Assembly: GCF_001866075.4 (NCBI RefSeq) | Contig: NZ_CP063356.2 | Span: 826,164-858,163, forward strand | Direction: 5' to 3' | Length of the DNA stretch: 32,000 bases | From: Anaerobacillus isosaccharinicus | GTDB lineage: Bacteria > Bacillota > Bacilli > Bacillales > Anaerobacillaceae | Shown: positions 1-32,000 of the stretch, one piece after another | Layout of the letters: every line of letters begins with the position of its first letter | Numbering within the stretch: the first letter of the stretch is position 1 | Translations under genes and position numbers: made by a program | Notes under the pieces: model-generated | Databases searched by the model: none | What the model was told of the DNA's origin: nothing | Seen by the model: the letters and a program-made list of their open reading frames with translations, nothing else

Positions 1-14
1 TGAATAAATTAAAA

Positions 15-65
15 AGAAAGAAAGAAGGAGTGAATAAAAGTAACATTCAACCCTTCTTTCTTTTT
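15..65 (-). terminator. Rho-independent terminator downstream of the 60-aa minus-strand ORF
   Basis: AGAAAGAAAGAAGG (15-28) pairs with CCTTCTTTCTTTTT (52-65) around a ~23-nt loop. On the minus strand the stem is followed by TTTTAATTT. Confidence 0.5.
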
Positions 66-246
66 ATTCTCTAGTTTCATTATAACCGGCAGTGAAGATT
101 GAGGCTAGAAATGCAATTATGACTAGCAAAATTACCGGTGATTTCGGATAGTCTGCAGCATGAGCAAACTTCATAACAACGATATAATGGATCGGTAAAA
201 TTAAAAAAGCAAATATCGTAACAACTACAATTGCAAATAATCTCAT
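64..246 (-). CDS. Small hydrophobic membrane protein (2 predicted TM), function unknown
   Basis: 60-aa ORF. AAAGGAG RBS lies 6 nt upstream of the ATG. The sequence is strongly hydrophobic and a terminator follows. Confidence 0.5.
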   Translation of the reverse strand: MRLFAIVVVTIFAFLILPIHYIVVMKFAHAADYPKSPVILLVIIAFLASIFTAGYNETRE

Positions 247-315
247 CGTAAACTCCTTTAAACGATTTTTCTACCGTTAGTGTTTACGTTTTTTTTAGTT
301 TTAACATAAGAATTG

Positions 316-804
316 TTATGTTATTGTTTTTAGAATGTCTTCTAAAGACATATCAGATGTAAGTGAGTAAACTCCAGCTTTAATTTTAGTTTCTAACCCA
401 TTTCGACTCACGTATTCCTCAAATACAGATCTATCTGCTATAAGACCACTTTCTTCAAGTGATTGAGCAACGCTCCCACTACTCATTCCTGGTTCGATCG
501 TAAAAGTAATTTCTTTGACAACTACTCGTTCAATAACTTTTTCAGGCGAAGACGGGGCACTTTCTATAACTTCTTCAGAAGCTAAATTGCCTTCAAGTAA
601 TTGTTCATACTCAAGTTTATCAATAGCTACTAATCCATGATCTTGTAAATAATCTTCTAAGTCTTGCTCTGTAAAATTCATCTTTTCCTCACTAGGTTTC
701 TCTTTAATTACAAGAAAGTTATCTGTAAAATAAAAGTTATAGGCTAGTAGTAAAGTTGTAAGAAGAATTCCAGTGGCAATTCCTTGTAACATTTTTTTCG
801 TCAT
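316..804 (-). CDS. N-terminally membrane-anchored protein with a C-terminal YceG/MltG-N-lobe-like domain (YqzC-like by position)
   Basis: AAAGGAG RBS. N-terminal TM segment (GIATGILLTTLLLAYNFYF). The C-terminal block ITFTIEPGMSSGSVAQSLEESGLI...KAGVYSL...MSLEDIL resembles the N-terminal lobe of YceG/MltG proteins. Its position next to a yqzD-like gene matches B. subtilis yqzC. Confidence 0.55.
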   Translation of the reverse strand: MTKKMLQGIATGILLTTLLLAYNFYFTDNFLVIKEKPSEEKMNFTEQDLEDYLQDHGLVAIDKLEYEQLLEGNLASEEVIESAPSSPEKVIERVVVKEITFTIEPGMSSGSVAQSLEESGLIADRSVFEEYVSRNGLETKIKAGVYSLTSDMSLEDILKTIT

Positions 805-869
805 CTTGTTCTCCTTTTACTTAAAGAAAAGTTATTTCTTTCTGGCACTTTCGAAGGATGTGCTTAGAA

Positions 870-1205
870 TTAACCTAATATTTCTTGGATTTTTTCAATA
901 CTAAGCCCAGTTATCTCTTCTATTTCCTCTAGAGAATGGCCATCTTCATATAATGCTAATATTTTATCACGATCATAAGTTAACATACGGTCTTGGCTGT
1001 TAGTAAAATAACGATCGTCTTGACCTATCAAAATTTCTTCTTCTAGTATTTTTATTTTCTTTTTAAGTTGATATATTTCTTGCATTAATGTAATTGAAAA
1101 ATTTTCAATTTGTGTTTCGACTTCCTTATTTCGGTCTTTCTTTACAAAAGATACGATAAATAAAAGAATTGATAAAGAAAATAAAGCAATTATTGTATAT
1201 TCCAT
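870..1205 (-). CDS. Small membrane-anchored coiled-coil protein with a C-terminal HTH-like motif (YqzD-like by position)
   Basis: The preferred start is the ATG at 1205 (MEYTIIALF...), with GGGAGG 7 nt upstream. The ORF-track TTG at 1226 has no RBS. The protein has an N-terminal TM segment and a C-terminal ILALYEDGHSLEEIEEITGLSIEKIQEIL motif. Confidence 0.55.
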   Translation of the reverse strand: MEYTIIALFSLSILLFIVSFVKKDRNKEVETQIENFSITLMQEIYQLKKKIKILEEEILIGQDDRYFTNSQDRMLTYDRDKILALYEDGHSLEEIEEITGLSIEKIQEILG

Positions 1206-1235
1206 CTGTATACCTCCCTTGTCCAATACTATTCA

Positions 1236-1263
1236 TTTATATCATAAATGATAAAAATAACAA
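1236..1263 (-). promoter_or_regulatory. Candidate sigma-A promoter for the yqzD/yqzC-like operon
   Basis: On the minus strand: TTGTTA (1263-1258), 16 nt, then TGaTATAAA (extended -10, hexamer 1241-1236), about 30 nt upstream of the start codon. Confidence 0.35.
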
Positions 1264-1658
1264 GACGTGTGAAAAAATTGGTATTATTTTACGATGTTTT
1301 TGAATATTAAGGTATTATTTTTCTTGAAAAATTAAGAAAGCTGTCGGAATTGGGCAGAATAGATAAAGTTGTTTTAATTGGAAATTAGTCCTTTTTGTCG
1401 ACTGATCTGAAATAGGATAATTTTTCTTGTTGGTTTAGTCAAAAGATGAAGAATAAAAAAATATATAGCCGAATAACTTGGGGTTTTGTATAGGGCAGAC
1501 ATTTTTCTACAAAATAGACTTCTTGTTGCCTGTTTCTAACAATTGTAAGATGTAACTAGATACTTTTCTAAAGTGACATTTTTTTTAATTACATTACATA
1601 TATTTATAGCTTTATAAATAAAAAAACGATTTGTACTCATACCTGAGGTGAAAGCAGC

Positions 1659-2324
1659 TTGATCAGTGAAATAATTAAATTGAAAAACGATGGTTTGTCT
1701 ATAAAACAAATTGCAACTGAGTTAAATATACCGGTTAGTAAGATACAATATCGCTGGAATAAACATCGAAAAGAACAAAGTGAAGTTGGTTCCAGTAATG
1801 TTCAAAAAAAGGTTCAAACGAATAACCTAAATAAAAAATCCGATGCCAAAGTACATGATGATCATAAACAAACGAATCAATGTGTCTTAATGGCTCAATC
1901 TCCCAGAACACTTTTTTGTTATTGGAAGGTATCAAGTCATAAAATAAATGCCACTCTCCATCATCTAAATGAAAAGTGGTGTTCACTAGAAAGAAAAATA
2001 AGAATTTATGATATTACTTCGATTCTCTTTCGAGGAGATAACGCACACCGCTATCAAGAATTTTCACTTCCTATAAATTGTACTGATTGGTTTTTCTATC
2101 ACTTAATTCCTAATCGAACATATTGTGTCGATATTGGTGTTGTTTCGAAAGATGGAAACTTTTTTCCTCTACTTCGTTCCAACCCAATTGATACTCCTAG
2201 GTCAACTTCGTATGAAACGGGCCTTTATACAAATGGGGTTTCAAAATGGAAAGAGGGTAAATGTAACGAGCCTGAATGGTTAGAAGGTTATAGTAGTTAT
2301 TCCTACTATGAAAAATTAAAGTAA
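1659..2324 (+). CDS. DUF4912-family protein with an N-terminal HTH-like motif
   Basis: TTG start with GAGGTGA RBS. The central block CVLMAQSPRTLFCYWKVS matches the DUF4912 signature (hydrophobic-P-x-x-LF-x-YW). The N-terminus is IIKLKNDGLSIKQIATELNIPVSKIQYRW. The next gene starts 13 nt downstream. Confidence 0.6.
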   Translation: MISEIIKLKNDGLSIKQIATELNIPVSKIQYRWNKHRKEQSEVGSSNVQKKVQTNNLNKKSDAKVHDDHKQTNQCVLMAQSPRTLFCYWKVSSHKINATLHHLNEKWCSLERKIRIYDITSILFRGDNAHRYQEFSLPINCTDWFFYHLIPNRTYCVDIGVVSKDGNFFPLLRSNPIDTPRSTSYETGLYTNGVSKWKEGKCNEPEWLEGYSSYSYYEKLK

Positions 2325-2337
2325 GGGGGCTGGTTAC

Positions 2338-5127
2338 GTGGTAAATGGCTATTATTCAATTGTACTACATGCACACATACCTTTTGTAAGGCACCGAGAA
2401 AAAGAGAGGCTTGAAGAGCGTTGGTTGTTTGAAGCAATCGCTGAAACATATATTCCTCTATTATGGAATTTAGAAGAACAAGAAATTAAAAGTCCCGCTA
2501 TAACCATTTCTTTTTCAACACCTTTAATGGAAATGCTTGCTGACCCTCTTATGCAGAGAAGGTTTTTACATAACATTGAAAATATTCAGTCCCTGCTAAA
2601 CAAAGAAGTAAGAAGAGCAGAAACTGTTGTTGAAGAAGCGGATTTAGTAGACTTTTATATGAAACGGATTGCAAAAATTAAGAATACATTTTTAAAATAT
2701 GAACAAAACCTTCTAAAAGGATTTAAAAAGTTTGTGGATGAAGGAAAGCTAGTTTGTATATGTAGCTCTGCTACACATGCCTTTTTACCTTATTTACAAA
2801 CAAAAGAAGGGGTAAGAGCTCAAATTGTTCACGGTATCAGAACGTTTACAAAACATTTTGGAATGAAACCTAAAGGATTTTGGCTACCAGAGTGTGGATT
2901 CTCTCCTGGTATCGATCGCATTTTGTTTGAAGAAGGAATTCGCTATTCATTCGTTGACGAGCATGCCTTACTGTATGCAGACCCAACTCCTTCTAATGGG
3001 ACTGGAGCTCCTATATATTCCCCCCATGGGATTATGCTATTTCCACGTAACTCAAAATTGTCTAATCAAGTTTGGAGTTCAGTTAATGGTTACCCAGGTG
3101 ACTTTGATTATCGTGAATTTTACCGTGATATTGCCTATGACCGTGATTGGGAGTATATAAAGCCATACATGCATTCAAAAGGACATCGATTTGATTCGGG
3201 TCTTAAATATCAGCGGGTCACTGGCAATACAGAGGAAAAGGATTATTATTGTCGTGAAAATGCTTTATTGAAGACGAAAGAACATAGTCATCATTTCCTT
3301 AAATCTATTAAAGAACAACTAGCTGCTAATGAAGAGCAGTGTTTCCCTCCTTACTTGATTGTAACCCCATTTGATGCTGAACTATTTGGACATTGGTGGT
3401 TTGAGGGGCCAGATTGGCTAAATCAGTTGATAACAGATGGTAGTAACGAAGTAAATTTTATTACTCCTGAAGCTTTTTTAGAGCGGCATTATCAAGATTT
3501 AGAAACTGCACATGTGTCTTTTAACACTTGGGGAAGAAATGGGTTTGGTGAGGTTTGGTTAAATGAGAAAAATAGTTGGATTTATCCACAGTTACATCGT
3601 ATCGAAAAAGATTTAATTCATCTTGTTACGGAGTATAAAAAACAAGGAACTCAGGTTGAGCGTTGCTTAAAGCAAATGGTACGGGAATGGATGTTAGCAA
3701 CGAGTAGTGATTGGCCTTTCATACTTGATAGTAACAGTGCTACTCAATATGCAAATAGTCGTCTTAAGGAGCATATAAACCGCTATGACCAATTAAGAGA
3801 TTTCCTTGTGAACGAAAAATTAAATCACGAAATCTTAACGGAGTTTGAAGCAGAGTATCCATTTTTAAATGAGATCGTGCTAGATATACTTACTTCAAAC
3901 CATGATGATTATGTTTTGAGGGAAATAAAGGCCAAACAGGTAAAAAAACAGAGAAAGACAATCCTAATGTTAGCTTGGGAATATCCGCCAATGGTGGTAG
4001 GCGGTCTATCAAGGCATGTGTTTGATTTATCGAGAGCACTTGTGAAAGATGGTTGTGAGATTCACGTCATTACTACTGCAGTTTTAGGGCATCCAGATTA
4101 TGAAATAATGAATGGCGTTCATGTTCATCGTGTGAGTAGTTTACAGCCAAATGCAGATGAGTTTTATCACTGGGTTGGGATTCTAAATCTTAGTTTTATA
4201 GATTGTGCACTTGAGCTAGCAAAAGGAATTCATTTTGACCTAATCCATGCACATGACTGGCTTGTTTGTGTAGCAGCAAAATCATTAAAAGAGCAGTTGA
4301 GTTTGCCAATTGTTGCTACTATTCATGCTACAGAGCATGGCAGAAACAATGGGATTTACACAGAGTTACAGCAAAAAATCTCACAAAAAGAATGGGAATT
4401 AACCTTTGAGGCAAATAAAGTCATTGTTTGCAGTCAGTATATGAAAGAAGAAGTAATGAGAGTTTTCCAGTTGCCTTTGGAGAAGATTGAGGTTATTCCC
4501 AATGGTGTAGACGTTGAGATGATTACAGGAGTTGAAGAAAGTTGGAAACGAACATATGGTAAAGAAAGCGATTTTTTCATTTTTTCCGTTGGGAGAATCG
4601 TAAAAGAAAAAGGCTTTCAAACCATTATAGATGCCGCTCCAACTATTGTTAGCCAGTATCCAAATGTTAAATTCATCATCGCAGGAAAAGGGCCGCTTCT
4701 AGACGATTACCGTAATCAAGTAGTTCAAAAAGGCTTAAAAAATTGTGTTTATTTCATCGGCTTCATCGATGATAAGCTAAGAAATCAAATGTTTCATGGG
4801 TGTGACATATGTTTATTTCCTAGTTACTATGAACCATTTGGCATCGTTGCTCTAGAAGGAATGATTGCTGGTAAGCCAACCATTGTCTCTGATACGGGTG
4901 GTTTAGGGGAGATTATAAGTCATGAAAAAACGGGTTTAACCATTTATCCTAGTGACGTTCAAAGCTTAGTAAATCAAATTGCTAATTGTATCGATAATGA
5001 AGATCTAGCAAAGGAAATAGCTAAAAATGGAAAGATGCTCGCTGAAACAAAATATAGTTGGGAAGCGATTTCCAAAGAAACAATTTTAGTTTATGAAGCG
5101 AGCCTGGCTTTAATGGAAGTTAACTGA
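2338..5127 (+). CDS. Fusion protein: GH57/DUF1957 1,4-alpha-glucan branching-enzyme-like domain (aa 1 to ~530) plus GT4 retaining glycosyltransferase domain (aa ~541-929)
   Basis: GTG start with GGGGG RBS. GH57 hallmarks are YYSIVLHAHIPFVRH, GFWLPECGF (Glu185, codon 2890-2892) and PFDAELFGHWWFEG (Asp346, codon 3373-3375). GT4 hallmarks are ILMLAWEYPPMVVGGLSRHV and EPFGIVALE (EX7E). Confidence 0.8.
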   Translation: MVNGYYSIVLHAHIPFVRHREKERLEERWLFEAIAETYIPLLWNLEEQEIKSPAITISFSTPLMEMLADPLMQRRFLHNIENIQSLLNKEVRRAETVVEEADLVDFYMKRIAKIKNTFLKYEQNLLKGFKKFVDEGKLVCICSSATHAFLPYLQTKEGVRAQIVHGIRTFTKHFGMKPKGFWLPECGFSPGIDRILFEEGIRYSFVDEHALLYADPTPSNGTGAPIYSPHGIMLFPRNSKLSNQVWSSVNGYPGDFDYREFYRDIAYDRDWEYIKPYMHSKGHRFDSGLKYQRVTGNTEEKDYYCRENALLKTKEHSHHFLKSIKEQLAANEEQCFPPYLIVTPFDAELFGHWWFEGPDWLNQLITDGSNEVNFITPEAFLERHYQDLETAHVSFNTWGRNGFGEVWLNEKNSWIYPQLHRIEKDLIHLVTEYKKQGTQVERCLKQMVREWMLATSSDWPFILDSNSATQYANSRLKEHINRYDQLRDFLVNEKLNHEILTEFEAEYPFLNEIVLDILTSNHDDYVLREIKAKQVKKQRKTILMLAWEYPPMVVGGLSRHVFDLSRALVKDGCEIHVITTAVLGHPDYEIMNGVHVHRVSSLQPNADEFYHWVGILNLSFIDCALELAKGIHFDLIHAHDWLVCVAAKSLKEQLSLPIVATIHATEHGRNNGIYTELQQKISQKEWELTFEANKVIVCSQYMKEEVMRVFQLPLEKIEVIPNGVDVEMITGVEESWKRTYGKESDFFIFSVGRIVKEKGFQTIIDAAPTIVSQYPNVKFIIAGKGPLLDDYRNQVVQKGLKNCVYFIGFIDDKLRNQMFHGCDICLFPSYYEPFGIVALEGMIAGKPTIVSDTGGLGEIISHEKTGLTIYPSDVQSLVNQIANCIDNEDLAKEIAKNGKMLAETKYSWEAISKETILVYEASLALMEVN

Positions 5128-5294
5128 GTGAACCTTCATAAATACCAAATAGGAGCCATATCAAACTAAGTAACTTAATGGTAATAATATGGAATTATGA
5201 AATTCATTAATAAACAGAAATCTAGCATTCTACTAAAGGTAGGTAAATAAATTAAGTATTTTTTGAAATTGAATGGATTGGGGGGTTAATGTAG

Positions 5295-7736
5295 ATGAAA
5301 GCTGTTATTATGGCAGGTGGAAAAGGAACACGCCTTCGTCCTTTAACTTGTAACATTCCAAAACCAATGGTTCCACTTGTTCATAAACCGGTAATGGAGT
5401 ATTCAATCGAATTATTAAAAAAGTATGGAATTACTGAGATAGCAGTCACCTTGCAATATTTACCTGATGTAATTAAGGACTACTTTGGTGATGGTAGCCA
5501 ATTTGGAGTTAAATTGCATTATTTTGTGGAGAAATTGCCGTTAGGTACTGCTGGAAGTATAAAAAATGCACAAAAATTTTTAGATGAACGTTTTGTGGTT
5601 ATTAGTGGCGATGGTTTAACAGATTTCAATCTTTCAAAAGGAATCCAGTTCCATCTTGAAAAAAATGCACTTGCAACTATTTTCATGAAACAAGTTGAAA
5701 CCCCACTTGATTATGGTGTGATTTTGACGAATGAAAATAATGAAGTTGTTAGGTTTATAGAAAAACCAAATTGGAATGAGGTATTTAGTGATACCGTTAA
5801 TACAGGAATTTATGTGTTAGAGCCTGAAATTTTCACTTTTTTAGAGGAAGGCGTACCGACTGATTTTAGTAAAGATACGTTCCCATTGTTAATGAAAGAA
5901 AAACAGGCGATATTTGGTTTTAAAGCAGATGGTTATTGGTCCGATGTTGGTAATCTCTACTCTTATCGAGAAACTCAGTTTGATATGCTAAAGAAGAAAG
6001 TTCAGGTTTCACTACTTGGTAATGAAACTAATGAAGGCATTTGGATTGGGAAAAATGTCCACATTGAAGATGATGTAACTTTAAATGGGCCTATTTCAAT
6101 AGGTGATGGTACAGTCATTCGCTCAGGATCGATTTTAGATGGGCAATGCATCATAGGTAAGCATTCTATCCTTTCAACAAATTGCACGTTAAAAAAGTCG
6201 ATATTATGGAATGATATTTACGTTGGAGATAGTAGTGAATTAAGAGGTACAACCATTTGTAAAGGAACAAAATTAGAAAATTCTGCTTCGCTCTATGAAG
6301 CTTCTGTCATAGGTGAGCAATGTACAATTGCTTCCAATGCCATCATTAAACCTGAAGTAAAAGTATGGCCGAATAAAACAATTGAAGAATCAGCTATTGT
6401 TCATACGTCTTTAATATGGGGGAAAAAGATTACAAGATCCCTTTTTAACGGGAGAGGGGTATCGGGTTTAGCCAATGTGGAAATTACACCTGATTTCTTC
6501 GCAAGGCTGGCGTCCGCATATGGGGCTGTATTGCCACAAGGAGGCAAAATTGTCTTAGGCTCTGATAGTTATTCGATTACGAATTTAATGAAATCATCTT
6601 TTCAAACCGGGATATTGTCTGCAGGTATTAGCACGGTTGATATTGGTATAACAATACCCCCAATCGTTCGTTTTACGGTGGAAAGAGAACCTGTCATTGG
6701 CGGGGTATATTTCCGTTTTGTAAATCGTAATGGTGAAATGCAAATTTCTGCTGAGTTTTATGATGGTAAAGGCTATCCCATCTCTGCAGAACTTGAAAGA
6801 AAAATTGAAAATGCTTTTTGGCAGGAGGATTATCGTCGCGCCTCTTTTGACCAAATTGGTTTTAGCGCATCGGTAAATAATGTTGAAGATAGCTATATAA
6901 ACAGTTTAATTAGTTTGATTTCGATAAAACAAATTAAAAATGCAAATTTAAAAGTTATTATTGGCTTTGAGCACTGTCATCATTTCTACTTCGTACCTAA
7001 ATTGCTTGAAAAATTAAATTGTGAGATCTACACAGTACCAAATCACAAAGCCCCAATCGAATTATCCAAATATGTCCAAGGAGTTGGAGGGGATTTAGGA
7101 ATTTTAATTGGGGAAACAGGAGAGTTCTTAAAGGTGATTACCGAAGAAGGGGAAATAGTAGCAGATGAAACGATGTTAGCTCTTTATATTATGCTCCATT
7201 TTTATGAGAAAAAAGAGGGAATTATGGCAATACCACATCATGGCTCTAGTGAATTAGATATCTTAGCCAAAAGATTAGGTGGGAAAATTGTTCGAACAAA
7301 AGCTGATCCAAGATCAATTATGGAAAAAGAAGGAAGTGTGTTCACTTATTTATTTGATGCTCAGTACGCGTTTATTCACATTGTCGAAATGATGACCAAA
7401 CAAAATATAAAGTTATCACAACTTATTAAGATGTTGCCAAGTATTCATTTATTAAGTGAGTCCGTTTATTGTCCTAAAACTGCTAAAGGGTTAGTGATGA
7501 GAATTCTTATGCAAGAAAATAGTCAGTCCAAGATTGAGTTATTAGATGGAATAAAAGTTCACCATCCTGATGGTGGCTGGACATTGATTTTACCTGACCG
7601 TGAAAAGCCAGTGTTTACTGTCTATTCACAGGCCAAAGATTTAAACATAGCTAGACAACAGTCGTCAAATTACGTCAAGAAAATTCTAAATATTCAAAAG
7701 TATCAAGATTTAGAAACGGTAGGTGATAATAAATGA
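5295..7736 (+). CDS. Sugar-1-phosphate nucleotidyltransferase (N-terminal, plus hexapeptide-repeat region) fused to a degenerate phosphohexomutase (PGM/PMM)-like C-terminal region
   Basis: The N-terminus is [18 protein letters not shown]...PKPMVPL (GxGxRL NTP-transferase signature). Residues ~250-360 show an I/V/L-G-x hexapeptide periodicity. The C-terminal 430 aa align by eye to alpha-D-phosphohexomutases, but TASHNP is RFVNRN (6714-6731) and DGDGDR is GETGEF (7110-7127). Confidence 0.75.
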
Positions 7737-8359
7737 AGTACATTCATAATAAGGAACAATGCAAATTAAAGTATGGTGTATGGGTTGATGGTTTTTTTAC
7801 ATGGTTAGATAGAGATGGCTGGATATGTGAAACTAACGGTAGCAATCAGCAAAAAGTATTTACTAATCATAGAATCAACCTTTCAATCACAATACTACCA
7901 ATGTTTTATGGTGAAACGATGCTTCAAGTCATTACTATTCAAAATTCATACGATAAAAATAGAGAGATAAGGCTTTTCTTTACCCAGGATCTCATGGAGT
8001 TTGCCGAAGAGAGTATTACATTTTATGCTCCATCAGTCCAAGCAATCGTCCGCTCTTATAATGATCATTACTTATTATTAAATGGCGTTATGAATAACCG
8101 CGGTATCGTTCAATATTGTACTGATTTTGATGAGTTTTGTCCGTTAAATGAAGGTATCGTTATGATGCAACCATTTTCGCAATGTAGTGAAGTAAGTATT
8201 ATTAGCTTGGAAGGTGAAATAGAGGCTAATCAAAGGATTGAAGCCTATTTTTGGATATGTGAAGGTAAAAATGAAAACGAAGTTCTAAACAGTAATACGA
8301 TTACACAGTTAAACCTTCCTCTAGTTAATTGCGAAACACAATTATGTTCGAAATACTAA
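7733..8359 (+). CDS. Hypothetical 208-aa protein, possibly related to the N-terminal beta-sandwich domain of GH15 glucoamylase-type proteins and lacking any catalytic domain
   Basis: ATGA start/stop overlap with the upstream gene indicates translational coupling. The block [42 protein letters not shown] resembles, from memory only, the FFxxDFxI...TAYYDP...YFLING block of GH15 N-domains. Confidence 0.4.
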
Positions 8360-8372
8360 TAAAAAGAAGTAC

Positions 8373-8401
8373 TTGATTGTTAGCATGTATTTTGCTATTA
8401 T
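8373..8401 (+). promoter_or_regulatory. Sigma-A promoter of rpmG
   Basis: TTGATT (8373-8378), 17 nt, then TGcTATTAT (extended -10, hexamer 8396-8401), 44 nt upstream of the rpmG ATG. Confidence 0.55.
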
Positions 8402-8444
8402 TTAAAAGTATGATTGAAGTAAAGCATGTTTGGAGGGATAACGA

Positions 8445-8594
8445 ATGCGTGTAAATATTACATTAGCTTGTACAGAAACTGGTGATCGTAACTATATCAC
8501 TACTAAAAATAAACGTAATAACCCAGACCGTCTTGAGTTAAAGAAATATAGCCCAAGATTAAAGAAATATACTGTGCATCGCGAAACTAAGTAA
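8445..8594 (+). CDS. rpmG: 50S ribosomal protein L33
   Basis: Not in the ORF track because it is shorter than 60 aa. Translation is [49 protein letters not shown] (49 aa). GGAGGG RBS lies 7 nt upstream and a terminator follows. Confidence 0.95.
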
Positions 8595-8620
8595 GCAGAC
8601 TTGTCTGCTTATTTTTTTTT
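8593..8620 (+). terminator. Rho-independent terminator of rpmG
   Basis: AGCAGA/TCTGCT stem (8594-8609) followed by a T9 run (8612-8620). Confidence 0.8.
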
Positions 8621-8775
8621 ATATTTTTTTAGAGTAATGATACGGATTTCTCATTGTTAAAAACACTTTTGTGGGTTTTTGATAATTATGAAATTTACTC
8701 GAATATTTAACTTTGATAAAAGAATAAAGTATAATAAAAATTAAGCTGGAAAATTAGTGTATTCAAGGTGATAAA

Positions 8776-9318
8776 ATGAATAAAGGAAATGTACGTGAAG
8801 AGATAAAAAAAAAGTTACTAGAGATGAATGATATAGACTATTGGGCGCTATCTACAAGGATTAAGGACGAGCTCATTAATAGCAATGAATGGGCAGAGGC
8901 ATTGACGATTGGATTAACCATCTCTACTGGCAGAGAAGTTGATACAAAAGAAATTATTGAAGAAGGATGGCGGCAAAACAAGCGCATTGTTGTTCCGAAA
9001 TGTTTTCCTAAAAACAGGGAGTTGAGGTTTTATCAATTTAACTCTTTTCAAGAAGTTGAGGACAGCTTTTATTCATTAAAAGAACCAATTATTTCAGTCA
9101 CTCCTTATGTACCAAAAAATGAGATTGATCTTATGGTTGTCCCAGGTATTGTTTATGACAAAAGAGGGTTTCGTATCGGTTATGGTGGTGGCTATTATGA
9201 CCGCTACTTGTCTAATTATACAAATAAAACAATATCTCTTGCTTTTGGACTTCAAATTGTTGACGAAGTACCCGTTGAAGAACATGATGTTGCTGTAGAG
9301 AAATTAATTAGCATATAA
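8776..9318 (+). CDS. yqgN: 5-formyltetrahydrofolate cyclo-ligase
   Basis: 180 aa with the family signature DLMVVPGIVYDKRGFRIGYGGGYYDR. Its position after rpmG matches B. subtilis yqgN. Confidence 0.85.
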   Translation: MNKGNVREEIKKKLLEMNDIDYWALSTRIKDELINSNEWAEALTIGLTISTGREVDTKEIIEEGWRQNKRIVVPKCFPKNRELRFYQFNSFQEVEDSFYSLKEPIISVTPYVPKNEIDLMVVPGIVYDKRGFRIGYGGGYYDRYLSNYTNKTISLAFGLQIVDEVPVEEHDVAVEKLISI

Positions 9319-9337
9319 AGGGTTTGGAGGATATTTA

Positions 9338-10354
9338 ATGGAAAATTTAGAGCGTTATTCTAGACAAATACTATTTCAGCCTATTGGAGAAGAAGGGCAA
9401 AAAAAACTTGCGACTAAGAAAGTCCTAATTGTGGGAATGGGGGCACTAGGGACGGTTTTAGCTAATCATCTTGTTCGTGCAGGGGTTGGCCACGTTCGGT
9501 TTGCGGATCGGGATTATGTTGAGAAAAGCAATTTACAAAGGCAAATGCTCTTTGATGAGGATGATGTAGTTGAAGCTTTACCCAAAGCCATTGCTGCCGA
9601 AAAGCGTTTAAAGAAAATAAACTCTGACGTAACTGTTGAAGGGATTGTTACCGATGTAACTCTGCAAAACATAGCTGAATTAATGGATGGTGTTGATCTA
9701 GTTTTAGACGGTACAGATAATTTTCAGACTCGCTTTTTAATAAATGATGCTTGTTATAAAAATGAGATCCCTTTTGTCTATGGTGGAGCTGTAAGTTCGA
9801 GAGGTATGTCAGCAATCTTTATCCCTGGAGTTACTCCTTGCCTACGTTGTTTTATCGGTGGAGGAAACTCAACAGGGCAGACCTGTGATACGATTGGGGT
9901 CATATCACCTGTAGTTGATATTGTAGCTTCATTCCAAACGATCGAAGCGTTGAAGTATTTAACGGACAATCATGAAGTTCAACGGAAAAGTTTAATAACT
10001 TTTGATGTATGGAAGCATCATATGTATGAAATGAAATTTTCAAAAAGCAAAGAAAATTGTCCTACTTGTAGCCTACATGAGTACCCTGCACTTGAAGGAG
10101 ACAGTGAACAAACAGTGACATCCCTTTGTGGAAGAGAAACGGTTCAAATAAATATGGGACAGAAATTAGATTTAGATGAGTGGGCGGAGAAATTAAAAAA
10201 AGTTGCAAAAGTTTCAAAAACCCCATTTTTAATTCGAGTTGAGTTAGTTGAAGGTGAAAGATTAGTTTTATTCCCTGACGGTAGAACACTTATACAAGGG
10301 ACAGAGGATATTACTAGAGCTAAGACTTTATACGCAAGATATATCGGTTTGTAA
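9338..10354 (+). CDS. ThiF/MoeB-family E1-like adenylyltransferase
   Basis: GGAGGA RBS. RYSRQ...VLIVGMGALGTVLANHLVRAGVG nucleotide-binding fold. CLRC and CPTC zinc motifs. The length (338 aa) matches Bacillus ThiF/MoeB. Confidence 0.8.
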   Translation: MENLERYSRQILFQPIGEEGQKKLATKKVLIVGMGALGTVLANHLVRAGVGHVRFADRDYVEKSNLQRQMLFDEDDVVEALPKAIAAEKRLKKINSDVTVEGIVTDVTLQNIAELMDGVDLVLDGTDNFQTRFLINDACYKNEIPFVYGGAVSSRGMSAIFIPGVTPCLRCFIGGGNSTGQTCDTIGVISPVVDIVASFQTIEALKYLTDNHEVQRKSLITFDVWKHHMYEMKFSKSKENCPTCSLHEYPALEGDSEQTVTSLCGRETVQINMGQKLDLDEWAEKLKKVAKVSKTPFLIRVELVEGERLVLFPDGRTLIQGTEDITRAKTLYARYIGL

Positions 10355-10479
10355 AAACCTTGTAGTAAAAATTAAAAACAGCTCATGGTTGATTTTGTAA
10401 TAAATTTGTCATGATTAATTACGCTTACATAACAGTTTTCTGTTTCAATCTTGTGTAAGATTGTTTTATGGTAAATTAA

Positions 10480-11460
<981 letters not shown>

Positions 11461-11471
11461 AGATACGCTGT

Positions 11472-11529
11472 AAAACCTAATTTACTTGACTTTTGATAAA
11501 ACAAATTGAATTAGGTTTTTTTATTTTTC
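11472..11529 (+). terminator. Probable terminator after ldh
   Basis: AAAACCTAATT (11472-11482) pairs with AATTAGGTTTT (11508-11518) and is followed by a T-rich tail. The loop is unusually long (~25 nt). Confidence 0.5.
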
Positions 11530-11577
11530 TAGAATAAATAAGTCTCATTAATCAAAACTTAGTAATGAGGTGAAGGA

Positions 11578-11784
11578 ATGATGTTTAATAACAGAAATAA
11601 TGATAACAATATGTTCATGACATTGGTAATTTCAATGGTATCGGTATTCTTTATTTATCAATACAGATACCGATTAATTAATCTTGTATTAGGAACGAGA
11701 TGGATCCGCCGTTTAGCGGTTTCCGGTGCATTACAAATTCCATTTATTCGGGATCGGTTTTATTCAAGGTTTATGCCATTCTAA
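11578..11784 (+). CDS. Small membrane protein, function unknown
   Basis: 68-aa ORF with GAGGTGAAGGA RBS, one hydrophobic segment and its own terminator. Confidence 0.5.
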   Translation: MMFNNRNNDNNMFMTLVISMVSVFFIYQYRYRLINLVLGTRWIRRLAVSGALQIPFIRDRFYSRFMPF

Positions 11785-11810
11785 AATTGGAAATAGTTAA
11801 ATGATTAGTA

Positions 11811-11840
11811 AGAGAAGTGGGCAAATGTCCACTTCTTTTT
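11811..11840 (+). terminator. Rho-independent terminator
   Basis: AGAGAAGTGG / CCACTTCTTT stem with an 8-nt loop, followed by a T run to 11840. Confidence 0.8.
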
Positions 11841-11906
11841 CAATATTAAGTACTTCATTCGAAAATATAGGTAATGATTGGTATAATCATTCTAAGGGGG
11901 AGTAAC

Positions 11907-12644
11907 ATGAGATGGAAAACGATTTGTTTCGATTTGGACAATACACTTTTTAGTCATGAAAAGGCATTTGAGAAGTCAATTTGTTTTTGTTTTGAATCTG
12001 TTCTTAAGAAAAAGGATCTCCTTAAAGACATTGAGATAAGTGAGCTTTTTAAGGTTTTTAAAAAATATAGTGACCTTTTTTGGACAGATTATGAGAATGG
12101 GGTTTTGTCGCCACAGGAGTACCGCAGAAAGAGGTTTTTAAGTACTGTAGAAAATTTCAAGTTACCATTCACTACTCTAGAAGCAGATGAATTTCATCAA
12201 CATTATTACCGTGTTGTTGATGATTTTAGTGAGCCATACCCCTATTTACACTCTTTAATAAGTAATTTAATCGAAGCAGATATAAAAGTAGGTATTATTA
12301 CAAATGGGACTGCCGATACTCAATATAATAAAATAAATAAATTAGAGCTTAATGAATGGATATCAAATGATTGTATTTTCGTTTCAGAAGAATTAAAGAT
12401 ATGGAAACCAGACAGAAAAATATTTGATTTAGCAAAAGCAAATTTATGCTCAGAAGGTGACTATCTGTTTGTGGGCGATTCTTGGGAGCATGATGTTGTT
12501 GGTGCAATAGAAGCGGGCTGGGATGCTATATTTTTAAATACAAGAGAAGAGGAACCTAAAACAAACCATAACCCAGTGAAAATTTGTCTTAGCCTCCAGG
12601 ACGTTGCTACATTTATTTATCATGAAAACAAGTTGGAAGGATGA
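11907..12644 (+). CDS. HAD-superfamily (subfamily IA-like) hydrolase
   Basis: The ATG at 11907 (AAGGGGGAG RBS) gives MRWKTICFDLDNTLF (DxDxT motif I). VGIITNG is motif II-like and LFVGDSWEHDV is motif IV-like. Confidence 0.75.
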   Translation: MRWKTICFDLDNTLFSHEKAFEKSICFCFESVLKKKDLLKDIEISELFKVFKKYSDLFWTDYENGVLSPQEYRRKRFLSTVENFKLPFTTLEADEFHQHYYRVVDDFSEPYPYLHSLISNLIEADIKVGIITNGTADTQYNKINKLELNEWISNDCIFVSEELKIWKPDRKIFDLAKANLCSEGDYLFVGDSWEHDVVGAIEAGWDAIFLNTREEEPKTNHNPVKICLSLQDVATFIYHENKLEG

Positions 12645-12648
12645 AACT

Positions 12649-14205
12649 ATGGACGGATTAAGCCAAGACGCTTACTATTGGCAATTTATTCATCATCTTG
12701 TCGTAAACGCAGGTATGAGGGCATTTCAAGTAAAATCTGATGAAAAAGAAATTTGGTTAGAAAAAGAGAATTCCGATGAAACAACCGTTGTTCGCATCTA
12801 TCGTAGAGACATGGACTGGAGTAACTATATTGCTAGAGATCTAGAGAAATTGGCTAAAGATAGTGAAAAAATTCGCAAAGAGTTCAAAAGTAGGCGGCTT
12901 AAAATCATCAATATTTATATCTCTACTTTTTTGCCTGTTGATTCCTTTGAGAACTTTCTTGAAAAATCATTTGTCACAAAAAATAACCGTGTTAGTATCG
13001 AAACGTTTATCATTGATACTGAAAGAGAAAATAGGCTAGGAGTTTCGAAGTTATCTGAGCTACTAGATTGCCAAATCCCTGAATTATATCACGATCATTA
13101 CACTGCAGAAGATATTCATCGGTATCGTCGTGAGGTTGTCACAATTTCAGACAAACAATTTAAAAAAGAAAAAGCTTTGTTCACCTATGGGAAGCCTTTT
13201 TTTACATATTTAATTTTACTAAACGTCCTTGTCATCTTTGGTTTTATGGAGTTCTATGGGAGTAGTACGAGTTTATTGACGTTAGTCGAATTCGGTGCAA
13301 AATATGATCCCCTTATCCATCAAGGAGAATGGTGGCGCTTTTTTACAGCTATATTTTTACATATTGGATTTTTACACCTATTTATGAATTCTTTTGCGCT
13401 TTTTTATTTAGGAGGTGCTGTGGAACGAATATACGGCACGCCAAGGTTTGTCTTTATTTATTTGGTTGCTGGATTAATGGGTTCTATGAGTAGCTTTGCT
13501 TTTAACAGTCAAGTATCTGCGGGTGCTTCTGGGGCTATTTTTGGTTGCTTTGGAGCGTTGCTTTACTTTGGGTTAATTCACCGTAAATTATTTTTAAGAA
13601 CAATGGGAGTTAACATCATTGTTATAATTATCATTAATCTTGCGCTAGGATTTATGATACCAATGATTGATAATAGTGCTCATATTGGTGGATTAGTGGG
13701 AGGGTTTTTAGCTTCAGCAATTTTACATTTACCAAGACATAAGATTAGAAAACAACAATTTATCACATTTATCGTAACTGCAGGAGCATTTAGTGGGTTA
13801 TTACTCTATGGTTTTACTATTCAAGAAGATGTGGAAAAAATGCATCTAATTAACATTCAAATAGCTCAGGAGCTACTGCAAAGAGGGGAGATTGAGCGAG
13901 CATACCCTTTACTGAAAGAAGCGGTTGAGCATGATGTAGAGGTTGTTGAAGCCAATTTTTTGTTAGCTTATAGTGAAGCCAGATTAGGCTTATTAAAAGA
14001 TGCTGAAAAAAATTTGCTAATTACTATTGAACAGCGCCCGTACCTACACGAAGCTCATTTTAATTTGTCATTAGTCTATTTTGAATTAAGACAGTATTTA
14101 GATGCCTATCGTTCTGTTGAAAAGGCACTAGAATTAAACCCAAACACAGGGGACTATATTGAGTTAAAAACTACGATTGAAAAGGTGCTGGAAAAAATAG
14201 GTTAA
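12649..14205 (+). CDS. gluP: Rhomboid intramembrane serine protease with an N-terminal cytosolic domain and C-terminal TPR repeats
   Basis: The ATG at 12649 (GGAAGGA RBS 7 nt upstream) is preferred over the ORF-track TTG at 12604. Motifs: WWRFFTAIFLHIGFLHLFMN, catalytic GASGAIFG and AHIGGLVGG, plus a TPR-like C-terminus. The architecture matches B. subtilis YqgP/GluP. Confidence 0.9.
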   Translation: MDGLSQDAYYWQFIHHLVVNAGMRAFQVKSDEKEIWLEKENSDETTVVRIYRRDMDWSNYIARDLEKLAKDSEKIRKEFKSRRLKIINIYISTFLPVDSFENFLEKSFVTKNNRVSIETFIIDTERENRLGVSKLSELLDCQIPELYHDHYTAEDIHRYRREVVTISDKQFKKEKALFTYGKPFFTYLILLNVLVIFGFMEFYGSSTSLLTLVEFGAKYDPLIHQGEWWRFFTAIFLHIGFLHLFMNSFALFYLGGAVERIYGTPRFVFIYLVAGLMGSMSSFAFNSQVSAGASGAIFGCFGALLYFGLIHRKLFLRTMGVNIIVIIIINLALGFMIPMIDNSAHIGGLVGGFLASAILHLPRHKIRKQQFITFIVTAGAFSGLLLYGFTIQEDVEKMHLINIQIAQELLQRGEIERAYPLLKEAVEHDVEVVEANFLLAYSEARLGLLKDAEKNLLITIEQRPYLHEAHFNLSLVYFELRQYLDAYRSVEKALELNPNTGDYIELKTTIEKVLEKIG

Positions 14206-14277
14206 TGTAGAATGTAGAAATTCGTGAACGAGAAGCCTCGGAGACTCTACTTTCACAATTTTACATTCTACATTTTT
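14204..14277. terminator. Long inverted repeat built from GAATGTA heptamers between convergent genes (bidirectional terminator candidate)
   Basis: AATGTAGAATGTAGAA (14204-14219) pairs over 16 bp (one G-U) with TTTTACATTCTACATT (14259-14274) around a 39-nt loop. A T run follows at 14273-14277. The element overlaps the gluP stop codon. Confidence 0.6.
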
Positions 14278-14278
14278 A

Positions 14279-15157
14279 TTAAAATCTACCAGTATTTTTA
14301 ATGACACTATATTTTTCCCCATCCTTATTAGTGAAAACAATAATAATATGTGAATACGTGTTGTGATAGAGAATGAGGGGAATGCTACTGCCTACGGGAC
14401 TTAAAATCGTTCCGTCATGCTTTTCTATTCCTAGAAAATAATATTTATAGATAGAACTCCATGTAAGAGCTATCATTTCTTTTGTGTCCTCAATTGTTAA
14501 ATTTGGTAGTGATGTATTATTATATTCATATAGGTTTGTTAATGGTACCGAGTGGTAGTTCTCTGCTTTAACTTGAAAGTAGTCAATAAGTTCCTCCCAA
14601 GTATATTGCAAGTTTTGATTAATGATCGTATCTAAAACTCTTTTTCCTTCTTTTTCAGAAGGAGTTTGTGGACTTTTAAAGAATTCTATCGGACTTAACG
14701 GGGAGTCTAGTATATACATTTGATCATAACTCATTGATTGTACGCTTTTTGTTACATCATTGGGGTAATGGAATTGCCCGTAATGAAAAGTAATTGTCTC
14801 AAAGTGTCCACTATCTTCACCAGATATTTTTGCTGTTTGGGTCAATTTTTGACTGTTTTCTTTAGTCTGTGATAGTGTTTCTTTTAACCGCCCATCTTCA
14901 AACAATAAAGAGATATCGTGGGCGATGTACATCTTTTCGTTAATTTCAGAGCTTGTTTTCCATTCCATCGTATATTCATCTTCATCATGTTGATCAATCA
15001 ATTGGAGTGTTGTTTTAACTTGCTTAAATTTCTTCTTCTCATCTATAGGGTAATTCGCAATTGTTTCTTGAACTGTTTCTTTCAAAGTTGTGAAATAATA
15101 AAGTAGACTTCCAGTCAAAAATGCTATAATTACGGTCCCAACTAGTAATTTTTTCAA
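14279..15157 (-). CDS. N-terminally membrane-anchored hypothetical protein (292 aa)
   Basis: Long ORF with a single N-terminal TM segment (LLVGTVIIAFLTGSLLYYF). I recognise no family motif. Confidence 0.6.
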   Translation of the reverse strand: MKKLLVGTVIIAFLTGSLLYYFTTLKETVQETIANYPIDEKKKFKQVKTTLQLIDQHDEDEYTMEWKTSSEINEKMYIAHDISLLFEDGRLKETLSQTKENSQKLTQTAKISGEDSGHFETITFHYGQFHYPNDVTKSVQSMSYDQMYILDSPLSPIEFFKSPQTPSEKEGKRVLDTIINQNLQYTWEELIDYFQVKAENYHSVPLTNLYEYNNTSLPNLTIEDTKEMIALTWSSIYKYYFLGIEKHDGTILSPVGSSIPLILYHNTYSHIIIVFTNKDGEKYSVIKNTGRF

Positions 15158-15240
15158 TGATAATCCCTCCTCGGACAGCCTATCTAACTTTATGATGTAT
15201 GGAAGCTAAATATGATTACAAAACTTAAGGAGTGTATGAA

Positions 15241-16290
15241 ATGTCTTTTAATGTGAATACAAATGAAGTAATTAGTTTAATAGAGAACTTAGTCAAAATT
15301 CCAAGTCCTTCAGGAAACACTGAAAAGGTAATTAATTTCGTTGAAAATTATTGTAATGAATTGCAGCTTCAATCATTTCGTAATAGAAAAGGTGGATTAG
15401 TCATTTCTGTCAATGGGACTGACAATACAAGACATCGAATGGTAACTGCACATGTTGATACATTAGGAGCAATGGTTAAAGAAATCAAGAAAAATGGTCG
15501 GTTGAAATTATCAATGATTGGAGGTTTTCGCTGGAACTCAGTAGAGGGCGAGTACTGTCAAATTGAAACAAGTGAGGGAACTGTCTTTTCTGGCACAATC
15601 TTAATGCAACAAGCATCAGTTCACGTCTATAAGGATGCCGGGACTGCTGAGCGGGACGAGAAGAATATTGAGGTTCGAATTGATGAAAAGGTAGAAAATG
15701 ATGAAGACGTAAAAGCTCTTGGAATTTCAGTTGGCGATTTTGTTTCTTTTGAACCTAGATTTGAAAGGACCGCTAATGGATTTATCAAATCTCGTCATTT
15801 AGATGACAAAGCAAGCGTAGCTATATTACTTAATTTACTAAAAGAAATAAAAGAAAATAATCTGAAATTACCGTATACTACTCATTTTCTTATCTCAAAT
15901 AATGAAGAAATTGGCTACGGTGGTAACTCCAATATTACACCAGAAACAGTGGAGTATTTAGCTGTAGATATGGGAGCAATCGGTGTCGGTCAAACGACGA
16001 CTGAGTACTGTGTTTCTATATGCGCGAAAGATTCTAGTGGTCCATATAACTTGCGCTTAAAGAATAAACTTGTCGAACTAGCTAAAAAGCATAAACTTAA
16101 TTATGAAGTTGATATCTATCCATATTACGGTTCAGATGCCTCCGCAGCAATCCGTTCAGGGAGTGATATCGTTCATGGCTTAATTGGACCAGGAATTTCA
16201 GAGTCCCATGCAAATGAAAGAACCCACGAATCTTCGTTGGAAAATACTAGCAAATTAATTTATCATTACTTACTTTCAGAGATGGTATAG
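15241..16290 (+). CDS. M42-family metallo-aminopeptidase (FrvX/YsdC/PepA-like)
   Basis: The ATG at 15241 (AAGGAG 8 nt upstream) is preferred over the GTG at 15232. Family-like blocks: IPSPSGNTEKV, MVTAHVDTLGAMVKEI, HLDDKASVAILL, SNNEEIGYGG. Confidence 0.75.
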   Translation: MSFNVNTNEVISLIENLVKIPSPSGNTEKVINFVENYCNELQLQSFRNRKGGLVISVNGTDNTRHRMVTAHVDTLGAMVKEIKKNGRLKLSMIGGFRWNSVEGEYCQIETSEGTVFSGTILMQQASVHVYKDAGTAERDEKNIEVRIDEKVENDEDVKALGISVGDFVSFEPRFERTANGFIKSRHLDDKASVAILLNLLKEIKENNLKLPYTTHFLISNNEEIGYGGNSNITPETVEYLAVDMGAIGVGQTTTEYCVSICAKDSSGPYNLRLKNKLVELAKKHKLNYEVDIYPYYGSDASAAIRSGSDIVHGLIGPGISESHANERTHESSLENTSKLIYHYLLSEMV

Positions 16291-16294
16291 TTGT

Positions 16295-16360
16295 GAATTA
16301 TGAATTATGAATTATGAATTATGAATTATGAATTATGAATTATGAATTATGAATTATGAA
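16295..16360. repeat. Tandem heptanucleotide array (GAATTAT) x9 plus a partial unit
   Basis: Nine perfect units span 16295-16357, followed by GAA. The array begins 5 nt after the M42 peptidase stop codon and abuts the terminator. Stop codons occur in every frame. Confidence 0.95.
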
Positions 16361-16392
16361 AAAAACTTGCGAATTTTTCACAAGTTTTTTTT
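16361..16392. terminator. Rho-independent terminator (A-tract / hairpin / T-tract, potentially bidirectional)
   Basis: AAAAACTTG (16361-16369) pairs with CAAGTTTTT (16381-16389) around an 11-nt loop. The T run extends to 16392. Confidence 0.75.
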
Positions 16393-16473
16393 GTAATCTA
16401 AATAGTTGTGTAAGATGTTTGCATGGATTTTTCCACTTTTGCTAAAAATGTAATTAAAGTGGAGGCGGTAAAA

Positions 16474-17937
16474 ATGTCATATGAAGAAATTCAGCACCTT
16501 GCATCTGAAAACTTTGAGGATAATATTAAATATTTAAGCAAAGAACTTGGTGTCGATAAAAGTTTCGATATAATAAGAGTCGATCTTAGATATGCTAGTA
16601 AAAAAATGGCCCTATTTATTGTTGATGGGTTTGCCAAAGATGAGGCTTTAACCCAAATACAAAGAGAGTTTATGGTTATAAAAGAAGAAGAACTAAAAGA
16701 AGATGCCCTACAAACAATTATTAAATCTAAAATTCCTTATGTGGAAATAGATACAGAAAAAGATTTAGATAAAGTTGTAGATCAAGTTCTTGCAGGTCCT
16801 GCTGCTTTAGTTGTTGAGGGGCTTGATGAAGTAATTTTAATTGATACTAGGACATATCCAGTTCGAGGTCTTGAAGAACCTAATACTGAGCAAGTAATTA
16901 GAGGTGCAAAAGATGGTTTTGTAGAAACAATAATTTTTAACACTGCTTTAACAAGAAGAAGGGTAAGAGATCGAACGCTCCGCAATGAATACTTGACGGT
17001 AGGACGACGTTCTAAAACGGATCTATGCGTTTCCTACATTGAAGATATTGCTGACCCATTACTAGTTAAACATATTAAAAAAGCACTTGAAAAAATCGAT
17101 ACTGATGGATTGCCAATGGGTGACAAAACAATCGAGGAATATTTATTTGGACAGCATTACAATCCCTATCCACTCGTTAGGTATACTGAAAGACCTGATG
17201 TTGCGGCATCCCACCTATTTGAAGGACATGTACTAATTATGGTTGATGGCTCACCTAGTGTAATTATTACACCAACAACGTTTTGGCATCACCTACAACA
17301 TGCGGAAGAATATCGACAAAAGCCGATTATCGGTATTGCTTTGAGGTTAGTAAGATTTTCAGCAGTCTGGGCTTCAATTTTTCTATTACCTTTGTGGCTA
17401 TTATTCGCTACAAACCAAGCGCTCCTTCCAGTTGGGTTAGAATACATTGGACCAAACGAAACAGGTAGTGTACCTTTGTTAGCTCAGTTTCTCATTGCTG
17501 AAGTTGGAATTGAAATGCTCAGAATGGCCGCCATACATACGCCGTCTGCTTTAGCGACAGCTTTAGGTCTTGTGGCTGCAATTTTAATTGGACAAGTTGC
17601 AATTGATGTAGGGTTATTTTCATCTGAAGTCGTATTGTACTTGGCTGTAGCAGCTGTAGGTTCCTTTGCTACTCCAAGTTATGAAATGAGCTTAGCTAAT
17701 CGTTTAATTCGAGTTGTTCTCTTACTAGCAACTGGATTTTTTAACGTATTTGGGTACGTGATTTCAATTACATTGCTATTTTTATTGCTCACAACAATGA
17801 GGGTTTATCAAACCCCTTATTTATGGCCATTTATGCCTTTTTCTGCACTTAGTTTTCGTGATGTTATTTTTAGATCACCAATACCATTAAAAAGACAAAG
17901 GCCAGAAGCAATTCATCCTTTAGATGAAGATCGATAG
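16474..17937 (+). CDS. GerA-family A-subunit-like spore germination protein (GerAA/SpoVAF-like), orphan
   Basis: The ATG at 16474 (GGAGG 9 nt upstream) is preferred. A soluble N-terminal domain is followed by ~5 TM segments, and blocks such as VDGFAKDE, VEGLDEVILIDTRTYPVRG and AASHLFEGHVLIMVDGSPSVIITP are typical of GerAA/SpoVAF proteins. No adjacent B or C subunit genes are present. Confidence 0.75.
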   Translation: MSYEEIQHLASENFEDNIKYLSKELGVDKSFDIIRVDLRYASKKMALFIVDGFAKDEALTQIQREFMVIKEEELKEDALQTIIKSKIPYVEIDTEKDLDKVVDQVLAGPAALVVEGLDEVILIDTRTYPVRGLEEPNTEQVIRGAKDGFVETIIFNTALTRRRVRDRTLRNEYLTVGRRSKTDLCVSYIEDIADPLLVKHIKKALEKIDTDGLPMGDKTIEEYLFGQHYNPYPLVRYTERPDVAASHLFEGHVLIMVDGSPSVIITPTTFWHHLQHAEEYRQKPIIGIALRLVRFSAVWASIFLLPLWLLFATNQALLPVGLEYIGPNETGSVPLLAQFLIAEVGIEMLRMAAIHTPSALATALGLVAAILIGQVAIDVGLFSSEVVLYLAVAAVGSFATPSYEMSLANRLIRVVLLLATGFFNVFGYVISITLLFLLLTTMRVYQTPYLWPFMPFSALSFRDVIFRSPIPLKRQRPEAIHPLDEDR

Positions 17938-17955
17938 GGTGTACATTCTTCCAAT

Positions 17956-17986
17956 AAAAACGGGTGGCCTAGTGCCACCCGTTTTT
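17956..17986. terminator. Bidirectional Rho-independent terminator between convergent genes
   Basis: AAAAACGGGTGGC / GCCACCCGTTTTT is a 13-bp stem with a 5-nt loop, flanked by an A-tract and a T-tract. Confidence 0.9.
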
Positions 17987-18389
17987 ATTCACCCATATCT
18001 CGTTTAAACGTTTCGTCTTCAATGAAAAAAGTATATTCTTTTCCTGAATTAATCGCTGTACTGCTCGCTAGCACAAGTCCAATCGGAGTATCGTGACCAT
18101 CATTAACAATTGTAAAAGGTATGTTGTGCTTCGATGCTTCCTTAATATAGTTTGAATAAATATTATATGATAACTCTCCATTTAAAAATAAGTGTAAATC
18201 TTTTTTTGAGCTCATAACATCAATGGCTTCGGGGTACATTCCTTTATGTATCACTTGCTTGTTTGTTAATGCTAAGTATATTCGCTCGCTAATTGTTGAT
18301 AAAAATAAAGCCCGTTCTTCTGGAAGTGTCTCAGCCATGCCACGTATTCCTTGAAGTAAGACTTGCTCTAATTTACTTTTCTGTTGCAT
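17985..18389 (-). CDS. YueI-like protein (DUF1694 family)
   Basis: The ATG at 18389 (AAAGGAGG 7 nt upstream) is preferred over 18407. The pattern LQGIRGMAETLPEERALFLSTISERIYLALT...PIGLVLAS resembles B. subtilis YueI. Confidence 0.6.
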   Translation of the reverse strand: MQQKSKLEQVLLQGIRGMAETLPEERALFLSTISERIYLALTNKQVIHKGMYPEAIDVMSSKKDLHLFLNGELSYNIYSNYIKEASKHNIPFTIVNDGHDTPIGLVLASSTAINSGKEYTFFIEDETFKRDMGE

Positions 18390-18495
18390 ATTTGTTCCTC
18401 CTTTCATTTTCCCTAAAACAATTTCAATTTCTTGTCCTTAATATAAACATCCGTACATAAACTAATACAAGTATTTAAATTGAGGTGAGGTACTT

Positions 18496-19005
18496 GTGAT
18501 AATCATCATATCATCTATTTTAACCGTTTTTTTAGTAGGTTTGTCAACTGGAGGATTACTCGTTTCAAGGAGAATAGATCCTCATCAAACGTTATTTATT
18601 GTAGTGGGGTTAGCATTTTTTTTATTTTTCTATATTGGGATGTTTATTGGAAGTAAGCTCTTGGCGTTTGTTAGTCACGGTGTTATGAGTATTGTCTTTG
18701 GTTTATTTTGTTTAGCTCTTATAGGTTTTTTAGTTTTGAAGTACGATCCATCCTTCGGGTATGTGAAGCAAGAGCCAGTATCACTAAGTGTTTTTATTGC
18801 ATTTTTTCTTTTACTTGGGATGGAAGTTGCTGTATTAGAAATATCACTTTGGTTTTCACTATTTGCTACAGCAATTTTTGTTGGAAGTTTATTTCTTGGA
18901 TTTATGTTTATGTACCAAATTCTTCATCGGCATCGTACGCCACAAATCTTAGCATTAATTCCCCTCGTTCCGCTTCTTTTCATCGGGCTTTTTAAACTGA
19001 TATAA
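18496..19005 (+). CDS. Polytopic membrane protein (5-6 TM), possibly a divergent DUF204 (MntP/YtaF-like) fold
   Basis: GTG start with GAGGTGAGG RBS. The protein is very hydrophobic with a two-halves organisation. The acidic residues typical of MntP are not evident, so the family call is weak. Confidence 0.4.
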   Translation: MIIIISSILTVFLVGLSTGGLLVSRRIDPHQTLFIVVGLAFFLFFYIGMFIGSKLLAFVSHGVMSIVFGLFCLALIGFLVLKYDPSFGYVKQEPVSLSVFIAFFLLLGMEVAVLEISLWFSLFATAIFVGSLFLGFMFMYQILHRHRTPQILALIPLVPLLFIGLFKLI

Positions 19006-19040
19006 TAGGAAGTAAGAAGACTGAGATAGGGTGAATATAA

Positions 19041-19244
19041 ATGAACACAATGTATGAACTAAGACAATTTTTACAAAAACATGGTGCCTTTATTTATACC
19101 GGTGACCGGGCCGGTGATATTGAACTTTTTGAAATGGAATTGAGGCAATTATACGAGTGGAATATGATAGATATTCAAATGCTACAGCAAGGTTTATTAA
19201 TCTTAAAGCGCGAATTAAGTGAATATAATCAAGCGAAAAACTGA
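19041..19244 (+). CDS. yqgQ: YqgQ-family small protein (DUF910)
   Basis: 67 aa. The pattern LRQFLQKHGAFIYTGDRAGDIELFEMELRQLYEWNMI resembles B. subtilis YqgQ, and the gene sits upstream of glcK as in B. subtilis. Confidence 0.7.
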   Translation: MNTMYELRQFLQKHGAFIYTGDRAGDIELFEMELRQLYEWNMIDIQMLQQGLLILKRELSEYNQAKN

Positions 19245-19288
19245 CTGATCTTTTTAATTCGGAGGCACAATAACATTGGGTGAATTAA

Positions 19289-20398
19289 ATGAGTATATTT
19301 TCAATGGAACACGTATGGAAAAAAACAGAGACTAACTTTGAACTAAAAAATGTTTCCCTCTCTATTTTGGAGGATGAATGGCTATTAATTTCTGGCCCAG
19401 TAGGAGAAGGAAAAGAAGTCCTACAAAAAGTTATTTTAGGCTTTGATAATGATTGGGATGGTTTGATTTGTTTAAACAAAAAGAATATAAAAAATTATGA
19501 GGGCTATGCTGAAAAAATAGCGTTTATCCATAACCGTTTTATTGAAGAAAAAGGTTCAGAGACAATTTTTGATTATCTAGCGCTACCACTGAAAATTAAA
19601 GGGAAAACCGAAATAGAAATAAGAAAAGAAATTAATAACGTACACAAGCAATTTATGAATATAGTGGAACTTACAAAAAAAATGAAAGACCTGTCGCTTC
19701 AGGAAAAAGTGTCTGTATCCTTTTTAAAAGCGATATTAATGAATCCAAGTTTAATTGTTATTGATGAACCTTTTTATCAGTTGTCCAACAGTAAAAGAAA
19801 ACTCATTTTAGAAACATTTAAGGACAATCTCCGTAATTGGAAAGGTTGTCCCGTTGTTATTTTTAGTAGCTATATTCTAGAGTGGCTCCCCTTTTGTGAC
19901 CGGATTGCAGTCTTTAAAGAAAACGGCCTTTTGCAAATAGGTGAACCACAGGTTCTAATAGAACACCCTCAACATGCTTTTGTTGCTAAGTACTTACATG
20001 GAGAAGATTTTACACTTTTAAAGGGAATCTTAAAAGGGAACCGTTTTATTACAGAAGGTTTTTCTTTTTTACTACCAAAACAAGTACTTCAAGACTATCT
20101 ATTCTTTGAAGGGCAAGAACTTGTCCTTGGAATGATGGCAACTAGTTTTCAAATAGTGGACAAGCCTATTTCTGATACCATTGGCCTGACTTTTAAAGCT
20201 CCAATTCATATTTTTTATGAGAAGAATGGTTTTTACAAGGTCTATTCAAACATCGGTCACTTTCCTCTAGTTGCCCAAATAAAAATAAATGGTAAAATTA
20301 ATGAAGGGGAGCAAGTACAATTATTTTTCCCTTTTGATCATTTACTGTTTTTTGACGGAAATACAGAAAAAAAGATTAATGCAAAGAGGTTGATTTAA
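19289..20398 (+). CDS. MsmX/MalK-like ABC ATPase paralogue with degenerate catalytic motifs (probable pseudo-ATPase)
   Basis: Collinear by eye with MsmX over its full length, including the C-terminal regulatory/TOBE-like domain and the HLLFFDGNTEKKI tail. Walker A is GPVGEGKE (S/T lost), the Q-loop IAFIHNRF, the signature LSLQE instead of LSGGQ, and the H-loop FSSY. Walker B LIVIDEP is retained. Confidence 0.65.
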   Translation: MSIFSMEHVWKKTETNFELKNVSLSILEDEWLLISGPVGEGKEVLQKVILGFDNDWDGLICLNKKNIKNYEGYAEKIAFIHNRFIEEKGSETIFDYLALPLKIKGKTEIEIRKEINNVHKQFMNIVELTKKMKDLSLQEKVSVSFLKAILMNPSLIVIDEPFYQLSNSKRKLILETFKDNLRNWKGCPVVIFSSYILEWLPFCDRIAVFKENGLLQIGEPQVLIEHPQHAFVAKYLHGEDFTLLKGILKGNRFITEGFSFLLPKQVLQDYLFFEGQELVLGMMATSFQIVDKPISDTIGLTFKAPIHIFYEKNGFYKVYSNIGHFPLVAQIKINGKINEGEQVQLFFPFDHLLFFDGNTEKKINAKRLI

Positions 20399-21366
20399 TG
20401 GATAATCATTGGTTTGTAGGGGTAGATATTGGTGGAACAACGATAAAAATGGCTTTTATCGATACATATGGTGAAATCATCACGAAGTGGGAAATTGCTA
20501 CGAATACGCATAATGAAGGTAGGCAAATTACAACTGATATTAGTAAGTCGATATTTATGAAATTAGATGAATTGAATGAGCCTAAGGAAAAGTTAGCAGG
20601 AATTGGTGTGGGTGCACCAGGATTTATTAATATGGAAAATGGCTTTATTTATAAGGCTGTAAATATTGGTTGGAAGGACTTCCCTCTAAAGGATCGTCTT
20701 GAAGTTGATACAGGATTACCAGTAGTCGTAGATAATGATGCTAATTTAGCGGCCCTTGGTGAGATGTGGCGTGGAGCTGGTGACGGCGCGAAAAATTTAC
20801 TTGCAGTAACATTAGGTACAGGTGTTGGTGGTGGGCTAATAGCCAATGGAAACATCGTACATGGAGTCAATGGGATGGCTGGTGAAATTGGTCATCTTAC
20901 ATCAGTGGCTAAAGGTGGAGCGCCATGTAATTGTGGGAAAACAGGTTGTTTAGAAACGATAGCATCGGCAACAGGCATCGCCCGAATTGCTAAAGAAAAA
21001 GCGAGTGAATCAAATGATAGTGAACTTGCCATAATCTTAAGTCGTGATGGTAAGCTTACGGCAAAAGACGTATTTGATGCTGCTAGTAAAGAAGATGCTT
21101 TGGCTTTGGAAGTAGTTGACGAAATAAGCTTCCACTTGGGATTAGCAATTGCCAATCTTGCTAATGCAGTAAATCCAGAAAAAATTGTCATTGGTGGCGG
21201 AGTATCTAAAGCTGGTGATTTATTAATTGATCATATTAATAAGCATTTTCAGACCTATGCTTTGCCAAGAGTAGCACAAGGTGCAAAGATTGCTGTTGCG
21301 ACGTTAGGAAACGATGCCGGTGTTATTGGAGCTGTCTGGTTAATCAAGCAGAAGGTTAATAATTAA
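20398..21366 (+). CDS. glcK: Glucokinase (ROK family)
   Basis: VGVDIGGTTIKMA ATP-binding motif, ROK signature and zinc motif (GHLT...CNCGKTGCLE). 322 aa. The start overlaps the upstream stop (TAATG). Confidence 0.9.
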   Translation: MDNHWFVGVDIGGTTIKMAFIDTYGEIITKWEIATNTHNEGRQITTDISKSIFMKLDELNEPKEKLAGIGVGAPGFINMENGFIYKAVNIGWKDFPLKDRLEVDTGLPVVVDNDANLAALGEMWRGAGDGAKNLLAVTLGTGVGGGLIANGNIVHGVNGMAGEIGHLTSVAKGGAPCNCGKTGCLETIASATGIARIAKEKASESNDSELAIILSRDGKLTAKDVFDAASKEDALALEVVDEISFHLGLAIANLANAVNPEKIVIGGGVSKAGDLLIDHINKHFQTYALPRVAQGAKIAVATLGNDAGVIGAVWLIKQKVNN

Positions 21367-21386
21367 AATAGTGAAGAAAAAGGAAT

Positions 21387-21424
21387 GGTCAGGCACCTCT
21401 TTATTGAAGAGTCTGGCCTTTTTT
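21387..21424 (+). terminator. Rho-independent terminator of the glcK operon
   Basis: Imperfect GGTCAG...CTCTT / AAGAG...CTGGCC hairpin (21387-21418) followed by T6 (21419-21424). Confidence 0.7.
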
Positions 21425-21599
21425 CGTGCTTATAATGTGCGGGTGTGGATGAGCTTCTTTTCTGAAAAGTTACGATCTTTATAGAGCCATATTAGTGCCC
21501 GAAAAATCGAATACTGGATAGTTTGGGTCACCGTAGAGCCCCTATTAGTTCACAATTAGGGTCACTATTAAGCATTATTAAATTCCCAAACTTTTTTAT

Positions 21600-21628
21600 T
21601 TGTGAGAGTTGTCGAATAGTGGGATAAT
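21600..21628 (+). promoter_or_regulatory. Strong sigma-A promoter, now separated from its gene by the IS
   Basis: TTGTGA (21600-21605), 17 nt, then TGgGATAAT (extended -10, hexamer 21623-21628). The predicted TSS at ~21635 coincides with the IS insertion point. Confidence 0.55.
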
Positions 21629-21635
21629 GGATAAG

Positions 21636-23520
21636 ATAGACTCTCGGAATAAATGATGAGTTTATCGAAGATTTGTAAAAAATTTACTGGGAATTTCATT
21701 AACAGGACAGCAAAGTGATGTGTTTTCATAGTGTTTTCAAAAAAGTGTATACCAAATAAGCCTACGGCTGCTATTTTTTAAAAATGACTAGGCGCTCTTA
21801 GAAAAGATGATTTCTTGGATGTTCAAAGTCTCTTTCTGACTACTGTACCAAGCATCTATGTGTTGACACATCATGATTGAATATAAGCGGACATACCACA
21901 TTTTTGTAGAGCGATGACGCCCAGATTCTAAGTGATAGTCGACTTTTTCTCTTTTGTTCGAACGTTCAACTGAAGTTCTTCGTTTATAAATCAGTTTCCA
22001 CTTTTCAGAAGACCTCGGTGTTTTAGTGAACAGACGAAGATTATCTTGCTTAAACGTATGAAATGTCCGGCCATACTTCGCTTTAGAACACGGAGTGGAA
22101 CATGTATTTTTTGTTCCGCAAGCTAGTGGACAACGCCACTTTTGGCGGTTTTGAGATTTGTCAAACCCATTGGGTTTCATTTCCATTCCAATTGGACAAA
22201 TAGGAACGCCTAGGGGAGAAATCTGAATATCACTTTGCGTACTGAAGTTTTTCTTTGTTCGAACATTAAGATCAATAAATGGTTCCACATTATGATGGTC
22301 CAGTAATTCGTAAATCGGTTCTGCATCATGTGCGGCATCGAGAAGGATTTTATCAATTGTGCCCAAGGTGTACCGTTGCGAAAATTCAATTGAACCAACC
22401 ACTAGGCTGACTGAATCATGCCGGGAAGCAGGATGCAGCCGTGGATATAGCGGCAAGTCGTATTGGCTATCGCTAGTGGATATCATGTAGAGATGATATC
22501 CGTTGAAGTACCTCTCCCGTGAACTATCCCAACCTGAGTCGATGTCAGGTTGAGAATATCGACGAGGATGAGTACAATTCGTTAGTCCTTGGGCACTACA
22601 ATCACAAATAGGTTTGCTCCTTGGGTATCTCGCTGTTTCCACGGGTGTCCCATCTCCAACAACACCAAGGGAATGGGGATCCCCAAGCAAACCCAATCTC
22701 GCTGAAACTTCAAGAAATTGAGATTGAAAAAACGCGTATAATTGATCTCCCGGCAATTGTTTTTGTTTTGAGCCATTGCGTAAATGACGATCCACTAATT
22801 TTCTAATAATACCAGGGTTTCTAGGAGTTGCTTTTTCACCCTTTTTCGGTTTTTTCTTCTTCTTCTTTTTTCGTTTGAGCTTAATAAAAGGTTTTACATT
22901 AGCCTTCTCAAAACCTGATAGCCGTCTGAAGAAGTCATAAAAAGTACCGACACCTGGAACATCCCCAGGTTCAAAGCCGCTAAGGATCGTGTAAAGAGGA
23001 ACACGATGGAGTTGGTTCACCCATTCTGTAATACTCAGGGTCGGACTTGTCAATAAACACAAAAGATAAGAGCGAAGCATGGAAGCAGGATCACGTGGCT
23101 CAGGACCTTTAACTGAATATGAATCATGAAGCCACGTAGTGGTAAACGAAAGATCCGTGATCCATAACTTCGAGATAATAGTCCAATCTTTTTGTACGAG
23201 AGTCAGTATACCGCCTGAGTAATGAGTATTTAATTGGTCTAAAACGAAGTTTTGATATGAGATATGTGGTATTAGCGCAGGTTTCATTTAAATCCCCCAT
23301 TTCACCGTATTGTTAGGAAGTCAATTCCTCCTCGGCGATTATTGGGGTTCCACTAAAAAGTCAAGTGTTTTTTTAGTTTTTTTATGATATTTTTCAACAA
23401 TTAATTTCCAATTGAAGAAGAAAACTAAAGTAAAAATCCCACCTAGAAATAGGAGGGATACAAATAAATTGGTTCAAGAAAACCTTGAGCCACAAGGCTC
23501 GGCAAATGCCGAGAGTCTAT
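21636..23520 (-). mobile_element. Intact insertion sequence, 1885 bp, IS4/IS5-superfamily DDE type (IS1182-like?)
   Basis: 12-bp perfect terminal inverted repeats: ATAGACTCTCGG (21636-21647) and CCGAGAGTCTAT (23509-23520). They are flanked by direct TAAG repeats (21632-21635 and 23521-24). The element carries a single 499-aa transposase ORF. Confidence 0.85.
21788..23287 (-). CDS. DDE transposase (Y-2-R-3-E-6-K motif; DUF772-like N-terminal region)
   Basis: YKRRTSVERSNKREK fits the YREK signature of IS4/IS5-type transposases. The N-terminal block RDPASMLRSYLLCLL...ITEWVNQL is DUF772-like. The protein also has a Cys-rich region and a lysine run (KRKKKKKKKPKK). GGGGGA RBS. Confidence 0.85.
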   Translation of the reverse strand: MKPALIPHISYQNFVLDQLNTHYSGGILTLVQKDWTIISKLWITDLSFTTTWLHDSYSVKGPEPRDPASMLRSYLLCLLTSPTLSITEWVNQLHRVPLYTILSGFEPGDVPGVGTFYDFFRRLSGFEKANVKPFIKLKRKKKKKKKPKKGEKATPRNPGIIRKLVDRHLRNGSKQKQLPGDQLYAFFQSQFLEVSARLGLLGDPHSLGVVGDGTPVETARYPRSKPICDCSAQGLTNCTHPRRYSQPDIDSGWDSSRERYFNGYHLYMISTSDSQYDLPLYPRLHPASRHDSVSLVVGSIEFSQRYTLGTIDKILLDAAHDAEPIYELLDHHNVEPFIDLNVRTKKNFSTQSDIQISPLGVPICPIGMEMKPNGFDKSQNRQKWRCPLACGTKNTCSTPCSKAKYGRTFHTFKQDNLRLFTKTPRSSEKWKLIYKRRTSVERSNKREKVDYHLESGRHRSTKMWYVRLYSIMMCQHIDAWYSSQKETLNIQEIIFSKSA

Positions 23521-23543
23521 TAAGTAACGAGGAGGGGTGAACG

Positions 23544-24665
23544 TTGAGAAAACTTTATGTAATCCTAATACTTATCTTCCTAACTAGTTGCAATCCGCCT
23601 GATGAGGTTCTAACTGGTAATAATGTTGGTTTGCACTCTTCAAATTTAGTCGGAAAATCTGGCGTGCCCCCAGCTTTAACTAAACAAGAACGGTTACAAA
23701 GTATCGGAACAAACATGTATAGCTTTGTATCGGTAAATGAATGGTTTGATAAAGAAACAATTCTATATTTAACCGATGAAAATGGCGTTTCGATTATTAA
23801 TAAGTTTGAAATTTTAACAGGGGAAGAAGAAAAATTCTTTCAAATAGATGAACCAATTGTTCGCTTAGATGCTAATCCAGACAAATCAGTTTTCGTTATT
23901 GAAGTAGCGACAATTAATGGGCAGAAAGAGTTTTATTTTCTAAACAAGAGTGGGAAAGTCCTATACAGATTAGAGGACAGTGGTGAAGAACTTCAGTTAT
24001 ATTGGAATCCGTATAAAGAAAATGAACTACTGATTGCAGTATTGCTAGAAGATTATTCAATTAAACTATTGAAGCTCAATCTTAATACAAAAAGACTAAC
24101 AGATTTTGACTTCGAACACTACTATGTACAATGGATAAATAAAAACGAACTTGCCTTTTTGAATTGGGATATGTTTTCACTCAGCTACTATGCACCGCTA
24201 TATACTTATGACATCCAAAAAAAACAAAAAATGAAACTTTCAGAGGAAATTATTGCTTTTTTTACATCTGAAAATTATTTATTAACAATTTCTATAGAAG
24301 ATACCGCTACGCAAAATTCAAACTATACTTTTTATGATTCTAATACGAAAAAAATTCTTTCTAAACTTCATGTACCTGTTTTAAATACGTACTCAGAGCA
24401 GTGGTGGATTCCAAATCACGAATTCCATGAAAATACCTTTTATTTTATTAAGCCTAATAAAAGTGGAGATTTGTTTAACTATAGTGAAGGGTACACCTTA
24501 GTCTCATTTCAAATGGATACTGGGAAAACAAAAGAAATTGTCTCTTTAGATGTAAATTATCCAATGAAACTCTCACCTAATGGCCGCTGGCTATTATACG
24601 GTTATCAATTAGAAAAAATCGTCGATATAAAAAAGAAAGAAGTCCATTCATTAATCTATTGGTAA
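23544..24665 (+). CDS. Lipoprotein, probable beta-propeller (YqgU-like by position)
   Basis: TTG start with GAGGAGGGG RBS. Lipobox LIFLTSC in MRKLYVILILIFLTSCNPP. Repetitive beta-rich sequence with a TolB-like LSPNGRWLLYG. Confidence 0.7.
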   Translation: MRKLYVILILIFLTSCNPPDEVLTGNNVGLHSSNLVGKSGVPPALTKQERLQSIGTNMYSFVSVNEWFDKETILYLTDENGVSIINKFEILTGEEEKFFQIDEPIVRLDANPDKSVFVIEVATINGQKEFYFLNKSGKVLYRLEDSGEELQLYWNPYKENELLIAVLLEDYSIKLLKLNLNTKRLTDFDFEHYYVQWINKNELAFLNWDMFSLSYYAPLYTYDIQKKQKMKLSEEIIAFFTSENYLLTISIEDTATQNSNYTFYDSNTKKILSKLHVPVLNTYSEQWWIPNHEFHENTFYFIKPNKSGDLFNYSEGYTLVSFQMDTGKTKEIVSLDVNYPMKLSPNGRWLLYGYQLEKIVDIKKKEVHSLIYW

Positions 24666-24703
24666 GCAAAACGATTGAAAATAATTAGTTTTCTGTCATA
24701 ATT

Positions 24704-24733
24704 GAATGTAGAATGTAGAATGTAGAATGTAGA
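24704..24733. repeat. Tandem heptanucleotide array (GAATGTA) x4 plus a partial unit
   Basis: Four perfect units span 24704-24731, followed by GA. The array lies 39 nt after the lipoprotein stop. A complementary CTACATT followed by TTT sits at 24784-24793. Confidence 0.9.
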
Positions 24734-24807
24734 TATTGATTGCTCAGGTTTTGAAGTGTTAATTTATCAAATCTAAGTAAATGCTACATTTTTAATGCCT
24801 AACTTAA

Positions 24808-24958
24808 TAAAGACTAGGGGTGCCAATCCGTTGGCTGAGAAAAAGGTAAAACTTTTACCCTTGAACCTGATCTGGGTTACACCAGCGTAGGAAAGTCGTC
24901 GATCAAATGCAACTATTAGTCGTAATCCGTCTTTCTTTACTGGATTACGACTTTTTTT
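24808..24958 (+). promoter_or_regulatory. TPP (THI-box) riboswitch with a terminator expression platform
   Basis: The aptamer GACTAGGGGTGCC...GGCTGAGA...ACCCTTGAACCTGATCTGGGTTACACCAGCGTAGGAAAGTC (about 24810-24899) matches the THI-box consensus. It is followed by an AGTCGTAATCC / GGATTACGACT hairpin plus T7 (24918-24958). The P1 3' strand AGTCGT can alternatively pair with ACGACT (antiterminator logic). Confidence 0.9.
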
Positions 24959-24998
24959 ACTAGTTTGATAAAAATCAATTTTTTACTGGAGGTATGAA

Positions 24999-25634
24999 AT
25001 GAAAGATTTTCGTTTATATGCGATAACTGGAGAAGAATTTCACAAAGGAAGAGATTTAATTCAAGTAATGGAGGAGGCAATTCTTGGTGGAGTCGATATT
25101 ATCCAACTTAGAGATAAATATAGTAGCAAAAAAGAAGTGCTTAGAAAGGCAAAACTATTAAAAGAACTAGCAAAAAAATATGATATACCATTAATTATTA
25201 ATGACCATATTGATGTGGCACTTGCCGTGGACGCAGATGGTATACATATTGGCCAAGATGATTTGCCGCTAGAAGAGGCCAGAAAAATTATCGGTAAAAA
25301 TAAAATAATCGGTATTTCAACTCATGAAATTGAAGAAGCACGAGAAGCCCAGAAAAATGGAGCCGATTATATCGGAGTTGGACCTATCTTCCCAACAAAA
25401 AGCAAAGTAGATGTGGTTGATCCTGTTACGACAAAATATATTGAGGAAGTAGTAAAGGAAATCACGATTCCGTTTGTGGCAATTGGTGGTATTAAACTGC
25501 ATAATGTTGATCAAGTGTTAGATGCAGGAGCAACTAGAATTTGTGCGATCAGCGAAATTGTTGGCAATGAGGATGTAACAAGAGTTTGTCAATTATTTAT
25601 AAAAAAAATCGATGAAAGGTTGTTGATTAAGTGA
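24999..25634 (+). CDS. thiE: Thiamine-phosphate synthase
   Basis: GGAGG RBS. Motifs LYAIT, IIQLRDK, LIINDHIDVALAVDADGIHIGQDD, GVGPIFPTKSK and VAIGGI, which are ThiE-type rather than TenI-type. Confidence 0.85.
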   Translation: MKDFRLYAITGEEFHKGRDLIQVMEEAILGGVDIIQLRDKYSSKKEVLRKAKLLKELAKKYDIPLIINDHIDVALAVDADGIHIGQDDLPLEEARKIIGKNKIIGISTHEIEEAREAQKNGADYIGVGPIFPTKSKVDVVDPVTTKYIEEVVKEITIPFVAIGGIKLHNVDQVLDAGATRICAISEIVGNEDVTRVCQLFIKKIDERLLIK

Positions 25635-25828
25635 TTGTAGTTATTAACGGAGAAACAACTGAACTAGAACTTGAAACTTTAGCAGAGATCGTTGCTCATT
25701 TTAAATTAGACCCAAATCTAGTCGTCACCGAAGTAGATAACTTAATTATTGAAGTTGAAGAACGTTCAGCTACGAAGCTTTACGAAGGTATGAAAATTGA
25801 GATTGTTCAATTTGTTGGTGGCGGTTGA
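25631..25828 (+). CDS. thiS: Sulfur-carrier protein ThiS
   Basis: 65 aa. GTGA overlap with the thiE stop. Ubiquitin-like length and a C-terminal ...FVGGG diglycine end. Confidence 0.8.
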   Translation: MIVVINGETTELELETLAEIVAHFKLDPNLVVTEVDNLIIEVEERSATKLYEGMKIEIVQFVGGG

Positions 25829-25864
25829 TAGATCATAAACATTAAAAAAGGTGAGGTTCTAAAG

Positions 25865-26671
25865 ATGACAATAGGAAAAGCTTTAACAATTGCTGGTTCT
25901 GATTGTGGTGGCGGTGCTGGGATTCAAGCAGACTTAAAAACGTTCCAAGAGCGTGATGTATTTGGAATGAGTGTAATAACCGTGCTAACAGCTCAAAATA
26001 CGTTAGGAGTTCATGGTGTATTTCCCCAAACGTTAGAAGCCATTGAGGGACAAATGGATGCTATTTTTCAAGATATGGGAGCTAATGCGGTAAAAACAGG
26101 GATGCTCTTTTCAGAAGAAATTATTAATCTCGTTGCCGATAAATTAGTACAATATGAAGTGAAAAATGTTGTTGTTGATCCTGTCATGATTGCAAAAGGT
26201 GGGGCTCCGCTTCTACAAAAACAAGCAATGAATGCTTTAAAAACAAAATTACTCCCATTAGCGACAGTGATTACACCAAATATCCCTGAGGCATGTGAAA
26301 TTCTTGGATTCTCTTCAATTGATACATTAGAGGAAATGAAAGACGCAGCCAGTGCCTTACAAAAACTCGGGCCAAGGTTTGTTGTATTAAAAGGTGGACA
26401 TTTAGAAGATGAAAATGAAGCTATCGATGTTCTTTTTGATGGGGAAAGTTTTCACTATTTTGCAGCGAAAAGAATAAAGACAATTCATACACATGGTACA
26501 GGTTGTACATTCGCGGCTGCAATCACAGCAGAATTAGCTAAGGGTCAAGATATAAGAGCAGCTGTAACAACAGCTAAGAATTTTATCCAAGCTGCTATTG
26601 AGCAATCTCTTTGTATTGGAAAGGGAATTGGCCCAACAAGACATAGTGCATATCGTAATAAAAAAGATTAA
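25865..26671 (+). CDS. thiD: Hydroxymethylpyrimidine/phosphomethylpyrimidine kinase
   Basis: ALTIAGSDCGGGAGIQADLKTF, KTGML, VVDPVM and the GTGCTFAAAITAELAKG anion hole. 268 aa. Confidence 0.9.
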   Translation: MTIGKALTIAGSDCGGGAGIQADLKTFQERDVFGMSVITVLTAQNTLGVHGVFPQTLEAIEGQMDAIFQDMGANAVKTGMLFSEEIINLVADKLVQYEVKNVVVDPVMIAKGGAPLLQKQAMNALKTKLLPLATVITPNIPEACEILGFSSIDTLEEMKDAASALQKLGPRFVVLKGGHLEDENEAIDVLFDGESFHYFAAKRIKTIHTHGTGCTFAAAITAELAKGQDIRAAVTTAKNFIQAAIEQSLCIGKGIGPTRHSAYRNKKD

Positions 26672-26677
26672 ACATTC

Positions 26678-26717
26678 GACTGTTCACAAGTAGTAATGAC
26701 TTGAGAACAGTCTTTTT
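26678..26717 (+). terminator. Rho-independent terminator of the thi operon
   Basis: GACTGTTC / GAACAGTC outer stem plus CAAGT / ACTTG inner stem, followed by T5 (26713-26717). Confidence 0.8.
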
Positions 26718-26811
26718 CCTGAATAAAGTGCTTAAAGCTAATCAAGGTGCCTTCAGCTAAAATCATGTTTTAGCGGGAAATAGGTAACTTCAATGAATGG
26801 AAAGATGTCTT

Positions 26812-26840
26812 TTTACATGTTTATCAATAAGTGCTATGCT
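26812..26840 (+). promoter_or_regulatory. Candidate sigma-A promoter for the 26931 gene
   Basis: TTTACA (26812-26817), 17 nt, then TGcTATGCT (extended -10, hexamer 26835-26840). Confidence 0.4.
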
Positions 26841-26930
26841 AGTACTAGTACCGTTTAATCGTAGTTTCTTTAAATGGGGTATGCAGTTAAGTTAATAAAA
26901 AAAAATAATCATTAACCCAAGGAGGGGCTT

Positions 26931-27515
26931 GTGAATAAATTTGTTTTTTTACTACCAGTAAGTGTTATGTTTTTACTATTTTATTTTGGCTATCAGTATA
27001 TTAATAGTAGTGAAACAGCTACAAATGAATCTTTACAAAATGATATAGTGATTTCTTTGGATGCAAATCGAAGTGGGCAAGAGGTATTGTTACGAGGGAC
27101 ATGGGATTGGACGCAAATGCCTGTCGATGGGTTGATTGGTGATGATTATATTATGATTACGATTAAACAAGAAGATGATACACCAATTAATTCTTTAAAT
27201 GTTCTCTCAGCTGAGTTGTTCCTTTTAAAAGGTGAACAGCAGTTACAATCTGTTATTGGAGAAGTTGATCCAAATGGAATAGTGTTTACTTTTCCTAATA
27301 AAATCGTTGATCATGAGAGCTTTGGCAATAGAGGCGAAATAGAGGTTGTTCTTTATTTAGCCGACGAAGCATCCTACATAGCTACGTTTACTTATGTTCA
27401 CACATGGGTAGATCATCAACTAGTAGGCTTTAACCAACTTTATTCTTTAGAGGCTGGTCTACAAGATATACTTACAAATAAATATTGGTCAGTTAAACGA
27501 TTTTTAGAGTTTTAA
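26931..27515 (+). CDS. Hypothetical secreted or membrane-anchored protein (194 aa)
   Basis: GTG start with AAGGAGGGG RBS. N-terminal hydrophobic segment (FVFLLPVSVMFLLFYFGY). No family recognised. Confidence 0.6.
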   Translation: MNKFVFLLPVSVMFLLFYFGYQYINSSETATNESLQNDIVISLDANRSGQEVLLRGTWDWTQMPVDGLIGDDYIMITIKQEDDTPINSLNVLSAELFLLKGEQQLQSVIGEVDPNGIVFTFPNKIVDHESFGNRGEIEVVLYLADEASYIATFTYVHTWVDHQLVGFNQLYSLEAGLQDILTNKYWSVKRFLEF

Positions 27516-27530
27516 GGGGTGTGACGTTCA

Positions 27531-28601
27531 TTGATTAAGGGCATGTCTTATCAAAATGGGATATTCTTTATGGGAAAACGTCATATTTCTTGCGCTTATC
27601 ATGATCAGGGGAAGATTGTTGAATGGGTAAAGCCGTTAATTGGTAAATCACTTTTTATTGCATGTAAACAAGTCGTCATGGCAATGCCGCTGTGGTTTAA
27701 AATGTTCTCACTCCTTTATTTCGGAATGATTTTCATACCAAAATTCTCTACCTTAATTGGAAATGAATTTGCTTGGCAGGGATTTCCGTTTTATTTTTTG
27801 TTTTACTACATGTTTGGAACTCATTTTATTTTCCCTACTAGTTTACGTAAGTATCACGGTGCAGAGCATAAAGTATTTAGTTACCGGGGCGTTAAAGCGA
27901 TGTATAATGCTGAAAAAATAAAGCAAGCGAAAATTACTAATCGATATTGTTCTACAAATCTCGTTGTCGTTTATTTTCTCAGTGTCATTTTTTTAACGTT
28001 AGTGGCGTTAATATACTATCCGTTCCTTATTGCACTTGCCTGGGCTTCATATGGAGCTATTATAGTAGCGCCTTTAATAAATTCTCAGTTAAATCGTTTT
28101 GGTATGGGAGGATTTCGTCATTTTGTATTGAAGATTTCTTATTTTCTTCAAGAGCGAGTGACAACAGCACAACCGGACGATTTTCATATTAGAACAGCTA
28201 TTAGATCTTATCGACGGCTTGCTTTAAAGGAGTTCCCAAATGAACTTAAAGAACCAGTCAAACTGAAAAAGGAGGAAAAGAAATTGGCAATTGTAGATAT
28301 TACTATTATTCCGATCGGTACGAATGGACCAAGTGTAAGTAATTATGTAGTAGAAATCCATAAGGTGTTAGAGAGTTTTGGTGAAAAAGTCAACTTTCAA
28401 TTAACACCGATGAGTACGATTATAGAAGGTGAATTACCGGTATTATTCGAAGTCATCCAAGCGCTACATGAAGTTCCATTTGCGAAGGGTGTTCAAAGAG
28501 TGGCAACAAATATCCGGATCGATGATCGCCGCGATAAAGAGCAAACAATGTCAGGGAAATTAAATAGTGTTGAAGAAAAGCTAAAAAAAACAGAGATATA
28601 A
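27531..28601 (+). CDS. In-frame fusion: divergent DUF1385 (YqhQ-like) membrane domain plus UPF0045/DUF77 (MTH1187/YkoF-like, YqgV-like) domain
   Basis: The N-terminal part carries DUF1385-like blocks (MGKRH, LRKYHGAEHKVF, TTAQPDDFHIRTAIRSY) and several TM segments. The C-terminal 105 aa (AIVDITIIPIGTNGPSVSNYV...TPMSTIIEG...ATNIRIDDRRDK) are UPF0045-like. An internal GGAGG (28271-28275) followed 8 nt later by TTG (28284) lies in the same frame. Confidence 0.65.
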   Translation: MIKGMSYQNGIFFMGKRHISCAYHDQGKIVEWVKPLIGKSLFIACKQVVMAMPLWFKMFSLLYFGMIFIPKFSTLIGNEFAWQGFPFYFLFYYMFGTHFIFPTSLRKYHGAEHKVFSYRGVKAMYNAEKIKQAKITNRYCSTNLVVVYFLSVIFLTLVALIYYPFLIALAWASYGAIIVAPLINSQLNRFGMGGFRHFVLKISYFLQERVTTAQPDDFHIRTAIRSYRRLALKEFPNELKEPVKLKKEEKKLAIVDITIIPIGTNGPSVSNYVVEIHKVLESFGEKVNFQLTPMSTIIEGELPVLFEVIQALHEVPFAKGVQRVATNIRIDDRRDKEQTMSGKLNSVEEKLKKTEI

Positions 28602-28605
28602 TAAC

Positions 28606-28650
28606 AAAAGAACCTGGCTCAAGCGACTGAGTCAGGTTCTTTTAGTATTT
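28606..28650 (+). terminator. Rho-independent terminator
   Basis: AAAAGAACCTG (28606-28616) pairs with CAGGTTCTTTT (28633-28643). Inner CTCA/TGAG pairs are present and the tail is T-rich. Confidence 0.85.
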
Positions 28651-28695
28651 TTTAAAAAAAAGAAAGAATAACTTTTTGAATTTTAAAAGTTGTCT

Positions 28696-28889
28696 AGCTC
28701 CGAGCGCCAGCTGCTCCTGCGGTTACTCGTCGCAAAATTGCGGAGAAGTTGCTCAAGAAGTATTTGGCTCGAGGACAAATAACCTGACGAGGAAAAAGGA
28801 TTTCACTTTTTCTTAGATAAAAAGTGAAAAAGCGCACTTTTTTTCTGCCAGAACATTTGCTTGTCGCCGCTAGGTGGGCGCTCTTCGCT
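28696..28889. repeat. GC-rich structured intergenic element closed by inverted ends (MITE-like or structured RNA), including a central 11-bp hairpin
   Basis: AGCtccGAGCGCC (28696-28708) is the reverse complement of GGCGCTCttcGCT (28877-28889). Internal hairpins are CGCAAaaTTGCG (28731-28742) and TTTCACTTTTT / AAAAAGTGAAA (28801-28829). GC content is visibly far above the flanks. Confidence 0.5.
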
Positions 28890-28893
28890 TTTC

Positions 28894-29067
28894 TTAAGCA
28901 CCAGTTCCTGTGAAGGAAGATAAAATTGTCATGACAGAAAACCATCCAAAAACAGCAAACGATAAAAATGCAAATGCTGCTCCAAAAAGGTTTTTGCGAC
29001 GGAATTCACGGAGAATACCAAAGCCACTTAGAATTGCTACTAATAATGTAATTATACCTAAAACCAT
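28894..29067 (-). CDS. Small two-TM membrane protein (YqgW-like, DUF2759-type)
   Basis: Not in the ORF track (57 aa). Translation is MVLGIITLLVAILSGFGILREFRRKNLFGAAFAFLSFAVFGWFSVMTILSSFTGTGA. GGAGG RBS lies 9 nt upstream. The size and position match B. subtilis yqgW. It replaces the implausible 83-aa ORF at 28694..28945. Confidence 0.7.
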   Translation of the reverse strand: MVLGIITLLVAILSGFGILREFRRKNLFGAAFAFLSFAVFGWFSVMTILSSFTGTGA

Positions 29068-29211
29068 CCTGCAATACCTCCTAAATTAACTATGTAGTGT
29101 ATTATTTAATATTAATATGATTACCTAATATGAGTACACTATATCATTTTAAATGTTTTCAAATCGTTTGTCGAGGGGCACTTTGCAATAAAGCTAAAGT
29201 GAAAATAGTAT

Positions 29212-29688
29212 TTATGGATAAAATGTTACAATAATCTTATAAGCATCAGCAATTCCCTCAATTAATTCTTGATGATAACGCTCTACAAAATGTAACGTCT
29301 TGTCTGGTCCGGTATCAGAGGCAATTAGATGTTCATCCATTTGCTCTAATGCTCTTTGTATGTCTTTTTCATTATATCCTGAAGTCGTAAAAGGGATTAC
29401 TAATTCTTCATATAAATAATGTTTTTTTTCTTTTGAGGTAAACCCAAAATCGATAAAAGTATTCTTAGGATCAGGATTTTCTAGCAGATAAAGGGTGAAT
29501 CCTGCTTCAAAGACATTGTTTTCTTTTAACAGATTTTCCAGCTGTTGTTCATCACCACTATTATTTACAATAATACCGAATTGATAATAGTCTAGATGAT
29601 GTTCGTTAATAAAATGTTGAATATCCCTATAGTCAGGAAGAATTTCTGACGTTTCATTTACTAGCTCTAGCGCAATGTTTTTTTTCAT
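29212..29688 (-). CDS. Acidic cytoplasmic hypothetical protein (~158 aa)
   Basis: Clear ORF. The ATG at 29688 has GGGAGGG just upstream (short spacing), and the alternative TTG at 29700 has no RBS. No family recognised. Confidence 0.55.
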   Translation of the reverse strand: MKKNIALELVNETSEILPDYRDIQHFINEHHLDYYQFGIIVNNSGDEQQLENLLKENNVFEAGFTLYLLENPDPKNTFIDFGFTSKEKKHYLYEELVIPFTTSGYNEKDIQRALEQMDEHLIASDTGPDKTLHFVERYHQELIEGIADAYKIIVTFYP

Positions 29689-29849
29689 ATGCCCTCCCAA
29701 TATTGATAATTTTATGAATGTTTATTAAATCAATAATCGTGCATTTTTTTACTAGCTACAGCATCCTAGTATCTTTCAAACAATATTATGAAATTCATTA
29801 ATTTAAGTGTAAAATAAAAGACAACAAATATGCAAAGGAGACGATTTAG

Positions 29850-30488
29850 ATGGAGTGGAAACAAATACCGTTAGGGCCTTTACAAACTAACGCTTATGTT
29901 TTATATAATGAGAATAAAGAGGCTGTAATTTTTGATCCTGGTGGTGAGGGGGACAAATTAAACAAATGGCTTAAATCCGAAGGGTTATCACCAATCGCTA
30001 TTTTACTTACCCATGCCCATTTTGATCATATTGGTGCTGTTGATGAAGTACGTGATCATTGGGAAATTCCAGTCTATCTACATAAGAAGGAAAAAGAATG
30101 GTTAGCTGATCCGAAAAAAAATGGCTCCGCATTATTTATGGGGGTAAATGCTATAAAGGTAAAAAGTGCTGATTTTCTAATTAAAGAAGAAGGAAAACTT
30201 GAGATTGGTTCTTTTATTTTTGACGTGTTAGAAACACCCGGACATTCTCCAGGTAGCATTTCTTACTACTTTCAAAAGCTAGGGATAGTTTTCTCTGGAG
30301 ATGCTTTGTTTGCTGGTGGAATTGGGAGAACTGACTTACCAGGTGGAAGTCATGAAGTGTTAATGAATAGTATTAATCAAAAATTAATGGAATTACCAGA
30401 GAATACAATCGTTGCAAGTGGCCATGGTCCACTTACTAGAGTTGGTATCGAGATGGATTCCAATCCGTTTTTATCAGGTCTTGCTTAA
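29850..30488 (+). CDS. yqgX: MBL-fold metallo-hydrolase (glyoxalase II-like; YqgX-like)
   Basis: AAGGAG RBS. THAHFDHIG (HxHxDH), TPGHSPGS, GDALF, and ASGHGP motifs. 212 aa, as for B. subtilis YqgX. Confidence 0.8.
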   Translation: MEWKQIPLGPLQTNAYVLYNENKEAVIFDPGGEGDKLNKWLKSEGLSPIAILLTHAHFDHIGAVDEVRDHWEIPVYLHKKEKEWLADPKKNGSALFMGVNAIKVKSADFLIKEEGKLEIGSFIFDVLETPGHSPGSISYYFQKLGIVFSGDALFAGGIGRTDLPGGSHEVLMNSINQKLMELPENTIVASGHGPLTRVGIEMDSNPFLSGLA

Positions 30489-30542
30489 TTTTAATAAAAA
30501 AGGAAAATGGTGGAACACTATGAAAAACGAGGAGGTTTTAGT

Positions 30543-30758
30543 TTGAGTAGTGTTTCTATCTTTCCAATGAATTTATTCCAAGTGCTATTTGGGCTCTCTA
30601 TGAATGGGTGGATTTTAATCATTATCATGTTAAGTTTATCCGGAGCAGCTTTTTTTATCTATTACGGCGCTAAAAAAAGTGGTCAATTTGAAGATGTTGA
30701 AGGCATTAAGTATCGAATGCTATTTGAAGAAGAAGAAGAGTGGGAGCTTAACGATTAA
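30543..30758 (+). CDS. Small membrane protein with a CcoS/FixS-like motif
   Basis: The TTG at 30543 (GAGGAGG 7 nt upstream) is preferred over the ATG at 30507, which lacks an adequately spaced RBS. The segment WILIIIMLSLSGAAFFIYYGAKKSGQFEDVEGIKYRMLFEEEE resembles CcoS (…W/Y-A-x-K/R-SGQFDD…R-I/M-L…acidic tail). Confidence 0.45.
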   Translation: MSSVSIFPMNLFQVLFGLSMNGWILIIIMLSLSGAAFFIYYGAKKSGQFEDVEGIKYRMLFEEEEEWELND

Positions 30759-30870
30759 AAAAAAGGAAGCTGACTCTACGGGAGCCAGCTTCAAATGGGG
30801 AGTTAATCTTAGTTATCATAAATGAACTTTTGAGGGGAGGGGGAACTCCCGAAGATCATTGCTAACTTAC
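30757..30870 (-). ncRNA. Predicted ~113-nt small RNA with C-rich tracts
   Basis: It is bounded by a perfect-consensus sigma-A promoter (next feature; TSS predicted at the G at ~30870) and a minus-strand intrinsic terminator: GAAGCUGGCUCCCGUAGAGUCAGCUUC (30792-30766) followed by U8 (30764-30757). The RNA contains CCCCCUCCCCUC and CUCCCC. Confidence 0.6.
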
Positions 30871-30876
30871 AAATTT

Positions 30877-30905
30877 ATTATATAATGATATTAACAACGT
30901 GTCAA
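30877..30905 (-). promoter_or_regulatory. Perfect-consensus sigma-A promoter (minus strand)
   Basis: The minus strand reads TTGACA (30905-30900), cgttgttaatatcatta (17 nt), then TATAAT (30882-30877). An A/T-rich UP-like tract (AAAAAATAATTAAAAAAATAATTAA) lies upstream. Confidence 0.7.
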
Positions 30906-30968
30906 CAGTGTTAATTATTTTTTTAATTATTTTTTAGCATTCTGCGCTTTTCTAATGGGGGAGATGAA

Positions 30969-32000
30969 TTGAAAGATATTGTAGTAGAAAAAATAAAGAA
31001 AACTGATAAAAAATTGATGACCTATGCAGACTATATGAATTATGTCCTTTATGATCCAGAGATTGGATATTATATGAAAGACAAAAAAAAGCTCGGGCGA
31101 GATGGAGACTTTTATACGAGTAGTGGTGTTCATGCAGTGTTTGGACGGGCATTTGCACATTTTTTTCTAGATGTTATTGAAAAAGAGGGATTACCAGCAA
31201 CTATTTGTGAGTTTGGTGGTGGTGATGGAAGATTTGCAAAAGCGGTTCTTGATGAGTGGGAACTTATTACACAAAATAAGCCGTTAGATTATACGATTAT
31301 CGAGACGAGCCCTTTTCATAGACAAGAGCAAAGTAAACTTTTAAGTGAGAACAATAGATTTAGACAATTTGCTAGTTTAGAAGACTTACAGAAAAATGAG
31401 ACAAATCAATTTGAAGGAATTATCTTTTCAAATGAATTACTCGATGCTTTTCCAGTCCATGTTGTAGAAAAATTTGAACAGAATATCTTAGAAGTATTTG
31501 TTTCTGTTGACGAAAAAGAAAATCTGATTGAACGAAAAGAAGTCTGTACGAATGAAAAGATTCTTAATTGGCTAGCCACATACGGTCCACCTTTAATCGA
31601 AGGGCAGCGAATAGAAGTTCCTATTTATATGAATTCCTGGATGAAGAGCATAAATTCTTTCCTTAAACGAGGTTTTTTAATAACAATCGATTATGGCTTT
31701 ACGAAAGAAGACTGGGCGATGCCACAAAGGAAAGATGGTAGTCTTCGTGGATATTACAAGCATCAAATGATTAACAATCCGCTAGAAAATCCAACAGACA
31801 TGGATTTAACCACTCATATTCACTTAGATGCCTATGAAATGATAGCTAACGAGGTCGGCTTAAAAAAAGTTGTAGCAGAAAAACAAAATCGATTTTTAAT
31901 AATGATTGGAATGCTTAAATTTCTGCAAGAGAATTATGATCCAAATCCTTTTTCAAAAAAGAGTAAACTAAATCGAGCCATTAAAACTTTAATAATGGAT
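30969..32000 (+). CDS. Class I SAM-dependent methyltransferase, DUF185/COG1565 (NDUFAF7-like) family; 3' end beyond the window
   Basis: Absent from the ORF track because there is no stop in the window. TTG start with GGGGGAG RBS 5 nt upstream. The frame is open for 344 codons. Motifs: DFYTSSGVHAVFG, ICEFGGGDGRFA (SAM motif I), IFSNELLDAFPVH, and TIDYGF. Confidence 0.75.
   Translation, partial: MKDIVVEKIKKTDKKLMTYADYMNYVLYDPEIGYYMKDKKKLGRDGDFYTSSGVHAVFGRAFAHFFLDVIEKEGLPATICEFGGGDGRFAKAVLDEWELITQNKPLDYTIIETSPFHRQEQSKLLSENNRFRQFASLEDLQKNETNQFEGIIFSNELLDAFPVHVVEKFEQNILEVFVSVDEKENLIERKEVCTNEKILNWLATYGPPLIEGQRIEVPIYMNSWMKSINSFLKRGFLITIDYGFTKEDWAMPQRKDGSLRGYYKHQMINNPLENPTDMDLTTHIHLDAYEMIANEVGLKKVVAEKQNRFLIMIGMLKFLQENYDPNPFSKKSKLNRAIKTLIMD

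Follow-up and report, generated by a model that had tools for sequence, protein, structure and literature searches.

We found that four genes of Anaerobacillus isosaccharinicus, at positions 1659-8359 of the window (the whole 32,000-nucleotide stretch of DNA that was analysed), form one operon, and we judge it probable, at roughly 60%, that this cytoplasmic, Bacillota-conserved operon serves to synthesise an alpha-glucan from NDP-sugar and to remodel it. The characterised relatives of its enzymes, namely AmyC, GH57 GBEs, GlgA/GlgM/Rv3032-type GT4 enzymes and GH15, all act on alpha-glucans (PMC9291813; PMC4981310; bioRxiv 10.1101/2023.02.13.525685). An earlier note on this DNA had proposed a route to a branched glucan. 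An alpha-glucan module remains plausible, but the branched polymer is not established; the product would be an intracellular alpha-glucan, and it may be short, oligomeric and specialised instead of bulk glycogen, as for Rv3032 (PMC4981310). The parts of the locus, with gene coordinates from the ORF list, are the following.

1497-1551, + strand: putative regulatory region, a near-palindromic block followed by a sigma-A-like promoter
1659-2324, + strand: ORF1, 221 aa, TTG start, DUF4912 protein WP_071317338
2338-5127, + strand: ORF2, 929 aa, GTG start, bifunctional GH57::GT4 protein WP_071317337
2359-3876, + strand: GH57 (beta/alpha)7 catalytic domain and BE_C helical domain of ORF2, residues 8-513, AmyC-type and loop-less
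2890-2892, + strand: GH57 nucleophile Glu185, within WLPECGF
3373-3375, + strand: GH57 acid/base Asp346, within PFDAELFGHWW
3958-5115, + strand: GT4 retaining glycosyltransferase half of ORF2, GT-B fold, residues 541-926
5295-7736, + strand: ORF3, 813 aa, WP_071317336, sugar-1-phosphate nucleotidylyltransferase::LbH::pseudo-phosphohexomutase
5298-5987, 6036-6344 and 6438-7682, + strand: NTP-transferase, LbH and PGM-like domains of ORF3, respectively
7733-8359, + strand: ORF4, 208 aa, WP_071317335, stand-alone GH15 N-terminal-domain homolog
8445-8594, + strand: rpmG (ribosomal protein L33), identified by reading the sequence, with Ribosomal_L33 at the equivalent place in relatives
8589-8614, + strand: strong intrinsic terminator, from the terminator scan

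The ORF list agrees exactly with what had been claimed for the packing of the four same-strand ORFs: 13 nt separate ORF1 from ORF2, 167 nt lie between ORF2 and ORF3, and a 4-nt ATGA overlap translationally couples ORF4 to ORF3. The terminator scan detected nothing in the 167-nt gap, in which the earlier note had seen no hairpin. Tight spacing, the overlap and the lack of an internal terminator thus define a single operon. The only strong terminator found in the scan is that 3' of rpmG, and it is likely the 3' boundary of read-through transcription from the module. The rpmG gene has its own promoter-like site at 8373-8401. Upstream of ORF1, the near-palindromic block AGACATTTTTCTACAAAATAGAC (~1497-1519) lies directly 5' of a -35 hexamer (TTGTTG, 1523-1528), a 17-nt spacer and a TG-extended -10 hexamer (TAAGAT, 1546-1551). 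In an upstream alignment of six species, the block and hexamers were kept in two Anaerobacillus species, B. salitolerans and F. norfolkensis, and the region is a putative promoter/regulatory region. The nucleotide composition of the module is native, dN/dS values indicate purifying selection on all four genes, and no signal peptides or TM helices were predicted in any of the four proteins. The flanks correspond to the yqg region (5-FTHF cyclo-ligase, rpmG, rhomboid, ROK glucokinase, YqgU). Classical glg genes were absent from the 32-kb window, as the earlier note had stated.

Full-length GH57::GT4 fusions (920-985 aa) make up over 120 database clusters across Bacillota, and the carriers are nearly all endospore formers, many of them alkaliphiles or halophiles. 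A co-occurrence survey showed that the four gene families co-localise in varied arrangements across Bacillota and beyond, which supports a functional link among them. The description of the module as non-canonical holds relative to GlgBCDAP but not in the sense of rarity: the operon is widespread and conserved in Bacillota, is no oddity of this genome and already carries generic annotations in databases. Our literature search found no paper describing the GH57::GT4 fusion, the DUF4912 link or the activity of any fused member.

A Pfam profile search upheld the DUF4912, GH57, GT4, NTP_transferase and PGM-like assignments made earlier. In ORF2, Glyco_hydro_57 (PF03065, 155 bits) covers residues 8-329 and BE_C (PF09210, 87 bits) residues 419-513. 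The best PDB match is T. maritima AmyC (2B5D, E 2e-123), which matches over its full length and has the catalytic Glu/Asp context and BE_C in common with ORF2. Both GH57 motifs align with those of AmyC, and all of 12 diverse GH57::GT4 fusions retain E185 and D346; the catalytic pair is intact, as had been proposed. The alignment with AmyC is gap-free across residues 180-240, and that with T. kodakarensis GBE (3N8T) has a 15-residue deletion and a shortened loop, so that both flexible loop and beta5-beta6 strands are missing from the GH57 half and from AmyC alike. By these alignments, the GH57 half belongs to the AmyC-type "loop-less" class. AmyC retains a loop-region Tyr where ORF2 has N and, unlike ORF2 with its C-terminal GT4 domain, is a stand-alone protein of 528 aa. 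AmyC (TM1438) has low branching and hydrolytic activity, and loop-less enzymes of its type branch amylose poorly or not at all in vitro (PMC9291813). The GH57 half had been called branching-enzyme-like; its family and catalytic residues stand, but branching is not established, given this behaviour of the class. According to a suggestion by Xiang et al., loop-less GH57s may work on a growing chain (PMC9291813), an idea that the fusion fits. We suggest that the GH57 half, with Glu185 and Asp346 intact, may process the nascent chain in cis, either as a transglycosylase or by trimming it. Branching, chain transfer and length control are candidate reactions; on preformed amylose the class is nearly inactive.

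The GT4 half matches Glyco_transf_4 (PF13439, 111 bits, residues 554-727) and Glycos_transf_1 (PF00534, 143 bits, residues 735-899), and PF08323, the starch-synthase catalytic domain, is a further match of its N-domain (68 bits). It carries the motifs GG (G555 G556), GRxxxxKG (R753, K758) and the EX7E (E832...E840) reported before, and E832/E840 and R753/K758 are invariant in the 12 diverse fusions. No NCBIfam equivalog threshold was reached by this half; its PDB relatives are the sucrose-phosphate synthase (SPS) 6KIH as top match, P. abyssi GlgA 3FRO and GlgM 6TVP. Stand-alone GT4s adjoining DUF4912-GH57 elsewhere scored 400-543 bits against the fused-half profile, compared to 20-143 for other GT4s. 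By these scores, one GT4 subfamily is either fused to GH57 or, in many phyla, adjoins GH57 genes. The GT4 half would add alpha-1,4-linked glucose to the growing chain.

ORF4 had no Pfam, NCBIfam or PDB sequence match. In many proteins of 640-690 aa, however, its family profile matches the N-terminal residues ~40-240. Pfam places GH15 catalytic domains in five of the long profile matches, four of them 663-686 aa and one 488 aa in length. The AF2 model is a beta-sandwich for which Foldseek finds GH94/GH65/GH15 N-domains, and ORF4 aligns with residues 42-230 of a syntenic full-length Fictibacillus GH15 at 23% identity (E 4e-13). The "GH15-N-like" label is thus verified, because family profile, GH15 Pfam matches and AF2 fold agree. 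By profile and fold, ORF4 is homologous to the N-terminal super-beta-sandwich of prokaryotic GH15 glucoamylase/glucodextranase (1LF6, 1UG9), but unlike these enzymes it has no (alpha/alpha)6 catalytic domain at all, which excludes a hydrolase. Proteins of ~200-270 aa that consist of GH15-N on its own make up a family for which Pfam has no model. With 34 invariant columns in its family and a dN/dS of 0.38, ORF4 is under purifying selection though only the non-catalytic N-domain survives here. A full-length GH15 occupies operon position 4 in at least 8 Bacillota loci, GH15 lies upstream in 3 more, and in Alicyclobacillus GlgP and a GH15 glucodextranase-like gene are upstream. The earlier view of ORF4 as an accessory protein is replaced by another: it would be what remains, as an N-domain, of the GH15 hydrolase with which the operon of relatives is complete.

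These hydrolases raise an alternative, which we consider unlikely, that the GH57 enzyme (with GH15 as glucoamylase in relatives) degrades stored glucan while GT4 makes a small glycoside or compatible solute of the sucrose-P-, trehalose- or glucosylglycerate-type from NDP-sugar. The co-localised GH15 and GlgP, the sucrose-phosphate synthase as top PDB match, the many alkaliphilic or halophilic carriers and the original description of AmyC as an alpha-amylase, a name its PDB entry still bears, are in line with it. However, the starch-synthase match of the GT4 N-domain speaks against such a product, the operon has no phosphatase or acceptor-supplying gene, and the GH15 catalytic domain has been lost from this locus while the other parts were kept; there is also no obvious rationale for fusing a degradative amylase to a disaccharide synthase.

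It is rather improbable that the fusion is a maltose-1-phosphate channel, in which a GlgM-like GT4 half makes maltose-1-P from NDP-glucose and glucose-1-P and a GlgE-like GH57 half polymerises the maltosyl units. Such a fusion would stop release of the toxic intermediate and would account for loop-less GH57s being nearly inert on amylose alone. The best NCBIfam model of the GT4 half is TIGR02149 (glgA_Coryne, a GlgM-containing family; E 1e-43), but its score of 150 is far under the cutoff of 302; GlgM 6TVP is among the top PDB matches, but GlgA, SPS and GlgM score alike and the scores therefore do not discriminate among them. The Rhodococcus homolog of Rv3032, RjoGlgAb, also has maltose-1-P synthase activity (bioRxiv 10.1101/2023.02.13.525685), and loop-less GH57s have no known good substrate (PMC9291813). 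Against this, AmyC does act, weakly, on amylose. We also know of no GH57 that uses a sugar-phosphate donor.

ORF3 combines NTP_transferase (PF00483, 193 bits, residues 2-231), LbH_EIF2B and PGM_PMM_I (58 bits, residues 382-513) in Pfam, with the NDP-sugar pyrophosphorylase signature motif at residues 8-18. The N-domain would convert a hexose-1-phosphate, most likely glucose-1-P, and NTP to NDP-glucose, as judged from its fold and motifs. The NTP-transferase and LbH architecture is similar to that of GlgC; the pyrophosphorylase, however, is GMPP/UGP-like and falls under every GlgC equivalog threshold. In the C-half, the four-domain fold of PGM/PMM/GlmM (P. horikoshii 1WQA) extends over ~410 residues (E 1e-31 to 1e-33). 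Unlike in alpha-D-phosphohexomutases, all four catalytic loops are gone in the alignment with 9DU5/1WQA: the phosphoserine has become Asn, the metal-binding Asp triad DGDxDR reads GETGEF, the sugar loop is deleted and the phosphate loop replaced. The loss occurs in 18/18 fused homologs, and a true PGM control retains all four loops. Because of this loss throughout the homologs examined, the PGM-like domain is a conserved, catalytically dead pseudo-mutase, probably sugar-phosphate-sensing or scaffolding; of the fusion proposed earlier, both domains stand, the PGM-like one without catalytic function. NTP::LbH::pseudo-PGM genes are linked to the module in Bacilli, Clostridia, Symbiobacteriaceae and Helicobacteraceae, in differing gene orders.

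The same protein bears on a GDP-mannose-dependent synthesis of a glycan or glycoside, with ORF3 as GDP-mannose pyrophosphorylase and the GT4 half as mannosyltransferase, which we regard as very unlikely. GMPP-type enzymes typically have the motif at residues 8-18 and the LbH domain, a model for mannose-1-P guanylyltransferase is the best in NCBIfam (man1P_GTase_Rv, 235 bits against a cutoff of 440), and most PDB relatives are GDP-mannose pyrophosphorylases, several of the matches being mannose-1-P guanylyltransferases. Archaeal NTP-transferase/phosphomannomutase fusions exist, and ORF3 resembles them in joining a mutase-like domain to a sugar-1-P nucleotidylyltransferase. However, the closest solved relative of the N-half, 8X7S (E 3e-63), bears the annotation UTP-glucose-1-P uridylyltransferase, the dead mutase domain leaves no phosphomannomutase function, and the characterised members of the partner families GH57, GH15 and GlgP act on alpha-glucans.

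ORF1 matches DUF4912 (PF16258, 97 bits), with weak HTH_23/HTH_28 matches in Pfam. It consists of a 3-helix HTH-like domain (residues 1-45), a disordered linker, an FN3/Ig-like beta-sandwich (residues 74-173; Foldseek matches to FN3 domains) and a Ser/Tyr-rich C-terminal tail, PEWLEGYSSYSYYEKLK, which is kept within the family and has a related motif across phyla; the AF2 model has a pLDDT of 78.7 overall and >90 in the core. Among loci with enough upstream sequence (64/80 in total), GH57 has DUF4912 directly upstream in 23/25 fused and 41/55 stand-alone AmyC-like loci from many phyla, and Pfam bore out the adjacency in 10 diverse loci. DUF4912 is missing from the only actinobacterial locus sampled, whose GH57 falls outside the others in the tree as an outlier. 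ORF1 may be an obligate partner of the GH57 enzyme, probably a beta-sandwich adaptor whose conserved tail docks on it, and its Bacillales-specific HTH-like head may add regulation. The roles given to DUF4912, the pseudo-PGM domain and ORF4 are conjecture. Synthesis of an envelope, spore or extracellular polysaccharide, brought to mind by the endospore-forming carriers and by GT4 enzymes often building envelope glycans (with many such weak NCBIfam matches for the GT4 half), is highly improbable given four proteins without signal peptide or TM segment, a locus without flippase, polyprenyl-phosphate transferase, exporter or sporulation-type gene, a conserved promoter that looks sigma-A-like and a DUF4912-GH57 pair found also in non-sporulating phyla.

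For the alpha-glucan reading, the closest known analogue appears to be the mycobacterial Rv3032/Rv3031 pair. In Mycobacterium tuberculosis, Rv3032 is a GT4 alpha-1,4-glucosyltransferase and Rv3031 a GH57 and putative branching enzyme of the "non-classical" alpha-glucan/MGLP pathway. Both systems are cytoplasmic and genetically couple a glucan-elongating GT4 to a loop-less GH57, and by published description Rv3032 has the same Pfam pair, PF13439 and PF00534 (PMC6686919); its GH57 partner has neither flexible loop nor beta5-beta6 strands and shows no activity on amylose (PMC9291813). Here, unlike there, a single polypeptide holds GT4 and GH57, the operon also contains DUF4912, a dedicated NDP-sugar pyrophosphorylase::pseudo-PGM and either a GH15 or what is left of one, and no MGLP-type methyl- or acyl-transferases occur in the window. 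The scheme also resembles the B. subtilis glgBCDAP pathway, from sugar-1-P to NDP-sugar, alpha-1,4 chain and remodelling, but differs from GlgC-GlgA-GlgB in using GT4 instead of GT5, GH57 instead of GH13 and other accessory proteins. Counted against the alpha-glucan reading are the ambiguous sugar and nucleotide match of ORF3, the GT4 scores below equivalog thresholds, the little branching by AmyC-type enzymes and the precedent of Rv3032, which adds nothing to bulk alpha-glucan (PMC4981310). The module offers a useful way to approach the role of loop-less GH57 enzymes, so far unexplained.

Judged from its sequence, the module at 1659-8359 (+) is an ordinary member of a common and conserved Bacillota operon whose function is predicted only, of the same kind as the mycobacterial Rv3032 (GT4)/Rv3031 (GH57) pair. 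The analysis showed its architecture, which catalytic motifs are intact and which are lost, its arrangement as an operon, a location in the cytoplasm and the linkage of its genes across phyla. The ORF listing returned the four genes exactly where the earlier note had placed them, with spacings of 13 nt and 167 nt and a 4-nt ATGA overlap.

Genes of the module
1659-2324, +, ORF1, 221 aa, TTG start preceded by GAGGTG; WP_071317338, annotated 'DUF4912 domain-containing'
2338-5127, +, ORF2, 929 aa, GTG start; WP_071317337, annotated '1,4-alpha-glucan branching protein domain-containing/DUF1957'
5295-7736, +, ORF3, 813 aa; WP_071317336, annotated 'sugar phosphate nucleotidyltransferase'
7733-8359, +, ORF4, 208 aa; WP_071317335, annotated 'hypothetical'

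The terminator scan found no terminator-like hairpin within the four-gene cluster, and the first strong terminator (8589-8614) comes after rpmG (8445-8594). The flanks of the module are housekeeping genes of the yqg region. None of the classical GlgBCDAP genes (GT5 GlgA, GH13 GlgB, GlgC/D, GlgP) was present among the window ORFs scanned, in agreement with the first reading. An origin as a horizontal-transfer island is ruled out, because the GC content of the module (0.33-0.37) is at the level of the remaining window and the locus is syntenic with those of relatives. All four proteins lack signal peptides and TM helices, for which the rhomboid protein of the window served as a clearly positive control; the system is therefore cytoplasmic, and an envelope or secreted product is very unlikely on the same grounds.

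There was no Rfam match to a riboswitch or structured RNA near the module, in either the 432-nt leader or the 167-nt spacer. An alignment of the upstream regions of six species revealed a common near-palindromic block at about 1497-1519, immediately followed on its 3' side by a sigma-A-like promoter (TTGTTG-17-TG-TAAGAT, 1523-1551). From their conservation, the two may form a putative regulatory region. The block (AGACATTTTTCTACAAAATAGAC), which with the promoter spans 1497-1551 (+), is kept upstream of DUF4912 genes in several Bacillaceae, and we consider it a candidate operator that may be recognised by ORF1 itself through its HTH-like head. The spacer between ORF2 and ORF3 (5128-5294) is 167 nt long here and in a 96%-identical metagenomic relative, and only about 18 nt long in A. 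alkalidiazotrophicus (10775 to 10793 of its locus).

Several other features were recorded elsewhere in the window. A DDE transposase ORF (499 aa, 21788-23287, -) falls where GC content in the window is highest (0.425 at 22001-23000); it marks the insertion of an IS element between the genes for the ROK glucokinase and the YqgU-like protein. A TPP riboswitch (RF00059, 69 bits, E 8e-12) lies at 24806-24910 (+), upstream of a 211-aa ORF (24999-25634), with thiamine-related genes for a phosphomethylpyrimidine kinase (25865-26671) and a Thiamine_BP protein (27531-28601) downstream. Between the rhomboid and M42 peptidase genes there is a 292-aa ORF without a Pfam match (14279-15157, -), and a 292-aa gene without a Pfam match occupies the equivalent place in H. 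halodurans (16646-17524 of its locus).

By Pfam and NCBIfam, ORF2 consists of GH57 (155 bits), BE_C, GT4 (Glyco_transf_4 and Glycos_transf_1) and starch-synthase catalytic (PF08323) domains. Its GH57 half matches the family profile PF03065 over residues 8-329 (154.8 bits, cutoff 21.2), and the catalytic pair named in the earlier note is intact: the nucleophile E185 (WLPECGF, CSR-III) and the acid/base D346 (PFDAELFGHWW, CSR-IV) align with those of T. maritima AmyC (2B5D) and the T. kodakarensis branching enzyme Tk-GBE (3N8T). When 12 diverse fusions were aligned, with identity down to 44%, E185, D346, E832, E840, R753 and K758 were all invariant. The nearest relative of this half is AmyC (E 2e-123), to which it aligns without a gap across residues 180-240. 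The flexible loop by which Xiang et al. recognize a 'true' GH57 branching enzyme (PMC9291813) is missing from ORF2: the region DEHALLYADPTPSNGTGAP aligns gap-free to the loop-less AmyC and has about 10 residues fewer than the cleft-covering loop of T. kodakarensis. Also missing is the beta5-beta6 strand insertion after CSR-III, where a 15-residue gap stands opposite 'agewelpggrkvkrq' of Tk-GBE, and ORF2 scored below the NCBIfam branching-enzyme equivalogs NF041133 and NF041566 (312.5 against 1000 and 271.8 against 920, respectively). These alignments class the GH57 half as a predicted 'loop-less' enzyme. Such enzymes make up 92% of about 2500 GH57 'GBE' sequences, including AmyC and Rv3031 of M. 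tuberculosis, and their branching activity on amylose is very low or nil (PMC9291813). GH57 'glycogen branching enzymes' occur widely; the role of the loop-less class has been called puzzling, and it was proposed that its members may work on a chain while it is being extended, or may serve 'yet to be identified pathways' (PMC9291813).

The GT4 half, of the retaining GT-B type, exceeded the cutoffs of both of its domains (Glyco_transf_4, 111.5 bits; Glycos_transf_1, 143.2 bits) and carries the expected EX7E motif (EPFGIVALE), whose E832 and E840 are the glutamates invariant in the 12 fusions. It did not reach the cutoff of the actinobacterial GlgA/GlgM family TIGR02149 (149.7 against 302.4). 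Separate GT4 genes were found within 3 kb of 19 of the 59 stand-alone GH57 genes in our survey. Those in Clostridia and one actinobacterial MAG matched the profile of the fused half at full length with 400-543 bits, the value for the GT4 adjoining GH57 in that MAG (L047) being 397 bits, compared with only 20-143 bits for other GT4s at the same loci. Separate and fused GT4s thus share a subfamily, which makes the fusion a genuine Rosetta-stone link.

ORF3 combines an NTP_transferase domain, a left-handed beta-helix and PGM_PMM_I, as identified with Pfam and NCBIfam. The nucleotidylyltransferase domain proposed in the first reading is borne out by PF00483 (193.2 bits) and by the G-G-x-G-T-R-L signature at residues 8-18. 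Among the specific pyrophosphorylase equivalogs (GlgC, GalU, RmlA, ManC), ORF3 fell below every curated NCBIfam cutoff; its best match was NF052502 (235, cutoff 440), and the GlgC models gave 124-130 against 425-470. The nearest solved relative is 8X7S (E 3e-63), annotated as a UTP-glucose-1-P uridylyltransferase, with GDP-mannose pyrophosphorylases close behind. The PGM-like half aligns over about 410 residues with the archaeal PGM/PMMs 9DU5 and 1WQA (E about 1e-31 to 1e-33), and its catalytic loops have gone: the phosphoserine loop (T/G-A/S-S-H-N-P) reads FVNRNG, with Ser replaced by Asn, the metal loop DGDxDR is replaced by GETGEF, the sugar loop GEx(S/N)G is deleted, and the phosphate loop (R-x-S-x-T-x-P; RASGTEP) is replaced by LPDREKP. 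In the alignment, all four loops were missing from each of 18 fused homologs from Bacilli, Clostridia, Symbiobacteriaceae and Helicobacteraceae, which have a common motif of their own, GW.L.LPD..EP; a genuine stand-alone PGM from one locus, used as a control, retained every canonical loop. The loss of the loops in ORF3 and in 18 of 18 homologs rules out an active PGM supplying Glc-1-P, and we regard this half as a conserved, predicted pseudo-mutase that would be no source of glucose-1-P.

For ORF1, the DUF4912 call was confirmed by PF16258 (97.1, gathering score 29.4), and there were weak HTH matches at residues 4-40 in Pfam/NCBIfam. In its AF2 model (pLDDT 78.7), a three-helix N-domain and a beta-sandwich (residues 74-173) are predicted with confidence; the linker between them is disordered, and the tail is of low confidence. 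The Foldseek matches were all generic FN3/Ig-like domains, so no specific inference can be drawn from the fold, and a role of DUF4912 as a recognisable carbohydrate-binding module is unsupported. The tail PEWLEGYSSYSYYEKLK is strongly conserved in Bacillales, and a related short motif, roughly [FW]xx[GN][FMIL]SS, occurs at or near the C-terminus of DUF4912 proteins of distant phyla. Across the surveyed loci this Ser-rich/aromatic motif (2270-2321 in ORF1) reads EGFSSYSYY in Bacillales, F..G(M/I)SS in Acidobacteriota and Myxococcota, and NPSS..SSFK in gut Clostridia. Conservation of the tail suggests that it may serve as a peptide for docking, as a lid or as a site that accepts sugar.

At loci with enough upstream sequence, a DUF4912 gene was located directly upstream of GH57 in 23 of 25 fusions and in 41 of 55 stand-alone genes. 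The hosts of this pair include Clostridia, Omnitrophota, Planctomycetota, Acidobacteriota, Myxococcota, Desulfobacterota-like MAGs and Helicobacteraceae, and DUF4912 was confirmed by Pfam in ten diverse loci. All that these proteins have in common is the beta-sandwich core; what is attached at the N-terminus differs, being HTH-like in Bacillales and Rho_N in one MAG, and Rho_N has been reported for cyanobacteria as well (PMC13613805).

The assignment of ORF4 was resolved only by profile search and fold comparison. Pfam, NCBIfam and a phmmer search of the PDB gave no direct match to known families or structures, and a word-based search found only 11 relatives, in Anaerobacillus and kin. When the family profile was run against 1.84 billion representatives, it matched 299 proteins, many of them 640-690 aa long and matched at residues of about 40-240; Pfam identified five long matches (four of 663-686 aa and one of 488 aa) as GH15, with the catalytic domain after the matched region. 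The AF2 model is an all-beta sandwich (pLDDT 72, pTM 0.73), for which Foldseek returned N-domains from enzymes of GH94, GH65 and GH15, with glucodextranase 1UG9 and the bacterial glucoamylase 1LF6 among them. The earlier guess of a GH15-N-like protein was thus correct. ORF4 aligns with residues 42-230 of the GH15 of a syntenic Fictibacillus locus (23% identity, E 4e-13), and Pfam found no (alpha/alpha)6 catalytic domain (PF00723) in it. The interval between ORF4 and rpmG is just 85 nt long, so the loss of the catalytic domain was a clean one. Among the surveyed loci, the N-domain stands alone at the GH15 position in the Anaerobacillus lineage only. It might be thought that ORF4 is a decaying pseudogene, but this is ruled out by its intact state in 11 clusters down to 39% identity, its 34 invariant columns and its dN/dS of 0.38. 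Compared with the 96%-identical metagenomic relative, dN/dS was 0.20, 0.13, 0.15 and 0.38 for ORF1 to ORF4, indicating that the truncated ORF4 is still constrained, less strongly than ORF1-ORF3.

Full-length fusions of 920-985 aa were present in at least 120 database clusters (the best-scoring 120), from Anaerobacillus, Halalkalibacter(ium), Fictibacillus, Alkalihalobacillus, Alicyclobacillus, Paenibacillus, Brevibacillus, Tumebacillus, Effusibacillus and others. Our survey, annotated with custom HMMs, comprised five neighbourhoods, an 80-locus genome survey and the window; 27 of these 86 loci have GH57 fused to a GT domain and 59 have a stand-alone AmyC-like GH57. Two Acidobacteriota 'fusions' were left out of the fused family owing to their different C-terminal GT, leaving about 25 orthologous fusions, all in Bacillota. 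In these two MAGs (L026, 1219-4371; L033, 10001-13192) the GH57 proteins are 1050-1063 aa long and the C-terminal GT scores only 31-43 bits against the Bacillota GT4-half profile; they appear to stem from a separate fusion event with another glycosyltransferase. The L033 MAG has an additional separate GT4 of the usual subfamily (267 bits). In a crude NJ tree of the GH57 domains, drawn without support values, one split of the unrooted tree parts fused from stand-alone forms, and midpoint rooting did not yield monophyly of the fusion. The single split would fit one fusion or fission event.

The partner genes vary more. NTP::LbH::pseudo-PGM genes occur at 13 of the 27 fused loci and at five unfused ones, in differing orientations, and a short 249-aa NTP-transferase is found instead in H. 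halodurans and one Alicyclobacillaceae MAG. At eight or more Bacillota loci, the NTP::PGM gene or the fusion is followed by a full-length GH15 of 660-683 aa with both the N-domain and the catalytic domain, and a GH15 gene lies upstream at three further loci (two Alicyclobacillaceae and one Paenibacillus); that of Alicyclobacillus fastidiosus adjoins GlgP. IS elements (DDE_5/DDE_Tnp_1 and rve/HTH_Tnp_1; 4341-5657 and 11208-12372 of the locus) lie within the operon of A. fastidiosus, where they split glgP and part the fusion from the NTP::PGM gene. In Exiguobacterium artemiae (10001-12184 of its locus) the fusion homolog is only 727 aa long, with a GT4 half truncated (match at residues 552-703) away from any contig end, and it may be a decaying or frameshifted copy. 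Two Helicobacteraceae MAGs (L041, 1607-6706; L077, 1710-8259) have one or two further large GH57 paralogs of 650-710 aa directly after NTP::LbH::pseudo-PGM. These paralogs lie upstream of the AmyC-like GH57 at a distance of a few kb, and DUF4912 comes before the AmyC-like gene in L041 but not in L077. Campylobacterota have here elaborated the toolkit in another way.

The nearest analogue is the 'non-classical' route of mycobacterial Rv3032/Rv3031 (PMC4555173; PMC9041414; PMC6686919). The likeness lies in the physical linkage of a GT4 to a loop-less GH57, which here share one ORF and elsewhere are represented by an adjacent GT4 of the same subfamily. Unlike the MGLP pathway of Rv3032/Rv3031, the module has no methyltransferase or acyltransferase neighbours of the MGLP type within the window. 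Rv3032 is apparently limited to specialised oligomeric glucans such as MGLP and makes no contribution to bulk alpha-glucan (PMC4981310). In Rhodococcus, the gene of the homolog RjoGlgAb adjoins a putative branching-enzyme gene, and such analogues were reported in some Actinobacteria only (bioRxiv 10.1101/2023.02.13.525685); a 2024 review noted GT4 genes beside GH57 in some archaea and speculated on an uncharacterised glycogen synthase (PMC11046441). Our survey suggests that a functionally analogous GT4-GH57 coupling may be much broader than some Actinobacteria. In the literature searched we found no paper on the GH57::GT4 fusion, the DUF4912-GH57 linkage, the pseudo-mutase or the stand-alone GH15-N family, and no characterisation of DUF4912, DUF1957, the H. 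halodurans GH57 or 8X7S.

The earlier note had proposed a self-contained route to branched glucan. Its reading of the domains stood, with corrections for the loop-less GH57, the pseudo-mutase and the reduction of ORF4 to an N-domain, and the route itself is a reasonable, unproven hypothesis. We infer every catalytic step, as well as the sugar, the nucleotide and the product. On the reading that is best supported, the N-domain of ORF3 would synthesize NDP-glucose, the GT4 half of ORF2 would elongate an alpha-1,4 chain, and the tethered GH57 half would remodel the nascent chain. The DUF4912 protein may be a required partner of GH57, the pseudo-mutase may have a regulatory or structural role, and ORF4 is presumably non-catalytic.

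A bolder proposal, to which we give a probability of only about 0.15, is that DUF4912, a loop-less GH57 and a dedicated GT4 form a widespread, unrecognised alpha-glucan machine distinct from the GlgA/GlgB and GlgE routes. In such a machine GH57 would have as its sole substrate the chain being made by its GT4 partner, which would be why it is fused in Bacillota, and the Ser/Tyr-rich tail of DUF4912 would be a protein-bound primer, as in glycogenin, or a lid replacing in trans the missing flexible loop of GH57. Were this so, it would account for what the roughly 92% of GH57 'branching enzymes' that are nearly inactive in standard assays do physiologically.

The operon gives the loop-less GH57 class testable partners, namely a fused GT4, a DUF4912 neighbour that is near-obligatory in many phyla, a dedicated NDP-sugar pyrophosphorylase with a conserved pseudo-mutase, and GH15. 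Single-polypeptide polymerase/transglycosylase enzymes of this type may possibly be used for designer alpha-glucans. The operon also provides a first functional context for DUF4912 and the stand-alone GH15-N family, and would extend the 'third' alpha-glucan route of the Rv3032/Rv3031 type beyond the Actinobacteria.

Follow-up and report, generated by a model that had tools for sequence, protein, structure and literature searches.

In Escherichia coli, MalK is a fully active subunit of its transporter and has a second role as a regulator; its C-terminal regulatory domain binds MalT and EIIA-Glc. According to established ABC enzymology, the Q-loop glutamine, the signature glycines, the D-loop and the H-loop histidine are required for hydrolysis and for coupling to transport. 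The need for Q-loop, signature, D-loop and H-loop residues has been described for MalK and MsmX, in both of which the Q-loop segment lines the cleft that receives the coupling helix of the permease (PMC7658222). MsmX of Bacillus subtilis (PDB 6YIR) is an orphan, multitask CUT1 ATPase, and its paralogue FrlP (YurJ) is a working ATPase (PMC12632257). Asymmetric ABC pairs are also well known, and degenerate sites have been reviewed for the heterodimeric ABC proteins TM287/288, TAP1 and CFTR NBD1 (PMC7756269).

The window analyzed here, a stretch of 32,000 nucleotides from Anaerobacillus isosaccharinicus, contains an open reading frame of 369 codons (19289..20398, plus strand, as are all features given below) that encodes an ABC nucleotide-binding protein of the MsmX/MalK type whose catalytic motifs are degenerate; we call it the pseudo-ATPase. 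The protein shares its length and three-part architecture with MsmX, and, like msmX, its gene stands apart from permease genes. However, it is only 20–22% identical to MsmX and FrlP, its Walker A Ser/Thr, Q-loop Gln, LSGGQ signature, D-loop and H-loop His are replaced, and, unlike FrlP, it is by its motifs almost certainly not a working ATPase. The explanation that we favor, with a confidence somewhat above even, is that the pseudo-ATPase is a non-catalytic descendant of the MsmX/MalK class that was inserted once into the yqgQ-glcK operon and acts by binding, either itself or MsmX being the guessed partner.

The gene is preceded by yqgQ (19041..19244; 67 aa, YqgQ-like, PF06014, E = 1.8e-20) and followed by glcK (20398..21366; 322 aa), whose product passes the TIGR00744 cut-off for ROK-family glucokinases (388.3 versus 260.35 bits) and matches Pfam ROK with E = 6e-77. 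The stop codon of the pseudo-ATPase overlaps the start codon of glcK in the sequence TAATG (20396-20400), and a glcK ribosome-binding site, AAGAGG (20384-20389), can be read off the sequence within the 3' end of the pseudo-ATPase gene. The start at 19289 is supported by the N-terminal “MS.LS” extension, which is conserved in relatives. A consensus scan found a promoter-like site upstream of yqgQ (TTTTCA, 18 nt, TG-extended TATAAT; 18977..19006; 10 of 12 matches), a pattern match that is possibly the operon promoter; the count of promoter-like sites in the region was not above that in shuffled sequence. Downstream of glcK, a terminator-like hairpin followed by U6 (21387..21424; RNA fold −17.5 kcal/mol, z = −1.84) is tentatively read as a terminator, because the consensus scan made no call there. 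Judging from the sequence, we infer that yqgQ, the pseudo-ATPase gene and glcK could be co-transcribed. No type I permease domain (BPD_transp_1) is encoded within the window, and the nearest lies more than 80 kb away; the genome has three CUT1 permease pairs, near 3.05, 3.71 and 4.92 Mb (G000:C1). The overlap with glcK, the lack of a nearby permease and the insertion between yqgQ and glcK had all been claimed in an earlier note on this DNA, and all three are borne out, the last by the direct succession of yqgQ and glcK seen in 27 of the 30 other families of the order. A 169-aa membrane protein encoded upstream was rejected as a dedicated partner, since it also adjoins yqgQ in families without the pseudo-ATPase. 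Public records label the gene “ABC transporter ATP-binding protein” or “sugar transport ATPase subunit”.

The pseudo-ATPase belongs to the ABC NBD superfamily by its Pfam ABC_tran (PF00005) match over residues 19-162, which lies above the gathering score (46.6 bits versus a cut-off of 25), whereas the canonical MsmX of the same genome scores 110.8 bits. The NCBIfam models for UgpC, GlcV, WtpC and MalK matched the protein over its full length, yet it failed every cut-off (90 bits against 432, 87 against 450, 114 against 440 and 61 against 568, respectively). Structure-sequence alignments to 2d62, 1g29 and 6yir span the whole protein, including the C-terminal domain, and thus uphold the earlier claim that the frame is collinear with the MsmX/MalK/UgpC ATPases to its end. 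In the AF2 model (pLDDT 86, pTM 0.82), the best PDB match by Foldseek was B. subtilis MsmX 6yir, with TM scores of 0.83/0.84 over 367 columns, and a search of the Atlas structures returned OB_MalK/TOBE_2 ATPase clusters with TM scores of 0.86-0.89. The model thus shows that the predicted fold keeps the entire MsmX architecture, namely the RecA-like core, the helical subdomain and the C-terminal regulatory domain. The last of these, a MalK-type (OB/TOBE-like) domain at residues 237-369 (19997..20395), is apparent from the alignments and is beta-rich in the model, although Pfam OB_MalK and TOBE_2 did not detect it at the sequence level.

We compared the catalytic motifs in an alignment of 15 family members with five canonical MsmX proteins. 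The canonical Walker A sequence GPSGCGKS/T, which follows the pattern GxxGxGK[ST], is replaced by GPVGEGKE (residues 36-43; 19394..19417), in which Lys42 is kept and the Ser/Thr has become Glu43; this position is Glu in 14 of the 15 members and Gln in P0044. The Q-loop VFQNY has become IHNRF, and its Gln is absent from all 15 members, which have Asn, Ser, Thr, Lys, Asp or Tyr instead. The segment that follows is acidic or hydrophilic, variable and lengthened by one residue, in place of the hydrophobic coupling-helix cleft segment. Because this segment is hydrophilic and variable, classical docking to a permease is doubtful. The signature LSGGQ is replaced by LSLQE (residues 135-139; 19691..19705), and the Gly-Gly pair is missing in every member. 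Walker B is canonical in the window's protein (LIVIDE), while across the family its Asp is replaced by Glu in five members and its Glu by Gln or His in two. Together with a remodeled D-loop, PFYQLSNS, in which SNLD has become YQLS, it forms a family-specific conserved block (19751..19792). In the H-loop, SSY with an extra Phe takes the place of THD, giving IFSSY (residues 191-195; 19859..19873). The His is gone in all 15 members, whereas in a 12-row family alignment F192 and Y195 are invariant and S193 and S194 nearly so. The window's protein retains the A-loop aromatic Trp10, Lys42, Asp159 and Glu160. In G009, however, the Walker A Lys has become Ile and the catalytic Glu has become Gln, and P0044 has His at the catalytic Glu position. 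These further losses in two divergent members suggest that hydrolysis is not the conserved function of the family.

The alignment shows that the residues needed for the ATP-sandwich hydrolysis cycle of ABC proteins have been lost, and, to judge from the motifs, ATP hydrolysis by the pseudo-ATPase is very probably impossible. The Glu at the Walker A Ser/Thr position could even hinder nucleotide binding altogether. The motif changes agree with those listed in the earlier note, which had described Walker A, Q-loop, signature and H-loop as altered and Walker B as intact. Its proposal of a pseudo-ATPase with a MalK-type fold is strengthened by the family-wide losses, by the full-length MsmX-like fold predicted by the model, and by the purifying selection described below. 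As in TM287/288, TAP1 and CFTR NBD1, where the catalytic Glu or the H-loop His is lost, ATP may still be bound in a structural or regulatory capacity. In those proteins only one composite site is lost and the degenerate subunit keeps a consensus signature, whereas the pseudo-ATPase is degenerate on both the P-loop and the signature sides and, unlike the heterodimeric proteins, is a stand-alone, importer-type NBD.

The family is confined to a single genus among the 133 genera sampled in the order. When its profile was run against 401 genomes of the order, scores of 448-596 bits were obtained in Anaerobacillus only, and all others were at most 185 bits. Among 1.84 billion representative proteins, there were seven matches above 300 bits, in about seven clusters, and the best canonical matches worldwide (182 bits) were no better than MsmX of Bacillales (at most 185 bits), a relation that is compatible with an origin from the lineage's own MsmX but does not prove it. 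The synteny is conserved across genomes and metagenome contigs, and in every subclade the gene adjoins glcK with tight stop/start spacing: among the relatives, the two frames share 4 nt (ATGA) in G003 and G009 or lie 4-15 nt apart. A single insertion into the old yqgQ-glcK operon, in the ancestor of Anaerobacillus, is part of the favored explanation, and our slightly better than even confidence applies to that explanation as a whole. In a tree of the family, MsmX from the genus and from 13 other genera, and the other NBDs of the genome, the family stands on a stem of 1.9 substitutions per site outside the tight MsmX cluster. In one genome (G006), a canonical msmX immediately precedes a glcK; an ancestral msmX-glcK module was rejected as the origin because this glcK comes from a distinct lineage and no glcK adjoins any of 14 other msmX loci.

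The gene has been lost at least twice. In G007, it was deleted, leaving an 18-aa remnant between yqgQ and glcK, and glcK was kept. In G006, the gene is missing while MsmX is kept, which indicates that the gene is dispensable. An apparent pseudogene in G005 was not counted as a loss, because its frameshifts lie at homopolymers and a conserved neighboring gene is frameshifted too, so that an assembly error is likely. In the lineage of G001 and GCA_001866055, the adjoining glucokinase gene, glcK1, is reduced to a C-terminal remnant, whereas the pseudo-ATPase gene is intact.

Purifying selection maintains the pseudo-ATPase, at a relaxed level. The dN/dS ratio (omega) was 0.22-0.30 in three independent close pairs, with a pooled value of 0.26 that rejects neutrality (Fisher p = 4e-23), and it was well below 1 in all four regions of the protein. 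In the same pairs, omega was 0.04-0.07 for glcK and yqgQ, so that the value for the pseudo-ATPase is 4-6 times higher, and amino acid identity was 89% where that of glcK was 98%. Branch lengths in the tree show that the family evolves at least 10 times faster than MsmX, and the reading frame is unbroken in members that share just 26-45% identity. Across the whole family, identity is lowest in the helical/Q-loop region (0.32, versus 0.47 for the RecA-like parts). The idea that this region is unconstrained was rejected because its recent omega of 0.22 is the same as that of other regions; deep divergence is supported there, and present-day neutrality is not. The elevated omega and the two or more losses are consistent with a marginal function.

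In the favored explanation, the pseudo-ATPase would act through binding instead of hydrolysis. In the main clade, where the A-loop aromatic, the Lys of Walker A and both acidic residues of Walker B are kept, nucleotide may still be held as a ligand. The remodeled, aromatic-rich D-loop/H-loop face (PFYQL..NSKR, IFSSY..EW), which is conserved in the family, would probably be the new functional surface. Our best guess for the partner is kin, either through self-pairing or through pairing with the orphan, multitask MsmX, via the MalK-type C-terminal domain; GlcK would be the next candidate. By analogy with MalK, whose type of C-terminal domain is retained, regulation by protein-protein contact at this domain is a reasonable model, although MalK is an active subunit and the pseudo-ATPase appears to keep the scaffold only. 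Self-pairing or pairing with MsmX would adjust the MsmX-dependent import of oligosaccharides in line with glcK expression. An MsmX orthologue is present in every genome that carries the gene, and the sole complete genome without one (G007, best match 43% identity) also lacks the gene, a co-absence that comes from one genome. Both observations, like the unchanged selection on the gene where the adjoining glcK is lost, tip the choice of partner toward MsmX. Counts of CUT1 binding proteins per genome gave no clear pattern.

Several other explanations were weighed against this one. It is highly improbable that the protein is an unusual yet working ATPase that energizes a transporter and relies for catalysis on the Lys of Walker A and the Asp-Glu pair of Walker B. 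The retained Trp10, Lys42, Asp159 and Glu160 and the above-threshold ABC_tran score agree with such an enzyme, but no member of the family has the Q-loop Gln, signature glycines, D-loop or H-loop His, and the equivalents of Lys42 or Glu160 are themselves gone in G009 and P0044. In addition, the window lacks a permease gene, and the scores fall 4-5 times short of every NCBIfam ATPase cut-off. The fold and length, together with the presence of MsmX in all carrier genomes, would also suit an asymmetric MsmX:pseudo-MsmX heterodimer on a permease, in which the pseudo-ATPase would be the degenerate half and the complex would have one consensus and one degenerate ATP site. We regard this as very improbable, because the degenerate subunit of such pairs keeps the canonical signature that completes the site of its partner; in the pseudo-ATPase, LSLQE has taken the place of that signature and the D-loop is gone too, so that neither composite site would be consensus. 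The hydrophilic, variable Q-loop/coupling-cleft segment argues against it too. The rapid evolution, the losses in G006 and G007, the apparent frameshifts in G005 and the restriction to one genus could be expected if the gene were a leftover without function from an msmX that was duplicated or transferred, its frame persisting only through its position in an expressed operon. Such a relic is improbable in view of an omega far below 1 in three independent pairs and all four regions, the intact frame in highly diverged members and the strict conservation of new family-specific motifs; moreover, the G005 frameshifts are likely an assembly error.

A GlcK-specific role is unlikely in our judgment; here, the pseudo-ATPase would bind GlcK from the overlapping downstream cistron and regulate or localize the kinase, and it might convey the sugar-transport state. 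In every subclade, the gene lies immediately 5' of glcK, the overlap (TAATG or ATGA) or short gap favors coupled translation, and G006 lacks both the gene and glcK1 at the yqgQ locus. However, all cases of adjacency trace to one insertion and therefore count as one observation rather than as independent evidence, and the co-absence in G006 could reflect one deletion that took yqgU as well. In G001 and GCA_001866055, where only a remnant of glcK1 is left, selection on the gene is unchanged (omega 0.30, as elsewhere); G007 retains glcK1 after losing the gene; and GlcK functions without such a partner in the 27 other families sampled. The link to glucokinase that the earlier note had suggested is thus supported only in part: adjacency and tight spacing are conserved, and a functional link is weakened by the separate loss of either gene.

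The reach of these findings is narrow, since the gene is found in one genus, is dispensable in some species and evolves rapidly. The ATPase labels in public records call for caution, though, because hydrolysis is very probably impossible. In the literature searched, we found no description of stand-alone, importer-type NBDs that are degenerate on both the P-loop and the signature sides and yet under selection. Should the pseudo-ATPase regulate glucokinase or the uptake that depends on MsmX, it would exemplify in compact form how the engine of a transporter can become a pseudoenzyme regulator. A bolder and rather unlikely reading holds that a dead MsmX copy was recruited as a regulator made together with glucokinase. 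The protein would either pair with MsmX and so serve as a decoy or brake, or act as a sensor that now binds another ligand in its remodeled, aromatic-rich nucleotide pocket, and in both cases it would tie oligosaccharide ABC import to the capacity for glucose phosphorylation. If this were true, the pseudo-ATPase would represent a new, pseudoenzyme-based form of carbon-source control.

The 369-aa ORF (19289-20398, +) lies between yqgQ (19041-19244, +), which is directly upstream, and glcK, the gene for a ROK glucokinase (20398-21366, +). Its stop overlaps the glcK start in the TAATG at 20396-20400 (+), as the earlier note had reported, and AAGAGG, the glcK ribosome-binding site, falls within its final codons. 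A consensus scan identified an extended -10 promoter-like site 5' of yqgQ, and a hairpin followed by a U-run was found 3' of glcK. The scan placed no terminator-like site between yqgQ and glcK. Its single call of this kind in the region sits within glcK (20603-20620), and shuffled sequence gives no fewer. Because of this arrangement of signals, the three genes look like one operon. An IS element (21788-23287) lies just 3' of glcK in the window, and a transposase-like ORF lies downstream of a truncated glcK remnant in another Anaerobacillus genome (G001:C4; L010 3552-4085 and L010 2627-2879); the region 3' of glcK seems prone to IS activity. On the other side, a 169-aa polytopic membrane protein without Pfam or NCBIfam match (18496-19005, +) is kept between a DUF1694 gene and yqgQ across the genus. 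Its omega (dN/dS) is 0.06-0.17 in two close pairs, and a further pair gave 0.34. At least two other families have distant copies (25-28% identity) at this position.

The gene is confined to its own genus. Eight relatives with 43-100% identity, one of them named as Anaerobacillus alkaliphilus, were retrieved from 5.8 billion proteins by a word-indexed search. Seven of 1.84 billion cluster representatives matched the family profile above 300 bits, below which canonical ATPases followed from 182 bits downward. When the family profile was run against 401 genomes from 133 genera of the order, the genus alone scored 448-596 bits and all others at most 185 bits. Within the genus, the gene is present in 7 of 10 species genomes and is directly upstream of glcK in every subclade, even where members are only 26-27% identical; the two genes overlap or stand 4-15 nt apart. 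In the tree, the family sits on a long stem branch. Of 30 other families in the order, 27 have glcK directly after yqgQ. The pair is therefore old and the gene was inserted into it in this lineage specifically, in agreement with the insertion proposed earlier. In a genome from another family (G027:C29, L049 589-1341), a 250-aa nitroreductase-like gene separates yqgQ and glcK, indicating that this junction took insertions more than once.

We compared 15 family members and five canonical MsmX-type proteins in one alignment, taking the MsmX motif positions from PMC7658222. The altered motifs listed in the earlier note were correct for the window protein and hold family-wide. The A-loop Tyr is Trp in 13 of 15 members, and the G009 protein and the divergent member P0044 have no aromatic residue there. 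Walker A changes from GPSGCGKS/T to GP.G.GKE, with Glu for Ser/Thr in 14 members and Gln in P0044, and the Lys is Ile in G009. The Q-loop Gln, the Gly-Gly pair of the signature (LSGGQ to LSLQE or similar) and the H-loop His (THD to (F)SSY) are absent from all 15, and the D-loop SNLD has become YQLS or YELP. Walker B is better preserved: 10 members retain its Asp and five have Glu instead, and 13 retain the catalytic Glu (Gln in G009, His in P0044). The segment after the Q-loop, which in MalK and MsmX lines the cleft that receives the coupling helix of the permease (PMC7658222), is acidic and variable and carries a one-residue insertion. The protein is degenerate on the P-loop side and the signature side alike, so that, unlike in ABC heterodimers with 'one degenerate site' (PMC7756269), a consensus ATP site is possible neither in a homodimer nor in a dimer with MsmX.

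Pfam ABC_tran matches weakly (46.6 bits versus ~110 bits for the canonical MsmX of the same genome), and the UgpC, GlcV, WtpC, PotA and MalK NCBIfam models align over their full length at no more than one fifth of their cut-offs. Solved MalK- and MsmX-type ATPases align end to end, confirming the collinearity claimed for the C-terminal domain. An AlphaFold2 model built from 12 family sequences was confident (pLDDT 86, pTM 0.82). Its top PDB match was B. subtilis MsmX (6yir; TM 0.83/0.84, 22% identity), followed by archaeal MalK-type proteins, AlgS, SugC and GlcV, and an ESM Atlas structure search was concordant (TM 0.86-0.89 to OB_MalK/TOBE_2 ATPases). The Atlas clusters nearest by language-model features (ranks 1-3; Acidobacteriota and Bacillota, 50-77 members each) contain proteins of 352-363 aa with ABC_tran as the only domain match; these might be further MalK-like ATPases, with a C-terminal domain that has diverged beyond recognition.

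Omega was calculated for three independent close pairs: the window and a metagenome contig, a JGI contig and G008, and G001 and the related assembly GCA_001866055. It was 0.22-0.30, or 0.26 with the pairs pooled (117 synonymous and 135 non-synonymous differences; Fisher's p = 4e-23 against neutrality), and similar across all four protein regions. The gene is therefore real and selected, yet its constraint is 4-6 times looser than that on glcK and yqgQ, which gave 0.04-0.07 in the same pairs. Family-specific residues, many of them aromatic, are strictly conserved around what was once the active site (GKE, EPFYQL..NSKR and CPVVIFSSY..EW). Family-wide identity is lowest (0.32) in the Q-loop/helical part, the very part in which canonical MsmX is most conserved (0.86); recent omega there is not higher than elsewhere.

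Losses of the gene or of its neighbour glcK bear on its function. In G007 (99% complete, 3.3 Mb), yqgQ and glcK are adjacent, with an 18-aa remnant of the C-terminus between them (83% identity; G007:C16, L019 ~2509-2562). G007 is also the only genome among those checked without an MsmX orthologue (best match 43% identical). In G006, a sister species, thiE directly follows yqgQ, which means that the gene is missing along with glcK and yqgU. The single glucokinase of G006 is of a second lineage, and its gene adjoins a canonical msmX at a locus for beta-1,2-glucan utilisation. There (G006:C1 ~2.98 Mb, L023 7875-11129), a PucR-type regulator is followed by msmX and, directly downstream of msmX, the ROK glucokinase gene. 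The locus also encodes a GH3 beta-glucosidase, a DUF624 protein and a 1,2-beta-oligoglucan phosphorylase (SOGP/GH94). In the window's own genome, too, msmX has a PucR-type regulator in front of it (L025 6493-7455). In G001 and GCA_001866055, glcK is cut to a C-terminal remnant and the pseudo-ATPase is intact (omega 0.30); G001 encodes a second-lineage glucokinase elsewhere. The G005 copy appears frameshifted, which may be an assembly error. These cases show that glcK and the pseudo-ATPase gene do not strictly depend on each other in cis, and that some species can do without the pseudo-ATPase.

With the MsmX-type fold kept and the motifs lost family-wide, the pseudo-ATPase interpretation is supported, and from its residues the protein is almost certainly a non-canonical, non-hydrolysing MsmX-type protein. 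A working ATPase is unlikely with the Gln, Gly-Gly and His losses universal, even though most members keep the Walker B Glu, and an asymmetric active heterodimer is unlikely with both sides degenerate. A functionless relic, which the looser constraint and the losses might recall, is unlikely given the selection measured. We infer instead that the protein works by binding.

The partner may be GlcK, next to whose gene it is encoded in every subclade, and this gene order is suggestive of a functional link to the glucokinase. A partner from the protein's own kin is slightly favoured, because the gene is under unchanged selection where the glcK beside it has been lost, and has been deleted in the one genome without MsmX; this preference is weak, as it rests on single cases. 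In this model the protein would pair with itself or with MsmX by way of its MalK-type C-terminal domain, and the pairing would adjust MsmX-dependent import in concert with the expression of glcK. Selected, found in a single genus and placed within the apparent yqgQ-glcK operon, the pseudo-ATPase is a narrowly distributed form of a known kind of protein.

Follow-up and report, generated by a model that had tools for sequence, protein, structure and literature searches.

Does the minus strand between the FixS-like and methyltransferase genes of Anaerobacillus isosaccharinicus encode a small regulatory RNA, and if so, to which family does it belong and what controls it? The question was raised by an initial annotation of a 32-kb stretch of this genome (hereafter the window; its own-genome locus entered the comparisons as L202), in which a C-rich small RNA (sRNA) was proposed. 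Among the riboregulators of Gram-positive bacteria, C-rich sRNAs with anti-Shine-Dalgarno tracts are understood best. To our knowledge, they make up only a few families (RsaE/RoxS, FsrA/IsrR, CsfG, LhrC and the Rsa RNAs), and RsaE has been described as the sole trans-acting sRNA, 6S RNA apart, that is conserved in both Staphylococcus and Bacillus. The analysis reported here makes it very likely that the predicted RNA of 114 nt is a genuine small regulatory RNA, which is strongly conserved and has so far gone unannotated. New relative to the initial annotation are a wider Bacillaceae family, a palindromic operator and the recurrence of its motif at the promoter of a SufR-like regulator.

Promoter, predicted transcript and neighbouring genes

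The minus strand was found to possess the exact-consensus sigma-A promoter described in the initial annotation, at 30905-30877, with all 12 of the 12 box positions matching (Table 1). It is the only perfect TTGACA-N16-18-TATAAT arrangement within the window, where 0.07 would be expected by chance, and the A/T-rich, UP-like tract reported upstream of the -35 box was located as AAAAAATAATTAAAAAAATAATTAA. The sequence ATTATATAAT is self-complementary, so that the plus strand also reads TATAAT. The transcript was taken to start at G30870, 7 nt past the -10 box, and to finish at the end of the U8 tract. It is reasonably probable that this strong promoter drives a 114-nt non-coding minus-strand RNA up to the intrinsic terminator. 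No conserved minus-strand ORF was found, in agreement with the earlier statement that this strand carries no gene.

The terminator had been predicted with a 10-bp stem and a U8 tract; its place and the U8 tract were correct, but the stem has 11 pairs (six of them G-C) and a 5-nt loop, a trivial difference. The hairpin does fit the minus strand only, as had been claimed, since its plus-strand flanks are A8 on the 5' side and CAAATGGGG on the 3' side, with no T-tail. The fold of the 114-nt RNA has a free energy of -30.7 kcal/mol (z = -4.5 relative to shuffles). The plus-strand complement folds less well (z = -2.8), with relatives behaving alike; its z values span -2.3 to -5.4, and the minus-strand folds are better defined. 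Both C-rich tracts of the initial annotation were found with the RNA sequence as quoted, CCCCCUCCCCUC at 30843-30832 and CUCCCC at 30802-30797. Neither the UUCCCC apical loop nor the CUCCCC linker is paired in the MFE, centroid or consensus fold, and both lie within invariant alignment columns. Six aligned sequences have the CCCCCUCCCC core of C-rich region 1 without any change, and the linker seed, unpaired in all folds, belongs to a near-invariant GAUU(A/U)ACUCCCC. The internal GGGAG helix, which partly masks C-rich region 1, counts against a model in which this tract is exposed.

The structure is also supported by the pattern of substitution. In the alignment 93.5% of cells are paired, and 11 pairs were changed on both sides, a number matched by 0 of 500 shuffles and compared with only 1-3 in slid controls. 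Within the terminator, eight of the 11 pairs differ from those of relatives on both sides with pairing kept, which identifies these changes as compensatory.

As stated in the initial annotation, the U-tract runs into the stop codon of the CcoS-like gene (a 2-nt overlap with ORF 30507-30758), and the promoter overlaps the region upstream of the divergent methyltransferase gene. The latter starts at a TTG codon (30969) 64 nt beyond the -35 box, has an RBS GGGGGAG at 30957-30963 and encodes 377 aa at full length in L202. Putative plus-strand promoters equivalent to that listed for this gene, T(T/A)GTTA-17-TATAAT, are present in several canonical loci. The FixS-like protein scored 27.6 bits against TIGR00847, just below the cutoff, and among the fetched loci a homologue was detected only in contigs of the same species (L201-L204), in two close relatives (L205 and L206) and in L044. 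This small gene sits between a hydrolase gene and the sRNA in the window, in L044 and in the close relatives; it is a variable neighbour that lies outside the RNA. The locus is also assembled from the public runs SRR4933106/7 and SRR34955048/9.

Table 1. Features of the sRNA locus, in coordinates of the window.
Feature	Position	Strand	Remarks
FixS/CcoS-like small membrane protein gene, 83 aa	30507..30758	+	Convergent with sRNA; Pfam PF03597, E = 1.4e-8
Predicted sRNA, 114 nt	30757..30870	-	Bounded by promoter and terminator
U8 tract (T8 in DNA)	30757..30764	-	Overlaps FixS-like stop codon
Intrinsic terminator hairpin, 11 bp	30766..30792	-	Loop CCGUA; CUCCC at stem-loop junction
C-rich region 2, linker seed GAUUAACUCCCC	30797..30808	-	Single-stranded
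5' stem-loop domain, RNA nt 4-60	30811..30867	-	Inner helix GGGAG (30850-30846) : CUCCC (30839-30835)
C-rich region 1, UUCCCCCUCCCCUC	30832..30845	-	UUCCCC is apical loop; remainder partly masked
Candidate methyltransferase promoter TTGCTA-16-TATAAT, 10/12	30859..30886	+	-10 overlaps sRNA -10; -35 within sRNA gene
-10 box TATAAT	30877..30882	-	17-nt spacer
Candidate palindromic operator, A/T flanks	30890..30915	.	Centred on sRNA -35 box
-35 box TTGACA	30900..30905	-	Invariant in 22 aligned promoters from other genera
Methyltransf_28 (DUF185/NDUFAF7-like) gene	30969..32000	+	Divergent from sRNA; truncated by window end

Conservation and proposed mode of action

The 154-nt segment comprising promoter and RNA has no substitutions in the close relatives L205 and L206, in which the flanking genes are 92.4-96.7% identical (3-8% diverged) and the adjacent 58-nt spacer is 93-95% identical. 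The RNA segment is under purifying selection. Identity of the RNA amounts to 74-80% in Evansella, Salipaludibacillus and Alkalihalobacterium, compared with 55-69% for the neighbouring protein. A covariance model (R1) scored the window RNA at 92.2 bits and the copies in these three genera at 79-136 bits, with weaker matches at the syntenic site in L031 (32.7 bits, E = 3.6e-4), L003, L036, L024 and L013. A second model (R2), for a canonical form of the RNA with a predicted length of approximately 80 nt, gave 13 strong and four moderate copies and does not recognise the window RNA. Carriers of the canonical form include Geobacillus, Parageobacillus, Anoxybacillus flavithermus and Neobacillus. The weak R1 matches, the synteny and the common promoter and operator make it probable that the window form and the canonical form are homologous.

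Recognisable copies occur at the same site in about 26 of 81 sequences, from at least 15 genera, located 3' of an MBL-fold hydrolase gene and on the opposite strand. In the window and all of the approximately 25 other copies the sRNA gene lies directly 3' of this yqgX-type gene and is convergent with it, and it is usually back-to-back with a Methyltransf_28 gene. The RNAs share a plan to which that of the window conforms, in which a CCCCUCCC tract is followed by a second (A/U)UCCCC tract and the terminator. The family spans thermophiles (Geobacillus, Anoxybacillus) to alkaliphiles (Evansella, Salipaludibacillus, Anaerobacillus), and the window RNA is probably its alkaliphile-clade form; as a whole the family extends far more widely through the Bacillaceae and was previously uncatalogued. 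No copy was found at this locus in three sampled B. subtilis-group genomes, which may be why the family has been overlooked so far. Nor was a recognisable divergent copy seen in the Peribacillus intergenic gap (L063). A metagenome scan with the pattern CCCCCTCCCC-N4-8-AGTTCATT returned at least 120 matches, but none of the 80 listed was recognised by R1 and these were therefore rejected as chance matches. According to the initial annotation, a functional RNA should keep its promoter, C-tracts and terminator in relatives that keep the flanking genes. These elements are conserved in such relatives. In L001, however, an Anaerobacillus MAG representing the closest other species, both flanking genes are kept and the RNA is entirely absent. 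The element is therefore gained or lost as a unit, is not kept universally and is dispensable in some lineages.

It has been reported that the C-rich UCCC sRNAs of Firmicutes bind Shine-Dalgarno regions and block formation of the initiation complex (Geissmann et al., 2009; PMC2790875). The window RNA has the 5' hairpin and classical 3' intrinsic terminator of this class, as well as unpaired UCCC/CCCC sequences within its most conserved parts. By analogy, it most likely acts like the known C-rich sRNAs of Firmicutes (RsaE/RoxS, FsrA, LhrC, RNAIII). The C-tracts would be displayed at three places, namely the UUCCCC hairpin loop, the GAUUAACUCCCC linker and the terminator loop/junction, and would pair in trans with G-rich Shine-Dalgarno regions of target mRNAs, by which translation initiation would be blocked and the mRNA exposed to RNases. 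We place moderate confidence in the whole model, of a conserved sigma-A-driven sRNA that pairs in trans with Shine-Dalgarno regions and has a gated promoter; in it we infer the transcription itself, the pairing, which protein is the repressor and what physiological signal is sensed.

Duplex prediction against the 24 TIRs in the window performed no better with the RNA (mean energy -18.2) than with shuffled RNAs (-17.0 +/- 0.7). The linker seed and the methyltransferase RBS showed an apparent co-variation (CCCCAUU/AAUGGGG, CCCCAAA/UUUGGGG and CCCCUU/AAGGGG). This was rejected, with matched pairs averaging -10.9 kcal/mol compared with -10.7 kcal/mol for mismatched ones.

A role mainly in cis, which would be compatible with one in trans, is a credible alternative but considered rather unlikely. 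Convergent transcription from the strong sRNA promoter and the perfectly complementary RNA would interfere with plus-strand transcripts needed for the methyltransferase. Such transcripts would either continue by read-through out of the hydrolase and FixS-like genes or begin at the methyltransferase promoter that shares the -10 region, and the C-tracts would be incidental or a mirror of G-rich sequence in the methyltransferase mRNA. As the window hairpin has no plus-strand T-tail, the hydrolase and FixS-like transcripts should run antisense through the sRNA; in canonical members, however, the hairpin is a bidirectional terminator and no read-through is expected. The gene arrangement is suggestive, in that the methyltransferase gene follows the hydrolase gene by 8-90 nt in an operon-like manner where the sRNA is absent, starts 25-65 nt past the sRNA -35 box in all members, has promoter candidates sharing their -10 region with the sRNA promoter and occurs together with the sRNA in most loci. 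Against this, three loci (L003, L078 and L079) carry the sRNA without an adjacent methyltransferase gene. In addition, conservation of the RNA is highest in its unpaired C-tracts and not in the overlap with the putative methyltransferase 5' UTR, and an antisense role needs neither a conserved secondary structure nor exposed loops. Pairing in trans through the C-tracts is the reading preferred here.

Relation to known families and remaining explanations

The initial annotation had not established identity with any known family, and Rfam indeed has none here: at the gathering threshold neither the window nor any of 20 loci gave a match, and a search of the window and L013 at E <= 10 produced chance-level matches only (U12, rli22 at 16.7 bits and RsaE at 16.8 bits). 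Its proposal of an independently transcribed RNA with a C-rich layout resembling RsaE/RoxS and FsrA is supported by these results, by the conservation and by the compensatory changes in the terminator. By its sequence features, the predicted sRNA is a new family within the known kind of C-rich, anti-Shine-Dalgarno sRNAs. It would add a well-supported, uncatalogued family to the C-rich sRNAs, and models R1 and R2 could seed an Rfam family for annotation.

RsaE/RoxS is a trans-acting sRNA of approximately 100-115 nt whose C-tracts pair with Shine-Dalgarno regions (PMC4409812; PMC2790875). It resembles the window RNA in its 5' hairpin, whose loop is C-rich, in having C-tracts that are single-stranded and C residues in the terminator loop, and in its sigma-A promoter, upstream of which regulator sites lie, and the RsaE model aligned weakly with the canonical form around UCCC(A)UCCC (L013, E = 1.3). 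A diverged orthologue or paralogue of RsaE/RoxS or FsrA, missed by the models, could have such an architecture (PMC4409812; PMC2790875), but this explanation is largely refuted and is judged very improbable. The RsaE model (RF01820) has a gathering threshold of 79 bits, far above the score of L013, and gave no match at E <= 10 in the window region 30600-31100. The hallmark of RoxS is a duplicated CCCCUUUGUU carrying CRR1 and CRR3 (PMC4409812), a sequence absent from every family member; the window has CCCCCUCCCCUC and CUCCCCAUUUG instead. In B. subtilis, RoxS is found at yizD-yjbH (PMC3574147) and FsrA at ykuI-ykuJ, unlike the sRNA described here, which lies between MBL hydrolase (yqgX-type) and methyltransferase genes. 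Geobacillus, reported to have a genuine RsaE, also has the canonical form (L060).

The promoters differ likewise. No Rex box was found within three mismatches at the sRNA promoter, where the -35 box carries a CACTAT-N4-ATAGTG palindrome, and no Fur box (TGATAATNATTATCA, up to three mismatches) was found at 30870-30950, the nearest being at 30613-30627 inside the FixS-like gene. The 5' and 3' ends of FsrA were rebuilt from T7 primers (CC2492/2493/2765/2783), and the 5' end of RoxS was also primer-derived; both 5' sequences are unrelated to that of the window RNA and, with loci and operators differing as well, identity with either was rejected. FsrA begins with GAUAGAGAGAAGCUACUCUCUGUUCCCCAACCCCUCUAUC and has no likeness to the sRNA beyond CCCC runs, and the permissive Rfam scans of the window and L013 gave no FsrA match.

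The LhrC family consists of Listeria sRNAs of approximately 110 nt with several UCCC motifs that pair with Shine-Dalgarno regions. The theme of multiple UCCC motifs is shared with LhrC/Rli22 (clan CL00114), and rli22 was the only thematically related weak Rfam match, but identity was rejected as its score compares with a gathering threshold of 80 bits, its E value of 4.3 is at chance level and the synteny is unrelated. CsfG, the reverse complement of the ylbH-leader motif, is similar in being C/U-rich, widespread in Bacillaceae and endowed with C-tracts in loops and interhelical regions. It is approximately 136 nt long, located between ylbG and ylbH and transcribed by sigma-F/sigma-G (PMC3574147), unlike the present sRNA with its consensus sigma-A promoter and other neighbours. 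The ylbH motif had no match in the Rfam scans, and CsfG was ruled out by location, promoter class and Rfam.

It is hardly credible that the locus encodes no functional RNA at all, the promoter being a chance occurrence beside the terminator of the hydrolase and FixS-like genes, or the segment an element of the plus-strand operon mRNA. The hairpin does directly adjoin the convergent gene at its 3' end, it works in both directions in canonical members, and the plus-strand complement folds too, although the minus-strand folds are better defined. Yet at least 15 genera keep both promoter boxes (-35 and -10) and the distance between them, always pointing to the terminator, the segment is 100% identical amid the local divergence, the minus-strand U-tract is kept with no plus-strand T-tail in the window, and a perfect promoter is rarely expected by chance. 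Least probable of all is a micro-protein from a 16-codon frame (AUG AUC UUC GGG AGU UCC CCC UCC CCU CAA AAG UUC AUU UAU GAU AAC UAA), for although its AUG at RNA nt 12 is kept in five of six aligned sequences, it has no preceding Shine-Dalgarno sequence, and the frame is not conserved, being shifted past codon 9 by C-run length in L052, L044 and L049, ended after two codons in L035 (AUG AAU UAG) and missing from the canonical form.

The palindromic operator and a SufR-like regulator

The window promoter reads AATTAACACTGTTGACACGTTGTTAAT, in which TTGACA is embedded in an A/T-flanked palindrome of the CACTAT-N4-ATAGTG type; the consensus operator of the family is TTTnCACTAT-TGAC-ATAGTG(T/A)(T/A)AA. 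The left half-site, ACAGTGTTAAT (30905-30915, plus-strand reading), scored 14.4 bits with a half-site PWM built solely from sRNA operators, and no other site of the 32 kb scores higher. The right half-site, ACGTTGTTAAT (30900-30890, minus-strand reading), is degenerate at 8.8 bits, and both values lie inside the training range of 3.2-15.0 bits. The half-sites resemble those of the NrdR box and CIRCE, but the spacing differs by 2-3 bp and identity with either is not claimed. A dimeric repressor bound to this palindrome at the -35 box probably gates transcription of the sRNA.

The best candidate for the repressor would be a SufR-like COG2345 regulator, with the same half-site motif at its own promoter in many genera. 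Its gene lies approximately 1.9 kb from the sRNA, beyond the window end, and the protein has the accession WP_071317054. In 11 aligned homologues and the window organism the N-terminal wHTH has an invariant NVARLHL (R-x-H), the central part an invariant KKTGKGGRPS (GRP AT-hook), and the C-terminus an invariant NC-x12-C-x-M-H ... C-x-Y, with three cysteines and a fourth ligand. These features agree with the definition of the COG2345 family, which has a wHTH R-x-H motif, a GRP AT-hook and C-x12-C-x2-E/H/N/D/C ... C (bioRxiv 10.64898/2025.12.26.696629). The second and third cysteines are separated by approximately 34 residues, compared with 28 in Mtb SufR. The protein matches Pfam HTH_20, and a PDB sequence search with it gave a generic wHTH match only. 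Against TIGR02702 (SufR_cyano) E values of 8e-11 (L035) and 1.5e-7 (window organism) were obtained over approximately 175 of 208 positions. These scores, 31-42 bits, are far under the equivalog cutoff of 178.8, and the regulator is therefore a relative of SufR and not SufR itself.

The sharing of the motif was evident by one approach. For 22 of 39 loci, the 150 nt upstream of the regulator gene ranked among the top 5% of windows by PWM score, but the result was poor in the clade of the window itself (L002 0.65, L035 0.19, L049 0.04). Strict palindrome searches gave no clear signal: a strict two-unit regex pair count was marginal (12, where the mean is 5.4 and the maximum 12), and in the fetched loci, including the vicinity of the regulator gene, full palindromes with at least 11 of 12 positions were confined to the sRNA promoters and one further site (L029:2559). 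The upstream block of the regulator gene reads TGTGAACATTTTCTAAAC-ATATAGTGTTAAC-ATTGTTAAC. The regulator is present in 25 of 25 fetched sRNA loci and in L202, compared with 18 of 55 loci without the sRNA, a co-occurrence that is confounded by shared synteny and phylogeny. Together, the motif sharing and the co-occurrence suggest that the sRNA may be under the control of an Fe-S sensor. Feedback of the sRNA on the regulator TIR (GGGGAGUGAAU with AUUAACUCCCC) found no support, this TIR ranking best in only one of 16 loci (mean rank fraction 0.36).

The conserved operator motif recurring at the promoter of a SufR-like sensor provides a ready regulatory hypothesis. As a tentative proposal, the COG2345 protein would be a putative [4Fe-4S] factor that autoregulates and directly represses the sRNA at its -35 box; loss of the cluster (through iron or Fe-S limitation, O2 or NO) would turn the sRNA on, and mRNAs would be silenced via their Shine-Dalgarno regions. 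We know of no characterised Firmicute member of the COG2345 SufR/ArnR group, which is represented in cyanobacteria and actinobacteria. If the proposal is true, it would provide the first Firmicute function for the family and tie Fe-S/redox sensing to post-transcriptional control.

According to a recent preprint, the SufR-like family binds loose, A/T-flanked palindromes and represses in its holo form, and only SufR and ArnR have known targets within COG2345 (bioRxiv 10.64898/2025.12.26.696629). Like these, the candidate repressor has the wHTH, the GRP AT-hook and the three-cysteine-plus-one-ligand motif, and a loose ACACT-type palindrome with A/T flanks lies over the promoter, the same motif being found upstream of the regulator's own gene. 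By contrast, SufR is known to act on the suf operon and ArnR on narKGHJI/hmp, and neither has an sRNA among its known targets; the half-site spacing is N4/N8 at the putative operator here as opposed to N6 or N5.

If the SufR-like link is true, the locus would resemble FsrA, IsrR of S. aureus and RyhB of E. coli, in which the promoter of a small C-rich RNA is occluded by a repressor that senses a metal cofactor, although the sensor of FsrA is Fur and the candidate here an Fe-S protein of COG2345. By analogy with these RNAs, loss of the cofactor would lead to expression of the sRNA and repression of a set of mRNAs. No SufR-family regulator would have been assigned an sRNA target before this one. 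The C-rich sRNA network of Bacilli would then possess, beside Fur/FsrA and ResD-Rex/RoxS, a third arm that responds to Fe-S status and is absent from B. subtilis.

The predicted RNA and its surroundings

The minus strand was found, by direct reading and by a consensus scan, to carry the exact TTGACA-N17-TATAAT promoter with an A/T-rich upstream tract proposed in the initial annotation (see table). It is the only perfect TTGACA-N16-18-TATAAT in the 32-kb window, against 0.07 expected by chance. The proposed terminator was also located together with its T8 tract, but the 10-bp GC-rich stem described for it proved to have 11 pairs, of which six are G-C. The plus strand shows A8 before the hairpin and CAAATGGGG after it, and in the window genome the hairpin is therefore a terminator for the minus strand only, as had been claimed; the reported overlap of the FixS/CcoS-like stop codon with the U-tract was likewise found. 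The 114-nt RNA folds with -30.7 kcal/mol (z = -4.5), compared with z = -2.8 and a less defined ensemble for its plus-strand complement, and two relatives behave in the same way.

Features of the window in and around the predicted sRNA gene
Feature	Position	Strand	Remarks
TPP riboswitch	24806-24910	+	RF00059, 69.2 bits, E = 8e-12
162-aa ORF	29212-29700	-	5' of the hydrolase gene, oriented divergently
MBL-fold hydrolase gene	29850-30488		
FixS/CcoS-like membrane protein gene	30507-30758	+	83 aa; stop codon overlaps U-tract by 2 nt
T8 tract	30764-30757	-	follows terminator hairpin
Terminator hairpin	30792-30766	-	11 pairs (6 G-C), 5-nt loop
Predicted sRNA	30870-30757	-	114 nt
Candidate methyltransferase promoter	30859-30886	+	equivalents in L018, L025, L029, L009
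sRNA -10 box, TATAAT	30882-30877	-	17-nt spacer from -35; reading and consensus scan
sRNA -35 box, TTGACA	30905-30900	-	reading and consensus scan
Methyltransf_28 gene	start TTG 30969		divergent from sRNA

Numbers beginning with L denote fetched loci or contigs. Identical-protein matches assign the window to Anaerobacillus isosaccharinicus. The contig of the window organism (L202), which is 100% identical to the window and runs beyond its end, gives the order hydrolase, FixS-like gene, sRNA, methyltransferase, DUF2626 (YqgY) and HTH_20 regulator, and consecutive protein accession numbers leave no space for a further protein-coding gene between the FixS-like and methyltransferase genes. FixS/CcoS-like proteins are normally accessory factors of cbb3 oxidases or copper ATPases; this gene, for which the NCBI annotation has a shorter 71-aa version, lies between hydrolase and sRNA in few lineages only (the window, L044:3658-3903, L205:4661-4909 and L206:1718-1966). 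The 162-aa ORF matches SRP54_N at sub-threshold level only, and its homologues in close relatives (158–159 aa) belong to no Pfam family. The TPP riboswitch is ordinary and unrelated to the sRNA, preceding a thiamine-biosynthesis cluster whose genes in L201/L205 were called as TMP-TENI, ThiS and Phos_pyr_kin. Two copies of Bacillaceae-1 RNA (RF01690, 52–54 bits) flank the Bacillus sp. JJ1521 locus, L008 (2426-2489 and 5316-5382, minus strand).

Conservation and extent of the family

In two close relatives (L205 and L206) the gene order is identical to that of the window block, the flanking genes share 92.4–96.7% nucleotide identity with it and the 58-nt spacer directly upstream of the sRNA promoter shares 93–95%. 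The 154 nt of promoter plus RNA carry no substitution in either relative, whereas 6–9 would be expected in each at the local rate, which is strong evidence for purifying selection on exactly the segment first delimited. The sRNA was not found in the closest other species, an Anaerobacillus MAG (L001): at L001:3627-3635, corresponding to window 30488-30969, both the sRNA and the FixS-like gene are missing and the methyltransferase starts 8 nt past the hydrolase stop, so that, within a single genus, genomes either have or lack the whole ~480-nt segment that bears both. It was also not found at the hydrolase locus of three B. subtilis-group loci (L027, L048, L058), and the RNA is thus gained or lost as a unit. 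The conservation anticipated for relatives keeping the flanking genes is complete in L205 and L206 and fails in L001.

Using the hydrolase as anchor and one genome per species, a scan yielded 80 syntenic loci across Bacillaceae. The RNA was detected by nhmmer and blastn at the corresponding site, with its strand unchanged, in Evansella (L049, L052), Salipaludibacillus (L035, L044) and Alkalihalobacterium (L002), with 74–80% identity where the anchoring protein reaches only 55–69%. In the six-sequence alignment of these with the window (A2), the -35 and -10 boxes, CCCCCUCCCC, A(A/U)AGUUCAUU and GAUU(A/U)ACUCCCC are invariant or nearly so, and the terminator stem is almost wholly rewritten with its pairing retained, in agreement with the conservation of promoter, C-tracts and terminator expected at the outset. 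The consensus structure has 93.5% of cells paired and 11 both-side pair changes, a number reached by none of 500 shuffles and falling to 1–3 in structures slid by 1–3 columns; of the 11 pairs in the terminator helix, 8 are compensatory. The 5' stem-loop has the apical loop UUCCCC, the next CUCCC pairs with an internal GGGAG, and the single-stranded linker bears CUCCCC. In the terminator, the loop of the relatives carries CCCC, and the window has a CUCCC junction.

A covariance model built from A2 (R1) gave weak matches at the syntenic site in L031 (32.7 bits, E = 3.6e-4), L003, L036, L024 and L013. Inspection revealed a canonical form of ~80 nt, shorter than that of the window, which reads UAGUAGCUUAAC..AUCCCCUCCCAUUA..GAAUAGAACAUCCCCCAGAAA followed by the terminator. 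A second model (R2), trained on 11 canonical copies, gave 13 strong matches (67–94 bits) and four moderate ones, spanning Anoxybacillus, Geobacillus, Neobacillus, Cytobacillus, Pseudoneobacillus, Fredinandcohnia, Niallia, Mesobacillus, Viridibacillus and several Bacillus spp.; the window RNA was not detected by R2. Counting partial copies and the alkaliphile form, the element occurs in about 26 of 81 sequences, adjoining the hydrolase gene in every case. The predicted window and canonical forms are tied by the weak R1 matches, by identical synteny and orientation, by the common motifs AGUAG, CCCCUCCC and UCCCC-A, and by a common promoter and operator. The canonical terminator has an A-run on one side and a T-run on the other (e.g., L036:3657-3700, L025:3671-3710) and can therefore also terminate the convergent hydrolase gene; the window and the alkaliphile clade retain the minus-strand U-tract alone.

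A putative operator motif shared with a SufR-like regulator gene

Across 22 aligned promoters a palindrome bounded by A/T tracts (consensus TTTnCACTAT-TGAC-ATAGTG(T/A)(T/A)AA), perfect over 24 bp in L018, is centred on the sRNA -35 hexamer; neither a Fur box nor a Rex box was found at the sRNA promoter. An HTH_20 regulator gene lies 1.5–2 kb away in 25/25 fetched loci with the sRNA and in the window organism, compared with 18/55 loci without it, a contrast for which synteny and phylogeny are confounders. Features of the regulator are an invariant NVARLHL, a KKTGKGGRPS motif and a C-terminal NC-x12-C-x-M-H...C-x-Y constellation, and it aligns over nearly its full length with SufR TIGR02702 (E = 1e-7 to 1e-10, far under the equivalog cutoff). 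A recent preprint (bioRxiv 10.64898/2025.12.26.696629) uses just such features to define SufR-like COG2345 factors: an RRH-containing wHTH, an AT-hook of the GRP type, and three Cys together with Glu/His/Asn/Asp/Cys. It shows these factors to bind loose palindromes (ACACT-N5-TGTGA in Mtb) with A/T tracts on either side and to act as repressors in their holo-[4Fe-4S] state, and says that targets are known for SufR and ArnR only.

With a PWM derived solely from the 44 sRNA-operator half-sites (consensus ATAGTGTTAAT), the 150-nt stretch preceding each regulator gene was scored against every other window in its locus. This regulator-upstream stretch ranked in the top 5% in 22/39 loci (about 2 expected) and was the single best window in many, including 9/20 without the sRNA, so that one motif marks both the promoter of the regulator itself and that of the sRNA. 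Such a pattern would be expected if the factor were autoregulated and had recruited the sRNA gene. A stricter pair-count test of the motif was marginal, and scores at the regulator promoter are weak in the alkaliphile clade (0.04–0.65). In the window operator the left half-site outscores every other site in the 32 kb (14.4 bits), but the right half is degenerate (8.8 bits).

Upstream of the regulator the half-site unit forms a tandem repeat, e.g., TATAGTGTAAAC-AGTGTAAAC. A conserved block, TTGTGAACATTTTCTAAAC, stands immediately 5' of the tandem AGTGT(T/A)AAC units (L012 about 5900-5960, L018 about 5990-6050, L036, L031 and L033; minus strand). Its TTGTGAA-N4-TTCTAAA part resembles, with two mismatches, a Rex/Fnr-type half-site pair, and a second regulator may act on this promoter. 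In Bacillus sp. JJ1533 (L010, about 6166-6181) and equivalently JJ1521 (L008), the tandem units give way to AAGTGATA-AA-TATCACTT, a perfect palindrome with the opposite polarity; here the sRNA match is only partial, yet the sRNA-type promoter palindrome is present (CACTGTGTCAATGGTG). Ten loci (L010, L011, L018, L033, L034, L036, L037, L051, L059, L068) carry a conserved ATAGTGTAAA some 45 nt ahead of the hydrolase start codon, at about 2948-2963 (+). It matches the operator half-site regex and might be a regulator site, but is probably no more than a TATAGT -10 element of the hydrolase promoter.

Mode of action and relation to known sRNAs

The initial interpretation holds: this is a real finding of a predicted regulatory RNA, whose support is unusually good for an in-silico sRNA. 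Among the readings considered, a C-rich, anti-Shine-Dalgarno sRNA that acts in trans has the best support; the SufR-like factor probably represses it at the -35 box. The sRNA also offers a specific, testable connection with Fe-S transcription factors of an uncharacterised class, and its being a riboregulator under Fe-S-sensor control is put forward only tentatively. A window-wide duplex screen for targets performed no better than shuffled RNAs, and two specific ideas, that the RNA co-varies with the RBS of the methyltransferase gene and that it pairs with the TIR of the regulator, failed their controls.

Cis-antisense action or transcription interference is a live alternative. The methyltransferase start codon lies merely 25–65 nt past the sRNA -35 box in all members, and hydrolase/FixS-like read-through in the window would be antisense to the whole RNA. 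The sRNA -10 region is also common to candidate plus-strand promoters: for the candidate methyltransferase promoter, the -10 box falls on the self-complementary ATTATATAAT that also provides the sRNA's -10 box, and the -35 box lies within the sRNA gene; such overlapping back-to-back promoters could make the two transcriptions mutually exclusive. However, in three loci the RNA occurs with no adjacent methyltransferase gene, the terminator of canonical members is bidirectional, and selection is centred on exposed C-tracts and structure. Chance, a plus-strand element and a micro-protein are each unlikely, the last candidate, a 16-codon AUG frame within the RNA, having no Shine-Dalgarno sequence and being lost in relatives.

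As the annotation had stated, no known family is matched: Rfam 15 at gathering thresholds gave no hits in the window and 20 loci, and at E ≤ 10 the only thematically related ones were rli22 (16.7 vs 80 bits, window RNA) and RsaE (16.8 vs 79 bits, L013). Identity with RoxS was rejected since its hallmark, a duplicated CCCCUUUGUU (PMC4409812), is absent, and published T7 primers (PMC8216469 supplement) give 5'- and 3'-end sequences for RoxS and FsrA that are unrelated to the RNA. The hydrolase-adjacent site also differs from those of RsaE/RoxS (yizD-yjbH), FsrA (ykuI-ykuJ) and CsfG (ylbG-ylbH) in B. subtilis, CsfG being sigma-F/G transcribed and the reverse complement of a ylbH-leader motif (PMC3574147). 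Geobacillus has been reported to possess a genuine RsaE (PMC2790875) and also has a member of the present family (L060), which is therefore not a drifted RsaE orthologue. The proposed likeness to C-rich Firmicutes regulators is borne out by the structure, which has the 5' hairpin, the 3' terminator and the unpaired C-motifs in the most conserved regions that define the C-rich/UCCC class of Geissmann et al. The RNA is a new family within a known kind of regulator, and is not categorically new.
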